Virus record (IMG/VR): IMGVR_UViG_3300012952_000020
Span: 1-64,000 of that record
Source: a virus
Direction: 5' to 3' (one strand)
DNA length: 64,000 nucleotides
The position numbers and the translations under genes were made by a program. The notes beneath the pieces are model-generated. The model was given only the letters and a program-made list of their open reading frames with translations. It made no database searches and was not told where the DNA came from. Positions 1 through 64,000 of this stretch are shown in pieces. Every line of letters begins with the position of its first letter. Positions within the stretch are counted from its first letter, which is position 1.

Positions 1-3000
1 AATCTTTGCGTTGTCCCTCCATGACGGTTTGCGCTGGTCAGGATCGCCGGGAAGCCTGCGTGGGATTCCGTGTAGGTTCATGTGGTGCTGGTTATCACGC
101 CACCCTTCTGGATTGAGCGTACGAGAGTCCTCTTGCACACCTGTAAGTAGGTCCATTACCCGACGACGGTCGGCTGCGTTGCTCAATGAGGGGAAACGGT
201 CCTGATCGCTCAACATGCGCCTCATGGCTCTACGATTGCCTACCGGCATTTCCTCTACGTTGATGCCGTGACGGTCTACCTCCACTTGGAGGGCGTCACG
301 GTTGGTCCTCAAACGCTCTTGCAGACGCGCACGGTCTGGACCCCGGAAGTTTTGGGACAGAGCCTTGTATCGCTCATACTCCTCCTCGATGGCTGCCGCG
401 TTGCGAGACTGCCTGTCCGTCATTGTTACCCTGCGGAGGTACTGGTCCTTTTCCTCTTGGGAGCGCACTGTTCCGTCAGGGTGAGCATCCCGAAACGCAT
501 TGTTCAGCCGAACGTCCAGAGGCGACTTACGGGTATAGGTGTACTCTGCGATGGCTTGCCGCAGAATGGCTACTTGGGTTGCGTTGGTAATATCCGAGTC
601 CATCGTCAAGCCTTCATATTGACTTGTGAACTCTGCTTTCGGTGGGAGTGCTCCCGGTCGGAGCCAGTTTGATATATCCCAGAACTCTCCGATGGTGTTC
701 TTTGCCGCTGTACCCGTCAAACCTACTCGAAACCTAATCGAGCCGCCTGTCAACTCTTGTAGCTGGTCTGCCTTGAAGGAGCCAGCCGCCGTGCTCTGAC
801 TGGTCATCTGGTGGATCTCGTCAATCGCCATGTAGTCAAACGTATTCTTGGCTCGACCGGCAGAAGTCGCCAAATCGTCGTGACCCATGACTGTGTATAG
901 AACGCCTCTACGACGGTCCTCTGCAAAAGACGCCTCTTGCCCCGCTGCGTCCTTGGGCATCCCCTTTACTTGCACTCTTGCCTGACGCTTTGTGATCTCG
1001 GCTTCCAGTTCGTTTGCGTAGTCGTCGCCAACTACGCTTCTATCAGGCACACGACGGGCTGTGCGTTCGTACCTCTTGTATGTAGCCTCGGTCCAAGTTT
1101 CCCCGGAAGCGATAGCATCCTCATACGAATCGTAGAACCGCTTGGTTCTGCCTGACCGAGTGGTGTACTCCCTGTAGTTGGGTACGCCGCCGAGAACTGT
1201 GTCCCTGACGCCCTGCTGCACCACTCGTCGGGTTCCGTTTACCTTTCCCTCGCTGACATAGACTACAACATCACCCTCTGGGGTGAACGCCATGATCTCC
1301 TGTGCCATCTGCGTACGGAGAGGTGCCGGAACGCCGATGCAGCCTGCTCGCACTCTGCCTTGGGAGTTGAGGTCTGCGATAGACGCTACCACCGTAGGTG
1401 TCTTACCGAGTCCAGCCCCAAAGTGTAGAAGACGCCCGTCACCACCGGCTTGGGCATCGTTGATCGTGTCGATAAAGTTGAGGCCCGCGTGCTGCGGCAT
1501 ACTGCCCGGTGTCAGTCCGTCCAGCTTGAAATCGAACTTTGCAGGTTTGCCATCCCTCCAACCATAAAATGCGCCGGTAGAGCGTACGCCCCCAATATCA
1601 GTACGCAGGTTCCTCTCTGCCTTGATTTCCTCTGCCCGCTGGTTTGCGTTGCCTCGCTGCCTGCGGAGCCTCCAGTACTCCCGTAGAACCTCGTCGGGGA
1701 TCTCTGCCGAGAACCTTCCGCTGTCTCGGACAATACGGTAGTTGTCCCTCGATGGGGGCATACCCAAGTCCCTCAACTCCTGTAGGACCACCCGAGCATC
1801 GCCTGTCTTCGCCGTGTTGATACCCCTGCGGGGGTTGGCGAGGTGCCTCTCCAACGCTTGCACAGTGTTGATGATGGAGTTTGCCTGCTGCAACTCACTC
1901 TGGAACGAGGCGTGTATCTTTGCCGATTCTGACGCAACGGTAGACCTCGACAGTGTGGGGTTGTTCTCCAGATGGGCAATCAACTGGTCCCTTCGAGCCG
2001 CTGCTTGGTGTAGGTGCTCCGCTACCCTTGGGGCAAGCGTTTCCTGTAGCGCCAAAGTCCTGTGGTGCGCCTTACGCACTGCGTTGGGGTGGATGCTCGC
2101 CGCCAATAGCCCTGCGGTTCCGTCCACGCCCAGTGCTCTCACCATCTTGCTATCAAACGCATGGGGCGGGAAGCCCAGTTCGACTGCGAGCCTGTTCATG
2201 TTGGCTACGTCGAGATCCGTAACGTCCGAGATATTCATGATCTCGTCAGGGATCTGCCCACGCTCTACAAGGTTGTCGAGGTAGTTGTCCTCCAGCGCCT
2301 CGGCAGGGTGCCAAATCTCCTGCATACACATACAGTTTGGATGCGGCACCTGTGGGAACTGGTCACGTAGGAATAGCCCTTGTAGGTCTACTTGACCGGG
2401 ATCTGCTCCAAGTTGTCGGAGTCTATCAACAACACCGGGTCCGGTTGTGACCGCCAGTACCTCGCATACCTCACCCCCTCCATACCATCTGTGGTTCGGG
2501 GATAGCTTGTAGTACATGAACTCGAACCCGACCTTTCTCGCCAGTTCGGTGTTTGCCTCCTGTAGTGCTCGCCTCTGCTCCGTTCTTTGAATACGCGCCA
2601 GTGCTTTACCAACAGAGCCGCCATCAACACGAGTACGACCGGGCATAGGATCGTGTAGACCACGACGTAGGTGATCCATCGCCCTCGCACGTTCCTTGTT
2701 CGACTGTGCGTTGATGTACTGCTCATACCGTCCTCTCGCTCTACCCGCTTCTCTTGTAAGACGGTCGTTTAGCGACTTATCTGTACCCGGAAACGGATCG
2801 TTCATCACAGTGTTGGTTGCCTGATTCGCCAAAGCGGTCATTTCAGACTTAGACGGAAGTGGCACGCCCATACGACGAAGAACGTCCATCTGCGCCCGCA
2901 TTTCCCGTGTGGTAGCACTGCCGATGGTTTCCCGAATGTTAGCCCCTTGACGCTCAAAGTCCCTGCGAACCAATCGGTCAGCTTGGCTACGAAGCTCCGC

Positions 3001-3345
3001 TTGACGCACTGGGTCGAGAGTGCCTTCTGGTAGGATGCCGCCGCCGCGTTCCGCACTTTGACGCAGCTTGTTGAACTCAGCCGTGGAGCCTCTAAAGGTT
3101 CCCCGCAGAGTCGCCTCCTCCCGAGCAAGGTTGCCCAAGGTGATTCGGCGGGAATCGTTCAACTGGTCGAACTCGCTGATCCGGGGCGGGTCGGGGTTGG
3201 ACGGGTCTACGCTGATTTGAATAGACTCGCCCGTAATGTCCTGAACTGTGTGAGTCTCGCCTACAGAACCACGGAGAGCAGGAACATAACCTCGGTCATT
3301 GTTCTCCGCTGGCGTGGGTTGTTGCTGTGTCCACTCATCGGCCAT
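1..3345 (-). CDS. MuF-like minor head protein fused to an SNF2-type SF2 helicase/ATPase (3' end runs off the window; not in ORF track)
   Basis: Hand-translated open frame from ATG 3345 to base 1. PHPNCMC (2326-2346, cf. MuF HPNCRC); HFGAGLGKT (1399-1425); MAIDEIH (811-831); LTGTAAKNTIGEFWDISNWL (661-720). Directly downstream of portal. Confidence 0.8.
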   Translation of the reverse strand, partial: MADEWTQQQPTPAENNDRGYVPALRGSVGETHTVQDITGESIQISVDPSNPDPPRISEFDQLNDSRRITLGNLAREEATLRGTFRGSTAEFNKLRQSAERGGGILPEGTLDPVRQAELRSQADRLVRRDFERQGANIRETIGSATTREMRAQMDVLRRMGVPLPSKSEMTALANQATNTVMNDPFPGTDKSLNDRLTREAGRARGRYEQYINAQSNKERARAMDHLRRGLHDPMPGRTRVDGGSVGKALARIQRTEQRRALQEANTELARKVGFEFMYYKLSPNHRWYGGGEVCEVLAVTTGPGVVDRLRQLGADPGQVDLQGLFLRDQFPQVPHPNCMCMQEIWHPAEALEDNYLDNLVERGQIPDEIMNISDVTDLDVANMNRLAVELGFPPHAFDSKMVRALGVDGTAGLLAASIHPNAVRKAHHRTLALQETLAPRVAEHLHQAAARRDQLIAHLENNPTLSRSTVASESAKIHASFQSELQQANSIINTVQALERHLANPRRGINTAKTGDARVVLQELRDLGMPPSRDNYRIVRDSGRFSAEIPDEVLREYWRLRRQRGNANQRAEEIKAERNLRTDIGGVRSTGAFYGWRDGKPAKFDFKLDGLTPGSMPQHAGLNFIDTINDAQAGGDGRLLHFGAGLGKTPTVVASIADLNSQGRVRAGCIGVPAPLRTQMAQEIMAFTPEGDVVVYVSEGKVNGTRRVVQQGVRDTVLGGVPNYREYTTRSGRTKRFYDSYEDAIASGETWTEATYKRYERTARRVPDRSVVGDDYANELEAEITKRQARVQVKGMPKDAAGQEASFAEDRRRGVLYTVMGHDDLATSAGRAKNTFDYMAIDEIHQMTSQSTAAGSFKADQLQELTGGSIRFRVGLTGTAAKNTIGEFWDISNWLRPGALPPKAEFTSQYEGLTMDSDITNATQVAILRQAIAEYTYTRKSPLDVRLNNAFRDAHPDGTVRSQEEKDQYLRRVTMTDRQSRNAAAIEEEYERYKALSQNFRGPDRARLQERLRTNRDALQVEVDRHGINVEEMPVGNRRAMRRMLSDQDRFPSLSNAADRRRVMDLLTGVQEDSRTLNPEGWRDNQHHMNLHGIPRRLPGDPDQRKPSWRDNAKI

Positions 3346-3349
3346 CTAC

Positions 3350-4957
3350 CTATTCCCCTGATTCAGCCTTCTGCTGCTTTGTGATGGAACCCTTCTCGCC
3401 TCGGGCATCGGGGTTTCCTCTTTCGGGGTCGGGGTTGCCGGACCTTCGTGGGTCGCCTGCTCCGTAGTTCTCACCGGGCGTGTATAGCTTCTGCCCGACT
3501 TCAAACTCCATTTCAGCCTGCTCCATTGTTTCGTCCTTGAAGTCGTCCATGACCTTATCGATCTCGGACTGGGATAGACCCATCTTCTCCAACTCCATCC
3601 GCTTCGTGGACAGACCCAACTGTAGACGCTTGGCAGCGCGGTCCAGTTCCATAGTCTCGTCCCGTGGCAGCGGGTCAGGGAACACAATGTCGTTCCGGTA
3701 CTTGTTTCCATCCAGCTTGGATAGAGCCTTCCCAAACTTGCCGTCCTTCAAGGACGTGATCTTCAAGATCAGACGATTGACTAAACGGAGTCCGAGTCCG
3801 TACGTCTGAATCTTCACGTTACGACGTTCAATCAGGGGGAGATAGCGCATCGCCAATGCAGACCCGGACATGCCGGACCCGGACTCTTGGAAAGCCCCCA
3901 GAAGCCCCAGCGGGATTCCCGCCAGTTCGTGCATCGACTTCTTCACATTCTCAAGGTACTTCAAACTCGATCCGAGTTCGCCCGAAAGAGCCAGATTCGT
4001 CACTGATGCTCCTTCTGGAAGACCCCACATGCGACTTGCCCCCCGTTCAAGGTTGGACAGCTTCGCACCCGTTACGATTGTGACTGGGGAGCCGTGGTAG
4101 TTGATCACGTCAGACACGTCCGTAGACTTCTCGTTGTACTCCTGCTGGAGTGCCAGAATGTCCATGAGGTCTGACTTGCCGTAGTATTCGGACGCTACGG
4201 GATAGTTGGGGATGTGAACAATCGGGATCTCCCCGAGAGGGTTGGGGATGGTTTCATCTGGTCGCCCATCGTCGTACATCTTCACGCACTTGTCTGGATA
4301 CCACCGCTCGGCATAGAGCCGAATGTCCAGCTTCTTGCCTCGGTTCAGAGAAACAAACTCCGTGGCTCCGCGTCGTCGCTCATACCCCTTATCGGTGCCG
4401 GTGGCGTAGTGAGGGTACAGGACCAGAATGGAGTTGACCTTCTTACGGTCCACACCCCGAGGACCACCAAAGTCGGGGAAGACGTACTGCGAAGGAAGCA
4501 CGTCCACTCGGGCGTACGGTTCCTCCAGCATATCGTTTTCTTCCCAAGAGACACGCAGGAACAGGTCGCCAGTGACAGATCCCATCTGCCCCATTTCAAA
4601 GCATAGGGACTGGAGCCTATTGCGTCTCCAAGTCTCGTCCAGCATGTGACGAATGAACTCTCGGTCCTCGTCTTCCCGCTGTGGGGTGGAGGGGTCGTCG
4701 GGTACTGTGCAACGGAAGCCGTGCTTGAATAGGAAGTTGACATGAGCGTCCACAAACGCTCGGCAGTAGTTGACAGTCACGAACGGTTCGTTCTGGTCCC
4801 GAGTCCAATCCCACTGGTCGCCCTTGTAGAACCGCCAGAGTTTCCGGTACTCGTTCATACGCTTTGAATGAGCAACTTCCACGTCGTGTGCAAGCTGGTA
4901 TACCTGTGCGTCTTTGGACCCGAATGGTGTTCCCGCTATTACTGCTCTTGTCGCCAT
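3350..4957 (-). CDS. Portal protein (SPP1 gp6-like)
   Basis: 535 aa; VNYCRAFVD, NPLGEIPIVHIPN, GKSDL, SGSAL motifs; downstream of terminase. Confidence 0.9.
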   Translation of the reverse strand: MATRAVIAGTPFGSKDAQVYQLAHDVEVAHSKRMNEYRKLWRFYKGDQWDWTRDQNEPFVTVNYCRAFVDAHVNFLFKHGFRCTVPDDPSTPQREDEDREFIRHMLDETWRRNRLQSLCFEMGQMGSVTGDLFLRVSWEENDMLEEPYARVDVLPSQYVFPDFGGPRGVDRKKVNSILVLYPHYATGTDKGYERRRGATEFVSLNRGKKLDIRLYAERWYPDKCVKMYDDGRPDETIPNPLGEIPIVHIPNYPVASEYYGKSDLMDILALQQEYNEKSTDVSDVINYHGSPVTIVTGAKLSNLERGASRMWGLPEGASVTNLALSGELGSSLKYLENVKKSMHELAGIPLGLLGAFQESGSGMSGSALAMRYLPLIERRNVKIQTYGLGLRLVNRLILKITSLKDGKFGKALSKLDGNKYRNDIVFPDPLPRDETMELDRAAKRLQLGLSTKRMELEKMGLSQSEIDKVMDDFKDETMEQAEMEFEVGQKLYTPGENYGAGDPRRSGNPDPERGNPDARGEKGSITKQQKAESGE

Positions 4958-4978
4958 ATCCGGCCTCCTGATTCAGCA

Positions 4979-5007
4979 ACCGTATCAGGATTGCCTGTGT
5001 TTGTCAA
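4979..5007 (-). promoter_or_regulatory. Sigma70-like promoter for portal
   Basis: TTGACA-N17-TACGGT. Confidence 0.55.
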
Positions 5008-5012
5008 GAACC

Positions 5013-5240
5013 CTACCACTTGCTACCTCGGCTCCGCTTCTTGTCCGGTGGGGTCCATCCTTCCTCCCTCATATCACCCTGTATCTCACGGCGAAAGGAC
5101 TTGTCCCACAGATGTTCGAGCCAAGTTTTCACTGTATCCGGGTGAAGGTCGGGCAAAGACTTAGAACGTATTGCTCGACGGACAAACCTTACATCGCTTC
5201 CCGCAAGTGCGGCAACTTGTTCTTCCGATAAGTCCTTCAT
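5013..5240 (-). CDS. Hypothetical protein
   Basis: 75 aa; ATGA overlap with terminase stop. Confidence 0.6.
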   Translation of the reverse strand: MKDLSEEQVAALAGSDVRFVRRAIRSKSLPDLHPDTVKTWLEHLWDKSFRREIQGDMREEGWTPPDKKRSRGSKW

Positions 5241-6937
5241 CTACGTTTACCTCGTCTGCCGCCTTCACGGAACCAAGCCTTTGATCTCTGGTAGTTACCA
5301 CCGATATTCAGACCTCTGCCCATGAGCGGGTTAGCGATCACCTCGGCATCGCCGTAGGCTCCGTGCTGCACAGCATAGTTGAGCAACATCAACGAATCCG
5401 GGTAGTCATCGTGAGCCGAGCCGCCTCCTGATTTAGACCCCTTCGGAGCACGAATGTCCATGTACTTGCCCTTCCACCGCTTCTCCAGATCATAGAGTTG
5501 CTGAACGAAGCGACGGTACTTGGTCATCTTACGAGCGCCTTGTCCCGCAGGGTAGGTCAGACGTTTGGCACGTAGATCCTGATAGAGCAACTGGTATCCA
5601 CGGTGTTTCGACTTCTGATTGAATACGAACGGGATGACGTGTACGTCCTTTAGATCCGACCTAAGACGCGATGCGATGGGATCGCCTCGTCCGGTAGCAT
5701 CTACGATCAATGTCCCTACGTTATAGTTCCGTAGGAACTCCAGTATTTGCGGATACTGAGACTCGTGGTCGTCACCTTGGATCTCCAGCCAGTTCATTAC
5801 ATGAACGTAGTATCTATCTTCACCTGAGACTCGTTGCGGGTTGTCCCACCATACACGACCGACCGTAAGGACCGTAGAGTCATGGGAACGCCCAATGTCG
5901 AGTGACGCTACTTGGTTCACCGTAGACCGATCTTGCGTCCCCGGATAATCTGGACGGACAAAGGTTAGGAGATTGCCGCTCTTGTCCTTGGACTTGAGTA
6001 TGTCCCGCTTCTTGATGCCACAGGAGTCCAGCATCTCTGGAGGGATGAATACACCACGCTCCAATAGCCAGTGAAGCCTGTAGGACATGCGGAAGTCGTC
6101 CGAGTCATAGCCCAGTCGCTCTACCTCTTTGTCGATGTACTTACGATACCGAGGATTCCATCTGGCAGCGTGTTCGTAGTCGTACTCGAAATGGGTCTGC
6201 ACTTCTCCCGGTTTCAGTATTGCTGCCTTCTTGCGCCCACGCTCGCACGCATCATAGAAGTCGTTACGGTGAGGCGAGGGAGTGCCGATCTTCACGATGG
6301 ACGCGTTAGTAGCCGCACCCATTGGGTGGATGGACTTACGAATCTTGTAGTTGCCGATGTCCTGTGTCTCTTCACACAAGATCAGGTGATAGGTCTTCCC
6401 CTCGATGTGGGACTGTGGACCCGCAGAGTTACAGTCACAGAAGCTACCGTTAGGAAGGCGCAACGACTTTCTTCCCGGTCGTAGGCGTATGCCAATATCA
6501 GGGTCAGCCAAGACCTGCGCCATGTCTGCGCTGTTCATACGAGCAGCCATTCGACTGTGCATGATGGCACCCAACTCGTAGGTAGGAGCGAAGATGCCGC
6601 ACCAGAACCCATCCTTGTATTTGTTGATACGGTCGTCCTCGTTCAAGCCGGGTACGGTCGCCAAGGTCGGTAGGATCACCATTAGACCCACTGTGACCAC
6701 CGCAACCGTTTCGGTCTTGCCGGACTGACGCGCAAAGAGAGCCGTGATCTCCTCACCCTCTCCCAGAATCACCGATTGACAGATTCTACGTCCAAACTCT
6801 TGTTGGTAGGGGTACAGCGAAATGCCGCTCGCCTCCATACAGAACTTGAACGCCTTTTCTGCCACGTCCAGAAGCTCATCCCTCGAAAGGGTATGACGCT
6901 CCTCTGCCACCTTGTACTGCTCAATAGCTTGGGCCAT
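5237..6937 (-). CDS. terL: Terminase large subunit
   Basis: LYPYQ, ARQSGKT Walker A, GTP coupling motif, nuclease acidic motifs LDIGRSHD, DATG, HDDYPDS. Confidence 0.93.
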   Translation of the reverse strand: MAQAIEQYKVAEERHTLSRDELLDVAEKAFKFCMEASGISLYPYQQEFGRRICQSVILGEGEEITALFARQSGKTETVAVVTVGLMVILPTLATVPGLNEDDRINKYKDGFWCGIFAPTYELGAIMHSRMAARMNSADMAQVLADPDIGIRLRPGRKSLRLPNGSFCDCNSAGPQSHIEGKTYHLILCEETQDIGNYKIRKSIHPMGAATNASIVKIGTPSPHRNDFYDACERGRKKAAILKPGEVQTHFEYDYEHAARWNPRYRKYIDKEVERLGYDSDDFRMSYRLHWLLERGVFIPPEMLDSCGIKKRDILKSKDKSGNLLTFVRPDYPGTQDRSTVNQVASLDIGRSHDSTVLTVGRVWWDNPQRVSGEDRYYVHVMNWLEIQGDDHESQYPQILEFLRNYNVGTLIVDATGRGDPIASRLRSDLKDVHVIPFVFNQKSKHRGYQLLYQDLRAKRLTYPAGQGARKMTKYRRFVQQLYDLEKRWKGKYMDIRAPKGSKSGGGSAHDDYPDSLMLLNYAVQHGAYGDAEVIANPLMGRGLNIGGNYQRSKAWFREGGRRGKRR

Positions 6938-6972
6938 GTCTTACTCCTGTATCTGCCCAGATTACCGCTCAC

Positions 6973-7104
6973 TCAATAGGATCTACGCTTTTTCGCTCCA
7001 CTCTTGGGTTTTGACGGTTTCCTCGGTTTGGACGGTTTTGACGGCGATTTACGCTTTTTCCCACCACTCGACGGTTTTTCCTTCTTTTTCCCGTATTTCG
7101 CCAT
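6973..7104 (-). CDS. 43-aa lysine-rich basic peptide
   Basis: MAKYGKKKEKPSSGGKKRKSPSKPSKPRKPSKPKSGAKKRRSY; GGGAG RBS and TTGACA (7136-7141) upstream; below the ORF-track size cut-off. Confidence 0.7.
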   Translation of the reverse strand: MAKYGKKKEKPSSGGKKRKSPSKPSKPRKPSKPKSGAKKRRSY

Positions 7105-7414
7105 TTACTGCTCCCAATGTCAGCCTGTCCGTGTTTGTCAATAAGATAACTGATTTACGCGCCCCAGTATAGTCACTTGCCCGCTCTCATGCCCCCGTCG
7201 CCCTTCTCACGGGTACTCGCCCCCCTCTGATAACTGCAAAACCCCGTAGGAGTGACTGGCCGGGCTGACCGGACTGGACCCGAACGACTCGACCCCGCCG
7301 ACTGGCCTCGACCCCTGGGACTGGCATGGCCCTTGCATAGCACTCGACCTCGCCTCGAACTGGTGGAGCAAATCACTGGACGGTCCAACGCCAAGCCCCC
7401 CATGCACATCACAC

Positions 7415-7443
7415 TCCGTATCATGCCTTGCCATGTTTGTCAA
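7415..7443 (-). promoter_or_regulatory. Putative promoter
   Basis: TTGACA-N17-TACGGA with TG extension. Confidence 0.45.
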
Positions 7444-7449
7444 GCAGTA

Positions 7450-8200
7450 TCCTATACTATCCTACCCTATAGGCCCTCCCCTTATAGCCCCCTCCCCCTG
7501 TGTGCCTGCCCTATGTGAGCACTCGCCCGTAGCCCTCAGCCCCGCATGCCCACCTCGGCCCAGCCCCTATGCCCTGTGGACTATCCAGCCCTATATACCC
7601 CTCTATAGTACGTGACCAATCCTCCGCCTGCCTCACAGCGCCCTCTACAGGACTGGCACTGTGGCGCTCGCCAAGTCCCGCCCTATGGACGACCCTATAT
7701 GGTGGGTATAGCCCTTTACATATCCAATACGCTACCTACCCATTATTCCCCCTCTGGGTATACCCCTCCCCTCGACAATCTCCCCTCTATCTGCGCCTTT
7801 ACGCCGATTTTCGCCTCTATATGCGCCCATCTTGACAAACCCGCTTGTCTGGTCCCTGCATTTGGCCCCTGTATACCCCGTTGACCCCTCTACTATGGGG
7901 ACCAAGTACCCCTGCGTTGGGGGACCAAAATCCCCTCCCCGCAAAATCCGTAGTGTACTCAGGTGGTTGCCGACCCCTATATACCGACCCCTGTGTAGCC
8001 CCGCATATACCCCTCTCATGCGCCGGTTTGCCCGGTTTTACCTTCACCTTGTTTGTCAATAACTACCCCCGCGAAAACCGTAGGTAGAACAAGGGTTTAC
8101 GAGCACCCATATTTACCGACCTATATTACCGGCATATCCTTCCCCTTGGGTGAAACCGTCAGATCCGAGCCTATATCGCCATATATGCCCCCTCTGTTAG
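7450..8200. repeat. Non-coding C-rich region with degenerate CCC(T/TC)TAT repeats; candidate packaging/terminus region
   Basis: About a dozen CCCTAT/CCCTCTAT-like copies, strong C skew, no credible ORF, lies between early genes and terminase. Confidence 0.5.
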
Positions 8201-8262
8201 ACGGCGACTGTGGGGGCGTAACGGGCATACTGGAGGTGATTCCTGACCCCAAAATACCCATG

Positions 8263-8300
8263 AAAAAAGGCCCATAAGTGCCGAAACACCTATGGACCTT
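8263..8300 (-). terminator. Intrinsic terminator ending the early operon
   Basis: AAGGTCCATAGGTG-TTTCGG-CACTTATGGGCCTT then TTTT. Confidence 0.8.
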
Positions 8301-8343
8301 ACCCTCCGACTCCCCGGTCGAGACGGTTGCTTCCCCCTACTTA

Positions 8344-8760
8344 CTACTCGTTCGCCTCTTGTTCGCCTGCGCTCTCGCCTGCTTCGGACGCTTCCTCGGG
8401 TTCCGGCAACTCGTCTACCAAATCCGAGGGATCGGCTGGCTCCAGTTCCTTGGGCATGTTGTCGAAGGCCAGCGCCACCGCCTTCATCACCTCATCCACC
8501 TCGCCGTTCCAGTCAATCTGCAACTTGGACTGTGGGTGTTCGTGACTGGGGTAGGGCCAGAAGACCTTGAAGCATGACCATTTCTTGAACCAGCAGATGC
8601 TCGCCGCAGCGAACGGATTGTCGTCCGTCTTGCGCCGAATCACCATGTGGGGAACGCCCTTCTTGGACAGCATACAGCCGAAGCTATAGCCAGCCTCCAG
8701 AAGTGGCTCCGTTAGACTCTTGTAAGCCTCGAAACGTGGATCGTTGATACTTGCTCTCAT
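8344..8760 (-). CDS. Hypothetical protein with acidic tail
   Basis: AAGGAG RBS before ATG 8760. Confidence 0.7.
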   Translation of the reverse strand: MRASINDPRFEAYKSLTEPLLEAGYSFGCMLSKKGVPHMVIRRKTDDNPFAAASICWFKKWSCFKVFWPYPSHEHPQSKLQIDWNGEVDEVMKAVALAFDNMPKELEPADPSDLVDELPEPEEASEAGESAGEQEANE

Positions 8761-8808
8761 GCGACTTTCTCCTTTCCTGACACCGGGAGCCGCCGCCCCC
8801 GATGGGTG

Positions 8809-8854
8809 TGAGGTAGAGATCACATGCCTATGAATGACCGTGACCTCTACCTCA
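8809..8854 (-). other. 15-bp intergenic RNA hairpin
   Basis: TGAGGTAGAGGTCAC-N16-GTGATCTCTACCTCA (one G-U pair). Confidence 0.6.
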
Positions 8855-8861
8855 ATCCTTA

Positions 8862-9191
8862 TCACATCAGGCCCATCTCCATCAACATCGTCCGTTGATC
8901 CTGACGCCACTGGTTGTCCCTCTCCGCTGTCGGGTACGCGGCTACTATGAGCCTCCCAGCCTCGGATTCGGATCGGGCCTTCATACGGCGACCATCTGGC
9001 ATCCTTGCCTCGTAGCAGACCGAGTAGTCGGTTCCAACACCGCAGGAGCAAGCGTGCCATTCCCTGACTACAACCACGTCTGCGAACTCGACCTCTCCGT
9101 CTTCGTCCTCGATGATGTACCGTTCCCGATTATCGGGCAACTCAAAGCCGTGATCAACCACCTCATACCCTCTACAATCCTCGCAAGCCAT
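8862..9191 (-). CDS. Hypothetical protein (CxxC and CxC motifs)
   Basis: GGAG RBS; MACEDC...HACSCG. Confidence 0.65.
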   Translation of the reverse strand: MACEDCRGYEVVDHGFELPDNRERYIIEDEDGEVEFADVVVVREWHACSCGVGTDYSVCYEARMPDGRRMKARSESEAGRLIVAAYPTAERDNQWRQDQRTMLMEMGLM

Positions 9192-9393
9192 GTCGTTCTC
9201 CTTTGTGTGCGAGCGGGGCATTTACCCCACAGTTGTTCGTAACAAATCCGCTGGTAGATCCAGTCTCCCCGAAGCCTCGCTCTACGAAAGCGTCCCAGCA
9301 CCAACGCCCTCTCTGCCTCTGTGACTGCGTGTTGAACCGTCGTGCATCGACAGGCAACCTCGCCGCAACTATCGTCCCACCTTTCCATGTCAT
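9172..9393 (-). CDS. Hypothetical protein
   Basis: GGAGG RBS and ATGA coupling; alternative frame 9068-9388 possible. Confidence 0.4.
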   Translation of the reverse strand: MTWKGGTIVAARLPVDARRFNTQSQRQRGRWCWDAFVERGFGETGSTSGFVTNNCGVNAPLAHKGERHGLRGL

Positions 9394-9896
9394 GCCTCCC
9401 CGACGTGGGGAGCGTGCGCCAAGTACAACAAAGCCAACGCATCAGCCGAGAAGTCCTCTGGAGACAGCGACGAGCGTAACTGTTGGAGCCTTGCGACTGT
9501 CTCCGGCAGGAGTTCATCGACGAATGTGGGGTCCAGCAACAGCAACTTGAGTATCCCTACCTCCGTCAACTTCCAGACCGGATACTCGACATGACCAGAA
9601 CCTATCTCAATCCCTGTGTCCTCGAACCAGCCTGTCTCTACCAACTGACCGGCTACCTTCCCCCACCGTTTGCCCCAGTCCGTGACCTTCATGATCAAGC
9701 CTGCGTCGGGGAGCGGAGGAAACAGATCGACGTTGACCGTCAACCGACTGTAGGGAGTACCGTCCGGCGACCATGCCATGAGAAGCAGACAGTGTGGAGA
9801 CTCGACAAAGCGACCAATCTCCAAAGTGACCTTCTCCCCATCCAACTCTACCTCACCGAAGACCATGCTCCGGGTTCTTCCAAGTTGCCTTTTCAT
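9390..9896 (-). CDS. DUF4313-like protein
   Basis: PYSRLTVN ... TGIEIGSGHVEYPVWKL pattern. Confidence 0.6.
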   Translation of the reverse strand: MKRQLGRTRSMVFGEVELDGEKVTLEIGRFVESPHCLLLMAWSPDGTPYSRLTVNVDLFPPLPDAGLIMKVTDWGKRWGKVAGQLVETGWFEDTGIEIGSGHVEYPVWKLTEVGILKLLLLDPTFVDELLPETVARLQQLRSSLSPEDFSADALALLYLAHAPHVGEA

Positions 9897-10468
9897 GACT
9901 TGCCCTCCGCTGACCAAGCGCCACTCAGCCCAAATGCTTCCGGCTCGTCAGGGACGAACCAGCCGTGCTCACACAGTGCGTCAAAGATTGCCTCGTCCGT
10001 GGGCGAGATTCCGTGGTAGCTCCAATCCAACTCTCGGCCCAATACGATGTGGTCCACTTCCTCGTGAACCTCTCCGTCGTGCTTGTACGCTACCCGCTGC
10101 AACTCCTGACCCATGTGCTCCGAGTGGATCTCCCATTCCCTGCGGGAGTGGTCCTCGTCATCCAGCACCGGGTAGTTAGCCAGTGCCGCCTCGATTTCCT
10201 CTGCCACCTTTGCCGCTGGTGTGTCCGGCTTGACGATGATGATCTCAAACCAGCCACAGCCCCAGTGGTTGAACGAGTGCTCCTCGTAGTCCTCGCCGGG
10301 AGAATCCTGCTCCAGCATCCTGATTGCCGAGTCGTAGTTTGACTGAGCCAGCACCTCCGAATCCCGATTTCTTCCGACCGGGACGACCAACCAATCCTGT
10401 CGGTCGTGGAGCGAAAGCCCCGCAACGTCGAACCCTGTAGGTCTGAACTGTTTGTACGTTTCCATCAT
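9893..10468 (-). CDS. Conserved phage hypothetical protein
   Basis: RDSEVLAQSN, HWGCGWFE, NYPVLDDEDHS motifs; GGAGG RBS. Confidence 0.7.
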   Translation of the reverse strand: MMETYKQFRPTGFDVAGLSLHDRQDWLVVPVGRNRDSEVLAQSNYDSAIRMLEQDSPGEDYEEHSFNHWGCGWFEIIIVKPDTPAAKVAEEIEAALANYPVLDDEDHSRREWEIHSEHMGQELQRVAYKHDGEVHEEVDHIVLGRELDWSYHGISPTDEAIFDALCEHGWFVPDEPEAFGLSGAWSAEGKS

Positions 10469-10614
10469 GCACCTCCCTTGGATTCCGCTTCCTCGATTGC
10501 CTCGATTGCCGTCCACTTGATGACCCCGCACTTGAGCACCGGGTCGGTGGGGCGAGTCGCTTCCGCGAGGATTTCCTTCAACGCTTTCAACAGCTTCCTT
10601 TCCAACGCAGTCAT
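10465..10614 (-). CDS. 49-aa hypothetical protein
   Basis: MTALERKLLKALKEILAE...; GGAGG RBS; coupled at both ends. Confidence 0.55.
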   Translation of the reverse strand: MTALERKLLKALKEILAEATRPTDPVLKCGVIKWTAIEAIEEAESKGGA

Positions 10615-11072
10615 CACTCACCTCCCGTCTGCGCCATCGTCGGTGCGTCCAGAATGTCACTCGTATCGACTTTCACATCGCCGTAAAGCCAGCCCATCGC
10701 CCGCTTCATGATCTGTGCGTCTGCCCTGACAATAGCCCCGATGCTAATGCCAAAAACCCTGTGGGTAACGTCCCGATCCCACTGGGAGAAGAACGCATCC
10801 GTGTTGGGAATCTCCGCAGGGTTTCCTCCCTCCGGTCCTGCGTGGCACTGCCTCGGGGCGTGAGTAGCCTCGTAGCAACGCAGGTCTGCCCTGCTCAACA
10901 GGACCGTATCAATGTCCAGCCCTTCGTGCATGACTGGTGTTTGCGTGGCGATTGAAACCTGACGGTTATCCATCTGAAAGACGATGTTCGCCGTCTTCCC
11001 CCACGGTGTGACTATTGGTTGGTGTCCAAAGACCTTCCAGCCCTTGCTCTCATTCGACTCTGATTCTGACAT
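10614..11072 (-). CDS. Hypothetical protein
   Basis: GGAGG RBS before ATG 11072. Confidence 0.7.
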   Translation of the reverse strand: MSESESNESKGWKVFGHQPIVTPWGKTANIVFQMDNRQVSIATQTPVMHEGLDIDTVLLSRADLRCYEATHAPRQCHAGPEGGNPAEIPNTDAFFSQWDRDVTHRVFGISIGAIVRADAQIMKRAMGWLYGDVKVDTSDILDAPTMAQTGGE

Positions 11073-11110
11073 AATGTCCTCCCGGCCTGCGCCGTTCGTT
11101 GGTGGGAGTC

Positions 11111-11142
11111 GGTGAACCGATACACCATTGTACCGATTCACC
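11111..11142 (-). other. 14-bp intergenic RNA hairpin
   Basis: GGTGAATCGGTACA-ATGG-TGTATCGGTTCACC (two G-U pairs). Confidence 0.6.
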
Positions 11143-11155
11143 TTTCCCTTGTTTG

Positions 11156-11611
11156 TCAAGTACCTCGTTCCAAGACCTTGACCATTTCAGCTTGACCATC
11201 CTCATGCTTGACGCATCCGATGACCGTTCCATGTCGGAACTCGAACTCGGTTCCGTCCGACAGATTGTGCCGGATCTTGTCCTCGCTGTTGAACGGGACG
11301 TATGCGAGCAGGTTCCTGACTCCGGTAGAATCCTCTACCACCATCTTCGCCGCTCCCCACTTCAACCCGTTTTCCTTCGGGTCGATGTCCTCTGACGCAA
11401 AGTACGCTCCGAGGAAGTGACAGAACTCGCACCGAGCCTCCGGGTTGACCAGATACTTCGGGAGCAACGGGGTGCCTCGATCTCCGGGGTGTCTGCCCTG
11501 TTTCTTGATGACGATGGTTCCAGTTTCCTGACCACAGGCACCGCAGGCTTCCATGAACGGATGACCGACTGGTGCGCGCATGAAATCCTCTTGGGTTGCG
11601 TAGTTATTCAC
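11156..11611 (-). CDS. Hypothetical zinc-finger protein
   Basis: CGAC and CEFC motifs; GTG start. Confidence 0.65.
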   Translation of the reverse strand: MNNYATQEDFMRAPVGHPFMEACGACGQETGTIVIKKQGRHPGDRGTPLLPKYLVNPEARCEFCHFLGAYFASEDIDPKENGLKWGAAKMVVEDSTGVRNLLAYVPFNSEDKIRHNLSDGTEFEFRHGTVIGCVKHEDGQAEMVKVLERGT

Positions 11612-11789
11612 CTCGCACCCCCTCGACCTTCCGCTTCGCCAAAATGTCCTTGAGCGTAGCCTCGGGTCCGTAGACCTCAACCATCTGATTCAACAGGTTC
11701 GACACGTCCTTGGCTTTGCCTGCCATCCGCATGGACCGAAGCCCCATGTCTACCTTGACCCTTCCTCGTCCGTTGCGTGACTCAGCCAT
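11604..11789 (-). CDS. Hypothetical protein
   Basis: 61 aa; AGGAGG RBS. Confidence 0.6.
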   Translation of the reverse strand: MAESRNGRGRVKVDMGLRSMRMAGKAKDVSNLLNQMVEVYGPEATLKDILAKRKVEGVRGE

Positions 11790-11985
11790 TGGACACCTCC
11801 TTGGCTTGCGCCTCGCTGCGGGAAACGTCAGCGGTCTTGACTGCGTACTGCATACCGCCTTCTCCGCATCGCTTCACCTTTACGGTGTCACCGGGTACGA
11901 ATCCCTCGTTCTCCAACCTTGACCTATGCTCGCTGGCTTCCGCGTACGAGTTGTAGGTCGCCTGAATCTTCCATGTTCTACTCAT
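11782..11985 (-). CDS. Hypothetical protein
   Basis: AGGAGG RBS before ATG 11985. Confidence 0.65.
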   Translation of the reverse strand: MSRTWKIQATYNSYAEASEHRSRLENEGFVPGDTVKVKRCGEGGMQYAVKTADVSRSEAQAKEVSNG

Positions 11986-12026
11986 GGTTTCCTCCTGCCT
12001 TTCGGCGTTCACTGAATCGGGTGTCT

Positions 12027-12094
12027 GCCTCGTCAGCACCGGGGTAACAAATCCCCGATGTACCCGTCGCCTCCTTGGGACGACGAGTTTCGGC
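12027..12094 (-). ncRNA. Hammerhead ribozyme, type II (HHR-1)
   Basis: gcc GAAA CUCGUCGUC-loop-GGCGACGGG UA/ CAUCGGGG-loop-CCCCGGUG CUGACGA ggc: full core, three stems; predicted cut after 12061 (GUA). Confidence 0.85.
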
Positions 12095-12102
12095 TATGGT
12101 TT

Positions 12103-12378
12103 CTACGATTGCTTGAAGTACAGGATCTTCCAATCCGAGTCAGGTTCCGTCGCCTTGGACAGCCACCGCTTCAAGGTCTGCTTTTGCACACCCATCATGT
12201 CCGATGCCATGTCCAAGTTGCCGCCCTTCGCCTCGATGTGGTTGAGAGCACCGATTGCCCTCTCCCGCTGATACTGGGTGTAGCTGATCCTTCTCGCCAC
12301 ACCGTTCAGCCTTCGTGCGTGTCCGTGCATTTCAATACAGATCGCAATCACCTCGTCGCCGGACAACTTCTTACTCAT
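12103..12378 (-). CDS. HTH-containing protein
   Basis: NLDMASDMMGVQKQTLKRW helix-turn-helix pattern. Confidence 0.6.
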   Translation of the reverse strand: MSKKLSGDEVIAICIEMHGHARRLNGVARRISYTQYQRERAIGALNHIEAKGGNLDMASDMMGVQKQTLKRWLSKATEPDSDWKILYFKQS

Positions 12379-13060
12379 CGCCGCCTTCCTCTACCGCTGG
12401 GTGCCTTGCAGCATCCTCGATAGCCTGACGTTGTTCCTCGATCCGAGCCTTGATTGCCTCCTGTTCTTCACGAACCTCCCAAGGAGGACGTTTCTCAGCC
12501 CGACGCCAATCGTGCTCCCAGCCAGCCCGCATACCCAAAATCGTCTCCTTCGGTACTGCGTGCTCCGTTCGCTCTGCGAGGTCGTGAACCGACAGCCCGC
12601 CGTCCAACATGTCCAAGACGTGAACTCGAACCTCGTGGGCATCTGCCAGTCGGAAGTACGGCTCCATTGTCCACCGCTTGTCGAACGTGTTGTGGACGAC
12701 GATGAGGTCAGCCTTGTTCTCACCAAACAGTCGGTCCACCTCGTCAGCGCACCAGCGATGAGCCTTACCGAGAAGATGACCGCTCCAGCGATACTCGACC
12801 TCTCCGTAAGACGCTGGGTCAAGCCGCTGGTCGTACTGATCCGGGTCTTCGATTGTTGCCATCTGACTACGGCGAACATCAATCACCGGGTCGTCATCCT
12901 TCAACCGCTTCTTCAACCCTTCCGGGGGTGTGCCTTTGTACAGGCACATGTAGTCATCCGCTGACCGCATGAACCTTCGGTCGTTGTCTCCGCAGATCAA
13001 CCTCGCCATTGAGGTCTTTCCTGATCCGCTCAATCCTCTCAACAATATCAACGTCTTCAT
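12371..13060 (-). CDS. P-loop kinase (AAA_33 / N4BP2-like, polynucleotide-kinase type)
   Basis: LILLRGLSGSGKT, SADDY, VVHNTF, HAVPKETI. Confidence 0.8.
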   Translation of the reverse strand: MKTLILLRGLSGSGKTSMARLICGDNDRRFMRSADDYMCLYKGTPPEGLKKRLKDDDPVIDVRRSQMATIEDPDQYDQRLDPASYGEVEYRWSGHLLGKAHRWCADEVDRLFGENKADLIVVHNTFDKRWTMEPYFRLADAHEVRVHVLDMLDGGLSVHDLAERTEHAVPKETILGMRAGWEHDWRRAEKRPPWEVREEQEAIKARIEEQRQAIEDAARHPAVEEGGDE

Positions 13061-14112
13061 ACTTTCTCTCCGATTGTGTGACTGCCGACGGCTCTCGCAC
13101 TGTCGATGGTGCAGTCCTGTTGTTGTTTATCCTGATGCCACTCTACAAAGTTGGGGTGACGGACGGCACCGTTGGGAAAGACTCCCTTTCCGTTCACCTT
13201 GAATACCCTCCCGACGAACTTGCCGGGATTGTCAAACATCTCCGTTCGCTGTGCCTCGGTCAAGCCGGAAACGCGAACCGCCTCCTTCAACTCTCCCTCG
13301 ACGTACAGACCTCCGATGACTGACTTGACCATGCGCCCCTTGTACTTGTCTGCGTTGCTCTGCCGGAATCCCATGCAGACATAATCGACTTCGTACGTGC
13401 GCTTGATTCTCGCCCAGCCCTCTCCGAAGGGTGCCGATCCCTCTTTCAGAATCAGCCCCTCCCAATCCTCTGCCAGAACCCAATCAGCCCAGATTCGCTG
13501 TACCAAGTCCGTGATGCCCTCGTCCCGAGAAGTCCTCCACTGCGGTATGCACTGGATTCGACCTCGCGACGTGACCGACAGGGGATTCGGTGACGAGTGG
13601 GTCGCAATCGACGGAAGCCCCGCTGACGGCTTGCCGAAAACAACCTGCTCCAGAAACGCCCGCCGTGTCCATTGGGGCTTGTCTCGGAAACACTGCCCTC
13701 CGAACTCCACCAAGTCGAAGGCCATGAACTGACCTGTCAACTTTCGCCGCTTCGACCAGTTGGTGCCGAACATGAACTCCCCGTGAAGCACGATCCGACT
13801 CCCGCCGACTGCGTACCCCGTGTCGTCCTCTCCCGAGTCCCGAAAGTAGCCCCAAGGACTGAATGGGACCGCCAGCTTGAACTCATCCTTCAAGGTTCCG
13901 TTTCGGGAGTAGACCTTGACCGAGGTTCCCTCAATCACCATCTGCCCCCAGATGCCATCGCCTTTCAACTCAACGACGTTCCAAGGTGGCTCCGGGTTGC
14001 CCTTCCACTGGAGGACGCTCTGCCCTGCCGCCTCGTACTTGAATCGTACGTTGGTGAACTTCGGACGGTTCAGAACCATCCCCTCGTAGACCTTCTGCTT
14101 GGTTCCCATCAC
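13057..14112 (-). CDS. ATP-dependent DNA ligase
   Basis: Motif I ELKGDG, LHGE, AFDL, EGLILK, OB-fold C-terminus with RHP. Confidence 0.85.
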   Translation of the reverse strand: MMGTKQKVYEGMVLNRPKFTNVRFKYEAAGQSVLQWKGNPEPPWNVVELKGDGIWGQMVIEGTSVKVYSRNGTLKDEFKLAVPFSPWGYFRDSGEDDTGYAVGGSRIVLHGEFMFGTNWSKRRKLTGQFMAFDLVEFGGQCFRDKPQWTRRAFLEQVVFGKPSAGLPSIATHSSPNPLSVTSRGRIQCIPQWRTSRDEGITDLVQRIWADWVLAEDWEGLILKEGSAPFGEGWARIKRTYEVDYVCMGFRQSNADKYKGRMVKSVIGGLYVEGELKEAVRVSGLTEAQRTEMFDNPGKFVGRVFKVNGKGVFPNGAVRHPNFVEWHQDKQQQDCTIDSARAVGSHTIGEKV

Positions 14113-14534
14113 TCACCTCCTTCGACTGGTCGTCGGTACTCGGTGGGGAGTTCCACGACCTCCCCGTCATTTGTGACGCCGAGGTGCTCGTGCTCGTTCT
14201 CCCCTCCCCAGTCATTCAAGTCCTCTGCAATCTCCGGGATCGTGAACATCACGTTTGCCCGAACAGCGCCGTTGCTTTCGGGGTCCATCGCCGTGATGGT
14301 CCTTGCCCCGATGTACCCGTCGTACCTCGCCAGCGCCAAACTGTCGTTCTCACCTTCCAGCAACTCCCGCATACGCTCTGCGAGCCTTGCAACGGCGATG
14401 CCCATGTCCGTCAGACGTTTGCGTGGGGAGTAGTCGAGGAAGTCCTCACCGCACTCCGTAAACTCCCCACTCATTTCATCGACCAGCCTATCGACCATGA
14501 TCTCAATGTCCTCTCGTTCCAAGTTGCTACTCAT
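14109..14534 (-). CDS. Hypothetical protein
   Basis: 141 aa, translationally coupled. Confidence 0.65.
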   Translation of the reverse strand: MSSNLEREDIEIMVDRLVDEMSGEFTECGEDFLDYSPRKRLTDMGIAVARLAERMRELLEGENDSLALARYDGYIGARTITAMDPESNGAVRANVMFTIPEIAEDLNDWGGENEHEHLGVTNDGEVVELPTEYRRPVEGGE

Positions 14535-15265
14535 TTCGCACCTCGCTTGCCGAACGCCTGCTCGACTTCTTCCTGTGACTCAAACCGTTTGAGGACCATT
14601 TGGGTCAACGTACCCTCTGGCGTGATTGCCGCCTCCGTCAGACTCTCTTTCAAGACTTGAAGGAACGGTGTGCTCGCTATCCGGGCAACACCGTTAGCCT
14701 TGTTCGCCTTGGCACAGTGCTCCGGGTCTTCCGTCGAGAACCACGTACGGCAGTTCCAAGGACGGTGCTCGTAGACTGAACAGGCACCATCGACCAACAG
14801 TGGACAGGGCGTGTTCGATGCCTGCGCTTCCCTGAACATCGCCTTCGCCGTGCGCTTGTCATCCTTCTCCAGCATCCTTCGGACATGCCGTGGACCGAAC
14901 AACGCTTTTCGGAAGTAACCTTCCTTGTCCTTGATTGGCGACTGCCCAGCGAACCGTTCCATCCACTCTGACATGTTGTCCTTGACCCGAAGACGAACTG
15001 GCTCCGGCAGGTTGTGGATTGCCACCGTCAGGACAATCGCCTCTGCCGGATTGATCTCGACGCGCTCGTAGCAACAGGCTGTGCAGCCTACGCCGAGGCA
15101 CTTGATTTCCGAGAGGCTTCCGTCTGCCTTCATCCTCTCGACCATACGGTCTGCCTGTTGAAACAGACCCATCACGAACTCGTAGACACGCTCCGTGATG
15201 TCCTCTCCGTCTGGTCCTTCGACCAGCGGCTTGCCGCCCACTCGGGGCATAATCAACTCATCCAT
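14531..15265 (-). CDS. YkgJ-family cysteine-cluster protein
   Basis: CLGVGCTACC ... CPLLVDGACSVYEHRPWNCR. Confidence 0.85.
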   Translation of the reverse strand: MDELIMPRVGGKPLVEGPDGEDITERVYEFVMGLFQQADRMVERMKADGSLSEIKCLGVGCTACCYERVEINPAEAIVLTVAIHNLPEPVRLRVKDNMSEWMERFAGQSPIKDKEGYFRKALFGPRHVRRMLEKDDKRTAKAMFREAQASNTPCPLLVDGACSVYEHRPWNCRTWFSTEDPEHCAKANKANGVARIASTPFLQVLKESLTEAAITPEGTLTQMVLKRFESQEEVEQAFGKRGAK

Positions 15266-15524
15266 TGGACACTCCTTTCAGTCCGGCTTGCTCGATGCTC
15301 GCCATCTTCCTGTTGAACTCGACCTTGGTGATGTGGGTTCCGATTGCCGAGCGCACGGTCAAGAAGATGCGCCAAGGTGTCATACCGAACTCGATGGTTG
15401 CCTGATCTACGAGATTCACCAGCGCCCTTGTTTGCTCGTCGGTGGAGCAGGGCCAAGCGAACCTCAACCAATCTCCGAACGTCGGGGCCTTGCCCAACGT
15501 CGGTTCCTTGTGTTTCGTACTCAT
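15258..15524 (-). CDS. Hypothetical protein
   Basis: GGAGG RBS, ATGA coupling. Confidence 0.6.
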   Translation of the reverse strand: MSTKHKEPTLGKAPTFGDWLRFAWPCSTDEQTRALVNLVDQATIEFGMTPWRIFLTVRSAIGTHITKVEFNRKMASIEQAGLKGVSNG

Positions 15525-15925
15525 GCTGTCCTCCACTGCACTGTGGAGCGGAGCCATTTCCAAAGCCGGATGTACCAAGGGAGCCTGACGACCAGCGGTG
15601 CCGGGTGCGTCTTGCTCTCCTTCCACTCAAGGAACGGGACGCCGGGATCGACTCTCCTATACATGGCGTACTCCCTGCGGAGCATCGCCGTTCGACTGAC
15701 CGTTCGGTACGACCAGCCTCCGTTGCCGTGGTACTTGCTCCACCCGTGTTGGGGAATACCGACCTGCAACCCAGCCTTGACGCACATGTCCCATACGCCT
15801 GACTTGGTTCGCCGTTGTCCTCCAGGTCCAGTGCTGGTGACTGGACCGAACACGAATGAACCGTCCTCCAACTCCGTCAGCCAAGGGATGCCTGTGTTCG
15901 TTGGTTCTCCAGTAGCCGCCCTCAT
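15521..15925 (-). CDS. Hypothetical protein
   Basis: 134 aa, coupled. Confidence 0.6.
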   Translation of the reverse strand: MRAATGEPTNTGIPWLTELEDGSFVFGPVTSTGPGGQRRTKSGVWDMCVKAGLQVGIPQHGWSKYHGNGGWSYRTVSRTAMLRREYAMYRRVDPGVPFLEWKESKTHPAPLVVRLPWYIRLWKWLRSTVQWRTA

Positions 15926-16116
15926 TGGACACCTCCCTTCTCCAAGTCACGCTTGTAGGACTGTGCCTGCATCCGTGAGCACCCACTGACGATGGGTCGG
16001 GCTTCTCCGTGAAAGACAACCCCTCGGTGTCCTTTGGGGAGATCCGACTTGCGGAAGACCGCCCAACTGTAACTGTCATCGCCATTGAACTTTCGCAACG
16101 TGTATGCCGGTTTCAT
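15922..16116 (-). CDS. Hypothetical protein
   Basis: MKPAYTLRKFNGDDSYSWAVF...; coupled. Confidence 0.6.
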   Translation of the reverse strand: MKPAYTLRKFNGDDSYSWAVFRKSDLPKGHRGVVFHGEARPIVSGCSRMQAQSYKRDLEKGGVQ

Positions 16117-16343
16117 TCGACACCCCCGTTCTGCTCGACGTAGCACTCCTCGTACGCTGCCTTGTGACCTTCGTACGTGAAGTTGACTCCTGCATCTTCC
16201 AGCTTCGCCGTGGCACAGTCGTAAGCCGACCACCAGCGAGCCTCCTTTGCCGGTTGCGCTACCAGAATCCAGTAGCCCAATCCGACAACCACGATGGCTG
16301 CAAAGAACAGCCCTGCCAACAGTTCCTTTGTGCGCTCGCTCAT
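16113..16343 (-). CDS. Small membrane protein
   Basis: N-terminal hydrophobic helix. Confidence 0.65.
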   Translation of the reverse strand: MSERTKELLAGLFFAAIVVVGLGYWILVAQPAKEARWWSAYDCATAKLEDAGVNFTYEGHKAAYEECYVEQNGGVE

Positions 16344-16600
16344 GCTTCACCTCCACCGAAATACTCTGTGGAGTAGGTGACGATCCAAGGAGCGTTGCCC
16401 GCACCTTTCTGCATCGCCTTGTAGATGCACGTTTCACCGAGGAACGCGACGATGGTTCCTGCGTCCTTGTCGTGCTCGACCTTGAAGCCCTCAAGCCACA
16501 CCATGTGCTTCACGAGGTCCATCACCTCCTTGTGGGTTCCGAGGCACGAACGCCTTGGGCGTACTGGACTGTTTGCAAATCCTTTTACTGCTGCTTCCAT
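16340..16600 (-). CDS. Hypothetical protein
   Basis: GGAGG RBS. Confidence 0.65.
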   Translation of the reverse strand: MEAAVKGFANSPVRPRRSCLGTHKEVMDLVKHMVWLEGFKVEHDKDAGTIVAFLGETCIYKAMQKGAGNAPWIVTYSTEYFGGGEA

Positions 16601-16655
16601 TTTACTATCCTCCGTCCTCTCGGACTTCTTCGGGTAGGTTTACCCTTGTTTGTCA

Positions 16656-16721
16656 ATGACCTGTCTCATCAGCACGGGGAGGTCATCTTCCGTGGACTCC
16701 CCCCGAAGGGGGAGTTTCGAC
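16656..16721 (-). ncRNA. Hammerhead ribozyme, type II with pseudoknot (HHR-2)
   Basis: guc GAAA CUCCCCC UUCG GGGGGAG UC/ CACGG..AUGACCU..CCGUG CUGAUGA gac AGGUCAU; loop I pairs 7 bp with the 3' tail; cut after 16695 (GUC). Confidence 0.92.
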
Positions 16722-16723
16722 TG

Positions 16724-18112
16724 TTACTTCTTCCGCTGCTGCAACAGGTGAATCATCGCCTGCGTAGCAAGGTCCAACTGCCGACGCTCATGGGCAACGT
16801 CACCGTCATCCCCTGCGAGGTGAGCGACCTCGTGGAACATGACCTCGATGGTGTCTGCCAAGTTGCCGACCGTCTTCCGACTCAGGCAGATGACCTTCTC
16901 CCCTGACTTGAAGGTGCCTCGCACATCATCACCCTCGAACTCCACGACGTTCACATGTGAGAGCACGTCGTACTCGAAAGTGTCCGTTGCGTCCGTTGCC
17001 TGAATCAACCTGCACGCATCGTCGATGTTCTCCTGCTCCTGATCCGTCAGGTCATCCCAACTGTACGTCTGCGTGACCGTCATCCTCCCGTCCCGCTTGG
17101 CGAGGTGGAAGCCTTTGATCCGGGTGTCCTGCTCCAGAACCTCCAATCGGCTTCTGCCTACCACAACGCCCTTCTTGCCAACGTGTGCCAGCTCCTTGGC
17201 TTGGGACAGGTTCTCAACTGGAACTGCGCCTTCACCGTGCTTCCCGAGGAACCGATCTCCGATGTGCTTGACCACTGTGGAATCGTTGACGAAAGCGTAA
17301 GCCTGCTGCGCCTCCATCGCATTGGGATTGTCCAGCACCGCTTCGACGTGATCCCCGAACTCATCCGGCTCATCCCTGAAAGCGGCGACGGTCAGCTTGC
17401 CCAGCGCCCACTTCAAATCCCACTCGTCCACCAACTCACGGTCACGATTGGTTGCCCGTCGGAGGTCGTACCCGTAGGACAGATTGTCCGGTCGCTGCAT
17501 CACCAGCACGCCCTTGTTGAAGATCATGCCCTTGAACTCAGGCTGGAGTAGAATCCGCTCGCCCTCGTACCCGACCGTCTTCACCTTCTCCGGGTCGAAC
17601 GCCTCGTTGGTGAACAGGAACCGATTGCGGAGAGCATCGTACTCCTCCTGCGATACCCCGTACACCTTGACCAAGAACCCTTCACGCGGGTTCTTCAACT
17701 TTCGTGTACGGATGTGGAGCGTGTGACAGTCGAGGTCGCCGTGATGCCTAATCTCGGGAATCCACTGCTCGTCCATGTTCCGAATCACCATGTGGTATCG
17801 GCTCGACCGAGCGATGGTCAACATCGCCATCGGCAGTCCCTCTCCGAACTCACCAATCAGGTTTGCATCACTGCGGGAACCCGAATGGCCCATCGCCATC
17901 GCCTCTGCCGGAACCTTGATACCGAAGTTGTAGATGTTGACGCAGCCGACGAATCCCTGATGCTCCTGCTTCGGGTGAAACTCGACTTTCAGCTTGCCGA
18001 GTCCGTCATGCCTGCTCTCCTCTCCGTCCTTGCCGTTCGCCATCAACTCTCGCAGTGCGTGGTTGATGTTCCATCCCGGCTGATAGTTCATATCCAGTGT
18101 CGTCTTGATCAT
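16724..18112 (-). CDS. GHKL (HATPase-like) ATPase with C-terminal HExxH metallopeptidase-like domain
   Basis: RELMANGKD N-box, IGEFGEGL G-box, C-terminal MFHEVAH..H. Confidence 0.75.
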   Translation of the reverse strand: MIKTTLDMNYQPGWNINHALRELMANGKDGEESRHDGLGKLKVEFHPKQEHQGFVGCVNIYNFGIKVPAEAMAMGHSGSRSDANLIGEFGEGLPMAMLTIARSSRYHMVIRNMDEQWIPEIRHHGDLDCHTLHIRTRKLKNPREGFLVKVYGVSQEEYDALRNRFLFTNEAFDPEKVKTVGYEGERILLQPEFKGMIFNKGVLVMQRPDNLSYGYDLRRATNRDRELVDEWDLKWALGKLTVAAFRDEPDEFGDHVEAVLDNPNAMEAQQAYAFVNDSTVVKHIGDRFLGKHGEGAVPVENLSQAKELAHVGKKGVVVGRSRLEVLEQDTRIKGFHLAKRDGRMTVTQTYSWDDLTDQEQENIDDACRLIQATDATDTFEYDVLSHVNVVEFEGDDVRGTFKSGEKVICLSRKTVGNLADTIEVMFHEVAHLAGDDGDVAHERRQLDLATQAMIHLLQQRKK

Positions 18113-18168
18113 GCTACTTTTCCTCCGTCCGTACCCTCCCCTCGGAGGGTGTTGGACTTCTATGGTTA

Positions 18169-18230
18169 CTCCCCTGTCTCATCAGTACAGGTAGGGGAAA
18201 CTTCCTGTAGACCCCGTTAGGGGTTTCGAC
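18169..18230 (-). ncRNA. Hammerhead ribozyme, type II with pseudoknot (HHR-3)
   Basis: guc GAAA CCCC UAAC GGGG UC/ UACAGG..UUCCCCU..CCUGUA CUGAUGA gac AGGGGAG; 7-bp loop I/tail pairing; cut after 18210 (GUC). Confidence 0.92.
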
Positions 18231-19258
18231 TATTTCTTGCTCGCCTTGCGCCTGATGTACTTGGCGTTCGCAGCCACTCGCTGCGACCTCGACTTCTTCT
18301 CGACCTTGACCGTTTCCTTCGCCACTCGAATCTTGGCTCCTGCGCCCTTCTCGATTGCGAAAGCGTGTGCCTTCGCCTCGGCATCGGCTCCGGTGAACCT
18401 CCACCACTTCCGACCGCCCTTGACCTTCACCTCGTACCCGACGACCTTCTCGTACGTCTCCGTCGCTGGTCTGCGCTTGGGCAACGCCGACTGCCCCTTG
18501 GCATCTGCGTACCTTGCCCGCTTCCCACTGTGCCAGCACTTCTTGGGACCGACTCGCTTCTTGTGAGCCTCGACATCCTCGGGGGCGAAGAACTCTGCCG
18601 TTGCCACCAACCCTGTCGTCTTCTTGCTCCAGTCCCACACGGCTGGGAGGACTGCCAACTTCCTTCCCCACTTGTCGGTACGCCACTTGGGTTCGTTGAT
18701 GTTGTACTTGGGTACGTCTGCGGCTTCAATAACTGGGATGCGTACGAACACGATGGCGGGTGACTCGCAGGCGACCACGACCTCCAGAATGTACTTGTCA
18801 GCACCGGGCATCCGACTGATTCGGTGGGCGAAGTCCTTTCGGAAGTAGTCCTTGACCACGACCCACCGGCTACCGAGAAGGCACTTGTTTCCGCTCACCG
18901 TATCGGCAACCTTCTCCGTGCGCTTCGCCCTCGCAGCCTTCTTCCGACGACGGGTTGCTGTGGCCCGCTTCGCTGCTGACCGTCGGACCTTCTTCATCAC
19001 GAACTTCTCAGCCTCGGTGTACACCTCGTCCTGCGTGTCGTGGTCTGCCTTGTTCACTGCGGCGACTGCTGCGGTGACCAACTGGTAGAATGTTTCCTCG
19101 TCCCTGTCGGGATTGCACTTGGGGTCGTTCTCGTTCGCCTTGTGGAACTTCGCACCCCACTTGGCGATCCACTTGTTGTGTCGCTCCGTGGGGGTCACGC
19201 CACGGGAGGTGGTCTGGTCAGTCCCCAAACCGGGCATTGAGTTTCCGAGGCCGATCAT
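18230..19258 (-). CDS. Lys/Arg-rich hypothetical protein
   Basis: 342 aa, GGAGG RBS. Confidence 0.75.
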   Translation of the reverse strand: MIGLGNSMPGLGTDQTTSRGVTPTERHNKWIAKWGAKFHKANENDPKCNPDRDEETFYQLVTAAVAAVNKADHDTQDEVYTEAEKFVMKKVRRSAAKRATATRRRKKAARAKRTEKVADTVSGNKCLLGSRWVVVKDYFRKDFAHRISRMPGADKYILEVVVACESPAIVFVRIPVIEAADVPKYNINEPKWRTDKWGRKLAVLPAVWDWSKKTTGLVATAEFFAPEDVEAHKKRVGPKKCWHSGKRARYADAKGQSALPKRRPATETYEKVVGYEVKVKGGRKWWRFTGADAEAKAHAFAIEKGAGAKIRVAKETVKVEKKSRSQRVAANAKYIRRKASKK

Positions 19259-19431
19259 GCTGCACCTCCACCGCCGACGATTGAATCGTACCCGGCGAGG
19301 TATCCGACGCTGTGGTCCTGTCGCTGCTTGCCAGCTTCGGCATCCTGTGCGCCCTTGGCGTAGTCCTCGTTCCAGTTTTCAACGAGTGGCGAACTCGGTG
19401 TCGGGAACTTGATTGTCAACTGCTGTGTCAT
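19255..19431 (-). CDS. 58-aa hypothetical protein, first gene of the early operon
   Basis: MTQQLTIKFP...YAKGAQDA...GYLAGY; AGGAGG RBS. Confidence 0.6.
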   Translation of the reverse strand: MTQQLTIKFPTPSSPLVENWNEDYAKGAQDAEAGKQRQDHSVGYLAGYDSIVGGGGAA

Positions 19432-19509
19432 TCGATCCTCCTGCCTTTCGGCTTTCTACGGTTTTCATAGAGACTGCGTCTTTATCTCTTTCTCAATCTC
19501 TATATATAT

Positions 19510-19538
19510 AATATAGCATGTTTACAGGGGTTTGTCAA
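19510..19538 (-). promoter_or_regulatory. Strong sigma70-type promoter of the early operon
   Basis: TTGACA-N17-TATATT with TG extension; A-rich upstream. Confidence 0.8.
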
Positions 19539-19591
19539 GCACTTTCTTTTACGCGATCACCCGAGCGTTTTCGCCGCGTCTGTGGGCTACT

Positions 19592-20056
19592 CTACGATTT
19601 TTGACCCGGAAGCTGGATCAAACCGTGCCGCATGTGAAACGCTGACTCTCCGGGGCCGGGAAACTCATCCGACACCCAAACTTCGACTCGTGGCTCTCCT
19701 CCAACCTCGGCGTAGACCTTGAGCGTGGCTCCCGCTACCACCTGTGAATCGTCCGTCCAACAATCCTTCATGGCGTCCAGCACGATCTTCCTGATGTTGT
19801 CCATGTCCGGTCGAACGGTGGCCCAAAGAAATCCTTTGTGGTCCTTCTTCCGATGGTACTTCTTCGGTCGGGGTAGGACCGCGAGAATGTCAACTCGTAC
19901 TGGACCCTCCAGCTTCTCCGTGATTGCCGCCCGAGCGAAGATACCAGCCTTGGTTTCCCACTGCTTCGTACGCTTGGGCGTGTACATCCCAAAGCGCCCT
20001 TGCCTCGGTCGTCCCTTTCCTATCGGAGCCAACTGGATTGTGAACTTCTCCCTCAC
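19592..20056 (-). CDS. rusA: RusA-like Holliday junction resolvase
   Basis: KGRPR, RPDMDNIRKIVLD, DDSQV. Confidence 0.9.
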   Translation of the reverse strand: MREKFTIQLAPIGKGRPRQGRFGMYTPKRTKQWETKAGIFARAAITEKLEGPVRVDILAVLPRPKKYHRKKDHKGFLWATVRPDMDNIRKIVLDAMKDCWTDDSQVVAGATLKVYAEVGGEPRVEVWVSDEFPGPGESAFHMRHGLIQLPGQKS

Positions 20057-20436
20057 TCCTTCCCCCAAAGGCTCGGCAGGTACTTGCGCCACTGGAACCA
20101 AGGTCGCTCATACAGGTACAGGGTTTGGGAGTCGTGGTTGTACGCTTCCACCTCAAACGGATTCATCCTGTATGCCTTCTTCCCGCTGCGGTGCGTCACC
20201 AACCCGATGAGGAAGAACAGCCCGTACAGAATCCACTGAAACACGAATAGCAACTCCAACTGCTGCCTGTAGTGGATCGTTTCGTGCCTCCGCGTCCGTT
20301 CGTTCATTTCGCCTCGACACCAAACAAAGAAGCCGATGCTGATTGCCCAAATCTCAATGGGTGCAACCTTGCTCAACCAAACTGGAACCTTGCTGTTCTC
20401 CACCATGATGGGTGACAGCCACTTCTTGCCTTCCAT
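20053..20436 (-). CDS. HExxH (zincin-like) hypothetical protein
   Basis: RRHETIHYRQ ... NPFEVEAY. Confidence 0.7.
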   Translation of the reverse strand: MEGKKWLSPIMVENSKVPVWLSKVAPIEIWAISIGFFVWCRGEMNERTRRHETIHYRQQLELLFVFQWILYGLFFLIGLVTHRSGKKAYRMNPFEVEAYNHDSQTLYLYERPWFQWRKYLPSLWGKE

Positions 20437-22013
20437 TACTCACCTTCTGGATCGGGGTGTGATACCGATACCGATGTTGCCTCAATGACCTTCGCCGTGT
20501 TTGTAAGCCTGACCTCTTGTGGAGCACCTGACTCACCGAACTGGTCGAGAGGACTGTTATCCTCTGTCTTCAACGACTCTGCTGGACTGGTCCCTCCTGC
20601 CCTACCGTAGCCGCCGAACATCTTGGCGATGATGCCTGAGCCTTTCGCCTCGATCTTGATTGTGTCCCTGTCGTCGGTCATAGCCTTTATCTGCCCGCAC
20701 AGCCCGACAAAGTTCTTCAACTCCTTGGACACCTCCGGGTCGAGAAGACCGCCTTTGACACGCTCCGTAGCCAACGCAAACTGTAGCCTGTCGAACGCCT
20801 GCGTCATTAGCTGACGGAGCATCGACCCGAGATCGCCTGTCGTGGGTTGACCCGCTGCGTCTACAGGAGTGAACGGGACCGTACACTCTGAACCTTGCTT
20901 GAAGAACGGACACTTATCTGCGATGTAGCACTGGTCACACCATCGACCAATCTTCGCCGTCTGATCCAACTCCCGCTTTTCGGGCATCGCCAAAGCCGTG
21001 ATCTGCGGTCCTTCATCCAACGCCTTCACTACAGGATCGTTACGGTGCTGCATGTCGATGACGGTTTGGTACTCACACCAGACCGCCGCGTTGTACCTAT
21101 TGACTGCGTACGGATCGTCAGACACCAACTCGTCGTGACTGATGTGGTACTTCTCGCACATGTCCTTGATCCATGGATTCGTCCTACGAATGTCCTTGTT
21201 CTTACTGTCAGCCGTTTTCAACTCGTTGCCTTTGAGGTGGTACGTCACTCCGTACTGCTGCCCCGCCAGCCAAGAGGTTGAATCCACAGAGTAGAACGAG
21301 AGGTTCCTAAAGACCTCCTTGTTCGTCATGGCGAATCCGTGAACCGGCTTCTGGTACTTGTTCGACATAGCCAGCAACGGCAGGTAGTCATCCCGAGGCC
21401 AACCACCAGCGAGTCCCAGATACTTCATGTTCGGGTTCTTACACCACTCTTCCCAAATGAGCATCCGAGCCGCTTGCCTCTGCGGTGCCGCGTCGTTCTG
21501 TGCATCCCAGCCTGACTCGCCTCCGAGAAGACCACGAGTAACCAGCGTGTTGTACTCGATGGACTTGTGATACACCGGGACCGGGTAGACCTCATCTGCC
21601 CACATGTCATCGCGCCATTTACGGACCTTGCCCATACCGACGCCTTTGACAGCACCAATATCCAGTTCAACGTACTCGTTGAAAAACTCCCCGTACTCCT
21701 TCAACCATGCGTGGTACTTCCGCATGTATTCTTCCGGGGCATCCGTCTTCTGCGTTGTGCCTTGTTTGTGCTTGAACAGCGACGTGCTCAACTGACCGTG
21801 AGCCGAGAAGAACGTGTGAGCGCCAGAGTCGAGCATACACCACGCATCGATCTCCTTCATCTTCTCCAGCAAGGCGTGAAGCGTCGCCTTCTTCATACGC
21901 TTCATGTAGAAATACGACATGAGGATCTGCAACGGCTTGTCCGTGTACTGCCCTACATGGCACAAGTCCTTGAAGTGACTCTGACTTTGCGCTCCTGCGA
22001 GTAGTACCCTCAT
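20436..22013 (-). CDS. TGT-fold guanine transglycosylase (DpdA-like) with C-terminal Cys4 domain
   Basis: MLDSGAHT, ELDI, PVYH, VHGFA, SVDSTSW; then CDQC-x5-C-x8-C. Confidence 0.75.
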   Translation of the reverse strand: MRVLLAGAQSQSHFKDLCHVGQYTDKPLQILMSYFYMKRMKKATLHALLEKMKEIDAWCMLDSGAHTFFSAHGQLSTSLFKHKQGTTQKTDAPEEYMRKYHAWLKEYGEFFNEYVELDIGAVKGVGMGKVRKWRDDMWADEVYPVPVYHKSIEYNTLVTRGLLGGESGWDAQNDAAPQRQAARMLIWEEWCKNPNMKYLGLAGGWPRDDYLPLLAMSNKYQKPVHGFAMTNKEVFRNLSFYSVDSTSWLAGQQYGVTYHLKGNELKTADSKNKDIRRTNPWIKDMCEKYHISHDELVSDDPYAVNRYNAAVWCEYQTVIDMQHRNDPVVKALDEGPQITALAMPEKRELDQTAKIGRWCDQCYIADKCPFFKQGSECTVPFTPVDAAGQPTTGDLGSMLRQLMTQAFDRLQFALATERVKGGLLDPEVSKELKNFVGLCGQIKAMTDDRDTIKIEAKGSGIIAKMFGGYGRAGGTSPAESLKTEDNSPLDQFGESGAPQEVRLTNTAKVIEATSVSVSHPDPEGE

Positions 22014-23194
22014 TTGCCAACCCTACCTGCGATGCGCGACTTATCCTGATCGGGGAGTTCCCCGTCCTTCCCTATCTTCCAATCCTTGACCGGAAGACCG
22101 CCACGACCATCCATCATATTTACCAACTTTGCCTTGTTTGTCAAGAACCGCTTTTCCACATCCTTGATGATGTACTGGGCGATTGCTTCTGCTACCCGAC
22201 CTTGGTTGCTTCCGAACAACAGGTCACATCGAGACAGCCTCTTTGACCTCATTGGATCGACCGATGGCTTCTCAGCCCACTCCAATGCTGCGTCCACAAC
22301 TATTCTGGCTTCCTCTGTTGCCGTGAACTGTAGGAACACGTCCCTCCAACGGTACGAGTCATCCTCGGTATCGAACGCCGTGGTCGTGGGCAAACCCTTC
22401 AACCCTGCGCCGTGTCGGTCCTTCCACCACTCCCAACTGTTGTACGCGATGACAGGTCTTCCCGTGGCGAGGAACATGAACAGGGCAGACCCGGTATCTC
22501 CTATGAGGACTGCCGCCTCATCGAAGTGATCCGTAACATCGTCCTCTCCGCTGGTACATTCCACGTTGTCGTACTTGTTGACCACATCGAAAGTCTCCGT
22601 GAGAGATCCTTTGTCCGTGTGCGGGTGCATAGCCACAACAATCTTGTAGCCCCGAGAACGATAGTAGCCTGCGTGGTTCTCGATGAACTCCCTCACCCAT
22701 CGAAGGTGGGAACAGAACCGCTGATTCCACGTCGGAGCCAACAGGATTGTCTTGCCAGTAGCCTTGCCTTGGCGAACCGAATCCATCTGGACGTACCCGA
22801 GCGGCACCTGTCTGGACGTGTCAATGCCACGAGCCTCTGCCTGTTGGACTGCGTACCAAGATGCCACAAACTCACTGACCACCTGCTTTGGTTTGACGTG
22901 GTACGTGTGGTTCTTGTTTGAGCCGACTCCGTGGTGGATGTGGTAGACTGGGAGGTTCGCTTCCTCGACCTCCCTACGAGCGGCGAAGGTCCAGTTTGCC
23001 GTGATAGCTACATCGCCTTCTCGGAAGTCCGGCACATCGTTACGCATCGCCTCGTAGTCCATCCAGTACGGTCGAATGTCCAAGTCAGGCTTCAACGCCA
23101 ACAGTGCGTCTGCCACCTTCTGACACAGCACCAGCGTAGACTTCCTGTAATACAGCATCCAGATGACTGGACCTCTTTCCTCTTTAGTTGCCAT
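22010..23194 (-). CDS. CDP-glycerol glycerophosphotransferase (TagF-like) family protein
   Basis: HIHHG, LGYVQMD, ILLAPTW, HPH, LIGDTGSALFMFLATGRPVI. Confidence 0.8.
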   Translation of the reverse strand: MATKEERGPVIWMLYYRKSTLVLCQKVADALLALKPDLDIRPYWMDYEAMRNDVPDFREGDVAITANWTFAARREVEEANLPVYHIHHGVGSNKNHTYHVKPKQVVSEFVASWYAVQQAEARGIDTSRQVPLGYVQMDSVRQGKATGKTILLAPTWNQRFCSHLRWVREFIENHAGYYRSRGYKIVVAMHPHTDKGSLTETFDVVNKYDNVECTSGEDDVTDHFDEAAVLIGDTGSALFMFLATGRPVIAYNSWEWWKDRHGAGLKGLPTTTAFDTEDDSYRWRDVFLQFTATEEARIVVDAALEWAEKPSVDPMRSKRLSRCDLLFGSNQGRVAEAIAQYIIKDVEKRFLTNKAKLVNMMDGRGGLPVKDWKIGKDGELPDQDKSRIAGRVGK

Positions 23195-24179
23195 TTGACT
23201 TCTCCTCAAAGCAATCCATTAGTTTCGACAGTACGCAGTCCATGTCGTACTGCTTTACTTTGTGCCAGCTATGTGGAGCGGTCAGGGCGTGCCTTACCTT
23301 CTCCCGAATGTCCGAGATCGAGAACGGGTCATACATCCCGTCCTCCAGATACTCGGTGTAGGGTGCCATGCGTGGTGCCACGGGGCTTGCTCCAGATGCG
23401 ATGCCCTCAATGACTGACAGGTTGAGCGTGTCCCAACCTCCCGCAGTCACAACTACCTTTGAGCGAGCCAACAGATCCTCGTAGGTGCTGCCTCGGCACT
23501 CCATCAACACTGCGTATCCTAACCGCTGTAGGTACACAGCCATCTTGACCTTCTGTGACTTGCCTCCCTCGGGACTATCCGCACTCTCACCTGTGGCGAA
23601 TACTACTCGGTCGGAGAACGGCTCCAACGCCTTTGCCAGCAACGGCAACTGCTTCTCATGGGCGAACCTGCCTGTGACCGCAATCAACGTCTTCGGGGCT
23701 GTGGCTACGTCGAACCTACTAAAGTCCATCGGGAACCCAATGATCTTTGCCTTGTCTGCTGCCTTGTCTCCGTAGTGCTTACGGATAGCCTGCTGGTGCG
23801 CCACGCTGTTGATCGTGACGAACTCCAAATCTCGATACAGTTGTGACTGGTCGGGGGTGCGAGCGCCCATCATCACGTCACAGAACTGACCTGTCTCTAC
23901 GCCTCCGTGCGAGTGCGTAGCCACCTTCTCTCCCATGCCCAGTAGCATGGGGATAGACCAATCGTCCGAACGGATGACGTACCACAGGTCAGCCTGCGGT
24001 GACGATTTCAGACTGTCTTGAACTGACTCCTTGGGAAGACCGAACACCTCAACCTGTGTGACTGTGTATCCTCGGTCCTCAAGTCCCGAGCAAACGGCCT
24101 TGGCGAAACCGCCAGACCAGTTTCCGGGTTGGGTCTGCGTGACGACGTTGATCCTATATCGCCCTTTCCTTGTTGCCAT
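23184..24179 (-). CDS. Glycosyltransferase (GT-B, GT4-like)
   Basis: GRFAHEKQ, DTLNLSVIEGIASGASPV. Confidence 0.8.
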   Translation of the reverse strand: MATRKGRYRINVVTQTQPGNWSGGFAKAVCSGLEDRGYTVTQVEVFGLPKESVQDSLKSSPQADLWYVIRSDDWSIPMLLGMGEKVATHSHGGVETGQFCDVMMGARTPDQSQLYRDLEFVTINSVAHQQAIRKHYGDKAADKAKIIGFPMDFSRFDVATAPKTLIAVTGRFAHEKQLPLLAKALEPFSDRVVFATGESADSPEGGKSQKVKMAVYLQRLGYAVLMECRGSTYEDLLARSKVVVTAGGWDTLNLSVIEGIASGASPVAPRMAPYTEYLEDGMYDPFSISDIREKVRHALTAPHSWHKVKQYDMDCVLSKLMDCFEEKSNGN

Positions 24180-24204
24180 GTCTTGCTCCTATGTCTGGTG
24201 TTTG

Positions 24205-24975
24205 TCACTTGTTTAGCTCCGCGAATAGTGCCTCAACCATTTTCACGTCTTCCGGGGTGTCGAACTCGATTACCGTTTTCTCCCCTATCTCTAACGCCTT
24301 GAAGGACATGTCGGACTCGTCAATCAGCTTGTCGAACAGATCCTCGTAATACAGTTTGGAAGCGTAGGGACCGTACGCCAAGTGGAACGCTACTGCTGCT
24401 GGTGGAGACAGAAAGTAGATGCCTACTGTTTCGCCTCGACACTCAGCGGGTTCCAATCCCTTGCCGATACGCAGGATCTTACCGTCCTGCTTGCCGCCCT
24501 CCACGCAGATTGCTTTGACTTCTTCCTCTGCGACTGTGCTTGGGTCCAGCAACGCTGTGGATACGCCGTGCTCTGCCATGTCCCTAATCACTTCGCTGAA
24601 CATTGGGTGGGCAATCACGAGGTCTGCGTTGGTGACATAGACTCCCTCAAAGCCGAGCATCGTCCTACCGCCAGAGTTTGGTACGAGATCGTTCATCCCG
24701 AGATCCAAAGACGCTGCGGTCTGCGTGGTTGCGTACTCCGGGTTCACCACGAAATCCCAAGTGACGTTTGCCCAAGTCATCATCACTTCGTTCGCAGCAT
24801 CCATCACCTTGTCACGCTTGTACCCGACTACAAATCGGACGTGATCAACGTGTGGGAGAAACGGCTCCAAAAGTCTGTCCAGCACAACACCGTAGTCATC
24901 GAACCGCATCAAGCACTTCGATGCCCCTCCGAGTCGTTTGGCTCTACCAGCCGCCAGCACAATAAGACCTTTCAT
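24205..24975 (-). CDS. Nucleotidyltransferase (LicC / phosphocholine cytidylyltransferase-like)
   Basis: VLAAGRAKRL..SKCL, VVGYK, VNPEY, NADL, YYED, EFDTPED. Confidence 0.85.
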   Translation of the reverse strand: MKGLIVLAAGRAKRLGGASKCLMRFDDYGVVLDRLLEPFLPHVDHVRFVVGYKRDKVMDAANEVMMTWANVTWDFVVNPEYATTQTAASLDLGMNDLVPNSGGRTMLGFEGVYVTNADLVIAHPMFSEVIRDMAEHGVSTALLDPSTVAEEEVKAICVEGGKQDGKILRIGKGLEPAECRGETVGIYFLSPPAAVAFHLAYGPYASKLYYEDLFDKLIDESDMSFKALEIGEKTVIEFDTPEDVKMVEALFAELNK

Positions 24976-25014
24976 ACCATCTCCTATATCAACTTGTCCT
25001 TGTTTGTCAAGAAC

Positions 25015-25560
25015 CTACAGCCTCTCCACCATGAATGATTCGACGGGTCGGTCTGCGAAGTCCATCCTACGCAGGAACTCTGCCTGCGAGTTGTGAGACA
25101 AGATTGCTCTACGCTTTGTCCTCCAGTCATCCTCGGTTGGTAGAAACGACACGTTACTCTGAACTCCTATACCGAAAGTGGCGAACACTCCGTCCCACTT
25201 CTTGTCCTTTAGGTACTGCTTCACTGCTTTGTGGACTTCCACATGCTCTGGGTGCAGATTCAACTCTCCGATATGACTGTGGGTCAGTACCATGTCCCAC
25301 TCCTCGATACGCTGCTTCTGCAACTGCTCCTTCAAGTCTACAAAATCATCCCAACCATCCAGCATGACTGGTCGAGCGTTGTAGTGCTTGCACGCAGCCT
25401 CGAACTCGGCTTCCCTCTCGGGACTACCGTACTCTCCCTCACGCTCCGGGGAGCAACAGATGAACGTCAACTCTACGCCGAGCCGTTTCAACATAGACAG
25501 GGTGGTCCCAGCCCAAAGGCACTCGTCATCCGGGTGCGCTGTGATCTGTACCAACCTCAT
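25015..25560 (-). CDS. PIG-L/LmbE-family deacetylase
   Basis: AHPDDE, REAE, LTH..HPEH, HNSQ. Confidence 0.88.
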   Translation of the reverse strand: MRLVQITAHPDDECLWAGTTLSMLKRLGVELTFICCSPEREGEYGSPEREAEFEAACKHYNARPVMLDGWDDFVDLKEQLQKQRIEEWDMVLTHSHIGELNLHPEHVEVHKAVKQYLKDKKWDGVFATFGIGVQSNVSFLPTEDDWRTKRRAILSHNSQAEFLRRMDFADRPVESFMVERL

Positions 25561-25865
25561 TTCGCCGCCTTGTTGATAGCCTTAGACAAAGCCCGAAGAT
25601 CCGATGCGGCTTCCTTGTTCATCGTTGTCGCCAGAACCACGCCCGACGATGTGACCAGTTGGTGCTCTGCCTTGCCTGTCTTCTTGACCGTCTTCCGTTC
25701 CTTTGCAGTCGCCTTTCCCACAGATCGGACTACAGTTTCAGCCGCCTGCTCTCGATGCCCTGCAAGCACCGCTGGGCTGCCTTCGTTGGGAACATGGGTC
25801 AGTCCCTTGTCCTTCGTTACTGTCAGCACCTTCTGGTACTTGGTCTTGTTATACAAAGCGGCCAT
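25557..25865 (-). CDS. Basic hypothetical protein
   Basis: 102 aa, AGGAGG RBS. Confidence 0.6.
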   Translation of the reverse strand: MAALYNKTKYQKVLTVTKDKGLTHVPNEGSPAVLAGHREQAAETVVRSVGKATAKERKTVKKTGKAEHQLVTSSGVVLATTMNKEAASDLRALSKAINKAAK

Positions 25866-26838
25866 TGTCGCCTCCTAAATCTGTCAAACCTTCCAAGTCA
25901 GCCTTGACCACATCGAATCCGGTGTGTGCCTTCTCCCAAGGACCGTGAACGTGGATCGGTTTGCACTCCATGATGAACTTGAAGGCACTATCTACTGTGT
26001 CGAACCTGTGGCTATACAAGTCACGGTACGACAGTCGGTTCGGCACGATGGGCATGGCTCCCAAGTAGCCTGCCTCCATAGCTGCGATACCGAATGTCTC
26101 CGATGGGGGCCAACAGACTACAAACTCTGCCCTGCCGAGAGCCTTGTAGTATTCGGACTTTGACGAGCAACGCTCCCAAGTCCTGTAAACGTGCTGACCT
26201 GATTCTTCCAGCTTGGCAATCAGCCTTTCACCCTCGGGGCTTACCTTGTCTGGTCCCGGTCGGTGAGGCCAAAGCACTCGAATCGACTTCTGGTCGCTCC
26301 GGTAGTATTCCAAGTCGTGCAGTGCAGCAGGAAACGGAACGACTCGAACCTTGAAGTCCGGTACGCCACGGTGCGTCATAAGCTGACGTTTGTGGTGCTC
26401 CGAGAAGACCAAGATCCTGTCGAGGCGACGAAGCCAGCCCCTCTCTACGTCTGCTGCCCAGTCGTTCATACCTGACCGATGCAACAGGTCGTGCCTTGAG
26501 TACGAGCCACAGTGCATGAAGCCTGCAACCTTCACATCAAGACCTCGTGCGTCGAGCATATAGAAGACCTGCTCTAACGGGAACCACAGGTCGTGGAAGA
26601 ACAAGCAGTCGTTCTCCTTGATTGCTCCCGCCTCGATCAACTCCGCGATCTTGATGACCTGCGAAGCCTTGTACTTGTGGGTGTTGAACACATCCAGAAA
26701 GTCTCCGGTGCCGATCTCTCCCGAAACCGAGTCACCGTAAATCCAGCGTGTCTGCTCTCCCCAAGTTGCAGCGAACCACCTGTTCCAATCTGCCGAGTAT
26801 CTACCTTCCAGTGGTTCTATCGGAACCGTCCATATCAT
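25849..26838 (-). CDS. Glycosyltransferase (GT-B)
   Basis: FFHDLWFP, WPHR..PDK, ETFGIAAMEA, PNRLSY. Confidence 0.8.
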   Translation of the reverse strand: MIWTVPIEPLEGRYSADWNRWFAATWGEQTRWIYGDSVSGEIGTGDFLDVFNTHKYKASQVIKIAELIEAGAIKENDCLFFHDLWFPLEQVFYMLDARGLDVKVAGFMHCGSYSRHDLLHRSGMNDWAADVERGWLRRLDRILVFSEHHKRQLMTHRGVPDFKVRVVPFPAALHDLEYYRSDQKSIRVLWPHRPGPDKVSPEGERLIAKLEESGQHVYRTWERCSSKSEYYKALGRAEFVVCWPPSETFGIAAMEAGYLGAMPIVPNRLSYRDLYSHRFDTVDSAFKFIMECKPIHVHGPWEKAHTGFDVVKADLEGLTDLGGDNGRFV

Positions 26839-26853
26839 CGCACCCTCCTTTGG

Positions 26854-27528
26854 TCACTGCGGCTTGACCGCAAACCAAGAGACAGTGCCTACGTGGTCTT
26901 CGTGGTGACCGCTGGGTTGGTCCGTGAAGAACAGTTCCCAACCAAACTTATCTGCGTACAGGTCAACTGCTTCCTTGACCCTGTTCCATGCTCCCCGGTA
27001 GTTCCAGCGAATGTCACTGTAGTCGTGACCTCCGATGATGCCTCCCGGCTGAACCTTTCTGTACCAACTGTGAATGTCCTGACGCACCGCCTCATAGGTG
27101 TGGTTCCCATCCAAGTAGACGAACGACAACGAATCATCGTCCACCCACAGCGAAGCCTGCTCCGAGGTCATACGCTTCATCAACACTTTGCCTGATAGGT
27201 ACTGCTCTACATTCTTCCGAGTAGCCTCCATGTTGGCACGGTGCTCTACGGTACTGCGGTTTCGACCAGCACGTTCACTGCGGTCTGTCGATGGACTCCA
27301 AGGTTGCTCCACGTACCTCGGTGGAAACTTCCACCACTCGCCATCGGCGGGTACTGGGTCAAAGTGTGTCCAAGGATCTACCAACCATAGTTCCTCTCCG
27401 TCCCACCGTTCTGCCAGTACCTTGCTGTACTCGCCACGATAAACGCCTACCTCGACTCCCTTGCCAACAAGCCCCAGCGAGTTCAACAAGTGCGGTAGGT
27501 CATCCCTGCTATCCAATCGGTGACTCAT
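26854..27528 (-). CDS. Class I SAM methyltransferase (Methyltransf_24-like)
   Basis: GVEVGVYRG, VDPW, YLDGNHTYE, GGIIGGHDY. Confidence 0.88.
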   Translation of the reverse strand: MSHRLDSRDDLPHLLNSLGLVGKGVEVGVYRGEYSKVLAERWDGEELWLVDPWTHFDPVPADGEWWKFPPRYVEQPWSPSTDRSERAGRNRSTVEHRANMEATRKNVEQYLSGKVLMKRMTSEQASLWVDDDSLSFVYLDGNHTYEAVRQDIHSWYRKVQPGGIIGGHDYSDIRWNYRGAWNRVKEAVDLYADKFGWELFFTDQPSGHHEDHVGTVSWFAVKPQ

Positions 27529-27896
27529 TTCGATGGCCTCGCACAGAGCACAGCCCCGTTCTCTCCATCCTCCGTCACCTTGACTACATAGGCTCGGTCC
27601 TCTCCCCACTGACTTGAACAATAGTCCAAGATCCACTGCGCCATCATTTCACACGACTTGCCGAGGGGCCAAGTGGGGTACGACTCTCCGATGAACGCAT
27701 CCAGCTTGTCGAGTGCGTACAGGTACTCTACATCCCGGTCGTCGTGAAACTGCTGGATTCGTACAGTGACGTGGAAGACGTGCCTGTGCATATTCCGAAG
27801 GTGCTCATGGGGATGACCTTCTGGTGCTCCTGCCCACTGGTGCATCCCTTTGAACCGCGTAGTGATCTCCGCGTAGCTTTCCGTTTTCATTCCCAT
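27525..27896 (-). CDS. QueD-like T-fold protein, DpdL (CDG decarboxylase)-type
   Basis: LRNMHRHVF (LxxxHRHxF), DRDVE, SCEMMA, VTEDGENGA; DpdL motif recalled from literature, not searched. Confidence 0.7.
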   Translation of the reverse strand: MGMKTESYAEITTRFKGMHQWAGAPEGHPHEHLRNMHRHVFHVTVRIQQFHDDRDVEYLYALDKLDAFIGESYPTWPLGKSCEMMAQWILDYCSSQWGEDRAYVVKVTEDGENGAVLCARPSK

Positions 27897-27897
27897 A

Positions 27898-28101
27898 TCA
27901 ATCGCCTCGCTTACAGGCTTCAAGCTCCTGCACTAATGCTGACATGTCCTCTACCGTTGCGAACGGGACTCGCTCGTCTGGACACTCGCAAACATGCTCC
28001 GGGGCGTTAGCCACGAACGAATGGAGAAGCCAGTACCCACTTACTGCCAAGATGACTGCCCCCAGCGTGAAGTGGATCTCAATGTCCCGTTTTGTACGCA
28101 C
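27898..28101 (-). CDS. Small membrane protein
   Basis: Single hydrophobic segment. Confidence 0.55.
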   Translation of the reverse strand: MRTKRDIEIHFTLGAVILAVSGYWLLHSFVANAPEHVCECPDERVPFATVEDMSALVQELEACKRGD

Positions 28102-28103
28102 AC

Positions 28104-29006
28104 CTACTCCTTCACCGGGAGCGAGTCTGACACGTACTGTTCAATCTCAAACTTTGGACGCCACCTGTAGACAATCGTGGCTGGTCTGGACGCTGGGTAG
28201 CACCACTCCTTCGGTACGCCTCCTGTCCTCTTTGTGACGTTGGCTGCGTATCCGAGTGACCGAACCAAATCTACAAGTTCGTCCGGCGAGTAGTGCTTGC
28301 CCTTACAGGCATTGATCACTGGCTTCGGCAACGACTTGGGTAGCTTCTCCGCAACGTCAGCTACGAGTGAAGCCACATCCTCAACCGACACCATGTCGAA
28401 CCGATCCAGTCCGTTCCTCTCAAACACTACTGGCGTGGAGTCGAGCGCAGCACTGATGACTGATTCAACGATTCCATATCGTGAGTCGATACGCTGCCCT
28501 TTGCCGTATACCACCTTGGGCAACCTGATCGATGCCCACGGTTGCTCCCCTTGGGACAGCATCTTTTCACAGATCAGCTTGCTCCGTGACGGCCAATCTA
28601 CTGCGTTGTCTCCGTTCACCTCATTGTGGGGGTCCAGCGAAGATGACGGTCCAGTGATGCTCGCCTCGGACAGCATAATCAAACTCGCTGCGGGGAGGTG
28701 GCACATCATCGCCGTGGTTATCGCCGTATCTACCGACACAATATCCATAGGTGGATCGTCCGTGAGCGACACGCCAGCACAGTTGATAGCCACTGCATAG
28801 GACGCTTGCACCTTCCAAGTCTCCGGCTTCGTTGCATCTACCAGCTTTACGGAAAGACGGTCATGTCCTTCCAGCCTGCCTTCCTGTCCTGTGCGTAGGT
28901 CATCCCACACCTCAACCCAATAGCCTCGCTCCAGTAGCTTACGCACTACAGCGGTGCCGATGAATCCCAGCCCTCCGATGACCAAAATAGGACGGGTACT
29001 ACCCAT
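28104..29006 (-). CDS. NAD-dependent epimerase/dehydratase-like protein
   Basis: LVIGGLGFIG, DDLRTG, VYGKGQ, RFDMVSVEDVA. Confidence 0.8.
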   Translation of the reverse strand: MGSTRPILVIGGLGFIGTAVVRKLLERGYWVEVWDDLRTGQEGRLEGHDRLSVKLVDATKPETWKVQASYAVAINCAGVSLTDDPPMDIVSVDTAITTAMMCHLPAASLIMLSEASITGPSSSLDPHNEVNGDNAVDWPSRSKLICEKMLSQGEQPWASIRLPKVVYGKGQRIDSRYGIVESVISAALDSTPVVFERNGLDRFDMVSVEDVASLVADVAEKLPKSLPKPVINACKGKHYSPDELVDLVRSLGYAANVTKRTGGVPKEWCYPASRPATIVYRWRPKFEIEQYVSDSLPVKE

Positions 29007-29559
29007 TCTTGCCTGCCTCGATAAGACGAAGGAACTCAGTCTTGTCGATTGACTCCGACGTTGGACGAATAGCGTGGGTACTGGTGTGCGTACCGTGAAC
29101 TTGCACCCCTCGCATAGACATGCACATGTGCTCCGCTGACAGGAAGACGGCCACACCCTTCGGGCGCAGCCTTTCCGTGATGTAGTCAGCGATCTGAACT
29201 GTCAGTCGTTCCTGCACTTGTGGGCGTGCCGCAAAGTGCTTGACCACCCGTGCAAACTTGGACAGCCCCACTACCCACTTGTCGGGGATGTACCCGATGT
29301 GTGCTACTCCGTGGAACGGAACAAGGTGGTGCTCGCACAAAGAGTAGAACGGGATGTGGGAAACCACGACCATTTGGTCACAGTCAACCCCATCCTGATC
29401 CTTCGGGAACACCGTCATCTTTGGTGGGTCATCGTCCAGTCGGATCAACTCGTCGTACATTTCAACTACACGGCGAGGTGTGTCCTTTAGTCCGATACGG
29501 TCGGGGTTCTCCCCCATACCCGCCAACAGGTTCCTGATTACATCCTCATCAATCGGCAT
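28999..29559 (-). CDS. folE: GTP cyclohydrolase I
   Basis: GLKDTPRR, SLCEHHLVPF, GLSK, QVQERLT, HMCMSMRG. Confidence 0.97.
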   Translation of the reverse strand: MPIDEDVIRNLLAGMGENPDRIGLKDTPRRVVEMYDELIRLDDDPPKMTVFPKDQDGVDCDQMVVVSHIPFYSLCEHHLVPFHGVAHIGYIPDKWVVGLSKFARVVKHFAARPQVQERLTVQIADYITERLRPKGVAVFLSAEHMCMSMRGVQVHGTHTSTHAIRPTSESIDKTEFLRLIEAGKNG

Positions 29560-29563
29560 GTCC

Positions 29564-30025
29564 TTACCCCTGTTGTCCGGGCTTGAACGCTCCCGCCGCG
29601 TTCTTGACGAACGCAGAGTCCAACATCAAACCTGTGTTGCGAAGGATCTCCCCGATGGTTCGCACCGAACTGATCTGGTCAGCCACATCCATAGCCATAC
29701 GCATGACCTCATGCGGAGTAGCCAAGTGGTGCAACTTCATGTCCTTCAAGTTGGTCACTGGGACGACCGTTCCGTTGTGCATCTGCACAAGGAGGACTGC
29801 GGTGTATGCTTCCGAATCCTCTGGAACGTCTGCCCCTGTTTCGATTGCGTCTGGACGGTTCCGGTTGGGGTCACTGTCACCCTCCGGTTTAGGAAGGGAC
29901 TCTGTGTCCACACCACCGGCACCCTCAAACCCCTCCGGGTTCGCTGGTTCCGCCTTCTGCTCTTTGCCCTCGGCCTTTGCTTGCGACTTTGATACCGGCT
30001 GATCGCCTTCTCGATAGTTACCCAT
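29564..30025 (-). CDS. Hypothetical protein
   Basis: GGAG RBS; in operon. Confidence 0.65.
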   Translation of the reverse strand: MGNYREGDQPVSKSQAKAEGKEQKAEPANPEGFEGAGGVDTESLPKPEGDSDPNRNRPDAIETGADVPEDSEAYTAVLLVQMHNGTVVPVTNLKDMKLHHLATPHEVMRMAMDVADQISSVRTIGEILRNTGLMLDSAFVKNAAGAFKPGQQG

Positions 30026-30344
30026 GTTCCATAGCTCCTGTAGTTTCGGTTGGAATAAATCGGTACAGCATCCCGTCTTGTGGCTCACAAGAAACCTCGG
30101 TCAACTGAACCCTGCGTTGTTGTTTTGTGGAATACAAAAAGTCAGTGAGGACCGTCCACATAGCCCACACCATTTCCTCTGCCGTGTACCGCTTTTCAAC
30201 CATAGACGGCCAATACTTTTGGGCAATCTCTCCAAGGTCTACGTCGAGGATACGCTGCTCGTCTGACAGTTCCTCGCACGACAAAACGACATGGAAAGTT
30301 GCCCTTGGTTTGTCAAGATGTATCGCCTGCTCCAGAACGTGCAT
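30018..30344 (-). CDS. Hypothetical protein, possibly a degenerate T-fold (QueD-like)
   Basis: TAATG coupling to queE; YTAEEMV and LTEVSCE weakly resemble QueD. Confidence 0.5.
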   Translation of the reverse strand: MHVLEQAIHLDKPRATFHVVLSCEELSDEQRILDVDLGEIAQKYWPSMVEKRYTAEEMVWAMWTVLTDFLYSTKQQRRVQLTEVSCEPQDGMLYRFIPTETTGAMEHG

Positions 30345-31036
30345 TACGGTACTCCCATAATCTTGTGCGTCTGGAGACTGATTCTCCACGATGGGTTGTC
30401 CCTGATGAACGCAAGACACGCCCGCAGATGCAACTGCTGACGTGTGGGATGCTGACAGTCTGTAGGCTGCACGAATCGCTCCGTGGCGTAGGTTTCCCAA
30501 TCCAGTGGGTTGGCTGTTCCGGGTGTGGCATCGTACACAACCTTCACCTCATGGTACGGCTGGTCAACCACTGGCATGGGAGGCTTCGGTGACAAGACCA
30601 CCCAATCCAAGCCCTCGGGGAGAGCCTTTGATCCGTTTGTCTCGACGTGGATCTGACAGCCGACCTTCTTCATCGCCTTCACCAGATTGTCGTCCAGTTG
30701 AAGGGACGGTTCGCCGCCCGTACACACCACAAGGGGAGGACCGTGGAGCCGCTGCTCCGCATCTCCGTTCTTCACCCAAAGACCCATAATCACATCGGTC
30801 AACTCCTCGGCTGTGTACTTGCCTCCGAGTGTTCCGTCAGTGCCTACAAAGTCCGTGTCACACCAACGAGCGCAAACACCCTTCTCCGCTGCCTTCTGTC
30901 TGTCCTCATGCTTACCGCTCCAAATGTTGCAGCCAGCAAACCGGACAAAGATTGCCACGGAGCCTGTGTGATGCCCTTCGCCTTGCAGTGTGAGGAAGAC
31001 CTCCTTTACCGCGTACTTTTTCTCCCGTTTTGCCAT
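30344..31036 (-). CDS. queE: 7-carboxy-7-deazaguanine synthase (radical SAM)
   Basis: EVFLTLQGEG, FVRFAGC..C..WCDTDF, TGGEP, ETNGS, SPK, SLQTHK. Confidence 0.96.
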   Translation of the reverse strand: MAKREKKYAVKEVFLTLQGEGHHTGSVAIFVRFAGCNIWSGKHEDRQKAAEKGVCARWCDTDFVGTDGTLGGKYTAEELTDVIMGLWVKNGDAEQRLHGPPLVVCTGGEPSLQLDDNLVKAMKKVGCQIHVETNGSKALPEGLDWVVLSPKPPMPVVDQPYHEVKVVYDATPGTANPLDWETYATERFVQPTDCQHPTRQQLHLRACLAFIRDNPSWRISLQTHKIMGVP

Positions 31037-31243
31037 GTCTTATCCTGTGTCAACTGTAGTCTCGCAAGTACACGATGACCGACGCTCCTACCAATAATCC
31101 TAAAATGAAACTCATTTCTCGCACCGTTTACAGATTCGGGTCTTCACCCAAACGCCTACCACCGTGGATGATCCTGCCAGCCAAGGCCAGATCATGTGCT
31201 CCCCACAGCCACCTCCGAACAAATGAAATACGTGCTCCATACC

Positions 31244-31714
31244 TCAATAAATCCTTGCACTGTTTTTGTCGTTCTCACGAACCTCAACTGAATGAAGCCA
31301 CACGCGACCGCCTGTTTCCTGTAGAAGCCAGTCATCGACCCACTTCTTGACAAACTCACAGGTTCCTTCCATGCCCACATCCTCGTACACTACGAGTTTG
31401 CAAGCACCCTTGGATTCCAGTTCCCTAAACTGTGGTATCAGCGGGTCGTCAGAATCCAAAAGCAACGTGTGATCGAACACGTCCTCCAGCCACGCTTTGA
31501 CAGCCTTCAGTTTCCCGAAGTCCATAACGAAGCCGTTTTCTGTTCGCTCCTTGGCACGAAACCAAAAGGTGAAACTTCTGCTGTACCCATGCACCAAAGC
31601 ACAATGGTCACTGTGCTTGTGGCGGCGATGAGCACAAGGAAAGTTCCTGAACGTCTTTGACGACTCTATCACTGGGTGGTCGCTTGACTCGCTTCTTTTG
31701 CCCGTCAGCCACAT
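31244..31714 (-). CDS. queD: 6-carboxytetrahydropterin synthase (start uncertain, possibly GTG 31672)
   Basis: CAHR, HCALVHGY, GFVMDFG, FDHTLL, VEVRE. Confidence 0.92.
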   Translation of the reverse strand: MWLTGKRSESSDHPVIESSKTFRNFPCAHRRHKHSDHCALVHGYSRSFTFWFRAKERTENGFVMDFGKLKAVKAWLEDVFDHTLLLDSDDPLIPQFRELESKGACKLVVYEDVGMEGTCEFVKKWVDDWLLQETGGRVWLHSVEVRENDKNSARIY

Positions 31715-31796
31715 ACCGAATCGCCTGCACTGCTTTTCGTACCATAACACCACCTTTGCGAGATCCCTCGCACTCTCCCTGTCGTGGACCACATGA

Positions 31797-32105
31797 TCAC
31801 CGCCCAACATGGACGTACACCTTGATGGCCGTCTTCTTGTCGGTTCCGACCATTTCATCGGAGAAGCCGCAGGTAAACCACAGGTCCAAGCCCGAGGTAG
31901 CTGCCATGCCCCTTCCGATAGCCATAGACTTCATCATCTGGTTCACGGCACCTGCGCCGATTGCGATGAGTGAAACCTTTGCCCGCTCATTGATGTACTT
32001 CACCATAGCCCCCGCTACTGACGTAGCGTTGGAGCCTCCGGCTACACGTAGCGTGATCTCTTCCCCGCGCCTTGCGGGTTCTGCTCTATTTGGACTCGTC
32101 ATCAT
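31797..32105 (-). CDS. spoVS: SpoVS-like protein
   Basis: LRVAGGSNATSVAGAM..AIGAGAVNQMMKSMAIGRG. Confidence 0.85.
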   Translation of the reverse strand: MMTSPNRAEPARRGEEITLRVAGGSNATSVAGAMVKYINERAKVSLIAIGAGAVNQMMKSMAIGRGMAATSGLDLWFTCGFSDEMVGTDKKTAIKVYVHVGR

Positions 32106-32578
32106 GATCTCCCGTATTCAGACGTTCTTCGGGTTAGTTCCCTACTAATAGCCTGGTACTTCTTCTCGTAGCCCCAATGAAGGGCTGACAGGACTTTGAG
32201 GTCGGCACGAAGACGAGCAGCCTTTTTCTGCTTTGTCCTCACCGCTCTCGATGCGCCCGTCATGTGACGACGATCCGTAACCGTGGTTTCCGTAGACATG
32301 GAATACCGAGCATCAAACTCCTGCTCGGCTTCGACTGACGCGATGGTGGTCGCGCCGTCGAGTATTGAAACTTGAAACTGACTGTACGAAGCCATAGCCG
32401 CCCAATACGACAGGTGCTCGCCCAACTCGTCTGCGGAAATGTCTCCCAATGACTCGGGAAAAGACTTCACATCCTTGGGTCGATCCGGCACGGGCATCCC
32501 CGCTGCCTTGGCTATTGCCACTGCCCTATCGTGCTCGCCTTCTACGAAAGCTGCCGCTATGTCCGATACAGTCGTCAC
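32102..32578 (-). CDS. Helical hypothetical protein (possible recombination mediator)
   Basis: Coiled-coil character, ends ISRELTRR; context. Confidence 0.55.
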   Translation of the reverse strand: MTTVSDIAAAFVEGEHDRAVAIAKAAGMPVPDRPKDVKSFPESLGDISADELGEHLSYWAAMASYSQFQVSILDGATTIASVEAEQEFDARYSMSTETTVTDRRHMTGASRAVRTKQKKAARLRADLKVLSALHWGYEKKYQAISRELTRRTSEYGRS

Positions 32579-32817
32579 TATCTTTTCTCCCTTCGTGGGT
32601 CATTCGCATTGAGGTATTCCAAAGACACGCCGAGAAGGTCATACCAACGGTTGACCTCGTACATATCGCCCTTTCGTAGTGCGCCTTGCAACTCAGTTAT
32701 CCTGCTTTGCGCCTCAATGGTTTCGTCCTTGAACGCACCATCACGCTTCCGCTTTGTCGGCTGCCGCTTGTCTGCGCTGAACGCTCCACTGTATCCATTC
32801 GATGTACTACTCATCAC
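32578..32817 (-). CDS. Hypothetical protein
   Basis: 79 aa, coupled. Confidence 0.55.
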   Translation of the reverse strand: MMSSTSNGYSGAFSADKRQPTKRKRDGAFKDETIEAQSRITELQGALRKGDMYEVNRWYDLLGVSLEYLNANDPRREKR

Positions 32818-33793
32818 AACCTCTCACGCCACTTGCTTCAACCCAACCTTGTCTACCAGCTCCAAGTTCCCAACACGCAGAAACACCTTGGCACCGCTTG
32901 GCACGTTCTGACCTTGGGGTTTTGCACTCGGGGATTCTGACAGGGAGTTCCTCTTTTGCCAAAGCCTCTCTGTACTCGTCAATGCGAGCGTACAGACCAG
33001 CCAGCACCTCGGGATTGGTATTGCTCCAATAGTGCTTCTCAACACTGGTGTTCTTGTTGACGTAGATATTCCAGCCGCCTGTTGGCTTCTGGATTTCCTT
33101 GGGCCAACCCGGATTGAACGTGCCGTCCACGGTCAGGTTGGTTGGAACGCCTGACAGATACAACTGCAACTGTCGAGCGTGGGTGACTTTCGGCTCCTGT
33201 AGGAACCCGAACCCACGGTCGTTGATGGACTTGACCTCAACCAAAGCCGTAGACCCATCCTCCAATACGATGATGCCATCGCAGTGACCGCCGATGTTGT
33301 ATTCCTCATTCCACATGGCGGGTTCCACGTAGGTCCAATCTGGACCCGGCATGAACCCAATCACAGGTTCCGGCATCTTGCCCATTACAAGAGCGTCCAT
33401 CAGTGCCGTTTCGCCCGGAACCCACTTGCCCCACAGAAGACCTGCGGGACCGAGTACCTTGTGCTGGTACATCCAATGAACGCCGTGACCCATGTTGAAG
33501 ATCCTCATCAACCGTGGGTCAGGATAATCCTTCCCTCCAAGCAACGAAGCCCCTGCTCCACCCTTTGATTCGGGCTTCGACAGATGCGCCAGTGCCTTGA
33601 AGCGTGGACACAACCCGCTGCTCACCTCGGATGGGTGAAACACGTCCTTGTCGTGCCAATCGGGATCGAACTTGGGTGCTCTCGCTGCACGAAGCAGGTG
33701 AGTGTCCAAAGTTTGAACTATAGAGTCCGGCTCGCCTACTTTATCGGCTGTAGCCTTGACCTTCCTAATAAGGTCTTTCAGTGCCATTGTCAT
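32807..33793 (-). CDS. Cas4-like PD-(D/E)xK exonuclease
   Basis: FHPS..CPR, GHCDG, VEVKS, QLQLY, C-terminal cysteines. Confidence 0.85.
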   Translation of the reverse strand: MTMALKDLIRKVKATADKVGEPDSIVQTLDTHLLRAARAPKFDPDWHDKDVFHPSEVSSGLCPRFKALAHLSKPESKGGAGASLLGGKDYPDPRLMRIFNMGHGVHWMYQHKVLGPAGLLWGKWVPGETALMDALVMGKMPEPVIGFMPGPDWTYVEPAMWNEEYNIGGHCDGIIVLEDGSTALVEVKSINDRGFGFLQEPKVTHARQLQLYLSGVPTNLTVDGTFNPGWPKEIQKPTGGWNIYVNKNTSVEKHYWSNTNPEVLAGLYARIDEYREALAKEELPVRIPECKTPRSERAKRCQGVSACWELGAGRQGWVEASGVRGCDE

Positions 33794-33838
33794 TCTCCGT
33801 GTCTGATACTGTGTCTAATAGAGCGTGACTGTGAAAAT

Positions 33839-33867
33839 ACAGTATTACGCCCAACTTGGTTTGTCAA
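33839..33867 (-). promoter_or_regulatory. Sigma70-like promoter
   Basis: TTGACA-N17-TACTGT. Confidence 0.65.
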
Positions 33868-33888
33868 GATCCTTGTGAACATAGGACA

Positions 33889-33918
33889 AGCCCCGCCCCT
33901 CTTTCAAGGGACGGAGCC
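33889..33918 (-). terminator. Terminator-like hairpin
   Basis: GGCTCCGTCCCT-TGAAAG-AGGGGCGGGGCT; weak U-tract. Confidence 0.45.
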
Positions 33919-33926
33919 TCTAACTG

Positions 33927-34277
33927 TCACAGGGTGCGCTTCTCCGTGTGCTTATTGTACGCATCGAAGCTAACGTCGAGCCAAAGATCCTGCGCTGGTG
34001 GGATGCCCTCCTTGAACCTGCGAGCGGGTTTCACGTCCGGCTTGACTGCAATCAGCCATTGGGTTCGGAGGTGACTATCTACTCGCCTGCCTGCCACATG
34101 GTCGTGGGGCATGGACATTTGAAGGAGGTGTACTCCATCCGGGTCGAGGACTGCTGCCAGCTTGTCGATGCAAGCCGAACGATTCCTCGATTGACCTGCC
34201 TGCGAATCAAACGCAGCGTCCTTCGCCAACGCTAAAATGCCTTCTGTGGTTGTTACCACGCACGTCTTCGGTTTCAT
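33927..34277 (-). CDS. Hypothetical protein
   Basis: 116 aa, AGGAG RBS. Confidence 0.65.
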   Translation of the reverse strand: MKPKTCVVTTTEGILALAKDAAFDSQAGQSRNRSACIDKLAAVLDPDGVHLLQMSMPHDHVAGRRVDSHLRTQWLIAVKPDVKPARRFKEGIPPAQDLWLDVSFDAYNKHTEKRTL

Positions 34278-34286
34278 CCGTTTCTC

Positions 34287-35315
34287 CTATGCTGCCGCAC
34301 GCCAGAACGAATCCGGCTTGGTGATGAGAGAACCACCGAACCGTTCGATCTCCAGACGGTCGTCGTAACTCTCGACGTTCTGTGCAGCCCGTGTAAACGC
34401 ATTGATGATCCCGAACCGATTGTCCTCCGGTTCCGCGTTGAAGGCAAGCAGCACGGCATCCGTCGCACGCTTGCTGTACTTGGACTTCTTCGTCAGCTTG
34501 CGAATAACGTCTTCCGGCTTCTCGATCTTTTCCTCTCGGGACTTCAACATGCGGTCCAACAACTGATCGCCACTGCGGAAGGCGTAGTTGATAGACTGTG
34601 TGAGCGCATACTTCACGTAGTCCACGTTCACATGCTGGTGCCGTTGACGAATCATCCTGTCCACGACAACCTGTGCGTCGTTGGTACAGGACTGACGGAA
34701 GATGAACGGTTCGCATGAGAGCATACGAGCACCGACCTCCGAGTTGCCGATGGTGAACCCAACCTTCAACTCCATTCCGTTGCCGCCCGGTGACGGGTCT
34801 GGAATCGACAGGTCATCGCACGTCACCTTCAAGTAGAACTGCTTGTCCGATACCGAGTAGCTACGGATGGTGTGCGAGAACTTGCCCTCGGTGAGATCGT
34901 GTACGATTCCCACTATGTCCTTGTCATCAATGACCGAGTAGGAATCAGACAAGAACCCACGAACGGCACGACCTTTGGCTCGCACCAGAAAGTTGGAGGA
35001 CTTGCGACTGGTCATCGCCCGACTGGTCATCTGCGCCAACCCGTGATTGAGCATAGCGTCCGACAACGCAGGCTTGGTGTCCCTGACCTTTCGGTAGTAC
35101 CCGACCGGAACATCCATCCGACCGCAAACCTGACCCTCGGCATGTTCGGTCAACGCAAAGTGCTTGAACTGCTGTGGGCCTTGGGGCGAAGCCGTTACCA
35201 ACTCACCCTCCTTGAATGTCATGTCCAATGCCTTGGACTCAAAATCGAACTTGTGGGTGTCGTTCGACTTGATTGAAGCGGCTACGGTTTCCCATGAGCC
35301 TGATCCGTAATACAT
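34287..35315 (-). CDS. DUF932-like protein
   Basis: VRGFLSDSY, NSEVG, FRQSCTN, GIINAFTRAAQ. Confidence 0.75.
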   Translation of the reverse strand: MYYGSGSWETVAASIKSNDTHKFDFESKALDMTFKEGELVTASPQGPQQFKHFALTEHAEGQVCGRMDVPVGYYRKVRDTKPALSDAMLNHGLAQMTSRAMTSRKSSNFLVRAKGRAVRGFLSDSYSVIDDKDIVGIVHDLTEGKFSHTIRSYSVSDKQFYLKVTCDDLSIPDPSPGGNGMELKVGFTIGNSEVGARMLSCEPFIFRQSCTNDAQVVVDRMIRQRHQHVNVDYVKYALTQSINYAFRSGDQLLDRMLKSREEKIEKPEDVIRKLTKKSKYSKRATDAVLLAFNAEPEDNRFGIINAFTRAAQNVESYDDRLEIERFGGSLITKPDSFWRAAA

Positions 35316-35447
35316 ATCTATCTCCTGTGTCTTATGACGTGACTGGTTCAGTTTTGACGGGTTTGTCAATAACCGATGCCCGAAGGCGTGTGGGCTTTCC
35401 ACCCCACTCGAAGGCTTGGTACAGGTGCCTCGAACCTGTTTGGCTGA

Positions 35448-36395
35448 TTAGCCGTTGACGACCATCGCCTCGTCAGCCTCCTCCGACTCCTCACCGTCGT
35501 CGAAGTCACTGGCTCCCTCTGCGTCATACGCATCGACCATGTACTCGAACACTTGGTTGAGGTGCTGGAGGTCATCGACGGGGAGCGAAAGCCAGTCAAT
35601 CGCACGAACCGCTTGGATCGACAATCCCGACAACTTCTCGTCCGTCACGCCCTTGGCGATGAGGTCACACAGGGACGTGAGGATGGACGCCGCGATCTCC
35701 GTGGGGTTCACATCATCCACGTCATCCGCTTCGACCATGTCGTCCTCAAGATCCTCGTCGTCCAGCGCCTCGGGGTTGTTCGCCGCATCAATGCGTGCCA
35801 ACTCCTTGTCCACCAGATCCGACAACTTGGTGACGGTAAGCCCAGCGGCAATATCAATGAACCGCTCCTGCTTGTCCTCGGGCAACTCGGAAATCTTCCG
35901 AGCCTGATTCACAGTGACACGTTCTTCGGCAACCGCCTGCTGAACGTCCTCGCTGTACTCCAGAAGTGCGAGCCGCTGCGTGTACAGCGTCTTGCTCCAA
36001 CCGAGGGACTCGATGACTTCCTTCTCAAGCATCCCGGCGTCCAGAAGACGACGAGCACCGTGAGACTCTTCCATCGGGTTGAGGTTTCGACGAGTCACGT
36101 TCTCCTGCAAGTTGAGCAGAATCAACGCTCCCGCGTCCGTCTTGGTGGGGTACACCATAGCCGGTACGGACTCGACGCCGATCTCGGTTGCCGCTGCAAA
36201 GCGACGGAATCCGTAGACCAGAGCGTACTTGCCGCCCCGCTTCTTCTGGACACCGATGGGGGTCTGGACTCCGATGCTCCCGATGGAAGCAACGAGATCG
36301 CTCACGTCACCCACTTCGGTACGAGCGTTGAAGCCCGAATCCACTTTGATGTCACTAAGGTTGATGGTTTCCTGTACTGGATTGATTGTAGCCAT
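35448..36395 (-). CDS. ParB/Spo0J-like protein
   Basis: FNAR, LVASIGSIGVQTPI, YGFRRF, LQENVTRRNLNPMEE, HTH. Confidence 0.9.
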   Translation of the reverse strand: MATINPVQETINLSDIKVDSGFNARTEVGDVSDLVASIGSIGVQTPIGVQKKRGGKYALVYGFRRFAAATEIGVESVPAMVYPTKTDAGALILLNLQENVTRRNLNPMEESHGARRLLDAGMLEKEVIESLGWSKTLYTQRLALLEYSEDVQQAVAEERVTVNQARKISELPEDKQERFIDIAAGLTVTKLSDLVDKELARIDAANNPEALDDEDLEDDMVEADDVDDVNPTEIAASILTSLCDLIAKGVTDEKLSGLSIQAVRAIDWLSLPVDDLQHLNQVFEYMVDAYDAEGASDFDDGEESEEADEAMVVNG

Positions 36396-36412
36396 GTCGG
36401 TCTACTCCTATG

Positions 36413-37117
36413 TCAAGTGCCTTTCAATCGGCACGGTGTCGTGTGAGCCTGTTGTCTAAACAGTTTCTCGTGACGAACGACCTCGGAAGGGTTGTTCGCC
36501 AGCCCGCTTACGTGAATGACGGCCCACATGCCATCCTCGTTTACGAGCACTTCTGACTCCGACAGACTCAAGCCTTGACTATCAAGACTCTCGGCAAGCC
36601 TGCCCTCGTCCACTTCTGGACCGAACGCCTTTCCCAACGGTGCTCGGTCAAACACAATGAGCCTGTGAATCGACTTGCCCATCCAAGGCTTCCATCGACC
36701 CACCGAAACCTCCTTACCAAACTCGGCTCGTAGCTTGGTTCTCACTAACATTGACACTCGCCCAACCTCCCAAGCGAACTCCGTATTCGCTACGGGTGTA
36801 GGCACTTCTACACTCTTGTCCTTTCGGACTGCGATTAGCGTTTCACTAACGCGAACGCTGTCGTACTGACCTTCTACCGAAACACGCATTTGAACTCGCC
36901 CTCCAGTTTTTATCAGCCTGCTGACCAGCACTTCTTGCCTATTCCGTTCAACAGCGACTTGCGTGATCAACATGTCGATCATGTCATTACGCATTGTCGC
37001 TGGTGTATCAGATGAGTACGCGAACTGCCTTAGCACTTCTACCGAAGCCTTGGGATGGCCTCGGTCTTTCAACCACGTCCGAATGAAACGCCACCGCACT
37101 TGTCGGCTGCCCTTCAT
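36413..37117 (-). CDS. Hypothetical protein
   Basis: Follows a consensus promoter. Confidence 0.65.
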   Translation of the reverse strand: MKGSRQVRWRFIRTWLKDRGHPKASVEVLRQFAYSSDTPATMRNDMIDMLITQVAVERNRQEVLVSRLIKTGGRVQMRVSVEGQYDSVRVSETLIAVRKDKSVEVPTPVANTEFAWEVGRVSMLVRTKLRAEFGKEVSVGRWKPWMGKSIHRLIVFDRAPLGKAFGPEVDEGRLAESLDSQGLSLSESEVLVNEDGMWAVIHVSGLANNPSEVVRHEKLFRQQAHTTPCRLKGT

Positions 37118-37145
37118 GTCTTCTCGCTTTGTTGAATGTAAATAC

Positions 37146-37174
37146 ATTATATCAAGAAAACTGGGGTTTGTCAA
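37146..37174 (-). promoter_or_regulatory. Consensus sigma70 promoter
   Basis: TTGACA-N17-TATAAT with TG extension. Confidence 0.85.
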
Positions 37175-37206
37175 GTACCTTGTTTTACTTGGGTTACTGG
37201 GTCAAA

Positions 37207-37734
37207 TCACGTAACCATAAGAGAACACTGGGGAAATCGCCTGTAGACGTTGAACCCTGCGTGTGCCGGTTTGAAGACCAAGATGGCACTGCCTTTGGGT
37301 GCTCCGGCAACAGGTTCACCTGTGTCGGGGTGCAGGAACTTGACTCGTCCTGTGATGAATCGAACCTCTGTCATCCGAGGCCAAGCCTTTGCCCACCACA
37401 ACGTGTCGGTGCAAGCTGACACAAGGACTACCACGGTAGATCCGAAACAAGCCTCCTTGTACGCACGGCGAACCCATCTGCCTACCTCCTTACCATACGG
37501 AGGGTTCAGCCAAATGGCTCCACCGTCACTCTGCTTCGCCCACTCCCCAAGGGGCTTAGACAATGCGTCATCCTCTTTAGTGAAGTACCTATCGCACTTG
37601 TGGTTACTGTCCGACGCTGCTGCGTCGAGCGTGAAATGGAACTCGCCATCCAGCTTCTTGAACAGGCCCAATGGCGTAGCCCAATCCATACGGTCGCTAC
37701 TATGTATGACCGACCACTTGTCCGATTTCTCCAC
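37207..37734 (-). CDS. dam: Phage N6-adenine DNA methyltransferase
   Basis: DWATP, FTLDAAAS, WLNPPY, GRVKF. Confidence 0.9.
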   Translation of the reverse strand: MEKSDKWSVIHSSDRMDWATPLGLFKKLDGEFHFTLDAAASDSNHKCDRYFTKEDDALSKPLGEWAKQSDGGAIWLNPPYGKEVGRWVRRAYKEACFGSTVVVLVSACTDTLWWAKAWPRMTEVRFITGRVKFLHPDTGEPVAGAPKGSAILVFKPAHAGFNVYRRFPQCSLMVT

Positions 37735-38306
37735 TATTCCTCCTCACCGAGCCACGCTTGAAACACGGGACCAACCTCTGGACAGTCATCGCTACTGTGG
37801 TGCGGCTTGAAGTCCCGTTGCCTTGACCTGTCGGGGATGCTGTACGATCCCGTTTTCTCCTTAACCTTTTTCATCGTCGCTTCATCCGAGGACACCATGC
37901 GCCCATCGTTGAACCCGAAAGGCATCGCCACACCCGGCTCCAATACCCACAAGTGGTACTGGTTAGCCAAGTCGGTCATACGAGACTCAGCCGGAAACAA
38001 CTCTACGCCTTCGCAAGTCGTCCCGCACAACTCGTTTTTGATCCTTTGGAGGTCGCGCCAATCACGGATGGTTGTACGCTCATGGGTCTTGATGGACAGG
38101 TGTACCATCTTCGGCATCTCCAAACCCTCGTTGGCTTCCTGCCTGTAGACGAACACCTGATAGAGACTGTTTACCCAAGTCTCCTTGGTGTCCACCCTCG
38201 GATCGCCTGTGTGAGTTATCGGAGTCCCGCGAGTGAACGGGGTCCACTTCGTCAGCAGGTTCCTCGCCTTCGCTTTCGCCTTCTTCCTTCTGCCATATCC
38301 AGACAT
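37734..38306 (-). CDS. Conserved phage hypothetical protein
   Basis: HLSIK..DWRDLQRIKNEL..ELFP..NQYHLW. Confidence 0.75.
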   Translation of the reverse strand: MSGYGRRKKAKAKARNLLTKWTPFTRGTPITHTGDPRVDTKETWVNSLYQVFVYRQEANEGLEMPKMVHLSIKTHERTTIRDWRDLQRIKNELCGTTCEGVELFPAESRMTDLANQYHLWVLEPGVAMPFGFNDGRMVSSDEATMKKVKEKTGSYSIPDRSRQRDFKPHHSSDDCPEVGPVFQAWLGEEE

Positions 38307-38358
38307 GTCTTCTTCCTTATCTTGTGCCGTGTCATGTTTTGCCTTGTTTGTCAATCTC

Positions 38359-39099
38359 CTAACACCCGTCAGGTGTAAGGTCACGAAGCCTCCGAGTCAT
38401 TGACTCTACTCTGGAGGTGTACGTTTCATTGTCCACGCACCTGTTACCCTGATTGTAGTGACAGATGCCTTTCCTTCTGTCCCGTAGTCTACGGATGAAC
38501 CTCGCACATACGCCTGCGGAATACTCTACGCTTTGTAGCTCCGCGCACTCGTCAGCGACGGTCCTTCCAGAATCTCGTAGCCAACTCCGATTGCCGGTGT
38601 AGCCATACGAATACTTTGCCTGCTGTTGAAACATCCCGCACGACCTTCCTTGGTCGCCAGTGACGTTCTCCGTCCACCGGCTCTCGACATACCCAACTGC
38701 TGCCAGTTCGTATACGTCAACACCTTCGTACAAGGCTGCGAGGATCATCGCCGCTGCGAACCTGCGAGCGTCCTCCAACTCCAACCTCGGTTGGACCTCC
38801 TGCATGGCGTTAGCCAAATAGTACACGTAGTCCCTGACTCCTGCCTCATGTGCAGGGATGGACGTGTCTACGCAGCACTCTGGACACTTAGCACAGTGGT
38901 CCTCGACGTAGCGTTGATGCCAGTTCTCCTGCTCCGGGTCAGGCTCCGGTTCGGAAACTGGTTCCGAGGTGGGTGCCTCTGTGGTCGGTTCGGGAGGACT
39001 CTCCGGTTCCTCGCCTCCGCAACTGCCAAGGTAGCTAATGATGCCTACCGTCAACCCTGTCACTATTCCGTACACAAAGTACCGTGCTATCGCCTTCAT
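38359..39099 (-). CDS. Membrane-anchored/lipoprotein lytic transglycosylase (SLT-like)
   Basis: Hydrophobic N-terminus ending LGSC, Pro/Glu linker, VESRW, GMFQ, HYN. Confidence 0.65.
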   Translation of the reverse strand: MKAIARYFVYGIVTGLTVGIISYLGSCGGEEPESPPEPTTEAPTSEPVSEPEPDPEQENWHQRYVEDHCAKCPECCVDTSIPAHEAGVRDYVYYLANAMQEVQPRLELEDARRFAAAMILAALYEGVDVYELAAVGYVESRWTENVTGDQGRSCGMFQQQAKYSYGYTGNRSWLRDSGRTVADECAELQSVEYSAGVCARFIRRLRDRRKGICHYNQGNRCVDNETYTSRVESMTRRLRDLTPDGC

Positions 39100-39477
39100 C
39101 TAATCCTCCATAATCTCCTTCAGCACCGAGAGCGGCATGAGCACCCAGTCCTTTTCTACATGGTTTGGTAAAGCCTCCAGAGTCACAACCATACAAGGCT
39201 TCTTGCCCGCCTTGTACGCCTCCCTGTTTACTTTACGAATCAAGGATTCCGTCACCGTGAAACGGTCCTTGTTTGTCAACTTCGCTTCTATCAACAACCC
39301 TTCGGTTTGAACGTCACCCTTCTTTGAACCGAAAGGTGTCGCTCCCGAGTTGGGCGTGACTGTACCACGGACTTCCTTGGCTACTCGCCGTTCTTGCCTC
39401 TGGCTTCGATGACGATTGACCTTGGATTCTTCCTCATCCCACATACGGGGCTTGGGTGTCTTGTCTCCGAGACTCAC
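39100..39477 (-). CDS. PD-(D/E)xK resolvase-like nuclease
   Basis: QERRVAK, NSGA, KGDV..LIEAK. Confidence 0.75.
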   Translation of the reverse strand: MSLGDKTPKPRMWDEEESKVNRHRSQRQERRVAKEVRGTVTPNSGATPFGSKKGDVQTEGLLIEAKLTNKDRFTVTESLIRKVNREAYKAGKKPCMVVTLEALPNHVEKDWVLMPLSVLKEIMED

Positions 39478-40613
39478 GACGATTCCTTACTCGTCGCCCA
39501 ACCTGTTTCCCGTTCCATGACCTTGTTGGTCAGCATCTCCAGTAGCTTCCTGTTCTCCGATGCCATGAGCATATTCGCAGCCTCGTTCGCTCCCTGCGCC
39601 TTGATGCCCTTTGCCATTTCGTACCAAGCGCCACTCTGCCTGACCAGTTTCCAGAAGACTGCAAGGTCGAGCACCTGTCGAGCGACGTTGGTGGAGCCTG
39701 CCACTCTTGCGGGAGCGTACGCATCCGTGAATACCAAAGTGAACCCTGCACTCCTATTCGGGGGTGCGGTCTTGTTCTTTGTGACTGCGATCTCCATCTT
39801 CAAGCCGACCGTCATTTCATCCTTGGACTGCAAGTAGCCGCGCTTCTTCACCTTGATGATCATGGACGAATGGAACCCTACACCCTTACCACCGGGACTT
39901 GTCTCGGGGCTACCGTACATGACTCCAATCTTCATACGGATTTGGTTGATCAGGATGACGCTACACTGACCCGACCCTGCTCCAAGACCTCCTGCGTTGG
40001 TGGCACTCGTCCACTTACGCATAGCCTTGTTCATCAGTCGGGCGTGAACACCCATCTGCCACTTCTCCGCAGATTCCTCAATCTCCACTGACGGGGTTAG
40101 GGCAGCCACGGAGTCCACGACCAGCAGGTCACACTCACCACTCCGAATGACTGCATCAGCCACGTCGATGCCTTGTTCTGCGAAAGCCGTTCGGATGACG
40201 TAGACATTATCCACGTCCACTCCGAGCCGTTCGGCCCAATCGTTCTCCCAACACCCTTCCGCATCGAACCAGACAACCCTACAGGGTTCCGCGTTCTTAC
40301 AGCACCGTTTCGGGGTCTTGGTCATCGTCAACTCGTCCCAATCGAACATCGCACGACCACAGTTGCGGCAGTGCCTTTGGAACGCTGCCGCTGACTTCAA
40401 AGCCAGTGCGGTCTTACCTGACGAGTATTCCCCCAACAGGGTGGTCATGCGACCCACTGGTATTCCACCGCCCGTGGCTACATCGAAGCCGAAAATACCA
40501 GTGGGTACACGTTGGACCCTCGATAGCAACTTGGCATCTGCCGCCTTGGTGATGGTCAACGAACCATACCGTTTGTTGACCGATGCCAACAACTTGTCGA
40601 GTTCCCTGCTCAT
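39474..40613 (-). CDS. recA: RecA/UvsX-like recombinase with Cys-rich insertion
   Basis: GGGIPVGR, GEYSSGKT, FDAE, VVDSVAAL, INQIR, ETSPGG, KNKTAPP. Confidence 0.93.
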   Translation of the reverse strand: MSRELDKLLASVNKRYGSLTITKAADAKLLSRVQRVPTGIFGFDVATGGGIPVGRMTTLLGEYSSGKTALALKSAAAFQRHCRNCGRAMFDWDELTMTKTPKRCCKNAEPCRVVWFDAEGCWENDWAERLGVDVDNVYVIRTAFAEQGIDVADAVIRSGECDLLVVDSVAALTPSVEIEESAEKWQMGVHARLMNKAMRKWTSATNAGGLGAGSGQCSVILINQIRMKIGVMYGSPETSPGGKGVGFHSSMIIKVKKRGYLQSKDEMTVGLKMEIAVTKNKTAPPNRSAGFTLVFTDAYAPARVAGSTNVARQVLDLAVFWKLVRQSGAWYEMAKGIKAQGANEAANMLMASENRKLLEMLTNKVMERETGWATSKESS

Positions 40614-40614
40614 G

Positions 40615-40929
40615 TCACTCCCCGCGTCCGTCAGCCTTGGCACCACGAATAGCAGCGACCTGTTCGATCACCTCACGCTCGCACTTGTCCCAAGCCTCCT
40701 TGAAAGCGTCATCGACTTCCTCGGGGTAGCACGGAAGCTCCACGCCTGCGTCCACTCGACCCGACTCATAGTTGCCGAGGTTGAGCGTCAACCCATACGC
40801 CACTTTGACTGTAGCGTGCGGAGACTCAAACGACCGGACCTCGATCTGAACGTCCTTGTCTCCAATGGAGTTGCCTGCGTAGTGAGCCGATGCCCATACA
40901 CGTCCTGCTGTCTTCTTCTTACCTGCCAT
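40615..40929 (-). CDS. Conserved phage hypothetical protein
   Basis: TLNLGNYES motif. Confidence 0.7.
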   Translation of the reverse strand: MAGKKKTAGRVWASAHYAGNSIGDKDVQIEVRSFESPHATVKVAYGLTLNLGNYESGRVDAGVELPCYPEEVDDAFKEAWDKCEREVIEQVAAIRGAKADGRGE

Positions 40930-40964
40930 GTCTTTCTCCTATTTCTGTTGTCCTGTTGGACGGT

Positions 40965-41486
40965 TTACGCGGGGGCTGTGTCCTTCACACCACCCACAAG
41001 ATTGTTCCACGCTGTGTGGACTGCATCAATGAACTCGTCGGTCAACTCCCAACGAGAATACTTCCTCTTGAACTCCTCGTAGACCTCTTTCAAAGCCTGC
41101 GCCTGATCCACGGTGTAGAGCCTGTGACCACCTTTGCTGGAGTAGATTGCCTGTGGCATGACTCCGAGCCGTTCCCACTTGCGTAGGGTCTGCGTGGAGA
41201 TACGGAGCCGGTGAGCCATCTTCCCGATGGACAGCATTTCCGTTACCACCTTATCCCCGTCAGGCAGGGTGATCCTCATTCGCTTACCGGGACGGTGGGT
41301 TCGGGGTACTGCGTTGGCTTCCGCTTCTGCCCTTTCCTCCTTCTCACGCTTGCGCTGCTCCGCTCTGCGGGCGAGCACCTGCTTCCGGTAATCCATATCG
41401 AACTTGTACCGATTCGCTTTCCTTTTAGCTATCCGGTCCTTGTTCTTCTCGTAGTAATCACGGTTGTAGTTTGCCGAGTTTGCCAT
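40965..41486 (-). CDS. MerR-like HTH DNA-binding protein
   Basis: SIGKMAHRLRISTQTLRKWERLG..GHRLYT. Confidence 0.8.
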   Translation of the reverse strand: MANSANYNRDYYEKNKDRIAKRKANRYKFDMDYRKQVLARRAEQRKREKEERAEAEANAVPRTHRPGKRMRITLPDGDKVVTEMLSIGKMAHRLRISTQTLRKWERLGVMPQAIYSSKGGHRLYTVDQAQALKEVYEEFKRKYSRWELTDEFIDAVHTAWNNLVGGVKDTAPA

Positions 41487-42000
41487 TTTCGCCTCCCTTT
41501 ATTGCAGCGGTGACTTGATCGGGTTTGACGACCCGGAGGGAATACTGAACCTTGCTGTCGTAGCAATCGGACAACTCGTCCAAGCTGACCCTTCCCTCTG
41601 CTACAAGGTTTTCGACCTTCTTCTCATCCGGCACGAACTTGACCGACCCCGCTTCTTTCAACGGGATCTCCTTCTCGTTCAACAACGCCGTAAGGCGAGC
41701 CGGATTGATCTTGATGATGTGGGACGCTTGCTTGGTGACTTTGCCACCGTGCTCCATGACCTTTGTGGAACTGCCCTTCTCGTCCTGCGTTCCATCTTCC
41801 TCTGCGTGGGTCATCAACTCAGTACGGAGAGTCGCCTTGCGTGCCTTCGCCACCTTCTCGATGTGGTCGAGGATGCTCCAAGCAACGTGAATCTCCGGTG
41901 CGGTCATATCCGCTACTGGCGTGTGAAGCAGCCTTTCGCTGCCGTTGACGATTGCGGTCCCTTCCACGGCGGGACGCAGTACGAGTGCTTTTTCTGACAT
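41458..42000 (-). CDS. Hypothetical protein
   Basis: 180 aa; own promoter and RBS. Confidence 0.7.
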   Translation of the reverse strand: MSEKALVLRPAVEGTAIVNGSERLLHTPVADMTAPEIHVAWSILDHIEKVAKARKATLRTELMTHAEEDGTQDEKGSSTKVMEHGGKVTKQASHIIKINPARLTALLNEKEIPLKEAGSVKFVPDEKKVENLVAEGRVSLDELSDCYDSKVQYSLRVVKPDQVTAAIKGGENGKLGKLQP

Positions 42001-42045
42001 GATGTTCTCCTATGACTGCCTTTCGGCTTGTCGTGTCTGTGATAC

Positions 42046-42074
42046 AGTGTATCGGGTTTTACTATGTTTGTCAA
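42046..42074 (-). promoter_or_regulatory. Sigma70-like promoter
   Basis: TTGACA-N17-TACACT. Confidence 0.7.
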
Positions 42075-42080
42075 GTACCT

Positions 42081-43376
42081 CTACAGATACCCGAGGGCTG
42101 CGTACTTCTTCCGGCGACTACCCCAGTAGGCTCCGAGCACGTCAATACGGGCATCTACAAAGTCGAGCACCACTGGCTCCTGCTTCTCCGGGTGGTCACG
42201 CAAGATTCGCCCAACCGCCTGTGTCACCGAGGTCTTCGGGGTAGCCAACAACAGGGTGTCGAGGTCTGGAATATCCAACCCTTCCTGTGCCATCTGGTAC
42301 GTCGCCACGATGACCTCTGCCTTTGCCGCCTCGTCCAGTTCTTCCTGCTTCATGCCTCCGACGTACTTCGACACAAGCATGTCGTCCCATTCCTTGTCCT
42401 CAAACAGACCGGCCAAAGACATGTGCATAATATCGACATGCTTCCTCCGCTCCGTGAGAATCAGGATCTTCCTTCCCACCGCTGCCGCTCGGACTGCGTA
42501 GTGTAGGACGGACACTGTGCGTCGGTCATCCTCTGCAATCAACGAGATCAGCTTTCCTGTGTTCACCTCTCCGTTCCACCGGAACTTGTATTCCTCTGCC
42601 GGGATGTAGGTACTCAACTCGATCTTGTGGATCGTCGGGTTCAGTTGCTCCGTCCTCGGCATCGAGTGGGCCAATGGTCCGATGTGCTTGAAGAACACGC
42701 ACTGCATACCATCCCTACGGTTTGGGGTAGCCGTAAGTCCCAACCGGAACTTGGCTCCAAACTGCACAATGGCACTCTGCCATGTGGGTGCAGCGAACCG
42801 ATGCACCTCATCCGTGATGATCGTACCGAACGAATCGTACAACTCCTGCGGGTACTCCCTGTTGCTCGTAAGGGACTGGACCATAGCAATCACGAAATCA
42901 CAGTCCTCATCTGGAACCTTGTCCCGTTGCCAAACACCTACCTTGGCGTCCGGCAGGAACTCCTCGATTCGGTCCTTCCACTGGTCCATGAGGAACGTCT
43001 TGTGTACGAGCACGCATGTTCTTCTGTTCAACCTACGTGCGATCTCCAATCCCATCACAGTCTTGCCTTGCCCGCACGGAGCGTGGAGGATTCCCCCGAA
43101 GGACTCTTCCAAAACACTCATAGTGTCTTGCACTGCTCCCGGTTGCTGACCTCGCAACCCAATGGGTTCCAATCCAGACTGCATGGGGTTTCCGTCTACT
43201 GTTTCCACCTTCTCCGAGAACCGCACATGAAGACTGCGTGGGATGAGCACCCAGCCTCCCTCTTGACGATACAACTGCACGTCCTGTCCGTCGTCCGTGC
43301 ATACGGTCAACTCTGCTTGCAGAGCCGGTGTCCAGTGTTCCGGTGGCAACTTGAACCACCCCTTTTGCCTACTCAT
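42081..43376 (-). CDS. SF2 DExH helicase (UvsW/XPB-like)
   Basis: APCGQGKT, DEVH, LTATP, EGLDIP, QAVGRILR. Confidence 0.92.
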   Translation of the reverse strand: MSRQKGWFKLPPEHWTPALQAELTVCTDDGQDVQLYRQEGGWVLIPRSLHVRFSEKVETVDGNPMQSGLEPIGLRGQQPGAVQDTMSVLEESFGGILHAPCGQGKTVMGLEIARRLNRRTCVLVHKTFLMDQWKDRIEEFLPDAKVGVWQRDKVPDEDCDFVIAMVQSLTSNREYPQELYDSFGTIITDEVHRFAAPTWQSAIVQFGAKFRLGLTATPNRRDGMQCVFFKHIGPLAHSMPRTEQLNPTIHKIELSTYIPAEEYKFRWNGEVNTGKLISLIAEDDRRTVSVLHYAVRAAAVGRKILILTERRKHVDIMHMSLAGLFEDKEWDDMLVSKYVGGMKQEELDEAAKAEVIVATYQMAQEGLDIPDLDTLLLATPKTSVTQAVGRILRDHPEKQEPVVLDFVDARIDVLGAYWGSRRKKYAALGYL

Positions 43377-45265
43377 TTTGCTGCCTCCCAGTTAGGGCCA
43401 CTTGACGGTTCAGCGATGAGAGGTACGCGCAGCTTCACTGCTGCTTCCATTTCCCTCTGGATAAGTCCTCCGACCGTATCCACCAAGTCATCCCGAACCT
43501 CAAAGATCAACTCATCGTGGACCTGCGATAGCATGAAGGCACCGTCCCTCCAGTAGCCCTCATCCTTGAGAGCACGGTCGATGTTCCTCATAGCCACCTT
43601 GATCACGTCCGAAGCCGATCCCTGAATCTTGGTATTCACTGCCTTGCGCTCCGCTGGTCCCTTCACCTTCCAGTCATCCGACTTGATCTCGGGAAGATAC
43701 CTTCGCCTACCCAACAGGGTTGACGAATAACCAGTTGCACGGGCGAGCGTGATAACCCTGCCTTGATACTCTTTCACTGCGCTGTACTTCTGGAAGTACC
43801 GCTGCCACCAGACTTTCGCCTCGTTGACGGGAGCCTTGATCTGTGCTGCCAAGGTCTTCGGCGACATACCGTACATCAGACCAAAGTTGATTGCCTTGGC
43901 GTGCTGCCTCGTACAACCACAAGCATCTGCCGTCTGCTGGTGAATGTCACCTCCTTCCGTGTACACCTCCAGCATGGTTTCATCCTTGGAGAAGTGAGCC
44001 ATCAGCCGCAACTCCACTTGAGAGTAGTCACAGGTCATCATCGTGAACCCGTCCCTCGGAATGAACGCCTCCCTGATACTGACTGACGACTTACGTGGGA
44101 TGTTCTGGAAGTTGGGGTTCCTACACGAGAATCGCCCTGTGCGTGTACCGATCTGTCGGAACGACGCATGTACGCGACCATCAGCCTGCACGTCGTCAAT
44201 CAGCGACTCGGTGTACGTGGACCGTAGCTTCTGAGCCTTGCGATACTCCAAGATGAGTTCCGCAACCTCCTGTCCTGCCTTGGTCGTGCCACGAACGCCT
44301 TGCGCCCACTTCTGGACGTGGCTCTCCTTGGTCGAGTAGTACCCGTTCTTCCCTTTGGCTCCAATCGGGGGCCACCAACATAGGTGCTGGATGAACGTCC
44401 GGCAAAGCCACTGGGTAGAACCAATGTTTGCCTCTCCGTCCACGCCATTCGTCCGAAGCAGCGTACGGATGCGTTGGAGGATGACCGTCATACGGTTCTG
44501 CAAGTCCGTGGAAACCTTGGACAGATGGTCAACGTCAAGACGCATACCGTTCTGCTCCATTTCTTCCAAGATGAAGATGATCGGCATCTCCAACTCCCAG
44601 AACACCTTGACGCTATGCTCACCCATAGCCGCCAGCTTCCTGCCGAGGTCCGTGGATAGCCTGTCCAACCACTTCACGTCATCGCACGCATACTGCGTCA
44701 TCGGTCCAACTGGGATAGCCCACACGGGAAGCACGCCCTTGCGTCTGCCACCTTGGACCCAGTTGTCCAGTAGGGTCGTGAACTCCAACATGGAGTACCC
44801 GTACATTTCCTTCACCAAGCCTTTCAGCCCGTGACGCTTCGTGTCCGTCTCCGCAGTCACCCACGAAAGGACCATAGTGTCACCGAGCCGAGCCTTGATG
44901 GTCGAGGGATCGATGCCGTCATTACGCATAGCCTTCAAGTCGAACTTCCAGTTATGCGCCCAAATCTCCCTGTCCTCTACGGAGAAGATTTCCTTCAAAG
45001 CCTCAAGCGCCAAGTCCAGCGGTGCGTTCTGAAACGCCGTGGACGATGCGGCATCGGGGAGCCTTTGTCCTGCTGGTCGGTGCCTCATCGGGACGTAGTA
45101 AGCCTGATCCCGTGTGGCTACCGAGAAGCCGACAATCTGCCGGTCGAACGATAACCCGTCCGTTTCCGTATCAAAGGCGAGCCAGTTCTCGCCAGCCAAC
45201 TTAGCCATCATCGCTTTGAGCGCACGACCTGTGTTGACTATCTGGTCTGTCTTATACTGTGTCAT
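43373..45265 (-). CDS. polA: Family A DNA polymerase with 3'-5' exonuclease
   Basis: FDTET, HNWKFD, YACDD; DYSQVELR, AKAINFGLMYG, QVHDEL. Confidence 0.96.
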   Translation of the reverse strand: MTQYKTDQIVNTGRALKAMMAKLAGENWLAFDTETDGLSFDRQIVGFSVATRDQAYYVPMRHRPAGQRLPDAASSTAFQNAPLDLALEALKEIFSVEDREIWAHNWKFDLKAMRNDGIDPSTIKARLGDTMVLSWVTAETDTKRHGLKGLVKEMYGYSMLEFTTLLDNWVQGGRRKGVLPVWAIPVGPMTQYACDDVKWLDRLSTDLGRKLAAMGEHSVKVFWELEMPIIFILEEMEQNGMRLDVDHLSKVSTDLQNRMTVILQRIRTLLRTNGVDGEANIGSTQWLCRTFIQHLCWWPPIGAKGKNGYYSTKESHVQKWAQGVRGTTKAGQEVAELILEYRKAQKLRSTYTESLIDDVQADGRVHASFRQIGTRTGRFSCRNPNFQNIPRKSSVSIREAFIPRDGFTMMTCDYSQVELRLMAHFSKDETMLEVYTEGGDIHQQTADACGCTRQHAKAINFGLMYGMSPKTLAAQIKAPVNEAKVWWQRYFQKYSAVKEYQGRVITLARATGYSSTLLGRRRYLPEIKSDDWKVKGPAERKAVNTKIQGSASDVIKVAMRNIDRALKDEGYWRDGAFMLSQVHDELIFEVRDDLVDTVGGLIQREMEAAVKLRVPLIAEPSSGPNWEAAK

Positions 45266-45302
45266 TAGATTTTCCGTTGTTTGTCAATAACCGTGTCTAC
45301 GG

Positions 45303-45337
45303 ATAAAGCACCGCCGGGGCCGAAGCCCCGACGATGC
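45303..45337 (-). terminator. Intrinsic terminator
   Basis: GCATCGTCGGGGC-TTCG-GCCCCGGCGGTGC-TTTAT. Confidence 0.7.
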
Positions 45338-45361
45338 AGGTTTCCCAACCTTCCCTGTTGA

Positions 45362-46015
45362 TTAGAATGGAACGGGGTCTTCCGTTTCAGCGACCACCGC
45401 TCCGACAATGCCTTCAAGCTCATCCGCAGACTTGGGAGCGAAACAGTCGAGGTAGTTGTAAGCCTGAATCGACTCATCCAACTCGACCTTCTCCTCAAAG
45501 TCGTAGGAGTTGCCCACGTTGGGCGACTTGTCACCGAGCCTCGAAATGGTCACGGTACAGCCACGAAGACCTTTCCGCTTTGAAGCCAACTTCTGCAACA
45601 GCTTGTAGGTACTGCTGCTGGTCTTGACCACGTACAGCTTCAACTCATCCTTGTGCTTCGTTCCGTTACGGTCCTCCCACTCGCTGTGGTCGATGACCGT
45701 GTAGACCGCCACTTGCGAGGCACGGGAATCCGAGTTCTCACAGATGGGGCAAGTCTGACCCATCGGGCGAAGGCACGTAAAGAAGTTGCGCCAGTGACCG
45801 TTCAGTTGCATCTGGTGTTCCTTGACAACGAACGGAACCTCCAGCTTGTACTTCTGACCGTCGTGAATGACTTCACGGGGTGTGGTGTCGTCATCTACAA
45901 AGGTGACGACCTTCTCCGCATCTTGCGGCATCCAAAAACGACTGACACGCGAAGCATCCTTCTTCCGCGTGTCTTCCTCTACGATGGCATCATAGCCAGT
46001 TGCAAACCATGACAT
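45362..46015 (-). CDS. Single-stranded DNA-binding protein (gp32-like)
   Basis: RFWM, H..C..CPIC zinc site, acidic tail ending DPVPF; next to polymerase. Confidence 0.75.
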   Translation of the reverse strand: MSWFATGYDAIVEEDTRKKDASRVSRFWMPQDAEKVVTFVDDDTTPREVIHDGQKYKLEVPFVVKEHQMQLNGHWRNFFTCLRPMGQTCPICENSDSRASQVAVYTVIDHSEWEDRNGTKHKDELKLYVVKTSSSTYKLLQKLASKRKGLRGCTVTISRLGDKSPNVGNSYDFEEKVELDESIQAYNYLDCFAPKSADELEGIVGAVVAETEDPVPF

Positions 46016-46110
46016 GTTACATGTCTCCTTTTCTGTGGGGACTATACCCCGGTAAATAGAAACTCCCCGCCAACACGGACTTGTGCTGTCGGATCAGTGT
46101 CTCTAATATC

Positions 46111-46139
46111 AATATAGCATGTTTGACTGGGTTTGTCAA
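46111..46139 (-). promoter_or_regulatory. Sigma70-type promoter, near copy of the 19510 promoter
   Basis: TTGACAAACCC..AAACATGC-TATATT, 17-bp spacer. Confidence 0.8.
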
Positions 46140-46166
46140 ACACTGCGATCTGACGCTATCTGGACG

Positions 46167-47303
46167 CTATTTACGGCGTCGTCGGCCTTTTCCTTTGATT
46201 CTGTCCGGCCTCGGTACGTTCCTACGCCTCATCATCTGTGATGACACTGGACCGGCTGTCTGGAGAAGATCGATCACTTGTGCTCCCAACGACGAGGGGT
46301 CTTTCATCTGCCGTCGAGCCTTGTTCCTCATTGTGGGGTCGTGGATACGGTCGTGCTGGAGTAGAGCGTTCCAGTTGACCGACAGGGTTCGGATACGTCT
46401 TCCGATTGACTTTGCCAACCAGCCGACACCCTCATGCCCTGCGTAGTCATTGTCGAACATGATGATCACTTCACTGCTCAACTGGAGCACCTTCTGTACT
46501 TGCCTGTCCGTCATGCGAACACCCATCGTAGCCATGACGTTGTAGAAGGCACGCTTCTCCTTCAACTGCTGCCAAACACAGATTGCGTCGAACGCCCCCT
46601 CGACCAAGATGGTGGTCTTCGCCGGATCAGCCATGTGCTCGCCTACAAGAAACTTGCCCTTGTCGAAAGCCTTGACGATTCCACTCTCACTGCGGGCGGG
46701 CCAATAGTTCTTGTACCTCGGGTCGCCCTGATTGTGGATGATCCTTCCAATGGCACCGACGTAGTGACCGGACACGTCTTTCACGGGAATCAGCACTCTA
46801 TGTTCACGCTTGTCGAACCCAATGTCCCATGCGAGAGCCGCGTTTTGGCCTATGCCTCGCTTCTCCAAGTAGGAGTGCCAAAGGTGGGAGTACGGCTCCC
46901 ACTCCGCTGCGGGGTAGACTGGGTAGTCTTTCCCTGTGTATCCAAACTGCTGGTATCCCGCCGCATTGTCGAGGATCACATCCAGTTCCAGCTTGTCTAC
47001 GTCACGGGCTTCCTGCACCAAGTCGTTTTCAATGTCACCGAAGAACTCCAAATCCTCGAACAGCTTTGCGAGGTTGGCAGCACGGTATCCACAGGTGAAG
47101 CAGTGTACGAGACAAGAGTTATTCTCCCGTACCAGAATCCCCATCGACGGCTTGTTGTCTACGTCGCCCTTGTGCTTCTTGGTGTGCTTTGCCATCGGGC
47201 AACTGATCATGAGGTTCTTGCCCTGCGGCAATACCGTCTTCACTCTTGGAAGCCGCTCCAACAATGAAATCACTGATTCTCTCTTCCAAACTTGCTCGCT
47301 CAT
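46167..47303 (-). CDS. DNA primase (zinc finger + Toprim)
   Basis: CP..H..CFTC, LVEGAFD, MFDNDYAG. Confidence 0.9.
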   Translation of the reverse strand: MSEQVWKRESVISLLERLPRVKTVLPQGKNLMISCPMAKHTKKHKGDVDNKPSMGILVRENNSCLVHCFTCGYRAANLAKLFEDLEFFGDIENDLVQEARDVDKLELDVILDNAAGYQQFGYTGKDYPVYPAAEWEPYSHLWHSYLEKRGIGQNAALAWDIGFDKREHRVLIPVKDVSGHYVGAIGRIIHNQGDPRYKNYWPARSESGIVKAFDKGKFLVGEHMADPAKTTILVEGAFDAICVWQQLKEKRAFYNVMATMGVRMTDRQVQKVLQLSSEVIIMFDNDYAGHEGVGWLAKSIGRRIRTLSVNWNALLQHDRIHDPTMRNKARRQMKDPSSLGAQVIDLLQTAGPVSSQMMRRRNVPRPDRIKGKGRRRRK

Positions 47304-47637
47304 CTAACGCCTCTACTATGCTATCGGTGTGCATCCCAAGCGCATCAGACAACGACCTCTGGATAAGAGCCGCAACTGCTACAGCACCTCTACGGTATGC
47401 TTGTACCTCAACTTTTGTTTGTTTGTCAAGAAGCCAACCCTCTTGATCCACTGGTCCCCAGTCAAAATCATCCTTGTCTATGTTCCAAATAACCTCTGCC
47501 ATCTGCTCATAGAACGATTGAAGCGATCCACGCATCATCGCCTCCCACCAGATGATCTTCTCACTCAAAGCCGTGGGGCGCATAAGCTCCTTACGCACGG
47601 CTTTGATGTACTCGTCGTCAAAACGAAACTGGCTCAT
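47119..47637 (-). CDS. Hypothetical protein
   Basis: GGAGG RBS; 3' end overlaps primase start. Confidence 0.55.
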   Translation of the reverse strand: MSQFRFDDEYIKAVRKELMRPTALSEKIIWWEAMMRGSLQSFYEQMAEVIWNIDKDDFDWGPVDQEGWLLDKQTKVEVQAYRRGAVAVAALIQRSLSDALGMHTDSIVEALDERASLEERISDFIVGAASKSEDGIAAGQEPHDQLPDGKAHQEAQGRRRQQAVDGDSGTGE

Positions 47638-48862
47638 CTTCCGCCTCCGTCAGACTGCTTGTCTGGTTCCCGATCTCCGTGAAGTCCATATTCTCCATAT
47701 CCCATACAAGAGAGATCGTACCTCGCTCACCCTCACGTTGTTTGAGTATTCGCAGTTCCATGATCCGGTTCAGCCGTTGGTCCTCGGTCTGGAACATGCC
47801 GAGAATCAAATCCGCTTCCTTCGCCACGTCTGCGTACGCAATCTGTGAAGCGTCACCGCGAGAATCACTCGCTGACCTGTTGAACTGCATAGACACCACA
47901 ATGGGGATCTGCGCCCGTTTAGCCAGCCGCTTCAAGTCACGGGCTACGTTGGTAATCCTCTGCCAAGAGGAATCGCCTCGTCGGTCGTCCTCCATCAAGT
48001 ACATACCGTCGATGTAAACTATGTCCGGTTTGTACCTCTCGATCTTAGCCGCCACCAGCGATACGCCGCCGCCTTCCTCTCCGATGATGTAGAAGGGACG
48101 CTCGCCTCGGATCTTATCCATTTCCTCCTTCCACCTGCTCTCCGTGTGGAAGTCCAGCTTACCGCTACGGAGTTCCTGATACGGGAGTTTGAAGTTACGG
48201 GAGTCCAAGCGCCGAGCGATCTGGAAGGACGACATTTCCTTGGAGAACAGGATCGGCTTGTGTCCTGTCATCCAGTTGTGGTGAGCCATGACAACTTCAA
48301 GCCACGTCTTACCCACACCCTGTCGAGCCACAATGAATACCAGTTCCTCCGGGTGGAAACCTTGCGTCGATAGATCCAGCGTCGGAAACCCTGACTCGAT
48401 CCCGTCGATGCCCTTGGCGTCTGCTAAATCACGATACTTCTTGAAGCGTTCATCTACTGTGTACGCCCAATCCACGTCTGCCGTTGCTGACCCCAAGTCG
48501 TCCACTTGTTGGACGGCTTCACGCATGATCTCCACGGCATCCATCGGGTCACCGTTTTCTGCGAGGATCTGACCTGCCTCCCTCATGTGCTCCAAGGCAG
48601 TGTTGTACGCGAACTTGTGCCTCAACTGACTCGCATAGTAGCTCACCGTTTCCGTGGTGGGCATCAACTCGTACGAGGGGTGAGCCTGACTCAGTGCGTC
48701 ACTTCCCGGCGAGACTCCATGTGTCCTGTAGTGCTCGATGCACCACTCCCACACCTCTCTTGACGGTCCATCGAAAAGACGTGCTGACAGGTTCTCGTCA
48801 ATCGCCTTCCCCATTTCATCTGCGTGTACCACCCTACTGATTAGGGCCTGTTCTATGTCCAT
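47618..48862 (-). CDS. dnaB: DnaB-like replicative helicase
   Basis: ARQGVGKT, FSKEM, YIDG, QFNR, KQREG. Confidence 0.92.
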   Translation of the reverse strand: MDIEQALISRVVHADEMGKAIDENLSARLFDGPSREVWEWCIEHYRTHGVSPGSDALSQAHPSYELMPTTETVSYYASQLRHKFAYNTALEHMREAGQILAENGDPMDAVEIMREAVQQVDDLGSATADVDWAYTVDERFKKYRDLADAKGIDGIESGFPTLDLSTQGFHPEELVFIVARQGVGKTWLEVVMAHHNWMTGHKPILFSKEMSSFQIARRLDSRNFKLPYQELRSGKLDFHTESRWKEEMDKIRGERPFYIIGEEGGGVSLVAAKIERYKPDIVYIDGMYLMEDDRRGDSSWQRITNVARDLKRLAKRAQIPIVVSMQFNRSASDSRGDASQIAYADVAKEADLILGMFQTEDQRLNRIMELRILKQREGERGTISLVWDMENMDFTEIGNQTSSLTEAEDEPVSF

Positions 48863-49266
48863 TTGCTATTGCTCCTTCGGTATCTGCTGCCTGACCAATC
48901 GAACAACACCGTCCGATGATCAACCAACCTGTTTCTGTCTGCTACGATAAACTCGACTGACTGGTTCGACGCACGGAAGCTGGAAAGTGCCTCCCCCGCT
49001 GTGCGGAACTCACGGACCTCAAAGAAGTAGTCCGTTGGGTCCAGCGACGAATCCACTGCCACATCCTCCTTGTCACCCATCCATGCGAGAACGAGTTGAA
49101 GGTGTGACCCTGCGCCCCAAAGCCAATCCTTGATTCCTTCACGGTAGACCCACGAAGGACGCTTCCAAAACTGCCACCACGGAGGGGTCTTCTTGACAAA
49201 CACACAAGAAGCGTCAACCCACAAGGTTCCCGCCGTGGATGTGCTCATCTTTCCCCTACGCATCAA
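48853..49266 (-). CDS. Hypothetical protein
   Basis: Coupled within replication operon. Confidence 0.6.
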   Translation of the reverse strand: MMRRGKMSTSTAGTLWVDASCVFVKKTPPWWQFWKRPSWVYREGIKDWLWGAGSHLQLVLAWMGDKEDVAVDSSLDPTDYFFEVREFRTAGEALSSFRASNQSVEFIVADRNRLVDHRTVLFDWSGSRYRRSNSKWT

Positions 49267-49904
49267 CGCCTCCGCATATACTCGCCCATCTTGCGGGCGG
49301 CTGCGGCACGGCGCATGTCCGTACCCTTGACCTCTACCGAGATCATAGACTCCATCGCTATTGCCGCCGCTGACTTGTCGTAGCGATCACGGAATGACTT
49401 GGGGTCCAAGTTGGTCGTGATGATGGTGGGCAAAAGTTCACGGCTCCTTTTCCGAATCATGTTCTCAAAACACAACTCAGCCCAACCGCTGCCTTTACCG
49501 CTGTACTCTTTGCCGAGGTCTTCAAGTAGGAGTACGTCTACTGATTCTACTCGCTGGACAATCGTTTGGCTCGGGTCGAACCGTTGTCCGTCGATGTAGG
49601 CTGACTTCAACACGTCGGACAGTACGCAGTAGCTACTGTACCCCTTGTTGGTCAACTCCTTCAAAACCGCCGCTGCTGCGAAGGTCTTACCGACTGAGTT
49701 CGCTCCCCAAAGGAACAAACCCCAACCGCCTTCCCAGTTGGACTGGAAATCGTTGAGGTACAGTCGGATTGCGTCACGATGTACGCCGGGTTGAATACCG
49801 TCAAGCGTAGCCTGCCAGTACCTTCTCCCTATGTTCATTCGCAACAAGTGTTCCTCGGTGAGTTCACCCCTGCTGCGCCTTACCCTTTGCTTTAGTTCTG
49901 CCAC
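49263..49904 (-). CDS. DnaC/IstB-like helicase loader ATPase
   Basis: GLFLWGANSVGKT, LLLEDLGKE, PTIITTN, GTDMR. Confidence 0.9.
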   Translation of the reverse strand: MAELKQRVRRSRGELTEEHLLRMNIGRRYWQATLDGIQPGVHRDAIRLYLNDFQSNWEGGWGLFLWGANSVGKTFAAAAVLKELTNKGYSSYCVLSDVLKSAYIDGQRFDPSQTIVQRVESVDVLLLEDLGKEYSGKGSGWAELCFENMIRKRSRELLPTIITTNLDPKSFRDRYDKSAAAIAMESMISVEVKGTDMRRAAAARKMGEYMRRR

Positions 49905-50397
49905 TGGTCTTCTTCCTTGTCTTTGTCTGTGTCTTCACTGGTGTTACTGCTTCCGGTTCCTGCGTCTTGGCTTCTGCCTTCTTACGCGCTGCTGCCTTCT
50001 CCTGCTGTTCAGCCTTGGCTGCCGCTGCTGCTGCCTTCGCTGCTTCCTGTGCGGCTTTCACTTCGGCCATGCTCACGGGCTTGCGATCCTTTTCCAACGG
50101 GATCTGCTGGTCCTCGGTGAACTGCACATTCTGGAAGGGGATTCGATACTTGGTACACATGGCGTTGGCGTACCTGCGTCCGTCAGGTGCCTTGACCCTG
50201 TTTCGGTAAAGCTGCCTGCGGGAACCACGGCTGTCGGGTGCTGAAAGGATACGAATATCCCAATGCGTTCCATCCCCCATGCTGATCTGCATAGCCCGAT
50301 GACGCTTCAATGCCTGATCGCTGATACGCTTTCCGTAGAACTGACCGATGCGTTCCTTCTTCCAGCGTCGGCGCTCCTCCAATGTCTTCTCATCCAT
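49864..50397 (-). CDS. Hypothetical protein with Ala/Lys-rich tail
   Basis: 177 aa, AGGAG RBS. Confidence 0.65.
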   Translation of the reverse strand: MDEKTLEERRRWKKERIGQFYGKRISDQALKRHRAMQISMGDGTHWDIRILSAPDSRGSRRQLYRNRVKAPDGRRYANAMCTKYRIPFQNVQFTEDQQIPLEKDRKPVSMAEVKAAQEAAKAAAAAAKAEQQEKAAARKKAEAKTQEPEAVTPVKTQTKTRKKTSGRTKAKGKAQQG

Positions 50398-50424
50398 TAT
50401 CTTCTCCTTGGTTTGTCAAGATGT

Positions 50425-51402
50425 TTACCAGCCGATCTCGCTGCCGTCCTCACGAGAAGTCGACTCATCAAACTGTGTTCCTGCGCCCTTCTTCTTACCC
50501 TTCCCGTCGAGCACCATCGGGAAGATTGAGTTCCTATATCCCCAGAACAGGGGCATCGACGGATAGCCGTTCACATTCAGGCGACCTGAATAGTCCGTCC
50601 AACCACCTATTGCTTCCTTTATCACACGAGCGACGTTGGAAGCACCATAATGAGAGATCAAGTCCTTGGCGTGCTTACGATCCCTACTGGTAAACTTGGG
50701 TGGTGGGGTCTTCCATCCGGTTTCCTTCCACGCTATGCCGAGAACCAGCTCCATGTCGTTGCAGTTGTACTGGCGAGGATCTTTCTCCAAGAAACTGCGT
50801 ACCCTCTTTGCCGCTGTGGGAGAAGTCCTCGCCTTCTTCCTTCCTTTTGACTGGGCGGAAGCGACACTCATCGCCTGCTCAATGGTACGCGACAGCGTGC
50901 CAGTGTTGTTCTTTGGTTGTTGTACTATTCGTGTACTTCTACTGGGTGATACTTGGGTAGCCTGAGTAGGTAAATCCGGGGTAGTCTCCTCGGTAACACT
51001 TACCTCCGGGGCATCCAGCAGTTCGATTTCCTGTGGGACCGCTTTCGCCACTGGCTTCTCGTCGGGGTGACTTGGGAGGGTTGCCACCTCTTTCAGCCGA
51101 CTGAACAACGGAGAAAAGTCGTACTCATTGGAACGACCTTGACGGCTTCGGGTCTTCAAGAGTCCCTTGTTCCGCAGTGAACGAATGTACGTTCTGATCG
51201 TCTTCTCACTCTTGCCGCTGTAGCGACAAAGCGTAGCGACCTTGGGGAAGGGTACTGAACCGTTCCACGCATAGTCGAGAACATGAAGGATCAACATCGC
51301 CTCTTCCATGCTGATTCCCAGCCTCACGTAGTGCTGGAGGAACGCACGCGAAACTGCCGTGAATCCCTTATCTGTCGTGCCTCCCCAATCAAGCATCACC
51401 AT
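50425..51402 (-). CDS. Replication initiator-like protein (N-terminal wHTH)
   Basis: GFTAVS..FPKVATL..SEKTIRTYIRSLRNKGLL..SNEYDFSPL; upstream of loader and helicase. Confidence 0.75.
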   Translation of the reverse strand: MVMLDWGGTTDKGFTAVSRAFLQHYVRLGISMEEAMLILHVLDYAWNGSVPFPKVATLCRYSGKSEKTIRTYIRSLRNKGLLKTRSRQGRSNEYDFSPLFSRLKEVATLPSHPDEKPVAKAVPQEIELLDAPEVSVTEETTPDLPTQATQVSPSRSTRIVQQPKNNTGTLSRTIEQAMSVASAQSKGRKKARTSPTAAKRVRSFLEKDPRQYNCNDMELVLGIAWKETGWKTPPPKFTSRDRKHAKDLISHYGASNVARVIKEAIGGWTDYSGRLNVNGYPSMPLFWGYRNSIFPMVLDGKGKKKGAGTQFDESTSREDGSEIGW

Positions 51403-51613
51403 CTCCTTCGGACTCCAAGTCCTCGATGGTTGCCGATCCCTCGGACTCACCCTTTACGATTGCGATTGCCTTCTGAACGTCAAAACCGTTCTCCGTGACC
51501 CATCGGCACTGCAAACCCCATGTGAACAGAGTTTGAAGCACTGTCAAAGCCAAAGAGCGACCGGCTTCCGAGTCCAGTTCAATGACGAGCCGTTTGTTGT
51601 CAACGGATAGCAT
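51389..51613 (-). CDS. Hypothetical protein
   Basis: AAGGAG RBS. Confidence 0.6.
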   Translation of the reverse strand: MLSVDNKRLVIELDSEAGRSLALTVLQTLFTWGLQCRWVTENGFDVQKAIAIVKGESEGSATIEDLESEGDGDA

Positions 51614-51735
51614 GACTTACTCCTTTGTCTGGTTGCTGTGACTGAAAACCGGAATCCTCAAAACGACAGAGGCACCCAAGACGCGCCGAAACGTCGAGGA
51701 TGCCCCATAGTGGTGCAGAATGACCGGCTATAAGT

Positions 51736-51764
51736 GTTGTATCATGCACGGGCGCACATGTCAA
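51736..51764 (-). promoter_or_regulatory. Promoter of the replication operon
   Basis: TTGACA-N17-TACAAC with TG extension. Confidence 0.6.
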
Positions 51765-51797
51765 GTAACTTTTACCAGTCAAAGCTACTACCCATTA

Positions 51798-52376
51798 TTA
51801 CCAGTCTACGAGGGTGTACGTGAAGGTGCTACCGTACTTTTCAGCCGACCGCTGACAAAGGGACATGAACACATCAAAGTCGTGGGGGTTCTGGAACACT
51901 TGGCAACCGGCACTGTACTTTTCGACCTGCCGACTGCCTCCTTTGGCTGTAGAAGACCTGTGGATGTTGATGCCGAAGTACCCTTGCGCCACCGCCTCGG
52001 GGTCGTGGTCAAGCACCTCATCCTTGTTGTTGTCACGCCATACCTTGACACGACCTCCTGTCTGGACAAGAGCCAGATACTTACCCCTGTGCTTGCCGAG
52101 TTTGTAGACCCCTCGGTACTGACCGGGACACAGAATAGCTGTGCCTTCAACTCGCATGGGGTGTTCAAGCCAATAAAGTCCGGGGTCCGTTGTGATGGGG
52201 AACTTGAGATCCTTCCACTCGTCATCCTGCTTGAAGACGACATGCATCCAATCGTCAAACGTATTCGCCAACCGAGAGGGTGTACGAACACCGATGATGT
52301 TGAGGTTGTAGTCGCCGCGTGTGAACACGGCATGACCCCTGCTTCCAAGTTTGTTGAGTATTGCTGGTACGCTCAT
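51798..52376 (-). CDS. Putative L,D-transpeptidase-like cell-wall enzyme
   Basis: NIIGVR, TTDPG, GINIH...YSAGCQV (H..SxGC). Confidence 0.6.
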   Translation of the reverse strand: MSVPAILNKLGSRGHAVFTRGDYNLNIIGVRTPSRLANTFDDWMHVVFKQDDEWKDLKFPITTDPGLYWLEHPMRVEGTAILCPGQYRGVYKLGKHRGKYLALVQTGGRVKVWRDNNKDEVLDHDPEAVAQGYFGINIHRSSTAKGGSRQVEKYSAGCQVFQNPHDFDVFMSLCQRSAEKYGSTFTYTLVDW

Positions 52377-52407
52377 AATGATCCTCGTATCATATTTACA
52401 TGGTTTG

Positions 52408-53754
52408 TCAAAAACCGTGGAAGCCTGTCGCCTCCCTGATCTCGTCAGTACGGTCTTCTCCATATAGAACATTCCCATCCCAGATGATGGTCCCATCCGA
52501 TATGGGTACGGGGAACATGCTTACGTGCTCCTCTCCGTCAGGTGTGGTGGTCTTGTCCACAACTCCTAATCCTTGCTGCCAGTTCGATCTCTTACTGGAG
52601 CCGGGTACAGCGCCGTCGAGTGCTGTGATGCAGCCGGGTGACATGGAGTAGATAAACCTGCGACCGTCCTTTGTCTGGATAGTCCTCGACGCCATTTCCA
52701 CTCTGTGAATGTGACCGAAGACTGTGGAGTGTGACGCTTCCCTAATAACTGCCTGCGTGGTTGCGCCTGACTTGCCTCGGACCACAACGCCGTGAAGGAT
52801 ATGCACGGTGTCGAACAGCCAGAAGTCCCCTTCGGGGTAGGGGCCGAGGTACTCAATGTCCAGCGACTCCAAGTCCAGCAGGGCAGGAACCGACAGTGCT
52901 GGAAGGTCACGATTCACGGCAGACAAATCCACGGCTTCCTTGACTGAATCACACATGATCTTCGCCAACCGAGCCTCATGGTTTCCTTCCAAGTAGATGA
53001 TCCTCGCTGCGGGAGCGGCGAGCCTCAACTGTGACAGCCACCAGTGCAGTTCCAGCAACGTAGGTCGGGTCGTGAACGACAGATCGGACGTGGTTGTGTA
53101 CTTGCCGAACGGTGCGAAGTCACACATGTCACCGAGCATGACAATGTACTGGGGTTGCATACGTTGAGCGACTTGGATTGCCAAGTCCCACGCCTTGCGG
53201 TCGTGCAGAGGACGGTACGTGTTGTCTCGCCGATTTACACGGTATCCGTTCTGCGAGTCCGGTATGATCAGCGCCCGCTCTACGTCACGCTCGGAGCCAC
53301 GGCTTGGCTGACGAGGTAGGGGTTTGACAGCCTTGACAGGTTCCAGCATGAACGCCGGTATGCGCTCCAGCCAGACCTTGATCTGCCACATAGGAACCTG
53401 ACCCTCCTTGGTCATGGCATCCCACTTGTTGGCTACCCAGTTCTTGATTGCCCACTTGTTACGGTCAACCTTTGCCTCTTTCAGCAACTCATCAAGTGAC
53501 TGGATTCTGCCTCGATTACTGATGACGGTCTGATCGCCGTCAGACTTTACGGTGATGTTCTTGCCTGCATCGGACATATCCGACACGTCATCTACAGCGG
53601 TAAGATCCGTCGCTTCGTAAGCCTTGACCTTCTCCCGCTGAATACGTCGATACACGGTCGAGCGGTTGATGCCCAGCATCTCCGTGATCTCCTTTACCGT
53701 GTAGCCTTGCTGTTTCAACTCCCATGCGGAAGCTGACTTTGAACCTTTCTTCAT
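52408..53754 (-). CDS. HTH + calcineurin-like metallophosphoesterase
   Basis: EMLGINRSTVYRR; IPDSQ, LGDMCD, EGNHE, LHG, GHIHR. Confidence 0.85.
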   Translation of the reverse strand: MKKGSKSASAWELKQQGYTVKEITEMLGINRSTVYRRIQREKVKAYEATDLTAVDDVSDMSDAGKNITVKSDGDQTVISNRGRIQSLDELLKEAKVDRNKWAIKNWVANKWDAMTKEGQVPMWQIKVWLERIPAFMLEPVKAVKPLPRQPSRGSERDVERALIIPDSQNGYRVNRRDNTYRPLHDRKAWDLAIQVAQRMQPQYIVMLGDMCDFAPFGKYTTTSDLSFTTRPTLLELHWWLSQLRLAAPAARIIYLEGNHEARLAKIMCDSVKEAVDLSAVNRDLPALSVPALLDLESLDIEYLGPYPEGDFWLFDTVHILHGVVVRGKSGATTQAVIREASHSTVFGHIHRVEMASRTIQTKDGRRFIYSMSPGCITALDGAVPGSSKRSNWQQGLGVVDKTTTPDGEEHVSMFPVPISDGTIIWDGNVLYGEDRTDEIREATGFHGF

Positions 53755-53757
53755 GGG

Positions 53758-54060
53758 TCATCCTGCGTTTACATCTTTGTCAGTGACAATGCCCAATAAG
53801 GCATAGCCGCAAATGTCTCGCCAAGGACTTTCCCCGAAAGCCTCCTTCCTATTTGCAAGGCGAAACAGCTTATCCAACACCCTCACTACTGCGAGCATGT
53901 CCTTATACTGGTGGGGTTGGACGCCGTTTGGGTACAGCGTTTTCAGAACGGTCGCTGCCTGTTGGAACGAGTCTCCGTATGCAGCACGCTTCTCGACTGT
54001 TAGCCTTCCGACTTCACATGCTGCCTGTAGTATTGGGTCGTCGACTGATGGTTCGGTCAC
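53758..54060 (-). CDS. Nucleotide-modification-associated helical domain (DUF1599/MazG-like)
   Basis: KRAAYGDSF, DKLFR, DICGYALL. Confidence 0.7.
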   Translation of the reverse strand: MTEPSVDDPILQAACEVGRLTVEKRAAYGDSFQQAATVLKTLYPNGVQPHQYKDMLAVVRVLDKLFRLANRKEAFGESPWRDICGYALLGIVTDKDVNAG

Positions 54061-54308
54061 GGGTCACCGCCCTTTCTCAAATCATCAAACGCAGCCTTGA
54101 GATCCTCAAGGTCAACCTCGATGGTATTGAACTTGTGGGAGCAGGAAACGCACTGGCGGGAGCGAACCCTAAAGCCACCGGGGTCCCACCATCCGTAAAC
54201 TTTACTGGCGACTTGAAGCATCTTCACTGACCACCGCCATTCCCGGTCGGGGTCGGGAAGACGAGAATCCTTGACCCTCGTAGCTTCTCCGCACTTCGGA
54301 CATTCCAT
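54057..54308 (-). CDS. NrdR-like zinc ribbon protein
   Basis: MECPKCG..VKDSR..RQCVSCSHKFNTIE. Confidence 0.75.
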   Translation of the reverse strand: MECPKCGEATRVKDSRLPDPDREWRWSVKMLQVASKVYGWWDPGGFRVRSRQCVSCSHKFNTIEVDLEDLKAAFDDLRKGGDP

Positions 54309-54468
54309 TATCGCCCCCTTGTGGGGCCGCCGTGAGAGGAAACTTCTTTTGCAACCAACCAGACAACCATTCAACAGCACGCTGGCGTGCGGCAGACCTG
54401 TACCAAAGAGGTACGAGCACTACCGTAACCGCCAAAGCGAGCACTACTGATTGGTATGAAGTTTCCAT
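54202..54468 (-). CDS. Small membrane protein
   Basis: N-terminal TM; overlaps next gene. Confidence 0.45.
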   Translation of the reverse strand: METSYQSVVLALAVTVVLVPLWYRSAARQRAVEWLSGWLQKKFPLTAAPQGGDNGMSEVRRSYEGQGFSSSRPRPGMAVVSEDASSRQ

Positions 54469-54517
54469 TGGTTTGTAAAGTCCTACTTACTCGCCCCGAG
54501 TTTATTCACAATACGTT

Positions 54518-54781
54518 TCATTCGCCCTCCTGCTCACAACGCAACAGCGCGGCTTGCAAGCCTTGCTCATGTTGGAGTCTCCGTAGCATCCACCCTTTTG
54601 AAACGGTGTACGTCCCGTCGGGATTCTCCGTTATCTCACTACTGTCAACGACGACCACGGACGGGTCTGTGATCAAGTCCGGCCTGTGACAGCAGCCTGT
54701 CATGCTTTGCCCAAACAGAAGCAACATCAACAGCGTTGCCGCTGTTGAGTGCTTTAGCCAAGTCATTGAGTGCCTTATCAT
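54518..54781 (-). CDS. Outer-membrane spanin (Rz1-like lipoprotein)
   Basis: Hydrophobic stretch + MTGC lipobox-like; overlaps previous gene in another frame. Confidence 0.6.
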   Translation of the reverse strand: MIRHSMTWLKHSTAATLLMLLLFGQSMTGCCHRPDLITDPSVVVVDSSEITENPDGTYTVSKGWMLRRLQHEQGLQAALLRCEQEGE

Positions 54782-54905
54782 GTCGTTCTCCTGTAACCAC
54801 CAACGGTGAGGGTTTTCTACCTGACAACCCTGACAGCCAGTTGATGAGCAACGGGAGCACGGCAGCGAGCAGACCTAAAAGGCCACTTGCTATGTCCGGT
54901 GTCAT
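54645..54905 (-). CDS. Inner-membrane spanin (Rz-like)
   Basis: N-terminal TM; follows holin and endolysin. Confidence 0.55.
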   Translation of the reverse strand: MTPDIASGLLGLLAAVLPLLINWLSGLSGRKPSPLVVTGERHDKALNDLAKALNSGNAVDVASVWAKHDRLLSQAGLDHRPVRGRR

Positions 54906-54914
54906 GGCGACCTC

Positions 54915-55295
54915 CTACGAAATCACCTTGTCACCAGTGGCACCCACTCCAGACATGGACGCGATCTCCTCATGGATGATCCGTTCCAAATCGTCTGGAG
55001 CCATCTTGGGCCACTGCTTGTCGAGCGTGGAAATAACCCAGCCGAGCTTGTCCATGTCCTCGCCCTTGTCCTCCAACTTGAGTTTCTTCGCAGCCAGTTC
55101 TTCTGCCGCGCCGATAGCTGCACGCACAGCCTGACGAATGGCAGCGTCCTTGGTGAGTTCGACCTCAACGCCCAGCTTGGTAGCCAAACGCTTCAATCCC
55201 CAAGAGGACAACGCAGTGAGCATAACAGCACAAGCAGGAATGAGATATTCCAAAGTCCCGTGCCAAACCTGATACCAAAGAGTTGGTTCTTCCAT
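54915..55295 (-). CDS. Holin-like protein (LL-H type)
   Basis: One TM then AVRAAIGAAEE..K..I.EEI pattern; next to endolysin. Confidence 0.6.
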   Translation of the reverse strand: MEEPTLWYQVWHGTLEYLIPACAVMLTALSSWGLKRLATKLGVEVELTKDAAIRQAVRAAIGAAEELAAKKLKLEDKGEDMDKLGWVISTLDKQWPKMAPDDLERIIHEEIASMSGVGATGDKVIS

Positions 55296-55305
55296 TTCTT
55301 ATCTC

Positions 55306-55953
55306 CTATCTTCCAGTACGCTGGAAGTGCATATCATCAGCCGTTCTCCAACGCCCGCCCCATGTCCAACCGGCATCCTCAAAAACGTGCACAAAGTTCA
55401 TGCTCGTTTCATCTTGACGGAGCCTCGTCCCTTCCTTCTTACCGTAAGGGTTGAGTTTCCAATCAATGTCGAACGCGATTCCCCAAGAGTGGGTAGACAG
55501 AGACTTAGATGGATTCCACATAGTGTGTCGAGGCACGTACATACCGATCTTGGCAGGTGTGTACTCCGACAGTCGGCACGCTTCTTCATACAAGCGCACC
55601 ATTTCATCCGCTACAGCACGGTGGCACGAAATACGTTGACCAGTGTGCAGCTTTACACGAACGATATTCGCACGAACCCACTTCGGGTCGGGAATGATCC
55701 GACCCCCGTGACCCTCGCGCCATTCAAACGCACCGTAGACCCGAGCAATATCATCCCGCTTACCACTGGGGATGGGACACTCACCTTGGATGGCTTTGTC
55801 CACTGCACGGAGAGTGATCGGCCCTGCAAGACCATCGACCGTAAGCCCGAACTCCTCTTGGATAGCCCGAGCGCCACGTTCGATGATGTACATGTGTTGG
55901 GCTGGTGACCAGTCCTCTACTTTCTTTGCGTTGTAGTCAAACGGTTTTGTCAT
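55306..55953 (-). CDS. Endolysin, M15-family peptidase with PG-binding motif
   Basis: GLTVDGLAGPIT; STHSWGIAFDID; WGGRW..DDMHFQ. Confidence 0.9.
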   Translation of the reverse strand: MTKPFDYNAKKVEDWSPAQHMYIIERGARAIQEEFGLTVDGLAGPITLRAVDKAIQGECPIPSGKRDDIARVYGAFEWREGHGGRIIPDPKWVRANIVRVKLHTGQRISCHRAVADEMVRLYEEACRLSEYTPAKIGMYVPRHTMWNPSKSLSTHSWGIAFDIDWKLNPYGKKEGTRLRQDETSMNFVHVFEDAGWTWGGRWRTADDMHFQRTGR

Positions 55954-55959
55954 GCACGC

Positions 55960-56256
55960 CTACCCTGTCTGCTGCTGGTTCTGCTCCAGAGCACTGACCT
56001 GGGTTTCCAGACGGACTACGCGCTCCTTGGAACTGTTGATCTCCTGCCAAATCTCGGCACGAGACTGACGCGCCCCTTCGTGAAGGGACGCATGCTGGTT
56101 CATCATCGTAGCCTGCGCCTCAAGACGAGCCTCAAACTTGGCAGTCAAAGTCTCCATCAAGCCCGCAACCTTTTGGATGCGGGTTGACAGAAACCAGACC
56201 GCTCCGATGAGCGTGGTGATCATACCACCGATCTGTGCAATATCCTGCAACTCCAT
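55960..56256 (-). CDS. TM + coiled-coil protein of the lysis region
   Basis: N-terminal TM, RVVRLE C-terminus. Confidence 0.7.
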   Translation of the reverse strand: MELQDIAQIGGMITTLIGAVWFLSTRIQKVAGLMETLTAKFEARLEAQATMMNQHASLHEGARQSRAEIWQEINSSKERVVRLETQVSALEQNQQQTG

Positions 56257-56292
56257 AAGAAGCCTCCTCTGGATTGTCCCAGTAGAGACTCC

Positions 56293-56751
56293 TTACTCGT
56301 CACGCATGTTCGACGGAACTCGCTTGGCAGTTACAGCAACGATCACAGTACCGGGGTCACCATCACCGAGTACAGAAGTAACAGCAATACGCAGGTCACG
56401 AGGACGAACGCGCATGATGTCATCCTGTGTTCCGATGATGTAAGACGTAGCACCGGTCATGGTAAGACCAGCACTGTCCTTCTCCCAAGGGATCGCAATC
56501 CACTCAGCAGTCTCGCCGTCAGCGGCGTAGCCCTTGACTTGAAGTTGGAAGCTCGTGGCTTCCATATCAGCATCGCCACCGGAGTTACCACTGATAGTGA
56601 TGTAGAGCGCACGACGCCGAGGATCGAATCCAAGGTTAGTCGAGTTGAGCGGTAGCGTGTTTGCTACCTCGGGGGTTGCGCCGTTTTCATCATCATCCCA
56701 AAAGGTGTTGAACGTGATGACCTTATGCTTTGTGCCGTAGTTACGAGCCAT
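56293..56751 (-). CDS. Probable virion structural protein
   Basis: 152 aa, beta-rich; AGGAG RBS. Confidence 0.65.
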   Translation of the reverse strand: MARNYGTKHKVITFNTFWDDDENGATPEVANTLPLNSTNLGFDPRRRALYITISGNSGGDADMEATSFQLQVKGYAADGETAEWIAIPWEKDSAGLTMTGATSYIIGTQDDIMRVRPRDLRIAVTSVLGDGDPGTVIVAVTAKRVPSNMRDE

Positions 56752-56878
56752 TCTCTTCTCTCCTTGCCCTGAATGGGCGACAGTTTACGTCAGTCGGAGG
56801 ACTGACAACCCGATTCGTAGAATCGGGAGGTTTATAGGACTATCCTTATCGTTTTCACTTTGTTTGTCAATAACACTT

Positions 56879-59800
56879 CTACTGATGGCCCAAGATGTGG
56901 AATGTCTCAAGAGCCTCTCCGTGGTGTTCTCCAGTAGCATCCTCACCGTAGGACGGACGCTTCTCGTTCGGACGGTTCACCTCAACAGTAGCGTTGATGT
57001 GGCAACCACTGAACGGTGGGTTCACGTTATTCGGTACTGTTCCGTTGATCATCCGCTGTCCGTATCGCCCTGTGTATAGCACGAACAGAATCTCATGATC
57101 TCCGGGTGCGGTCAACTCCTCCACTGTGGGCATCTGATCCATCAGTGTTCCAATGTCGCCTTCCTCATCCAGACCATGTGCTGCTGCGTTCTCTCGGACG
57201 TACCTCAACTCGGACACCAGATCGATCTCGATGCCACAGTTGTTCTGCAACCTGTCCGTTTGAGCAACCTTGACCAGCGCACCATCACCGACACCGTGTT
57301 GGGTGTCCTGATAGGTGGCAGAGGCAAAGTCGAACGGGTCAGCGACATAGCAGTCACCGTGTGGCGCATTGGCGAACTCGTTATTGGCGAACTCTGCTGC
57401 ACTCACATCCGTTTCCGTCATCGGGTCGGTATCGTACAAGTACCCGGATGATGCAGGGACTCCCTCAACGTAGCCGCCGAGGTTGTCACTGATCATGGGG
57501 TACAGGTGGCCGGTGTACGCGTGATTGGGGTGGGCGTTGAATGGACCACCCCCACCGCCAGCAGCCGGGTGGATAGACTGGAAGTGAAGGAACGGCTTGT
57601 CTTCCATAGTGTCGGGTGCTGTGGGCCACTGGACCGCAGAACCGTTCTGCCTATCTCGGACAAGAAACAACTCCGTGAGGGATTTGGGAGCACTCGAACG
57701 ACGAGTGTTGGGGTGTCCACCGCCTTGATAGGACGGGGAGTAACCACCACCGGGGCGAGCATGAAGGACGCGGAAAGAACAGTTCCAAAGTAGCTTTTGC
57801 GCCAGACCCGCATTGAACAACGCAGTGTACGTGTTCATCAGGGGTTGCCACTCTACATCAGCAGTTCCGTTCCACGCAGCCTGCACCTCATGTTCCATTA
57901 GCTGGAAGGCATCGTGACAGGTGTTGCGGGGATCGCCGTCTTCAAGTGTAGACGGTACTGTGTCGAAGCCGTTTGGCAGGTTGGTGCCTGTCTTCCAATC
58001 GAACGAACCCATCGAGAACGTGAGTGGGTTTGCGTAGAAGGTACGAGCGCCATCGTAGCTGGAGTCGAGCACGATACCCGTACCAGTGTCACCGATGAAC
58101 TGCGTATCCACGTCGAAGTCAGGCCCTTGGCCGGGGATTGCGTTTCCGGGTCCGTCAAGCATGTCGCCGTTGAACTCTGAATCGTCATCATCAGACACAG
58201 ACCAAGGGGAGGTGGCATCCCAAGTCAGCTTCAACACATCCGCTGCTTCCATAGCATCACAGATAGCGGCCAAGGTCGTGGTGCCAATCTTGGCACGCAT
58301 GACCGGAGCCTGCCAGTCGTAAGCTGACCGTGCGAACAGTTGGTTGTCGTCGGGGAACCCGATGTAGCCACGGTTGTAGCCTTGAGTGCCTTGACCAAAT
58401 CCAACGCCAGTGTAGTACGGACCAGTTGCTTCCGCTGCGGAGTACCAGTTGTTCTGGATCTCCACAATCTTGTCGATGAGCGGGAAGCCTTTGAACAAGT
58501 CCTCTCCTTCGGAGGACGACGGGTGGGTACGGAACACGGGATGTAGATCCCACATATCGCCGCCCGTGTTCTCCGAGTAGTACCCCGAGTCGTCGTAGTA
58601 AATGTCACCGGAGTTCTCGCCCTTCAAGTACCACTTGAACGCAGGCATGAACGTAGGACCGGGCTTACCGTAGACACTGAATCCGGGGTACGCAAGCTGA
58701 CTCGTCACACCGTCAGGAACAAACGGGAACGCTGCCAGATTGTTCGGGACTGTGATAGTCGCCCCATCCACGTTGACCGTACCAGAGTACGTTGTAGACG
58801 CCGTGCCGGGGTTGGTGTTGTGATTACCAAGACGAGGAATCTGCGACCATAGCTGCGTCGTCCCCAGTTCGTTTGATGACGCGAAGTCGTCCAGACCCCA
58901 GTAGTCCAAATCGTTTACCGATTTCAGACCTTGTGTGGATGACTGCTCACCCAAGAACTGATCCGTGGGTTGCGTCGTGATCGTGGGGATAATCAGTGAC
59001 CGCTCACCCCATCGGTTGTAGACGGGATAGGCTACGCCATCAAACTGTGGGTAGGAATCCGCGCCGCCGAACAGGGAAGCGTTCTCGTCCCAGTCACCGT
59101 GAGGGAACCTAATGGATTCCATGAACGGGTGATACCAGTGGACGAATGGTTGGAACGCATCGGGGATCGGAGTGTCGCGCCAATCTCGGTCGCCAATCTC
59201 CAAAGCCACGTTGGGGTCCATTGTTCCGAAGGCTGCGTTTTCGCCGCTGTTACCTCCGGGTTGCCCGAGGTCCGGTGACGTAGCGATGATCTTGGGAAGA
59301 CCGTCCTCATCAATCAGGTTCTCCGTAATCCACTCCAAGTTGACTCGTTCAATGAACGAGAGCAGCCCGTCAAGCATGGACATTCGACCTTGCAGGACGT
59401 TGTGCTGGTGCTTGGGCAGGGTTGCCCAGTGCGTCAGAGACAACGGTTCAAACCGAACGAACAGGTTGAGAGTGTCAACCAAAGCGTTGGTCTTTGTGCC
59501 TGTGGGAGCACCGTCAGCGTCCAGCGTTTCGGGGCCGGGATAGTAGTCGCCAATGTGATAACGAAGGCGAGCCACGGTGCATCGGTTCTCCCATGTGTCG
59601 AGTGGGTTCACCTCGTCCGTGGGGAGAGTAGGGAACCGGCCCCAAGGACCAGCTTCCATATCCATACGCACGTCAGCCTCGATAACGTCCTGATTCACGT
59701 CTGCGGGGTTTGACACATCCGCTACGTTGATAGCGTGATGACCCCAACGGATCAGATCGTTAGCCTCCAGACCTTCGCCCGGAGTTTCATCAGCGTCGCC

Positions 59801-62572
59801 TTCACCCGGTGGGAAGTTGGACAAGCTGGCAGGCGTGGCGACTGTGCCGTCCGAAAGGACACCAGCTCCAACTCCGTAAGACTGTAGATTCACTGGGGAG
59901 TTGCCGTGCTCGTCTTCCTCGGGGTGTCCGTACGGTTGGCTAATGTCCTGACCACTGACCATAGAGGTGTCGAGGAACGCTGCCGCCGAAGCCATGATGA
60001 AGCCGTCGTAGGAGTTGCCGCTAACATCGCCAGCGCCGTCCTGTGACTGCTTCCAAGTACGAGGTAGTGAATCAGCCTCGGTGGTGTCGTAGTACATCAC
60101 CCGCCAAGGCGCAGCCACATGGTAGTTGAACATGTCCATCTGGACATGCCCTTGTGTCTTGATTGCCAGCTTTCGGAACATCAACGCTTGCCGCATGAGT
60201 TCCGCTTGTCGCTGACCGTCAGCCGTTCCACGCTGCGTGAAGTCCGGCTCCGTGGATGAACCCGTTGCCTTTGCATAGTCCTGTGCTGCAAAGTTGTAGA
60301 AGCCCCAGCCTTGCTCACTGTCTACGGTGATCTCATCACCGCCACGAGTAATATACTTACCGTATCCGGGGATGAACTCTCCAGACCACCAGTGACCTGA
60401 TCGAACGCCATCCTCGATTGTGACTACACCTGTGCCTGCGTCCTGCGAGACACCTCCGACCAGCGGGTCGATTGAGCATACGGTTCCGACAGACTTATCG
60501 GTCGGGTTGAGTGACGTGTTGTCAGGAGTGTACGCGAACACTTCCGCAGACTGTCCCGAAGCGAACAGCGCCGTAGTATCTCCGTTTGCAACGTACTGAT
60601 TTGACGAGGGTAGTCCGTAGGCTGTGTCCTCGATGAGGTTGCCGGAGTTGTCACGCTGCTGCCCGAAAGCCCACTGCGCTGACATACCCATCTGGTGTCC
60701 AAGACCCGACTGGTTCAGATACCAGTTGGTAAGACTGGAGATCCCGCAACCGAGGGACTGGTACTGGAGAGGGATGTTTCCGTGTCGGTCATACAGCGCC
60801 GTGATGCCACGAGCAATCGGCGCACCGCCGCCCGCTTTCTCAGCCGTAGTCATGCCTACGACCGCTGTAGCGTTTACAAGTGAGCGAGACATTTCCGCTA
60901 CACCCATGACAATCTTGGGTGGCTGCATCATGCCGCCCATAAACAGGAGGCCAGTATCTCCGGGGTTCATGCCCCCATTAGTGACGATGTTGTTTTCACG
61001 ACCGTACATTCCCACCATTGGGATAGACATGATTCCGCCTCCATCATCCCAAAGAGGGTGCAGGAGGCCGGGAATAAAGTACGGAGATAGAACGTCGTCG
61101 TCGTGAAGATCCGTGGAGGTTGGGTCCATCCGCTTCCAAGGAGGCATAATCCAAGCGAGCGGTACAATGTGGGACTCTGCCCCGCCACAAGTCTCTTGAA
61201 GCAGACAGTGAGCCGCAGTCCACCAACGGTCAGACGAGAACTCAACGTCGCCTGTCCCGAAGCCTTCCGAAATCTTCATAGCAAACGACGGAGTTGCGCC
61301 GAAGTTGCCGGGGCCTTGATCGAACCACTGTGATACTGCGGTGCCTGACCCGTCGGGGTCAATGGCAGGAACCTGTGTAGCGGTATGCCGCAAAGCCTCG
61401 ATGGGGTCTACTGCATAGTCAACGATCAAGGAGTTACCTACCGAGTGGTAGTGAGGCTCCTTGTTCATGTCATCCAGTAGGCGTGCGAGGTGCCACTCTG
61501 TGATCGGAGACAGACCCGGCATGTCCGTGGTCATGCTCCACTTGGAGAGGCACATACGAACGCAGTAACGAACCTGTGTTCGGTGGGTAGTCTCCATGCC
61601 GAGAGTAACGTCCAGAAGATCCTCATCCTCGTCAGACGAAATGTCCTCATTGAAGACTTGAACGTACATCATCGGGTAGCGCACAAGACCTGCGTAGGTC
61701 TGGTCAGCAGCCTGCGCTCCGGTCATGGCATCGAACTGGGCTTTCCAGTTTACAAGGTCGTTGCCCGGAATGATGTAGTACTCATCACCTTGAGCCAAAG
61801 CAGCCGGTAGATTCGTGAGCCACTGCACAGAGGTAGCCGTGTAACCTGTAATGTCACGGACCTCGCCAGCGTTCGCACCAGTGACGAAATAGATTCGACA
61901 CGCAGACTCTTCTACTCGAAACTGAAAAGCAGCCGGTGTCGCTGTGCCTGCTGGAAGCGGCTCGTCGTGAACCGGACCTGTCGGTCCCGAAACTACAACT
62001 TCACGGTAGCCGCCTGCCTCGGTCGATGTGCCGAGCAGGTTGTGACTTGCCGTGAACATCTTATTCTCATCGAACATTTCGTCGATGAGTCCTGCCCCGG
62101 CTGCCGTGACCTTGCCGTGGAACATGTGGTTAGCCCACGGGCGCATCGTGGCCCCTGCTGCTCCAAGGTCAACGATCCGGTGCCAGTCAAAGATGATCTG
62201 CGATTCCAGATTGGCCGTGTCGATCTCGTTACTGTTGTCGAGCACTCCGAGGGGCGTAAGGAGAGAACCCATCGTGACTGCAAAGTTACAGTTGTTCGCA
62301 TCGACCTCACCCTCGATACCGCTACCTCCGATAGCACGAGAGACTGGTACAACAGTCCACTGCCTGTTACCGAGTACGGTCTGTGGGGTTTGATCGCCGC
62401 GAACAGCCATCTGTGCGACGTGCTTGGTCTGATTAGCTGCCAAGTCCTGTGCGTCGTTCAGATCCACATCGAGGACGGGCGACCCCTGCTGGAAGCGCAC
62501 GTCCTTATAGTTCTTACTCTCGTCAACCGTACCCGTTCTGGACAGGTTCGGCTTGTTTGTAGGGTTTGCCAT
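56879..62572 (-). CDS. Large tail fibre/baseplate-associated protein (DUF6519-like N-terminus)
   Basis: 1897 aa; YKDVRFQQGSPVLDVDLNDAQD and EDEDLLD..ETTHR motifs; Gly/Asp-rich. Confidence 0.75.
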   Translation of the reverse strand: MANPTNKPNLSRTGTVDESKNYKDVRFQQGSPVLDVDLNDAQDLAANQTKHVAQMAVRGDQTPQTVLGNRQWTVVPVSRAIGGSGIEGEVDANNCNFAVTMGSLLTPLGVLDNSNEIDTANLESQIIFDWHRIVDLGAAGATMRPWANHMFHGKVTAAGAGLIDEMFDENKMFTASHNLLGTSTEAGGYREVVVSGPTGPVHDEPLPAGTATPAAFQFRVEESACRIYFVTGANAGEVRDITGYTATSVQWLTNLPAALAQGDEYYIIPGNDLVNWKAQFDAMTGAQAADQTYAGLVRYPMMYVQVFNEDISSDEDEDLLDVTLGMETTHRTQVRYCVRMCLSKWSMTTDMPGLSPITEWHLARLLDDMNKEPHYHSVGNSLIVDYAVDPIEALRHTATQVPAIDPDGSGTAVSQWFDQGPGNFGATPSFAMKISEGFGTGDVEFSSDRWWTAAHCLLQETCGGAESHIVPLAWIMPPWKRMDPTSTDLHDDDVLSPYFIPGLLHPLWDDGGGIMSIPMVGMYGRENNIVTNGGMNPGDTGLLFMGGMMQPPKIVMGVAEMSRSLVNATAVVGMTTAEKAGGGAPIARGITALYDRHGNIPLQYQSLGCGISSLTNWYLNQSGLGHQMGMSAQWAFGQQRDNSGNLIEDTAYGLPSSNQYVANGDTTALFASGQSAEVFAYTPDNTSLNPTDKSVGTVCSIDPLVGGVSQDAGTGVVTIEDGVRSGHWWSGEFIPGYGKYITRGGDEITVDSEQGWGFYNFAAQDYAKATGSSTEPDFTQRGTADGQRQAELMRQALMFRKLAIKTQGHVQMDMFNYHVAAPWRVMYYDTTEADSLPRTWKQSQDGAGDVSGNSYDGFIMASAAAFLDTSMVSGQDISQPYGHPEEDEHGNSPVNLQSYGVGAGVLSDGTVATPASLSNFPPGEGDADETPGEGLEANDLIRWGHHAINVADVSNPADVNQDVIEADVRMDMEAGPWGRFPTLPTDEVNPLDTWENRCTVARLRYHIGDYYPGPETLDADGAPTGTKTNALVDTLNLFVRFEPLSLTHWATLPKHQHNVLQGRMSMLDGLLSFIERVNLEWITENLIDEDGLPKIIATSPDLGQPGGNSGENAAFGTMDPNVALEIGDRDWRDTPIPDAFQPFVHWYHPFMESIRFPHGDWDENASLFGGADSYPQFDGVAYPVYNRWGERSLIIPTITTQPTDQFLGEQSSTQGLKSVNDLDYWGLDDFASSNELGTTQLWSQIPRLGNHNTNPGTASTTYSGTVNVDGATITVPNNLAAFPFVPDGVTSQLAYPGFSVYGKPGPTFMPAFKWYLKGENSGDIYYDDSGYYSENTGGDMWDLHPVFRTHPSSSEGEDLFKGFPLIDKIVEIQNNWYSAAEATGPYYTGVGFGQGTQGYNRGYIGFPDDNQLFARSAYDWQAPVMRAKIGTTTLAAICDAMEAADVLKLTWDATSPWSVSDDDDSEFNGDMLDGPGNAIPGQGPDFDVDTQFIGDTGTGIVLDSSYDGARTFYANPLTFSMGSFDWKTGTNLPNGFDTVPSTLEDGDPRNTCHDAFQLMEHEVQAAWNGTADVEWQPLMNTYTALFNAGLAQKLLWNCSFRVLHARPGGGYSPSYQGGGHPNTRRSSAPKSLTELFLVRDRQNGSAVQWPTAPDTMEDKPFLHFQSIHPAAGGGGGPFNAHPNHAYTGHLYPMISDNLGGYVEGVPASSGYLYDTDPMTETDVSAAEFANNEFANAPHGDCYVADPFDFASATYQDTQHGVGDGALVKVAQTDRLQNNCGIEIDLVSELRYVRENAAAHGLDEEGDIGTLMDQMPTVEELTAPGDHEILFVLYTGRYGQRMINGTVPNNVNPPFSGCHINATVEVNRPNEKRPSYGEDATGEHHGEALETFHILGHQ

Positions 62573-62585
62573 GCTGTGTCTCCTT

Positions 62586-63158
62586 CTATGGCTCCAAGAA
62601 CTCGATCTGGATCGTCCGAGTGATGGTCAATGTTGCGTCCTTATTGATAAGCGGGTGAACAATCCAGTTCAGAATATGCCCCGAGTCCGGTAGACCAGTT
62701 GCGAATCCACAGAACAAACCAAACTCCCGCATGGCACCGTTAGCGTCAGCCGGGAGGAACGTCGATTCTATCTGAATCATACGGGAAGGACCAGCCACAA
62801 CAGGGTGCGCTGGGTCGTCAGCGTCCAAAAAGGACATATCAGAAGCGAGGATCGACTGACGATAATACTCTGTGGTTAGGGTCGTGTCTGCACGATCCTG
62901 CGGCACGGTTCCGGGCGCAAGAGCATCCCAAGCTACATCGCCACTTCCCACAGCGATGTACGAAATGCCCTCGAAAGGTACGGGAACCTGCCCAGCGGGT
63001 AGCTCATCCCAACGATGAAACAGACCGGCAGCGATGATGGGGGCGACGTTCTGGATCTGGTTGTGGGTCCACTCGGTTTCCTCAACAAGCTCACCGTCAC
63101 GGTAATACTTATCTTTCCACCTACCAATCATTCCCAGTCTTGCTCGCTCTTTGTCCAT
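62586..63158 (-). CDS. Tail collar/baseplate-associated protein
   Basis: YIAVGSG..LTTEYYR..ANGAMREFGLF..INKD. Confidence 0.7.
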   Translation of the reverse strand: MDKERARLGMIGRWKDKYYRDGELVEETEWTHNQIQNVAPIIAAGLFHRWDELPAGQVPVPFEGISYIAVGSGDVAWDALAPGTVPQDRADTTLTTEYYRQSILASDMSFLDADDPAHPVVAGPSRMIQIESTFLPADANGAMREFGLFCGFATGLPDSGHILNWIVHPLINKDATLTITRTIQIEFLEP

Positions 63159-63211
63159 TATCTGTATCTCCTAATCATGTTTCACTTGGTTTGTCAATAA
63201 CCGTGTCACGC

Positions 63212-64000
63212 TCAATCGCCGCCGTCGTTGACGAAATCACCACCAGAGTTGTCTCCACCCCCGCCGCCGAAGTTGTTGTCCCCATCCAAGGAGTTGTTCA
63301 TACCGGAACTGCCAATGACGATGACCCGAACTGCTGTTGCTGTGTTTCCGTCGGAGTCAGTAGCTTTGTATCCTAAAATGTACGAACCTTCCACACTTGT
63401 ATCCCCGGTAAACGTGGTTGCTTCGGAGTCAATGTTCACTTGAACATTACCATCCTCCGCATCAGTGGCGAAAGCACCAGCTTCCTCGTAGCCGTGATAC
63501 TGCTGGACGAACGCTGGGTTCTCTCCGAGTATGTGGATCACCGGGTAGTTGTCACTCACCACAACTACGTTGCGGTAGGCCAGTGTTTCGTTGCCTGCGT
63601 TGTCAACCGCTTTGTAGGCGACTGTGTAAGAGCCTGCAACGCTGTTGTTCACTTGCGAATCGTCTACGCTGACCAGATCCGTAACGTCACCGTCCTGTGC
63701 GTCGTGTGCTGTGTAGCCCGGTTCAACCCAAGACTCTGCCACGCTGATAGTGACCGTTCCTCCGGTCAACGTGATCGTCGGTGGGGTGTTGTCCGAAACG
63801 ACCACAGTTCTCGATGCCGTAGCCGTATTGCCCGACGAGTCTTGGACTGTGTAGGTCACGGTGTAAGTGCCTGCCACGTTTGAGTTTACAGGATCGCCTC
63901 CTGTTACGATGGCTGCGGTCAGGTCGCCGTCCACTGCGTCAACCGCTGTGGCTCCTGCGTCCGAGTATTCACCGCCTCCCTGACTAATCGTGACCACCGA
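63212..64000 (-). CDS. Protein with tandem Ig-like (DUF5011-like) repeats (5' truncated)
   Basis: Three units of P.I.L.G..GATA.D..DGD.T..VAG.Y.V.Y.A.D..GN.A...R.V.V. Confidence 0.85.
   Translation of the reverse strand, partial: SVVTISQGGGEYSDAGATAVDAVDGDLTAAIVTGGDPVNSNVAGTYTVTYTVQDSSGNTATASRTVVVSDNTPPTITLTGGTVTISVAESWVEPGYTAHDAQDGDVTDLVSVDDSQVNNSVAGSYTVAYKAVDNAGNETLAYRNVVVVSDNYPVIHILGENPAFVQQYHGYEEAGAFATDAEDGNVQVNIDSEATTFTGDTSVEGSYILGYKATDSDGNTATAVRVIVIGSSGMNNSLDGDNNFGGGGGDNSGGDFVNDGGD

Follow-up and report, generated by a model that had tools for sequence, protein, structure and literature searches.

The fusion gene and its place in the head module

The window analysed here, a stretch of 64,000 nucleotides (positions 1 to 64,000 of virus record IMGVR_UViG_3300012952_000020), opens on the minus strand with a single reading frame from position 3345 to position 1, which starts with ATG, comprises 1115 codons, is free of stops in translation and has an open 3' end (Table 1). 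The longest ORF in the other frames across positions 1–3345 is 180 aa. The gene is incomplete in the window because the window starts at base 1 of the 77,536-bp record. A second contig, L012, overlaps window positions 1–123 with all 123 bases matching and supplies the last 244 codons of the gene (L012:1–858), ending in a TAA stop; furthermore, a database protein of 1359 aa (P0002) is identical to the fusion protein of the window. The window therefore holds 1115 of the 1359 codons (82%), and motifs IV–VI of the SNF2 module are encoded beyond it. The preliminary description had reported a minus-strand frame of at least 1115 codons, starting 4 nt past the portal stop, missed by the ORF track and to be followed into the adjacent DNA. 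All of this was borne out, the omission being accounted for by the open 3' end, since ORF lists requiring a stop codon skip open-ended frames. There is no in-frame stop between the domains, and the protein is encoded as one gene, full-length in P0002 and its homologs. It is conserved over its whole length, at 37–44% identity, in four other proteins (1235–1301 aa), and the aligned sequences indicate conservation beyond chance.

Table 1. Features of the head-module end of the window; domain coordinates were calculated from residue numbers.
Feature	Residues or length	Position	Strand	Evidence
Large terminase gene, start of head module	566 aa	5237..6937	-	Weak Pfam matches
SPP1-type portal gene	535 aa	3350..4957	-	SPP1_portal, E 9.6e-23
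MuF-like::SNF2 fusion gene, 5' 82%	Codons 1-1115 of 1359	1..3345	-	ORF and translation
MuF/gp7-like head-morphogenesis domain (distant homology)	~20-348	2302..3288	-	Stand-alone homologs, PHROG, hhalign, fold
HPNCMC motif	335-340	2326..2343	-	Motif scan, alignment
Middle region	~349-620	1486..2301	-	Predicted model; no family match
SNF2 ATPase lobe 1 and start of inter-lobe helical insert	~621-1115	1..1485	-	Pfam, structure relatives, ortholog model
Motif I / Walker A, GAGLGKT	643-649	1399..1419	-	Invariant in 5 close homologs
Motif II, DEIH	842-845	811..822	-	D and E invariant in 40/40 aligned SNF2 sequences
Motif III, LTGTA	876-880	706..720	-	Alignment

At the junction of the two genes, the portal stop codon TAG (3352–3350) is followed by the four bases gtag and the ATG of the fusion gene (3345–3343), with GGGGA located 9–13 nt upstream of this ATG. 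The putative large terminase matched Terminase_6C at E 1.9e-4 with 21.9 bits, not reaching the cut-off of 22.6, and Terminase_6N at E 0.034; homologs of it are present at loci L004 and L006. The genes of the head module are arranged in the order terminase, portal, fusion gene, small ORF, scaffold and major capsid protein, of which the scaffold-like and the following major capsid gene of the window locus were seen on L012. In all three loci with the fusion (window, L004 and L003) its gene directly follows an SPP1-type portal gene and a small conserved ORF lies downstream, so that the same architecture, proposed as a check to be made beside related portals, was indeed found at L004 and L003. The stand-alone form of the N-terminal domain is likewise encoded directly after the portal in both loci where it was seen in context (L005 and L006). 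The position downstream of the portal and upstream of the scaffold or capsid genes is thus common to all five loci with visible context (window with L012, L003, L004, L005 and L006). The most similar portals are those of L005 and L006, where no motor was found within the 10–17 kb visible. The portal is presumed to be the docking partner of the fusion protein.

Domains of the encoded protein

The N-terminal domain also occurs as a stand-alone protein of about 300–330 aa in many phages, and a search with the fusion protein returned about 90 such matches, ending at query residues ~341–350. Its HPNCMC motif, with H335, C338 and C340 invariant in 65 aligned sequences, aligns with NCRC of the SPP1 gp7 family. 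The preliminary description had called the domain a MuF head protein and had set the lack of a MuF profile match in advance as a result that would speak against it. The Pfam family Phage_Mu_F (PF04233, gathering score 29.6 bits) matched none of five fused proteins at E ≤ 1, nor the window protein at E ≤ 0.1. It was not among the 25 families listed for 61 stand-alone relatives, of which at most one can match it, and searching all six frames of the 77.5-kb record yielded no matches, with the control matching in 8 of 14 genomes. SPP1 gp7 and Mu gp30 match the same profile at 7e-33 and 6e-32, respectively.

Among the 61 stand-alone relatives, 26 matched phrog_1657 'head morphogenesis' (best E 9e-13) and seven matched phrog_115 'minor head protein' (best E 9e-9), the top PHROG of SPP1 gp7 itself (1.5e-66); phrog_4728 (7/61) and phrog_19443 (2/61) are also common to gp7 and these relatives. 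Neither gp7 nor Mu gp30 matched phrog_1657, the main PHROG of the N-domain family, at E ≤ 0.01. When the N-domain alignment was compared with that of the gp7 family, hhalign returned E 1e-4 and a score of 42.3, at a probability of only 58%, and at a looser setting (mact 0.1) the two remained colinear for 235 columns, taking in RTE..R, W..H and NC(R/M)C. Column-shuffled controls (39 scored of 40 run) reached a top score of 19.8 and a lowest E of 0.09, and the reversed alignment scored 19.2. The N-domain profile did not match the single sequences significantly (gp7 E 0.11, Mu gp30 E 0.099). A predicted model of residues 1–630 (mean pLDDT 86.7) gave 39 Foldseek matches at E ≤ 1e-3 in BFVD, the targets of which are themselves predicted models; 18 of the 24 described matches were minor capsid, head/capsid morphogenesis or MuF-like proteins, at modest target-normalised TM-scores of at most 0.58. 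Searches of the PDB with this part yielded only generic helical bundles, there being no solved MuF structure to compare.

SPP1 gp7, with 308 aa similar in length to the stand-alone form, and Mu gp30 thus share with the N-domain family the place right after an SPP1-type portal, the motif order RTE..R, W..H, NC[RM]C, the PHROGs 115, 4728 and 19443, and fold matches to viral 'minor capsid' models. In contrast to them, the domain is too diverged for Pfam, possesses the additional invariant residues C294, H285 and H335 in its family, and is fused to about 1000 further residues. The MuF identity can consequently be retained only as distant homology: PHROGs, hhalign, fold and gene position point to a distant MuF/SPP1-gp7-like head-morphogenesis domain, whereas Pfam does not, and the link to MuF as read from sequence appears remote.

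For the middle region, no Pfam match and no usable Atlas match were obtained, and its fold matches were generic helical ones only. The model predicts long helices at residues 420–460, 467–503 and 551–584 together with two small beta hairpins; linkers of low confidence (364–369 and 584–630) lie on either side. As modelled, the region forms a helical stalk bordered at both ends by a flexible linker, with no known relative.

The SNF2 module spans residues ~620–1290, with lobe 2 encoded beyond the window. GAGLGKT, DEIH, LTGTA, TRAGSTGLNLQ and QREARNWR are invariant across five close fused proteins, and among 40 SNF2 sequences the D/E of motif II, the T of motif III, the G/N of motif V and the Q/R of motif VI are invariant; the motif III stretch from residue 876 reads LTGTAAKNTIGEFWDISNWLRPG. 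HPNCMC, GAGLGKT, DEIH and the LTGTA stretch were all present where the preliminary description had placed them. SNF2-rel_dom matched the window part with 26.1 bits (cut-off 24.9) and all five fused homologs (best E 1.2e-10), Helicase_C matched the same five (best E 1.1e-16; P0002 55.1 bits, cut-off 23.5), and phrog_62, a phage helicase family, was matched at E 8.9e-17. By sequence the closest solved structure is SsoRad54 (1z63). A predicted model of the L004 ortholog, 38% identical to the window protein (pLDDT 88.6, pTM 0.79), gave at least 500 Foldseek matches in the PDB at E ≤ 1e-3, headed by CSB, Chd1, ISWI, INO80 and Rad54, with E-values of 1e-19 to 1e-16 for CSB, Chd1 and ISWI. These matches, the fold of the ortholog and the invariant motifs sustain the assignment to SNF2: judged from its sequence, the C-terminal part makes up a complete SWI2/SNF2 ATPase, in which motifs I, II, III, V and VI are all intact, and the ortholog model predicts the two-lobe SNF2 fold with helical inserts.

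The module resembles SsoRad54, CSB, Chd1 and ISWI in its two RecA-like lobes, SNF2-type helical inserts and motifs I, II, III, V and VI, at about 13–17% sequence identity to the solved SNF2 structures. It differs from cellular and archaeal SNF2 proteins in its own N-terminal stalk, extra inserts between motifs I and II, and the fusion to a head protein. Enzymes of the SWI2/SNF2 type track along double-stranded DNA without unwinding it. Pfam scans of five close and four distant fused proteins gave no methylase match, and a second enzymatic module was not recognisable in the fusion protein by Pfam and PHROG scans.

Distribution and relation to described proteins

The fusion was found in 17 protein clusters (50% identity), all metagenomic, with no deposited phage genome among their sources, and no cultured relative was found. 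In trees built by a 'quick' method from proteins found with the fusion protein as query, a branch with SH-aLRT 98 sets the SNF2 parts of all 17 fusions apart, with no unfused protein among them, and they accordingly appear to be one lineage seen solely in fused form. In the tree of N-domains, fused and stand-alone forms are intermingled, with well-supported branches forcing at least six changes of state. Another SNF2 protein obtained with the same query, P0097, carries an InPase domain, given as specific to phage polyvalent proteins in the sections considered of Iyer et al. 2017 (PMC5512222).

The same sections describe MuF domains as components of the phage head that are joined to enzymes whose delivery into the host is presumed, and SWI2/SNF2 ATPases as hub domains of virion-borne polyvalent proteins, e.g. 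P1 DarB (PMC5512222). The MuF fusion partners named in them are PBECR, 2H, RelA/SpoT, PRTase and zeta-kinase, and not SNF2 (PMC5512222); in the accessible text of Jamet et al. 2017 on MuF polymorphic toxins (PMC5576092), helicase or SNF2 does not occur. The present protein is like the MuF-effector fusions and polyvalent proteins in combining an N-terminal MuF-type head-targeting domain with a C-terminal enzyme in a gene of the head module, but it has no adenine methylase, peptidase, ADP-ribosyltransferase, RNase or toxin domain, and a single enzymatic module instead of the several (2 to 15) effector domains of polyvalent proteins. In the methylase-helicase dyad an adenine methylase is N-terminal to SNF2, whereas residues 350–620 are here modelled as a helical stalk. 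The MuF polymorphic toxins of temperate phages carry a C-terminal toxin followed by an immunity gene. The fusion ends in the SNF2 ATPase with no known toxin domain, but its gene, too, is followed by a small conserved ORF in all three fused loci.

P1 DarB, to which the preliminary description had likened the protein, is a large helicase-containing component of the virion head that protects incoming DNA (PMC5512222, in the part considered). It shares helicase motifs with the fusion, including a similar Walker A context, and BLASTP aligned 85 aa (27%, E 1e-5) and 66 aa (35%), confined to those motifs. DarB, which is packaged through DarA/Hdf, is a protein of 2255 aa with an N6-adenine methylase and without a MuF-like domain. 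The analogy is thus loose: the helicase motifs are alike, but the fusion lacks a methyltransferase and, to judge from its domains, differs from the published SNF2 precedent, which works with a fused adenine methylase. The protein is plausibly a variation on the known theme of MuF-effector and polyvalent proteins, and a delivered translocase would fit the sections considered of PMC5512222; a stand-alone SNF2 motor on a MuF-type head anchor is not described in the literature searched.

A possible role at the onset of infection

The motor probably travels in the virion and enters the cell together with the DNA, because it is fused to a MuF/gp7-like head domain encoded after the portal gene. The reading we favour, and hold to be reasonably probable, is that of a dsDNA translocase which is targeted to the portal, carried in the virion and delivered along with the genome; its docking at the portal, packaging and ejection, as well as the target of the motor, are inferred. 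SPP1 gp7 enters procapsids by binding the portal. The three-part protein of 1359 aa would take the place of gp7 in the head module, its N-domain, by analogy, most likely docking it to the portal, whereby each head would receive a few copies; packaged beside the portal, it would exit the capsid together with the first DNA when infection starts. Once inside the new cell, the motor may move along the incoming genome, driven by ATP, and clear or outrun host factors bound to the DNA, such as restriction or other defence complexes, silencing proteins or stalled polymerases. A folded ATPase of 150 kDa would need to unfold for passage through the tail, which counts against delivery. Phages do bring ready-made proteins into the cell, as exemplified by T4 Alt, P1 Dar, N4 RNA polymerase and MuF toxins. 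More specific, and in our view doubtful, is a methylation-independent 'DNA sweeper' or entry motor on the leading end of the genome, with the small downstream ORF as its partner or brake; tethered by the stalk, the motor would pull the DNA in and strip defence nucleases, silencers and surveillance complexes before expression begins.

Instead of being delivered, the protein may act in the producing cell, tethered to the portal outside the procapsid or free in the cytoplasm, where it would strip proteins from concatemers or remodel DNA for the terminase. The gene lies between portal and scaffold and so is presumably expressed late, with the packaging machinery; moreover, SNF2 enzymes remove DNA-bound proteins, and ATP is present in the cytoplasm and absent inside the capsid. 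We nevertheless regard such a role as improbable, since the terminase is already a strong motor, many related head modules do without the SNF2 motor, and MuF proteins, according to the sections considered of PMC5512222, are internal parts of the head that are set free at infection, as is SPP1 gp7. A genome-entry motor, with the N-domain held at the portal or tail exit or at the leading DNA end and the SNF2 module pulling in the 95-kb genome with ATP, would substitute for entry driven by RNA polymerase or by pressure, as in other phages. It would account for the same architecture as the favoured reading; an SNF2 lineage found just with a head-targeting domain would suit a job at the virion–DNA junction, and the fusion has no methylase or other effector domain. 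However, about 80 related N-domains are without a motor, close relatives differ in having one, and so do the loci with the most similar portals (L005 and L006) lack it in the stretch visible; entry therefore cannot generally depend on it, and as we know of no precedent for a motor of this kind, we hold it quite improbable.

That the protein is not a head protein at all, its N-terminal 350 residues being an unrelated helical domain in which HPNCxC occurs by chance and the whole an ordinary SNF2 helicase of replication or recombination beside the portal, would agree with the absent Phage_Mu_F match and the generic helical bundles from the PDB. It is very improbable in view of the head-morphogenesis PHROG in 26 of 61 relatives, the hhalign E of 1e-4 against at least 0.09 for the shuffles, the BFVD matches, mostly to minor capsid proteins, and the stand-alone form between portal and scaffold or capsid genes, a position kept in all five loci.

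That close relatives repeatedly differ in having or lacking the motor marks it as an accessory cargo of the arms-race type. A large MuF-like head family (in this search ~80 stand-alone and 17 fused clusters at 50% identity) escapes the Pfam model, and because of this MuF-like genes stay unannotated in metagenomic phages. If the fusion protein is packaged and ejected, it would offer a two-module system for the role of a dsDNA translocase in the first seconds of infection, with counter-defence, silencer removal and DNA entry as candidate roles. Should the sweeper proposal be true, anti-defence enzymes made in advance would gain a new class, and chromatin remodelers a phage counterpart.

Gene structure and position in the head module

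On the minus strand, translation towards the window edge gave a single frame with an ATG start, stop-free over 1115 codons and open past the edge, as the preliminary description had proposed, and the longest opening in any other frame across this stretch was 180 codons. The start codon lies four bases past the TAG of the portal gene and is preceded by GGGGA. The virus record (linear, 77,536 bp, estimated completeness 78%) begins at window base 1, and thus the gene is cut by the assembly; that it was missed by the ORF track, also pointed out earlier, is accounted for by this open end, since the track needs a stop codon. A 1359-residue protein from the collection obtained by database search (P0002) is identical to all 1115 window residues, and L012, a separate metagenome contig, matches window positions 1-123 at 123/123 bases and extends the frame to a TAA. 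All of the motifs originally named are present, i.e. HPNCMC at residues 335-340, GAGLGKT at 643-649, DEIH at 842-845 and LTGTA at 876-880, the last followed by ..N...E.W...NWL.P. An in-frame stop between the domains was looked for and none was found, and the fusion is kept in 17 clusters; a split or frameshifted gene pair is thereby ruled out, as is a chance ORF by the conservation at the protein level.

The fused gene is located directly after the portal gene in the window and at two other loci, L004 and L003, so that the same architecture does recur beside related portals. At L005 and L006, stand-alone homologs (324 and 321 aa, respectively) are found directly after the portal, followed by a coiled-coil protein and then the major capsid protein (Phage_capsid_3). 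Downstream of the fusion on L012 there are a 146-aa ORF, a 254-aa scaffold-like protein and a 317-aa capsid protein, the latter two being 33% and 50% identical to their counterparts at L005. The gene order of this head module is the same as gp6-gp7...gp11-gp13 of phage SPP1. A homolog of the 146-aa ORF follows the fused gene of L004 (33% identity over 110 aa, E 3e-18) and, weakly, that of L003 (E 0.006), and no BLAST match was obtained between it and the 86- and 90-aa ORFs located after the stand-alone genes of L005 and L006. From this comparison of five loci, the 146-aa protein might work as the motor's partner. The large terminase homolog of L006 aligns to the 566-aa terminase of the window (60% identity) only from L006 residue 559 on; the L006 protein thus has a long additional segment, either N-terminal or inserted, that may be an intein.

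Coordinates of the features discussed (window positions unless a locus or the record is named)
Feature	Position	Strand	Remarks
Fused gene, window part	1-3345	minus	ATG at 3345
Portal gene	3350-4957	minus	SPP1_portal, E 9.6e-23; TAG at 3352-3350
146-aa ORF	L012:858-1298		downstream of fusion stop, outside window; start inside fusion stop (TAATG)
Large terminase homolog	L006:3061-5868		935 aa
Overlapping plus-strand ORF	42627-43556	plus	309 aa
Helix-turn-helix protein gene	52408-53754	minus	448 aa
Second giant ORF	56879-62572	minus	1897 aa; no Pfam family at E<=1e-3
Tail-region protein gene	L002:1-2334 (record 64001-66334)	minus	at least 778 aa; five Bact_surface_Ig-like repeats, E 9e-80

With the exception of one overlapping plus-strand ORF, all ORFs of at least 300 aa in the window lie on the minus strand, and the GC skew is negative in all 4-kb bins but one; together, ORF strands and GC skew indicate one transcription direction across the 77.5-kb record. 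A family A DNA polymerase is encoded and, because of the baseplate J, gp5-like spike and P2-I-like genes found beyond the window, the phage, ~95 kb in size, is classed on predicted gene content as contractile-tail-type. The tail-region protein with Ig-like repeats, probably a receptor-binding fibre, adjoins these three genes, and in the sense of transcription the second giant ORF comes just after the tail and baseplate genes of L002, the stretch beyond the window end. At its N-terminus, the 448-aa protein, whose gene lies ~45 kb from that of the large terminase, carries a helix-turn-helix with an additional match to Terminase_5 (E 7e-7); a regulatory role is conceivable, as is that of a small-terminase-like protein that has been displaced.

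The MuF-like N-terminal domain

The assignment of the N-terminal part to MuF stood as a distant homology, seen by profile comparison, PHROGs, fold and position, but not as a match to the Pfam family Phage_Mu_F. The Pfam profile did not match the window protein, any of five fused proteins at E<=1 or anything in the whole phage record, and it was absent among the matches listed (25 families) for 61 stand-alone relatives; an NCBIfam search of the fusion protein gave no MuF match either. The same profile matches gp7, the minor head protein of SPP1, with 7e-33.

When 1.84 billion representatives were searched exhaustively with phmmer, 144 matches were obtained at E<=1e-3; ~90 of them are stand-alone proteins, roughly 300-330 aa long, whose match is confined to query residues ~20-348 and which end just past HPNCxC. 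Of the 61 stand-alone relatives compared with PHROGs, 26 match phrog_1657 ('head morphogenesis', best E 9e-13), seven match phrog_115 ('minor head protein', best E 9e-9), seven phrog_4728 and two phrog_19443. SPP1 gp7 itself matches phrog_115 (1.5e-66), phrog_4728 (5e-24) and phrog_19443 (9e-21), and phrog_1657 is matched neither by gp7 nor by gp30, the MuF protein of phage Mu. The profile of the stand-alone family was not significant against the single sequence of gp7 or Mu gp30, and therefore a family-versus-family comparison was needed. Using hhalign, the 61-sequence alignment of the relatives and a 22-sequence alignment of the gp7 family gave an E of 1e-4, a probability of 58% and a score of 42.3, and with a looser cut they were colinear over 235 columns, pairing RTEQ.R with RTEGHR, YWRLS..H with W..D.R..H, and HPNCMC with (D)INCRC. 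The column-shuffled controls (39 scored, of 40 run) reached at most a score of 19.8, with 0.09 as the lowest E, and reversing the alignment gave a score of 19.2.

Residues 1-630 were modelled with AlphaFold on a 65-sequence alignment (pLDDT 86.7), and the model matched 39 BFVD models at E<=1e-3. A description is attached to 24 of these; minor capsid proteins, head or capsid morphogenesis proteins and MuF-like proteins account for 18 of the 24, capsid maturation proteases for two, and a 1192-aa phage ADP-ribosyltransferase for one. Capsid maturation proteases of actinophages are often MuF fusions. Searching the PDB with the N-terminal model, Foldseek returned zero matches at E<=1e-3 and VIA-align wide found generic helical bundles only, the best of them (a dynamin-like stalk, Z 12.4) being under the meaningful level for helical proteins. 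Because of the stand-alone relatives, the PHROGs, the hhalign comparison, the BFVD folds and the gene position, the N-terminal third is named MuF-like, being, according to sequence and model, a distant homolog outside PF04233 as modelled. Residues H285, C294, H335, C338 and C340 of the domain are invariant in 65 sequences, which hints at a candidate metal site.

The middle region and the SNF2 ATPase module

Residues ~350-620 match no family, and the ESM Atlas gave no usable match for 350-625. The model of this region contains long helices (420-460, 467-503 and 551-584) and two small hairpins, flanked by low-confidence linkers (364-369 and 584-630), and compared with solved structures it resembles generic helical bundles. 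The spacer has a similar length, about 300-350 aa, in distant fused forms. Its part at about 445-620 partly aligns with some SNF2 proteins that lack the MuF-like domain (P0097, P0109, P0111 and P0123), and the C-terminal half of the middle region probably belongs to the motor. In P0097 (1358 aa), an InPase domain (PF18823, E 7.5e-47) is joined to the SNF2 module, and part of the stalk region is present too (query residues 383-697); InPase is described in passages of PMC5512222 as a domain specific to phage polyvalent proteins.

On the evidence of sequence comparison and modelling, the C-terminal two thirds of the fusion protein is a complete SNF2 ATPase, in agreement with the preliminary description. 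The window part scored 26.1 bits against Pfam SNF2-rel_dom, just above the cut-off of 24.9, the full-length protein matched Helicase_C with E 1.1e-14, and both domains are present in each of the five close family members (best E 1.2e-10 for SNF2-rel_dom and 1.1e-16 for Helicase_C). Motifs I, II, III, V (TRAGSTGLNLQ) and VI (QREARNWR) are invariant across the five close members, as are their key residues in a 40-sequence alignment. The closest solved structure by sequence is the Sulfolobus SNF2/Rad54 core (1z63, E 1.2e-7). Because the last 244 residues of the window protein fall outside the window, the helicase part of its L004 ortholog (38% identical) was modelled (pLDDT 88.6, pTM 0.79), and the top fold matches of the helicase model were CSB, Chd1, ISWI, INO80 and Rad54 with E from 1e-19 to 1e-16. 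The top PHROG of the fusion protein is phrog_62 'DNA helicase' (E 8.9e-17), and its NCBIfam helicase matches were all far under their cut-offs. Five close and four distant fused proteins showed no sign of a methyltransferase or of any further enzyme domain; a DarB-type methylase-helicase is ruled out, there being no methylase, and the likeness to DarB of phage P1 is confined to the helicase motifs.

Distribution, evolution and presumed role

Of the 145 proteins collected, 17 long SNF2 proteins contain the N-domain according to a local profile of it (P0002-6, P0008-11, P0031, P0034, P0065, P0069, P0082, P0083, P0103 and P0112), each standing for one cluster at 50% identity. Evolutionary trees were calculated by a 'quick' method from the rows recovered by search with this query. 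In the helicase tree (47 rows, those spanning <450 profile positions being dropped), a single branch (SH-aLRT 98) has 17/17 fused proteins on the same side, and unfused proteins are not interspersed with them. In the N-domain tree (95 rows, those with <200 matched profile positions being dropped and P0112 with them), the 16 of 17 fused rows kept are scattered among stand-alone ones; parsimony requires 10 changes, of which the starred branches force at least six, and fused P0008 is sister to stand-alone P0035 with a support of 97. Furthermore, the window portal is 55.5% identical to those of L005 and L006, loci with the stand-alone gene, versus 45.9% and 46.9% to those of L004 and L003 with the fused one, whereas the window N-domain is nearest to that of L004 (41%, versus 29.4% for L005 and L006). 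Since the histories of portal and N-domain disagree, the sequences suggest that the gene beside the portal is exchanged as a module, and the simplest reading would be one fusion origin, then repeated loss or module exchange of the gene. Such repeated loss or exchange is the behaviour of accessory cargo.

The other SNF2 proteins from the query search match large phage helicase and methylase PHROGs (phrog_62, 11801 and 1685). The fusion was found in no deposited phage genome among the 50,697 searched: tblastn with the window protein gave nothing at E 1e-5, and neither P0002 (365 records at E<=1, best place 30%) nor the distant fused homolog P0031 (554 records) reached 80% coverage anywhere. Long canonical MuF fusions, searched for with the gp7-family alignment, amounted to five proteins, all with an ADP-ribosyltransferase and none with SNF2, which is weak evidence. 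MuF-enzyme fusions and SNF2 modules in polyvalent proteins are each already known; here, in contrast, a MuF-like domain invisible to Pfam is joined through a stalk to an SNF2 module without a methylase, and the SNF2 lineage is seen only fused. Literature searches turned up no description of a MuF-SNF2 fusion, and supplementary lists may hold one.

With regard to the role of the protein, an activity in the producer cell at packaging appears unlikely and a function as the motor of genome entry slightly more so, and it would be very surprising if the product of a gene standing directly after the portal were not a head protein at all. A head-targeted, delivered motor is proposed because of the cargo-like evolution seen here and because, in the view published in PMC5512222, MuF fusions are delivered effectors and SNF2 modules occur in virion-borne proteins. 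Most likely, with somewhat better than even confidence, the fusion protein would thus reach the portal and enter the head by means of its MuF-like domain, and the SNF2 motor, delivered with the DNA, would act on the incoming genome.

Follow-up and report, generated by a model that had tools for sequence, protein, structure and literature searches.

Three type II hammerhead ribozymes with a predicted role in dividing the transcript of a phage operon

We conclude that a minus-strand gene run in a phage genome from IMG/VR probably carries three functional type II hammerhead ribozymes (HH1, HH2 and HH3), which would cut a transcript of about 11.2 kb as it is made, after C18210, C16695 and A12061, respectively. 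All coordinates refer to the window, i.e. the whole stretch of 64,000 nt that was analysed. Since clustered phage hammerheads have been known since 2011 and are common in the phage DNA that we sampled, the present operon is an ordinary new example of such an arrangement.

HH1 (18231..18168), HH2 (16722..16655) and HH3 (12095..12019), all on the minus strand, align full-length to positions 1-66 of the Rfam model Hammerhead_II (RF02276), with per-genome E-values between 3e-8 and 2e-5. The Rfam search that had been suggested in the initial annotation matched all three motifs, but only HH2 (40.1 bits) exceeds the gathering score of 37 bits, whereas HH3 (34.7 bits, E = 8e-7 in the whole-genome search) and HH1 (29.5 bits, E = 1.9e-5) fall below it. 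HH1 was picked up only when RF02276 was run on a small region or on the whole genome and was lost to the filters in searches of 8.3 kb and 64 kb. A structural descriptor (GAAA, A15.1-U16.1, UH, CUGANGA, at least 2 bp in stem II and at least 4 bp in stems I and III) was run over both strands of the 77,536-bp genome and matched exactly HH1, HH2 and HH3. With Rfam, the descriptor and a reading of the sequence all finding a motif at each of the three sites annotated before, HH1, HH2 and HH3 are confirmed as type II hammerheads that look real and lie on the coding strand.

Judged by the catalytic core (C3 U4 G5 A6 N7 G8 A9, G12 A13 A14, A15.1-U16.1, H17), all three motifs are intact, each comprising CUGA(U/C)GA, GAAA, the closing A-U pair and a cut site of UC or UA; HH1 and HH2 read CUGAUGA/GAAA/GUC, and HH3 reads CUGACGA/GAAA/GUA. 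The pairs adjacent to the core (10.1-11.1, 1.1-2.1 and 15.1-16.1) are Watson-Crick throughout, either G-C or A-U. In keeping with the type II topology, stem II is open and loops close stems I and III. The length of stem II is 3 bp throughout; HH1, HH2 and HH3 have, in this order, 5, 8 and 10 bp in stem III and 6, 5 and 8 bp in stem I. Stem III of HH2 is capped with UUCG. Stem III was retained in every computed fold of all three motifs, and the minimum-energy fold of HH3 is the hammerhead fold. Both the sequence reading and the descriptor thus bear out what had been noted before, namely intact cores and pairing stems of little common sequence, and the residues at H17 (18210, 16695 and 12061) coincide with the predicted cuts named there.

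That these motifs are chance look-alikes, or dead relics which do not cleave, is in our view extremely unlikely. Two of the three (HH1 and HH3) do remain under the Rfam gathering cut-off, and RF02276 returned matches at E ≤ 10 in 11 of 14 control genomes; however, no control-genome match exceeded the cut-off, while the E-values here are 2e-5 or better. Moreover, the descriptor found nothing in 50 mononucleotide shuffles of the genome, HH1-HH3 all lie on the coding strand and in intergenic gaps, and their core positions and core-adjacent pairs agree with the acceptance criteria of Perreault et al. 2011 (PMC3088659).

The tertiary contact of type II hammerheads is usually a pseudoknot in which loop I pairs over 4 bp or more with the tail that follows stem II. 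This region is built alike in HH1 and HH2, with a 12-nt loop I and a tail helix that starts 1 nt past stem II, and the stem and pseudoknot sequences of the two differ. The helix of HH1 (UUCCCCU/AGGGGAG) has 7 bp including one G-U, and that of HH2 (AUGACCU/AGGUCAU) has 7 bp, or 8 if a G-U is counted; both pairings also appear as helices in nested folds. The two 7-bp pseudoknots described in the initial annotation can thus both be drawn, that of HH2 being rare (matched by 9 of 20,000 shuffled tails) and that of HH1 only modestly beyond chance (1,450 of 20,000). For HH3, tail shuffling revealed no loop I/tail pseudoknot beyond chance, and because a tertiary contact is not detectable, this ribozyme may be slow at cellular Mg2+.

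The operon is delimited by a sigma-70-type promoter (19538..19510, minus strand; TTGACA-17-TATATT with TG), which carries the recurrent phage motif TTGACAAAC, and by a strong intrinsic terminator (8300..8267, minus strand) consisting of a 15-bp stem followed by TTTTTT; no strong internal terminator was found between these two elements. The promoter, described earlier as strong, matches the consensus at 11 of 12 positions and is one of four sites in the genome with at least 10 matches, all on the minus strand. Unit 1 (19431..18230) encodes proteins of 58 aa (19431..19255) and 342 aa (19258..18230), which are joined by an ATGA overlap and for which a family search gave no family. Unit 2 (18112..16724) is a single gene for a 462-aa protein (phrog_6077), the homologues of which have the GHKL ATPase domain PF02518; an HExxH motif near the C-terminus is invariant. 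Unit 3 (16600..12103) comprises about ten overlapping genes, among them those for a CxxCxxCC protein (15265..14531), an ATP-dependent DNA ligase-like protein (14112..13057) and an AAA_33 P-loop kinase (13060..12371), and unit 4 (11985..8344) is a run of small genes that starts with one of 67 aa; all units are on the minus strand. Most neighbouring genes of the run overlap by 1-8 nt, and HH1-HH3 occupy all three of its 117-123-nt gaps. The leaders are related in pairs: a 17-mer is confined to the first leader of the operon and the leader after HH3, i.e. that of the 67-aa gene, and a 10-mer is confined to the leaders after HH1 and HH2. Another copy of TTGACAAAC (16656..16648, minus strand), the first base of which is the last base of the HH2 pseudoknot tail, lacks a good -10 element and is located 56 nt ahead of the start codon (ATG, 16600); given this promoter-like copy right after HH2, the third piece of the transcript may also have its own transcription start. 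Flanking the operon, which the initial annotation took to be early, are a DNA-modification module on one side and the packaging genes on the other; no integrase was seen in the window. The source is an uncultured marine phage contig with a genome of 77.5 kb.

In the reading that we favour, the transcript of about 11.2 kb from the promoter at 19538 would be cut co-transcriptionally by HH1, HH2 and HH3. The piece sizes given in the initial annotation (about 1.3, 1.5, 4.6 and 3.8 kb) agree with the promoter, the predicted cut sites and the terminator. As a consequence of the type II layout, in which stem II is open and stems III and I are closed, the new ends would be located in hairpins. Upstream pieces would have their 3' end 20-42 nt past the stop codon, in the stem III hairpin and with a 2',3'-cyclic phosphate, and downstream pieces would start right at the stem I hairpin, with a 5'-OH, and continue into a leader of 75-97 nt that has a strong Shine-Dalgarno site. 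This would probably turn four translationally coupled gene blocks into separate mRNAs and uncouple their decay and translation, a role that has been proposed before for hammerhead clusters of phages. The sequence shows the motifs, their structure, their placement and the boundaries of the operon, and from these we infer that cleavage takes place, when it does so and how it might affect stability or expression. Whether a 5'-OH would stabilise or destabilise a message depends on the host RNases; in Bacillus, the 5'-OH RNA left by glmS is broken down by RNase J1. Self-processing of a polycistronic mRNA is a plausible interpretation and the same one as that of Perreault et al. 2011. The self-processing transcript of the initial annotation is thus supported as to its predicted sites and its operon, but not as a novel idea.

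All three ribozymes start close to the upstream stop codon, within the distance of about 10 nt noted before. The TAG at 18232-18230 overlaps the first bases of HH1, the TAA at 16726-16724 ends 1 nt ahead of HH2 and the TAG at 12105-12103 ends 7 nt ahead of HH3. A terminating ribosome would consequently cover the 5' arm, and cleavage could be conditional on termination, on Mg2+ or on a factor, tuning the ratio of joined to separated message. We regard this possibility as quite unlikely, although abutment on a stop codon is widespread: in a sample of 120 viral loci from IMG/VR, of which 69 have descriptor matches with a total of 115 hammerheads, 68 of the 115 (59%) abut a same-strand stop compared with 2.9% of random positions. 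However, tight packing largely accounts for this, because the ribozyme takes up its gap and room for the tail and a ribosome site is needed on the downstream side; the median gaps around the sampled hammerheads are 3 nt on the stop side and 26 nt downstream. A 7-bp hairpin before HH2 that includes the stop codon together with the two bases at the start of the ribozyme (an A, and the G of the stem II 3' strand) would fit with conditional cleavage but is present at only one of the three sites. Likewise, in nested folds of HH1 and HH2 the loop I/tail helix forms at the expense of stem I, but such a helix is the known type II pseudoknot (PMC3088659) and not necessarily a competitor.

It is highly improbable that the internal pieces are closed into circular mRNAs, whether through RtcB, through reversal of the hammerhead reaction or through the P-loop kinase and the ligase that the operon itself encodes. 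The end chemistry would suit closure, as hammerhead cleavage leaves a 2',3'-cyclic phosphate and a 5'-OH. In addition, stem II is identical in HH1 and HH2 (GUC/GAC), so that the ends of the 1,515-nt piece between them could rebuild a complete chimeric hammerhead, in the fold of which the 5'-OH of U18209 would be set beside the cyclic phosphate of C16695. The reverse reaction, a host RtcB or the kinase and ligase of the next unit might then seal a translatable circle with the GHKL-ATPase/HExxH gene and its own leader; if true, this would be a DNA phage producing circular mRNA, but we consider this specific case just as improbable. In viroid-like RNAs and retrozymes the ends rebuild one hammerhead, which the HH1/HH2 ends can do and the HH2/HH3 ends cannot: their stem II halves mismatch (GAC vs GCC), and the 4.6-kb piece thus lacks this geometry. 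In other arrays, paralogy accounts for a stem II that neighbours have in common. The AAA_33 kinase of unit 3, whose structural neighbours include polynucleotide-kinase-type domains, does adjoin the ATP-dependent ligase; however, it lacks a phosphoesterase domain with which a cyclic phosphate could be opened, and the ligase, with its nucleotidyltransferase and OB domains, resembles the usual DNA ligases of phages. Furthermore, pieces of 1.5-4.6 kb far exceed known hammerhead circles in size, and circular or spliced products were sought for other phage hammerheads and none were detected, according to PMC3088659.

The ribozymes might also be active but neutral or selfish passengers, left over from duplicating intergenic modules or cassette boundaries and of no benefit to the phage. 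This we consider unlikely, albeit the least so of the alternatives. In a survey of relatives such as the initial annotation had proposed, one finding in favour of function is that L006, a relative with 44% identity, carries a hammerhead in the slot of HH2, 14 nt past the stop codon of its 462-aa homologue; this hammerhead is homologous to that of L010, and the differences between the two in stems I and III are compensatory. By contrast, the closest relatives with the gene lack hammerheads: L005 (47% protein identity in the 462-aa homologue) has no spacers at all, and none of the ribozymes were found in the 61.8-kb record behind L004, where the gene is 38% identical and synteny extends upstream of it; as judged from these sequences, the ribozymes are dispensable. 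Besides this patchy distribution, duplication elsewhere is compatible with passengers, since adjacent hammerheads in other phage arrays resemble recent duplicates: among 45 adjacent pairs, 31 have an identical stem II, 28 an identical stem III start and 11 an identical stem I start, compared with 16%, 13% and 5% of random pairs. The flanked genes are not constant either, as noted in PMC3088659. However, HH1-HH3 have almost no common sequence outside the core and have all kept perfect stems, two of them with long pseudoknots, which implies purifying selection on structure, and they are placed exactly at the borders of translationally coupled blocks, the strong leaders of which are repeated.

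Cutting of polycistronic RNA between cistrons, with hairpins at the new ends, is also known from the T7 early mRNA, which is processed by RNase III, a host protein enzyme that leaves 5'-phosphate and 3'-OH ends, and from RiboJ, an engineered synthetic ribozyme insulator; both are functional analogies only. Much closer are the arrays in our IMG/VR sample, in which 20 of the 120 loci (20 of the 69 with descriptor matches) have 2-9 hammerheads on the same strand, and in which L142 has 8 and L147 and L130 have 3 matches each above the RF02276 cut-off. As here, the hammerheads of these arrays match RF02276, lie on the gene strand and start at or just past a stop codon, but the arrays are mostly denser (about one ribozyme per small gene) and their neighbours resemble recent duplicates, whereas the three copies described here are 1.5 and 4.6 kb apart and have long leaders behind them.

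The initial annotation had assumed that only single phage hammerheads had been reported, which is incorrect. Perreault et al. 2011 (PMC3088659) describe prophages in which multiple hammerheads flank genes or gene blocks, and propose that long phage transcripts are processed into operon- or gene-length mRNAs. In vitro cleavage was demonstrated there for three tandem arrangements, and the triple arrangement of Agrobacterium tumefaciens also cleaves in E. coli. With at least two coding-strand hammerheads flanking blocks within one promoter-terminator unit, the present operon is a cluster of this type. A single variant, HHphage, of the haloviruses HF1/HF2 likewise lies inside an early polycistronic phage transcript, with a 5' end mapped at most 3 nt from the cut; unlike the ribozymes here, it is located 13 nt before a start codon, belongs to an archaeal virus and is highly salt-dependent, as described in PMC3088659. 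In Desulfovibrio vulgaris, three type II hammerheads near phage-like genes are active in vivo according to cyPhyRNA-seq, a method that captures the end types predicted here; they occupy three separate genome locations rather than one operon (PMC8782182). Among the closest systems are the triples of A. tumefaciens, Azorhizobium caulinodans and Clostridium scindens, which lie on the same strand between phage genes or blocks (PMC3088659), and loop I/tail pseudoknots such as those predicted for HH1 and HH2 are found in the type II hammerheads of that study. Compared with these triples, the present blocks are larger (1.3-4.6 kb), the copies are strongly diverged and the ribozymes are predicted from sequence.

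Searching the whole genome with the Rfam model for type II hammerhead ribozymes (Hammerhead_II, RF02276; cut-off 37 bits) yielded 16 scored candidates, three of which match, with E values of 3.1e-8, 7.9e-7 and 1.9e-5; no fourth hammerhead was found with this model in the 77.5 kb. All three are located on the minus strand, which is the coding strand, as the initial annotation had claimed. HH2 (16722..16655) scores 40.1 bits and is the only one above the cut-off, while HH3 (12095..12019) reaches 34.7 bits and HH1 (18231..18168) 29.5 bits. The match to HH1 was dropped by the speed filters in searches of larger regions and regained in the whole-genome search. A descriptor of our own, demanding a GAAA/UH/CUGANGA core, an A15.1-U16.1 pair and minimum lengths of 2 bp for stem II and 4 bp each for stems I and III, returned HH1, HH2 and HH3 and nothing else on both genome strands, and nothing in 50 shuffles of the genome. 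Direct reading of the sequence confirmed the intact cores, with standard pairs next to them, and places H17 at 18210, 16695 and 12061, i.e. exactly where cleavage had been predicted. The upstream stop codons, which each ribozyme had been said to follow closely, overlap its first bases or end 1 to 7 nt ahead of it. That the three represent chance or dead motifs is, in our view, extremely improbable. No other Rfam family stands out in the window at E ≤ 1. A fluoride-riboswitch match inside a gene (38984-39054, plus strand, i.e. the non-coding strand; scoring 22.9 bits where the cut-off is 34; E 0.05) is probably due to chance, a snoRNA match was likewise taken as chance, and two minus-strand spots near 55340 and 31452, where CUGANGA is accompanied by an upstream GAAAC, failed both the descriptor and the Rfam search.

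Two of the hammerheads had been described as carrying 7-bp pseudoknots between loop I and the tail. Such pairings are indeed found directly after stem II in HH1 (7 bp) and HH2 (7-8 bp); that of HH2 is equalled by only 9 of 20,000 shuffled tails, whereas that of HH1 is matched by 1,450 of 20,000 and is therefore less distinctive. For HH3, tail shuffles revealed no loop I/tail pairing above chance, and its minimum-energy structure is the hammerhead fold itself. In predicted nested folds, the loop/tail pairings show up as helices. HH1 and HH2 have one common architecture, with differing letters in the stems and the pseudoknot.

The operon starts at a promoter (19538..19510, minus) that agrees with the sigma-70 consensus in 11 of 12 positions and has an additional TG, and it ends at a terminator (8300..8267, minus) consisting of a 15-bp stem followed by a T run. 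Together, these boundaries reproduce the proposed promoter and the piece sizes of about 1.3, 1.5, 4.6 and 3.8 kb. The genes in between mostly overlap by 1-8 nt, and HH1-HH3 fill three gaps of 117-123 nt. The gene map is crude, with several mis-set starts (e.g. the 76-aa gene 16343..16113). It shows a few further apparent gaps, 83-106 nt long, of which the one that was checked (16340/16233) is due to a mis-set start. With cuts at HH1, HH2 and HH3, the upstream RNAs would run on for 20, 29 and 42 nt past their stop codons and end in the stem III hairpin (capped by UUCG in HH2), and the downstream RNAs would begin with leaders of 97, 94 and 75 nt headed by the stem I hairpin. A 17-mer with the Shine-Dalgarno sequence AGGAGGA occurs genome-wide only at 19452-19436 and 12006-11990 (minus), that is in the first leader and after HH3, and a 10-mer with GGAGGA only at 18130-18121 and 16617-16608 (minus), after HH1 and after HH2. 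Each would-be mRNA piece therefore opens with one of two leader types. We infer that HH1-HH3 are likely to cut the operon RNA during transcription into four messages, each bounded by hairpins and with a strong ribosome site at its head, and that this cutting would uncouple the decay and the translation of the gene blocks.

The position of the hammerheads, which abut stop codons, could also indicate that cleavage is conditional and linked to translation. At HH2, a 7-bp hairpin (CUGUUGC...GUAACAG, 16747-16721, minus) directly precedes the ribozyme and holds the UAA stop together with the first two ribozyme bases (A, and the G that belongs to the 3' strand of stem II). However, it has no counterpart at HH1 or HH3; a stop-codon lock as a common design was rejected for this reason, and translation-linked cleavage appears quite improbable to us.

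The promoter of the operon belongs to a wider set of sites. Four sites in the genome share 10 or more of the 12 sigma-70 consensus positions; all of them are on the coding strand and all contain the 9-mer TTGACAAAC, which is present genome-wide in 26 copies on the coding strand versus 3 on the opposite strand. Examples are the minus-strand copies at window positions 63197, 52411, 50419, 46139, 45287, 42074, 37174, 25010, 19538, 16656, 11159, 8059, 7443, 7141 and 5007, and the consensus around the 9-mer extends to approximately GTT(c/a)TTGACAAAC(a/c)a(r)GnnAA. A near-consensus -10 element follows four copies, whereas most others lack a good one; copies of the latter kind are located 22-56 nt ahead of start codons, with the ATG of the polymerase gene at 22 nt. 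Since L004, a locus of a distant relative, has TTGACAAAC 17 nt ahead of TATACT three times, this 9-mer probably serves as a promoter -35 element specific to this phage lineage, perhaps an activator-dependent one. One copy starts at the final base of the HH2 tail, and the third unit, i.e. the genes between HH2 and HH3 (12103..16600), may thus have a transcription start of its own; another copy is located within the fourth unit (8344..11985).

The record is a linear IMG/VR virus of 77,536 bp with an estimated completeness of 78% (CheckV), of which the window represents the first 64 kb. A search for sequencing runs that contain it listed a single DNA run, labelled marine metagenome and possibly the source sample, and no RNA run. 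Nearly all long open frames of the window are on the minus strand, and PHROG matches indicate a terminase and a portal at 3.3-6.9 kb, a queuine-tRNA-ribosyltransferase-like gene at 20.4-22.0 kb and a replication module with DnaB, primase, polymerase, helicase and UvsX at 39-49 kb. No PHROG family matches the open frame of 1,897 aa (56879-62572, minus) at E ≤ 0.001. The second unit, between HH1 and HH2, encodes a 462-aa protein (16724-18112, minus; phrog_6077) that combines a GHKL-ATPase-like N-terminal part (GHKL ATPase domain PF02518 in homologues) with an HExxH motif, which is invariant, close to the C-terminus. Many phages of Vibrio, Pseudomonas and Pectobacterium have distant homologues of it. 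The same protein is also recorded on a 94,675-base contig, which exceeds the 77.5-kb record in length, from which it follows that a fuller copy of the phage genome exists; further ribozymes may be found there.

An earlier suggestion was to survey related phages for positional conservation of the ribozymes. No near relative was found among cultured phages by megablast, and no close one in IMG/VR scans with the single proteins (462-aa protein, terminase and polymerase) or among GTDB genomes. In cultured phages, neither the 462-aa protein nor the ligase has a match that reaches 33% identity, and a homologous-protein search returned 16 relatives of the 462-aa protein with an identity of at most 51%. 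An alignment-based scan with these relatives led to one viral and 24 metagenome loci, only two of which, L006 and L010, contain hammerheads. In L006 (44% identity), a hammerhead of 38.0 bits is located 14 nt past the stop of the homologue, which is the slot of HH2. Its homologue in L010 (39.8 bits) lies one gene further upstream and overlaps the stop of a 533-aa gene, and stems I and III show compensatory changes between the two. An exact 18-mer of this hammerhead lineage had no match in IMG/VR. L005 (47% identity) has abutting genes and no ribozyme, and none was found in the 61.8-kb record behind L004, which is syntenic with the window upstream of its 462-aa homologue (38% identical). From the presence of hammerheads in L006 and L010 and their absence from L005 and the L004 record we conclude that the ribozymes are patchy and dispensable in this phage group. 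Such a distribution would suit hammerheads that are neutral passengers, but the structure is maintained in three diverged copies, and we consider this explanation unlikely.

A generic type II pattern matches at least 120 loci in IMG/VR. Among the matches listed, the descriptor identified 115 hammerheads in 69 loci, 20 of which have 2-9 copies on the same strand. Dense same-strand arrays among these listed matches are found in L142, L130, L042, L050, L088, L122, L147 and L031, with up to 9 copies within 4.3 kb in L130 according to the descriptor; the eight densest listed loci hold 21 hammerheads at the Rfam cut-off (8 in L142, 3 each in L147 and L130). Counting same-strand frames of at least 60 codons, 68 of the 115 listed hammerheads (59%) start -1 to +6 nt from a stop codon, compared to 2.9% of 138,000 random positions, and for the listed hammerheads the median gap measures 3 nt on the upstream and 26 nt on the downstream side. 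Tight gene packing, together with room for the tail and the ribosome site downstream, explains much of this asymmetry. Since a hammerhead usually starts at the upstream stop, a cut would leave a whole cistron with the stem III hairpin at its end. HH1-HH3 obey this rule, and only their pseudoknots stand out: loop I/tail helices of at least 7 bp are present in 5 of 118 hammerheads (those among the matches listed plus the three of the window), including HH1 and HH2. The stop-codon tally, which we regard as the one small general point of this analysis, was not found in the literature searched; the main text of PMC3088659 does not use the term "stop codon", and its supplements may hold such tallies.

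The arrays also bear on the idea that excised pieces form circular mRNAs. HH1 and HH2 have a common stem II, and the 1,515-nt piece between them could rebuild a chimeric hammerhead; the ends at HH2 and HH3, however, do not share stem II. In the sampled arrays, stem II is compatible in 36 of 45 adjacent pairs among the matches listed, versus 28% of random pairs. This was rejected as evidence for circles, because neighbours also have stems III and I in common, which points to paralogy; indeed, neighbours in dense arrays often share stems II and III, like recent duplicates. The 4.6-kb third unit encodes, besides a CxxCxxCC protein, an AAA_33 P-loop kinase next to an ATP-dependent DNA-ligase-like protein with a KxDG motif I (12371-14112, minus), which could represent an end-healing and sealing pair for DNA or RNA. 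The structural neighbours of the kinase include the polynucleotide-kinase-type domains of N4BP2 and CNPase; a sequence search gave no solved-structure match for either protein. NCBIfam, Pfam and Atlas point to a kinase of the generic AAA_33 type and to a DNA ligase of phage type, and a role in RNA repair was retained only within the circular reading, which we judge very improbable. Cutting of the operon RNA into four messages is the interpretation that we favor.

For bacterial and phage hammerheads, a 2019 review (PMC6765202) mentions a suggested part in the processing of polycistronic transcripts and calls for further work to define their purpose. The locus represents a clean case for testing that purpose: a single strong sigma-70 promoter and a single strong terminator enclose three diverged ribozymes, located exactly between translationally coupled blocks with repeated strong leaders. 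Perreault et al. (2011, PMC3088659) described type II hammerheads in which loop I and the tail form a pseudoknot, as well as multiple hammerheads located on the flanks of genes or gene blocks in prophages, and proposed that long phage transcripts are processed in this way. In vitro, they demonstrated cleavage for three tandem arrangements, and in E. coli for the A. tumefaciens triple; they also considered spliced or circular products and detected none. Three type II hammerheads are active in D. vulgaris (Olzog et al. 2021, PMC8782182), and a 2026 study of RNA viruses (PMC13725137) put DNA-phage hammerheads aside as already known. The locus adds no new principle and is a well-formed, ordinary example of an already known arrangement.

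Follow-up and report, generated by a model that had tools for sequence, protein, structure and literature searches.

Genomic Context of the Locus

The sequence analyzed here (hereafter the window) covers the opening 64 kb of an IMG/VR virus record of 77.5 kb, whose completeness CheckV estimates at 78%, and the sequencing run containing it is one marine metagenome. Its source is an uncultured, lytic-looking marine phage with a genome of ∼77.5 kb or more. On a crude ORF map the phage genes all lie on the minus strand, and they encode a DNA polymerase A, a DnaB-type helicase, a primase, RecA/UvsX, a ligase-like protein, and a TGT/DpdA-like protein, among others; the phage also carries a 7-deazaguanine gene set. 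Between the TAA of a 462-aa gene and the ATG of an 86-aa ORF lies a spacer of 123 nt, which holds the hammerhead HHR-2 and a copy of a repeated motif, TTGACAAAC (Table 1). Ligase-like and kinase-like proteins are encoded downstream (PHROG matches). A strong promoter candidate, TTGACAAAC-17-TATATT, is located at 19538, upstream of the operon that includes HHR-2; scans of positions 11000-19000 found no terminator-like sites on the minus strand and no promoter-like sites.

TABLE 1. Features at and around HHR-2, in 5' to 3' order of the minus strand, with positions in the window.
Feature	Position	Strand	Remarks
HHR-3	18231..18168	minus	29.5 bits; 6-bp pseudoknot UCCCCU/AGGGGA
Upstream gene, 462 aa, with GHKL-type ATPase N-terminus and invariant HExxH...D.G...H	16724..18112	minus	Flanked by HHR-3 and HHR-2
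TAA stop of the upstream 462-aa gene	16726-16724	minus	2 nt ahead of stem II
HHR-2, complete type II hammerhead	16655..16722	minus	Model positions 1-66; cmscan and our own descriptor
Stem II, 3' strand GUC	16719..16721	minus	Pairs with GAC 16665-16663
Core GAAA (G12 A13 A14 A15.1)	16715..16718	minus	
Stem III hairpin, 8 bp, C(UUCG)G cap	16696..16715	minus	Arms 16715-16708 / 16703-16696, loop 16707-16704
Cleavage triplet GUC	16697-16695	minus	
C17 of GUC; predicted self-cleavage between 16695 and 16694	16695	minus	Position from the Rfam alignment; cut expected from family chemistry
Stem I hairpin CACGG / CCGUG, 12-nt loop AAGAUGACCUCC	16673..16694	minus	Arms 16694-16690 / 16677-16673
Pseudoknot 5' strand AUGACCU	16680..16686	minus	In loop I
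Core CUGAUGA	16666..16672	minus	
Stem II, 5' strand GAC	16663..16665	minus	
Pseudoknot 3' strand AGGUCAU	16656..16662	minus	Directly after stem II
TTGACAAAC copy, -35-like, perfect TTGACA	16648..16656	minus	No recognizable -10
5-bp hairpin GGGUA-AACC-UACCC	16632..16645	minus	Sits where a -10 is expected; same arms also reported for the plus strand
4-bp hairpin GUCC-GAGA-GGAC	16614..16625	minus	Just before the Shine-Dalgarno sequence
Downstream 86-aa ORF, start region	16598..16613	minus	GGAGGA Shine-Dalgarno 16613-16608, ATG 16600-16598
HHR-1	12095..12019	minus	34.7 bits; GUA triplet, CUGACGA core; possible pseudoknot limited to 3 bp

A Type II Hammerhead Past the Stop of the 462-aa Gene

An Rfam cmscan of the whole window matched Hammerhead_II (RF02276) at 16722..16655 on the minus strand with 40.1 bits, against a gathering score of 37. 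This was the sole Rfam match in the window above its gathering score; matches to Fluoride (22.9 vs. 34 bits), sR30, c4-a1b1, and Ocean-VII all remained below threshold. The margin is small (3 bits), the E-value is 1.1e-4 for the 64-kb window with 4227 families and 3.1e-8 for one family and the genome, and no score in the 14 control genomes exceeded the Hammerhead_II cut-off. Our own hammerhead descriptor recovered both HHR-2 and HHR-3, which served as its positive control.

The original prediction had described a CUGAUGA/GAAA/GUC core, a cUUCGg-capped stem III, and a perfect AUGACCU/AGGUCAU pseudoknot, and each of these is present: all core bases were found on the minus strand and match the consensus, stem III has 8 bp with its UUCG (16707-16704) closed by a C-G pair, and 16686-16680 pairs with 16662-16656 over 7 bp. 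The ribozyme strand, left unstated in that prediction, is the minus strand; the pseudoknot and the cUUCGg cap, which it stressed, are standard for the type II hammerhead family.

The invariant core is complete, with CUGANGA, GAAA, and the UH cleavage dinucleotide all found, and the core-closing pairs 10.1-11.1 (G16665-C16719), 1.1-2.1 (C16694-G16673), and 15.1-16.1 (A16715-U16696) are present. Stems II, I, and III measure 3, 5, and 8 bp, stem III consisting of CUCCCCC-UUCG-GGGGGAG plus the A15.1-U16.1 pair. Stems I and III are capped by loops and stem II is open, which is the type II topology. The pseudoknot strand in loop I is preceded by 3 nt and followed by 2 nt, and it forms a perfect 7-bp helix at offset 0 from stem II. 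Shuffling of loop and tail matched this helix in 59 of 20000 trials (p ∼0.003), and a 7-bp helix with the HHR-2 loop also formed with 135 of 9140 25-mers drawn from the genome to stand in for the tail. The nested MFE fold of HHR-2 is no more stable than shuffles (z = -1.04), a weak score that says little because a nested MFE cannot score a pseudoknotted three-way junction. We regard HHR-2 as almost certainly a real ribozyme, with self-cleavage itself predicted from the behavior of its family.

HHR-2, its sisters HHR-1 and HHR-3, and the operon genes share one coding strand, and each of the three hammerheads begins 0-3 nt past a stop codon. Stem II is identical in HHR-2 and HHR-3; covariation is seen between these two paralogues and otherwise at the level of the class. 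Near HHR-1 and HHR-3, no TTGACAAAC copy was found at ≤1 mismatch.

HHR-2 in the Viral Type II Hammerhead Class

A class pattern built from the core with HHR-2's own stem II (GUCGAAAC...GUC...CUGAUGAGAC) matched at least 119 viral stretches. Examination of 80 loci among the matches listed gave a class sample of 89 hammerheads at 71 loci, in all of which both stems have at least 4 bp; up to seven hammerhead copies occurred per locus among these matches. Again among the matches listed, a stop triplet lies ≤12 nt upstream of 82 of the 89 hammerheads, a perfect pseudoknot of at least 5 bp is present in 43 of 89 (always at offset 0 or 1 from stem II), and UUCG is the commonest stem III loop (11/43). 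Loop and tail pair over at least 5 bp in 42 of 87 distinct matched combinations among the matches listed, compared with 3.1% of 7392 mismatched pairs, and 30 different tails are represented; this pairing is covariation at the class level.

The geometry of HHR-2 lies within the class range for stem I, pseudoknot spacing, and the UUCG loop III. Compared with the class members among the matches listed, its pseudoknot has 7 bp where 5-6 are usual, and its stem I of 5 bp with a 12-nt loop departs from the class mode of 6 bp and 10 nt.

The leader of HHR-2 extends 94 nt from the predicted cut to the downstream start. Counted from stem II to the next start, the distance is 62 nt for HHR-2 and 63 nt for HHR-3, vs. 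a class median of 27.5 nt in the sample from the matches listed, where one of 70 members has a leader of at least 60 nt; the HHR-2 leader moreover carries a TTGACAAAC copy. This leader is unusually long for the class and possibly does more than is assigned to it here. Two hairpins lie within it (Table 1), and a GAAGUCC...GGACGGAGGA frame is common to the HHR-2 and HHR-3 leaders, the latter being without the motif. In the predicted fold of the downstream fragment the Shine-Dalgarno sequence is unpaired, and the AUGACCU/AGGUCAU helix can persist as a 5' hairpin.

The Repeated TTGACAAAC Element

Exact copies of TTGACAAAC number 26 on the coding strand and three on the other strand of the 77.5-kb genome (23 minus and three plus in the window), making it the commonest 9-mer on the genome's coding strand. 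Allowing ≤1 mismatch gives 36 matches, where shuffles gave 15.5 on average and 25 at most. The extended consensus is roughly GGT-T-c-TTGACAAAC-AAgG-n-aAAa, also written GGT-n-n-TTGACAAAC; GG occupies -5/-4 in 13 of the 23 window copies and GGT is found in 11. Intergenic positions account for 17 of the 23 window copies on the crude ORF map, most of them between a few and 60 nt past a stop; the other six fall "inside" ORFs only because the first possible start was taken.

In three copies, TTGACA is followed after 17 nt by TATATT, TATATT, and TATAAT. A TAnnnT at 16-18 nt accompanies six of the 23 window copies (background 1.6%) and a TGnTA eight of them (background 0.66%). A related phage locus, L127, whose protein is 38% identical to the 462-aa product, has two intergenic TTGACAAAC copies, each followed by 17 nt and TATACT. 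These sequence patterns support the view that the TTGACAAAC family behaves as a sigma-70-type -35 element. By the same criteria a -10 is absent from 16 of the 26 genome copies, and two copies lie only 22 nt ahead of a Shine-Dalgarno-led ATG, including that of DNA polymerase A (Pfam match from residue 8), so that a start ∼35 nt after the -35 would fall inside those two genes; both points count against a simple promoter reading. K-mer enrichment downstream of the 16 copies lacking a -10 gave nothing convincing as a second shared element.

Two further ideas about the element were tried and rejected. One was that the ribozyme takes the place of a terminator hairpin present at other copies: folds of the 50 nt upstream of the 23 copies were not generally enriched in structure (Mann-Whitney p of 0.37), and only two of the 23 have a strong hairpin within that distance. 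The other sought relatives using the extended motif GGTWMTTGACAAACMAAG. It returned 19 loci with one match each, which we attribute to chance; 18 of the 19 have 32-45% G+C and no 9-mer enrichment (L162 has one extra copy, on the other strand), and the remaining one, L158, has 56% G+C and a single copy.

The Motif Copy Touching HHR-2

As the original prediction had it, the last pseudoknot base is also the first T of TTGACA: position 16656 belongs to both, TTGACA being 16656-16651. If the extended consensus is taken as the motif, the overlap grows from one base to ∼6-7 nt, since GGTCA in the pseudoknot strand then occupies the conserved GGT flank. The prediction that a processing site and a putative promoter are packed together is thus supported for the abutment of ribozyme and TTGACAAAC copy and unsupported for promoter status, because there is no -10 at this copy: by the criterion of TAnnnT at 16-18 nt or an extended TGn, the best hexamer is CCGAAG (2/6) and no TG is present.

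The copy retains the AAGG and GTAAAC spacer consensus (GGTAAAC is seen in strong copies), shares GGTAAACCTAC with the copy at 72660, and is the sole TTGACAAAC copy inside the 19538-11159 operon. Selection may be acting on it, and a phage factor may make it active; this would favor a coupling of ribozyme and promoter. Set against this are the class data. Among the matches listed, TTGACA occurs within 20 nt after stem II in one of the 89 sample members and an AGGUCA tail, which recurs without the motif, in five of 89; since AGGUCA is a common tail of the class it need not be promoter-shaped, and the class tail AGGnCA already provides the GG of the motif flank. With 23 copies in ∼90 spacers, we reckon it not unlikely that one of three hammerhead spacers should hold the motif.

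Recurrence of a CTGATGAG-N4-20-TTGACAAAC layout in viral contigs was likewise considered and rejected. At least 119 stretches matched, but in the loci examined among the matches listed none of 120 matches had hammerhead stems upstream and none of the loci had three or more motif copies; because both are missing, we take the matches as chance. In the literature searched, we found no description of a hammerhead strand overlapping a promoter -35; the supplements of Perreault et al. (2011; alignments and Figure S4) lie outside that search and could hold similar cases.

Relatives of the 462-aa Gene

A blastn search of 15500-18500 against 50,697 phage records returned no match, and the 462-aa protein alone retrieved no related loci. 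An alignment of 15 homologues retrieved one viral and 24 metagenome loci, at 27-47% protein identity. Homologues of the 462-aa protein share 35-51% identity, some have a Pfam HATPase_c match, and HExxH...D.G...H is found in 15 of 15 aligned sequences. In the 24 metagenome loci (96,983 bases; cmscan E ≤1), hammerheads were detected in two, L125 and L129. The L125 hammerhead (38.0 bits) starts 13 nt past the stop of a 44%-identical homologue, and that of L129 (39.8 bits) lies at the stop of another gene ∼1 kb upstream of the homologue, one gene before it. These two are close copies of each other, with compensatory changes in stems I and III, and differ from HHR-2 outside the core.

In 16 loci the homologue's stop and no fewer than 116 nt of following sequence were available; two pairs of these loci are near-duplicates, and a hammerhead follows the gene in one of the 16, L125. 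Because L125 stands alone among the 16, the hammerhead position is sporadic and not conserved; L127 has no hammerhead on either side of its homologue. Most related loci have their next gene immediately after the homologue, and what lies downstream is unrelated: the 86-, 134-, 142-, and 244-aa downstream products had no tblastn match in the 24 related loci. The only synteny match was to the upstream 342-aa product, in L126 and L127 (tblastn).

A Probable Processing Site Beside a Probably Separate Promoter-Type Element

We think it probable, judging from the sequence, that HHR-2 is a self-cleaving processing site in a polycistronic phage transcript, adjoining a separate promoter copy that is weak, factor-dependent, or decayed. 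A long operon RNA would start, probably at the TTGACAAAC-17-TATATT promoter at 19538, and read through to HHR-2, which would fold during transcription, the loop I/3'-tail pseudoknot docking stems I and II. The RNA would then cut itself after C16695. The mRNA of the 462-aa gene would end in stem III, which is GC-rich and capped by UUCG, and would carry a 2',3'-cyclic phosphate, and the downstream gene block would receive a structured 5'-hydroxyl leader of 94 nt. HHR-3, HHR-2, and HHR-1 would in this way divide the operon RNA into segments of possibly different stability and translation, a function so far only proposed in the literature (Perreault et al., 2011, PMC3088659, and a review).

The TTGACAAAC copy at HHR-2 would be a separate DNA-level module, one of 26 promoter-type elements, which we describe as weak, factor-dependent, or decayed because it has no -10. 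The contact of ribozyme and motif would then be a matter of tight packing in the 123-nt spacer and of an AGGnCA tail that happens to fit the GGT flank. The case for separate modules draws on the single TTGACA in the 89 class members among the matches listed, the layout scan in which the matches examined were chance ones, the lack of a copy at HHR-1 and HHR-3, the reckoning from 23 copies in ∼90 spacers, and the GG that the tail supplies by itself.

The same features can be read as a coupled unit, in which the TTGACAAAC copy is an active internal promoter, perhaps dependent on a phage factor, and the hammerhead upstream of it a natural insulator. Cleavage would sever read-through RNA 38 nt ahead of the -35, and new transcripts would start ∼35 nt after it, so that the downstream genes would be carried on two mRNAs with different 5' chemistry and leaders. 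The promoter-like character of the motif family speaks for such a unit, and a 17-nt spacer would put the start near 16621, just ahead of the Shine-Dalgarno sequence at 16613-16608; the copy also retains the extended consensus on both sides (the GGT flank, and AAGG and GTAAAC in the spacer), has GGTAAACCTAC in common with the copy at 72660, and is the only one within the 19538-11159 operon. We nevertheless consider it unlikely. The -10 is missing (CCGAAG, 2/6, no TG) and a hairpin arm occupies its site, HHR-1 and HHR-3 do without the motif, TTGACA within 20 nt is a one-in-89 occurrence and the CTGATGAG-N4-20-TTGACAAAC layout a matter of chance (0/120 with hammerhead stems), both among the matches listed, and 23 copies in ∼90 spacers make one shared spacer not unlikely by our reckoning. 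An elaboration to which we likewise give little credence would make the overlap a compact switch: the 6-7 nt of AGGUCAU/GGTCAT would double as the pseudoknot strand for fast cleavage and as the promoter flank, the block being expressed first from cleaved RNA (5'-OH, 94-nt leader) and later from a short 5'-triphosphate transcript. If true, the locus would have a natural ribozyme insulator sitting at a promoter.

A different possibility, in which the motif is irrelevant, is that the HHR-3/HHR-2 pair frees the 462-aa GHKL/HExxH gene as a discrete RNA of ∼1.5 kb whose ends are 5'-OH and 2',3'-cP, so that its dosage could be controlled separately or the RNA possibly be ligated. Two hammerheads with the same stem II and leaders of similar length (62-63 nt) bracket exactly this gene, which fits the idea, as do the hammerheads near homologues in L125 (after the gene) and L129 (one gene before), the ligase-like and kinase-like proteins encoded downstream, and the prophage single genes flanked by hammerheads in the account of Perreault et al. 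(2011, PMC3088659). Yet in 15 of 16 related loci the gene is not followed by a hammerhead, L127 has none on either side, and ribozyme-flanked genes are, by that same account, not constant in general (PMC3088659). We judge excision improbable as an explanation in its own right, and it overlaps the processing-site reading more than it competes with it. Least credible of all is that HHR-2 is inactive, a chance or decayed hammerhead-like sequence forming mere hairpins in an intergenic spacer. A score just 3 bits over the Rfam threshold and a nested MFE z of -1.04 vs. shuffles might suggest this, but such a fold is unable to score a pseudoknotted three-way junction, and a complete invariant core with correct closing pairs, a 7-bp pseudoknot at the canonical place (p ∼0.003), two hammerheads of the same build in the same operon, and the 0/14 control genomes over the cut-off all weigh against it.

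Comparison with Known Systems

Natural type II hammerheads were defined by Perreault et al. (2011, PMC3088659), who report that most of them have a pseudoknot of at least 4 pairs joining loop I to nucleotides just past stem II and that disruption with compensatory rescue proved its role. According to the same paper, several hammerheads flank prophage genes, including single genes, with processing of long phage transcripts as the proposed role, and the genes flanked by such ribozymes are in general not constant (PMC3088659). HHR-2 shares with this class, as described there, the core, the permuted topology, the placement of the pseudoknot, and the phage context after a stop codon (PMC3088659).

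Self-cleavage in vivo is reported for triple hammerheads of Agrobacterium tumefaciens, on a cloned fragment transcribed in E. coli (PMC3088659). As in that triple, the phage operon has several hammerheads on one strand and in one transcription unit, between unrelated genes (PMC3088659); the Agrobacterium tumefaciens case is a prophage, whereas ours is an uncultured, lytic-looking marine phage with a 7-deazaguanine gene set. Three type II hammerheads of Desulfovibrio vulgaris were found by cyPhyRNA-seq to have self-cleaved in total RNA (Olzog et al., 2021, PMC8782182). They are of the same type as HHR-2 and also lie beside phage-like genes, and there such predicted sites are really cut (PMC8782182); for HHR-2 the site is a prediction. 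The role of genomically encoded phage hammerheads is, according to a review, still open.

The position of HHR-2 also differs from that of engineered ribozymes. In RiboJ-type synthetic insulators, a self-cleaving ribozyme between promoter and gene gives a standard 5' end, and upstream transcript context no longer affects the downstream gene. There the ribozyme lies downstream of the promoter, whereas HHR-2 lies upstream of a promoter-like motif; here cleavage would be confined to read-through RNA, and RNA started at the promoter would not contain the ribozyme.

Meaning of the Locus

Pseudoknotted phage type II hammerheads have been known since 2011, and nothing here is new in kind. HHR-2 is unusual only in directly touching a promoter-type element and in having a leader of twice the usual length. 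The locus adds a clean example to a very large hammerhead class, and the TTGACAAAC element is useful for annotating the transcription units of this phage. Should the motif copy at HHR-2 be inactive, the locus would be one more processing site; should it be active, it would offer a simple natural system in which to study ribozyme insulation of transcription units or the 5' chemistry of mRNA.

Hammerhead leaders and the gene between them

The leaders that follow HHR-2, a predicted type II hammerhead ribozyme, and HHR-3 have approximately double the length that normally separates a hammerhead from the next start codon in viral contigs (median 27.5 nt), and both have the 3′ end GAAGUCC...hairpin...GGACGGAGGA-7/8 nt-AUG. 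They may be paralogous leader modules. The 462-aa product encoded between the two ribozymes belongs to a small family (phrog_6077), carries N-terminal GHKL-type motifs (some homologues match Pfam HATPase_c) and has an invariant C-terminal HExxH...D.G...H. Hammerheads occur near this gene or its homologues in three lineages.

The hammerheads on two related metagenome contigs, L125 and L129, are closely similar, with compensatory changes in their stems and different gene junctions. UUGAG/CUCAA is a possible 5-bp pseudoknot, a candidate that would extend into the AAGGA within the ribosome-binding region of the next gene. One viral contig has seven hammerheads in the space of 3 kb (L207:8402-11317), all sharing a GUC/GAC stem II, and the sequence of this region reads as a dense gene array punctuated by predicted ribozymes.

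Elsewhere in the window, a 1897-aa ORF (56879-62572, minus strand) matched nothing in Pfam-A or PHROG with E ≤ 0.001 as the cut-off. A fluoride riboswitch match at 38984-39054 (plus) scored below threshold (22.9 bits vs. 34), falls on the non-coding strand and is probably noise.

Features of the phage genome and related contigs
Feature	Sequence	Position	Strand	Remark
462-aa product gene	window	16724-18112	minus	phrog_6077
Leader after HHR-2	window	16601-16662	minus	62 nt
Leader after HHR-3	window	18113-18175	minus	63 nt
TTGACAAAC copies	window	23 sites, 5007 to 63197	minus	
Further TTGACAAAC copies	genome, beyond window	68972, 72660, 77066	minus	72660 without -10
Type II hammerhead	L125	1416-1499		related metagenome contig
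Type II hammerhead	L129	2386-2461		related metagenome contig
cattTATACTTGACAAAC-...-TATACT, two	L127	2364 and 7225	plus	near-identical, intergenic

A repeated −35-like motif

The commonest coding-strand 9-mer of the genome is TTGACAAAC, with 26 copies there and 3 on the opposite strand; its consensus extends to GGTTcTTGACAAACAAgGnaAAa. A sigma-70-type −10 is present at about 10 copies and absent at 16, and two copies lie only 22 nt upstream of an SD-led ATG, which suggests two putative promoter classes, or one factor-dependent class. The copy at 72660 and that touching the HHR-2 pseudoknot strand share the spacer GGTAAACCTAC, and neither has a −10; 3′ of the former is an 8-bp hairpin with GAGGAG in its loop, shortly before an ATG.

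A distant relative, the 61.8-kb contig L127 (462-aa homologue at 38% identity), carries two cattTATACTTGACAAAC-...-TATACT elements, which indicate that the TTGACAAAC form of the putative −35 is common to divergent phages.
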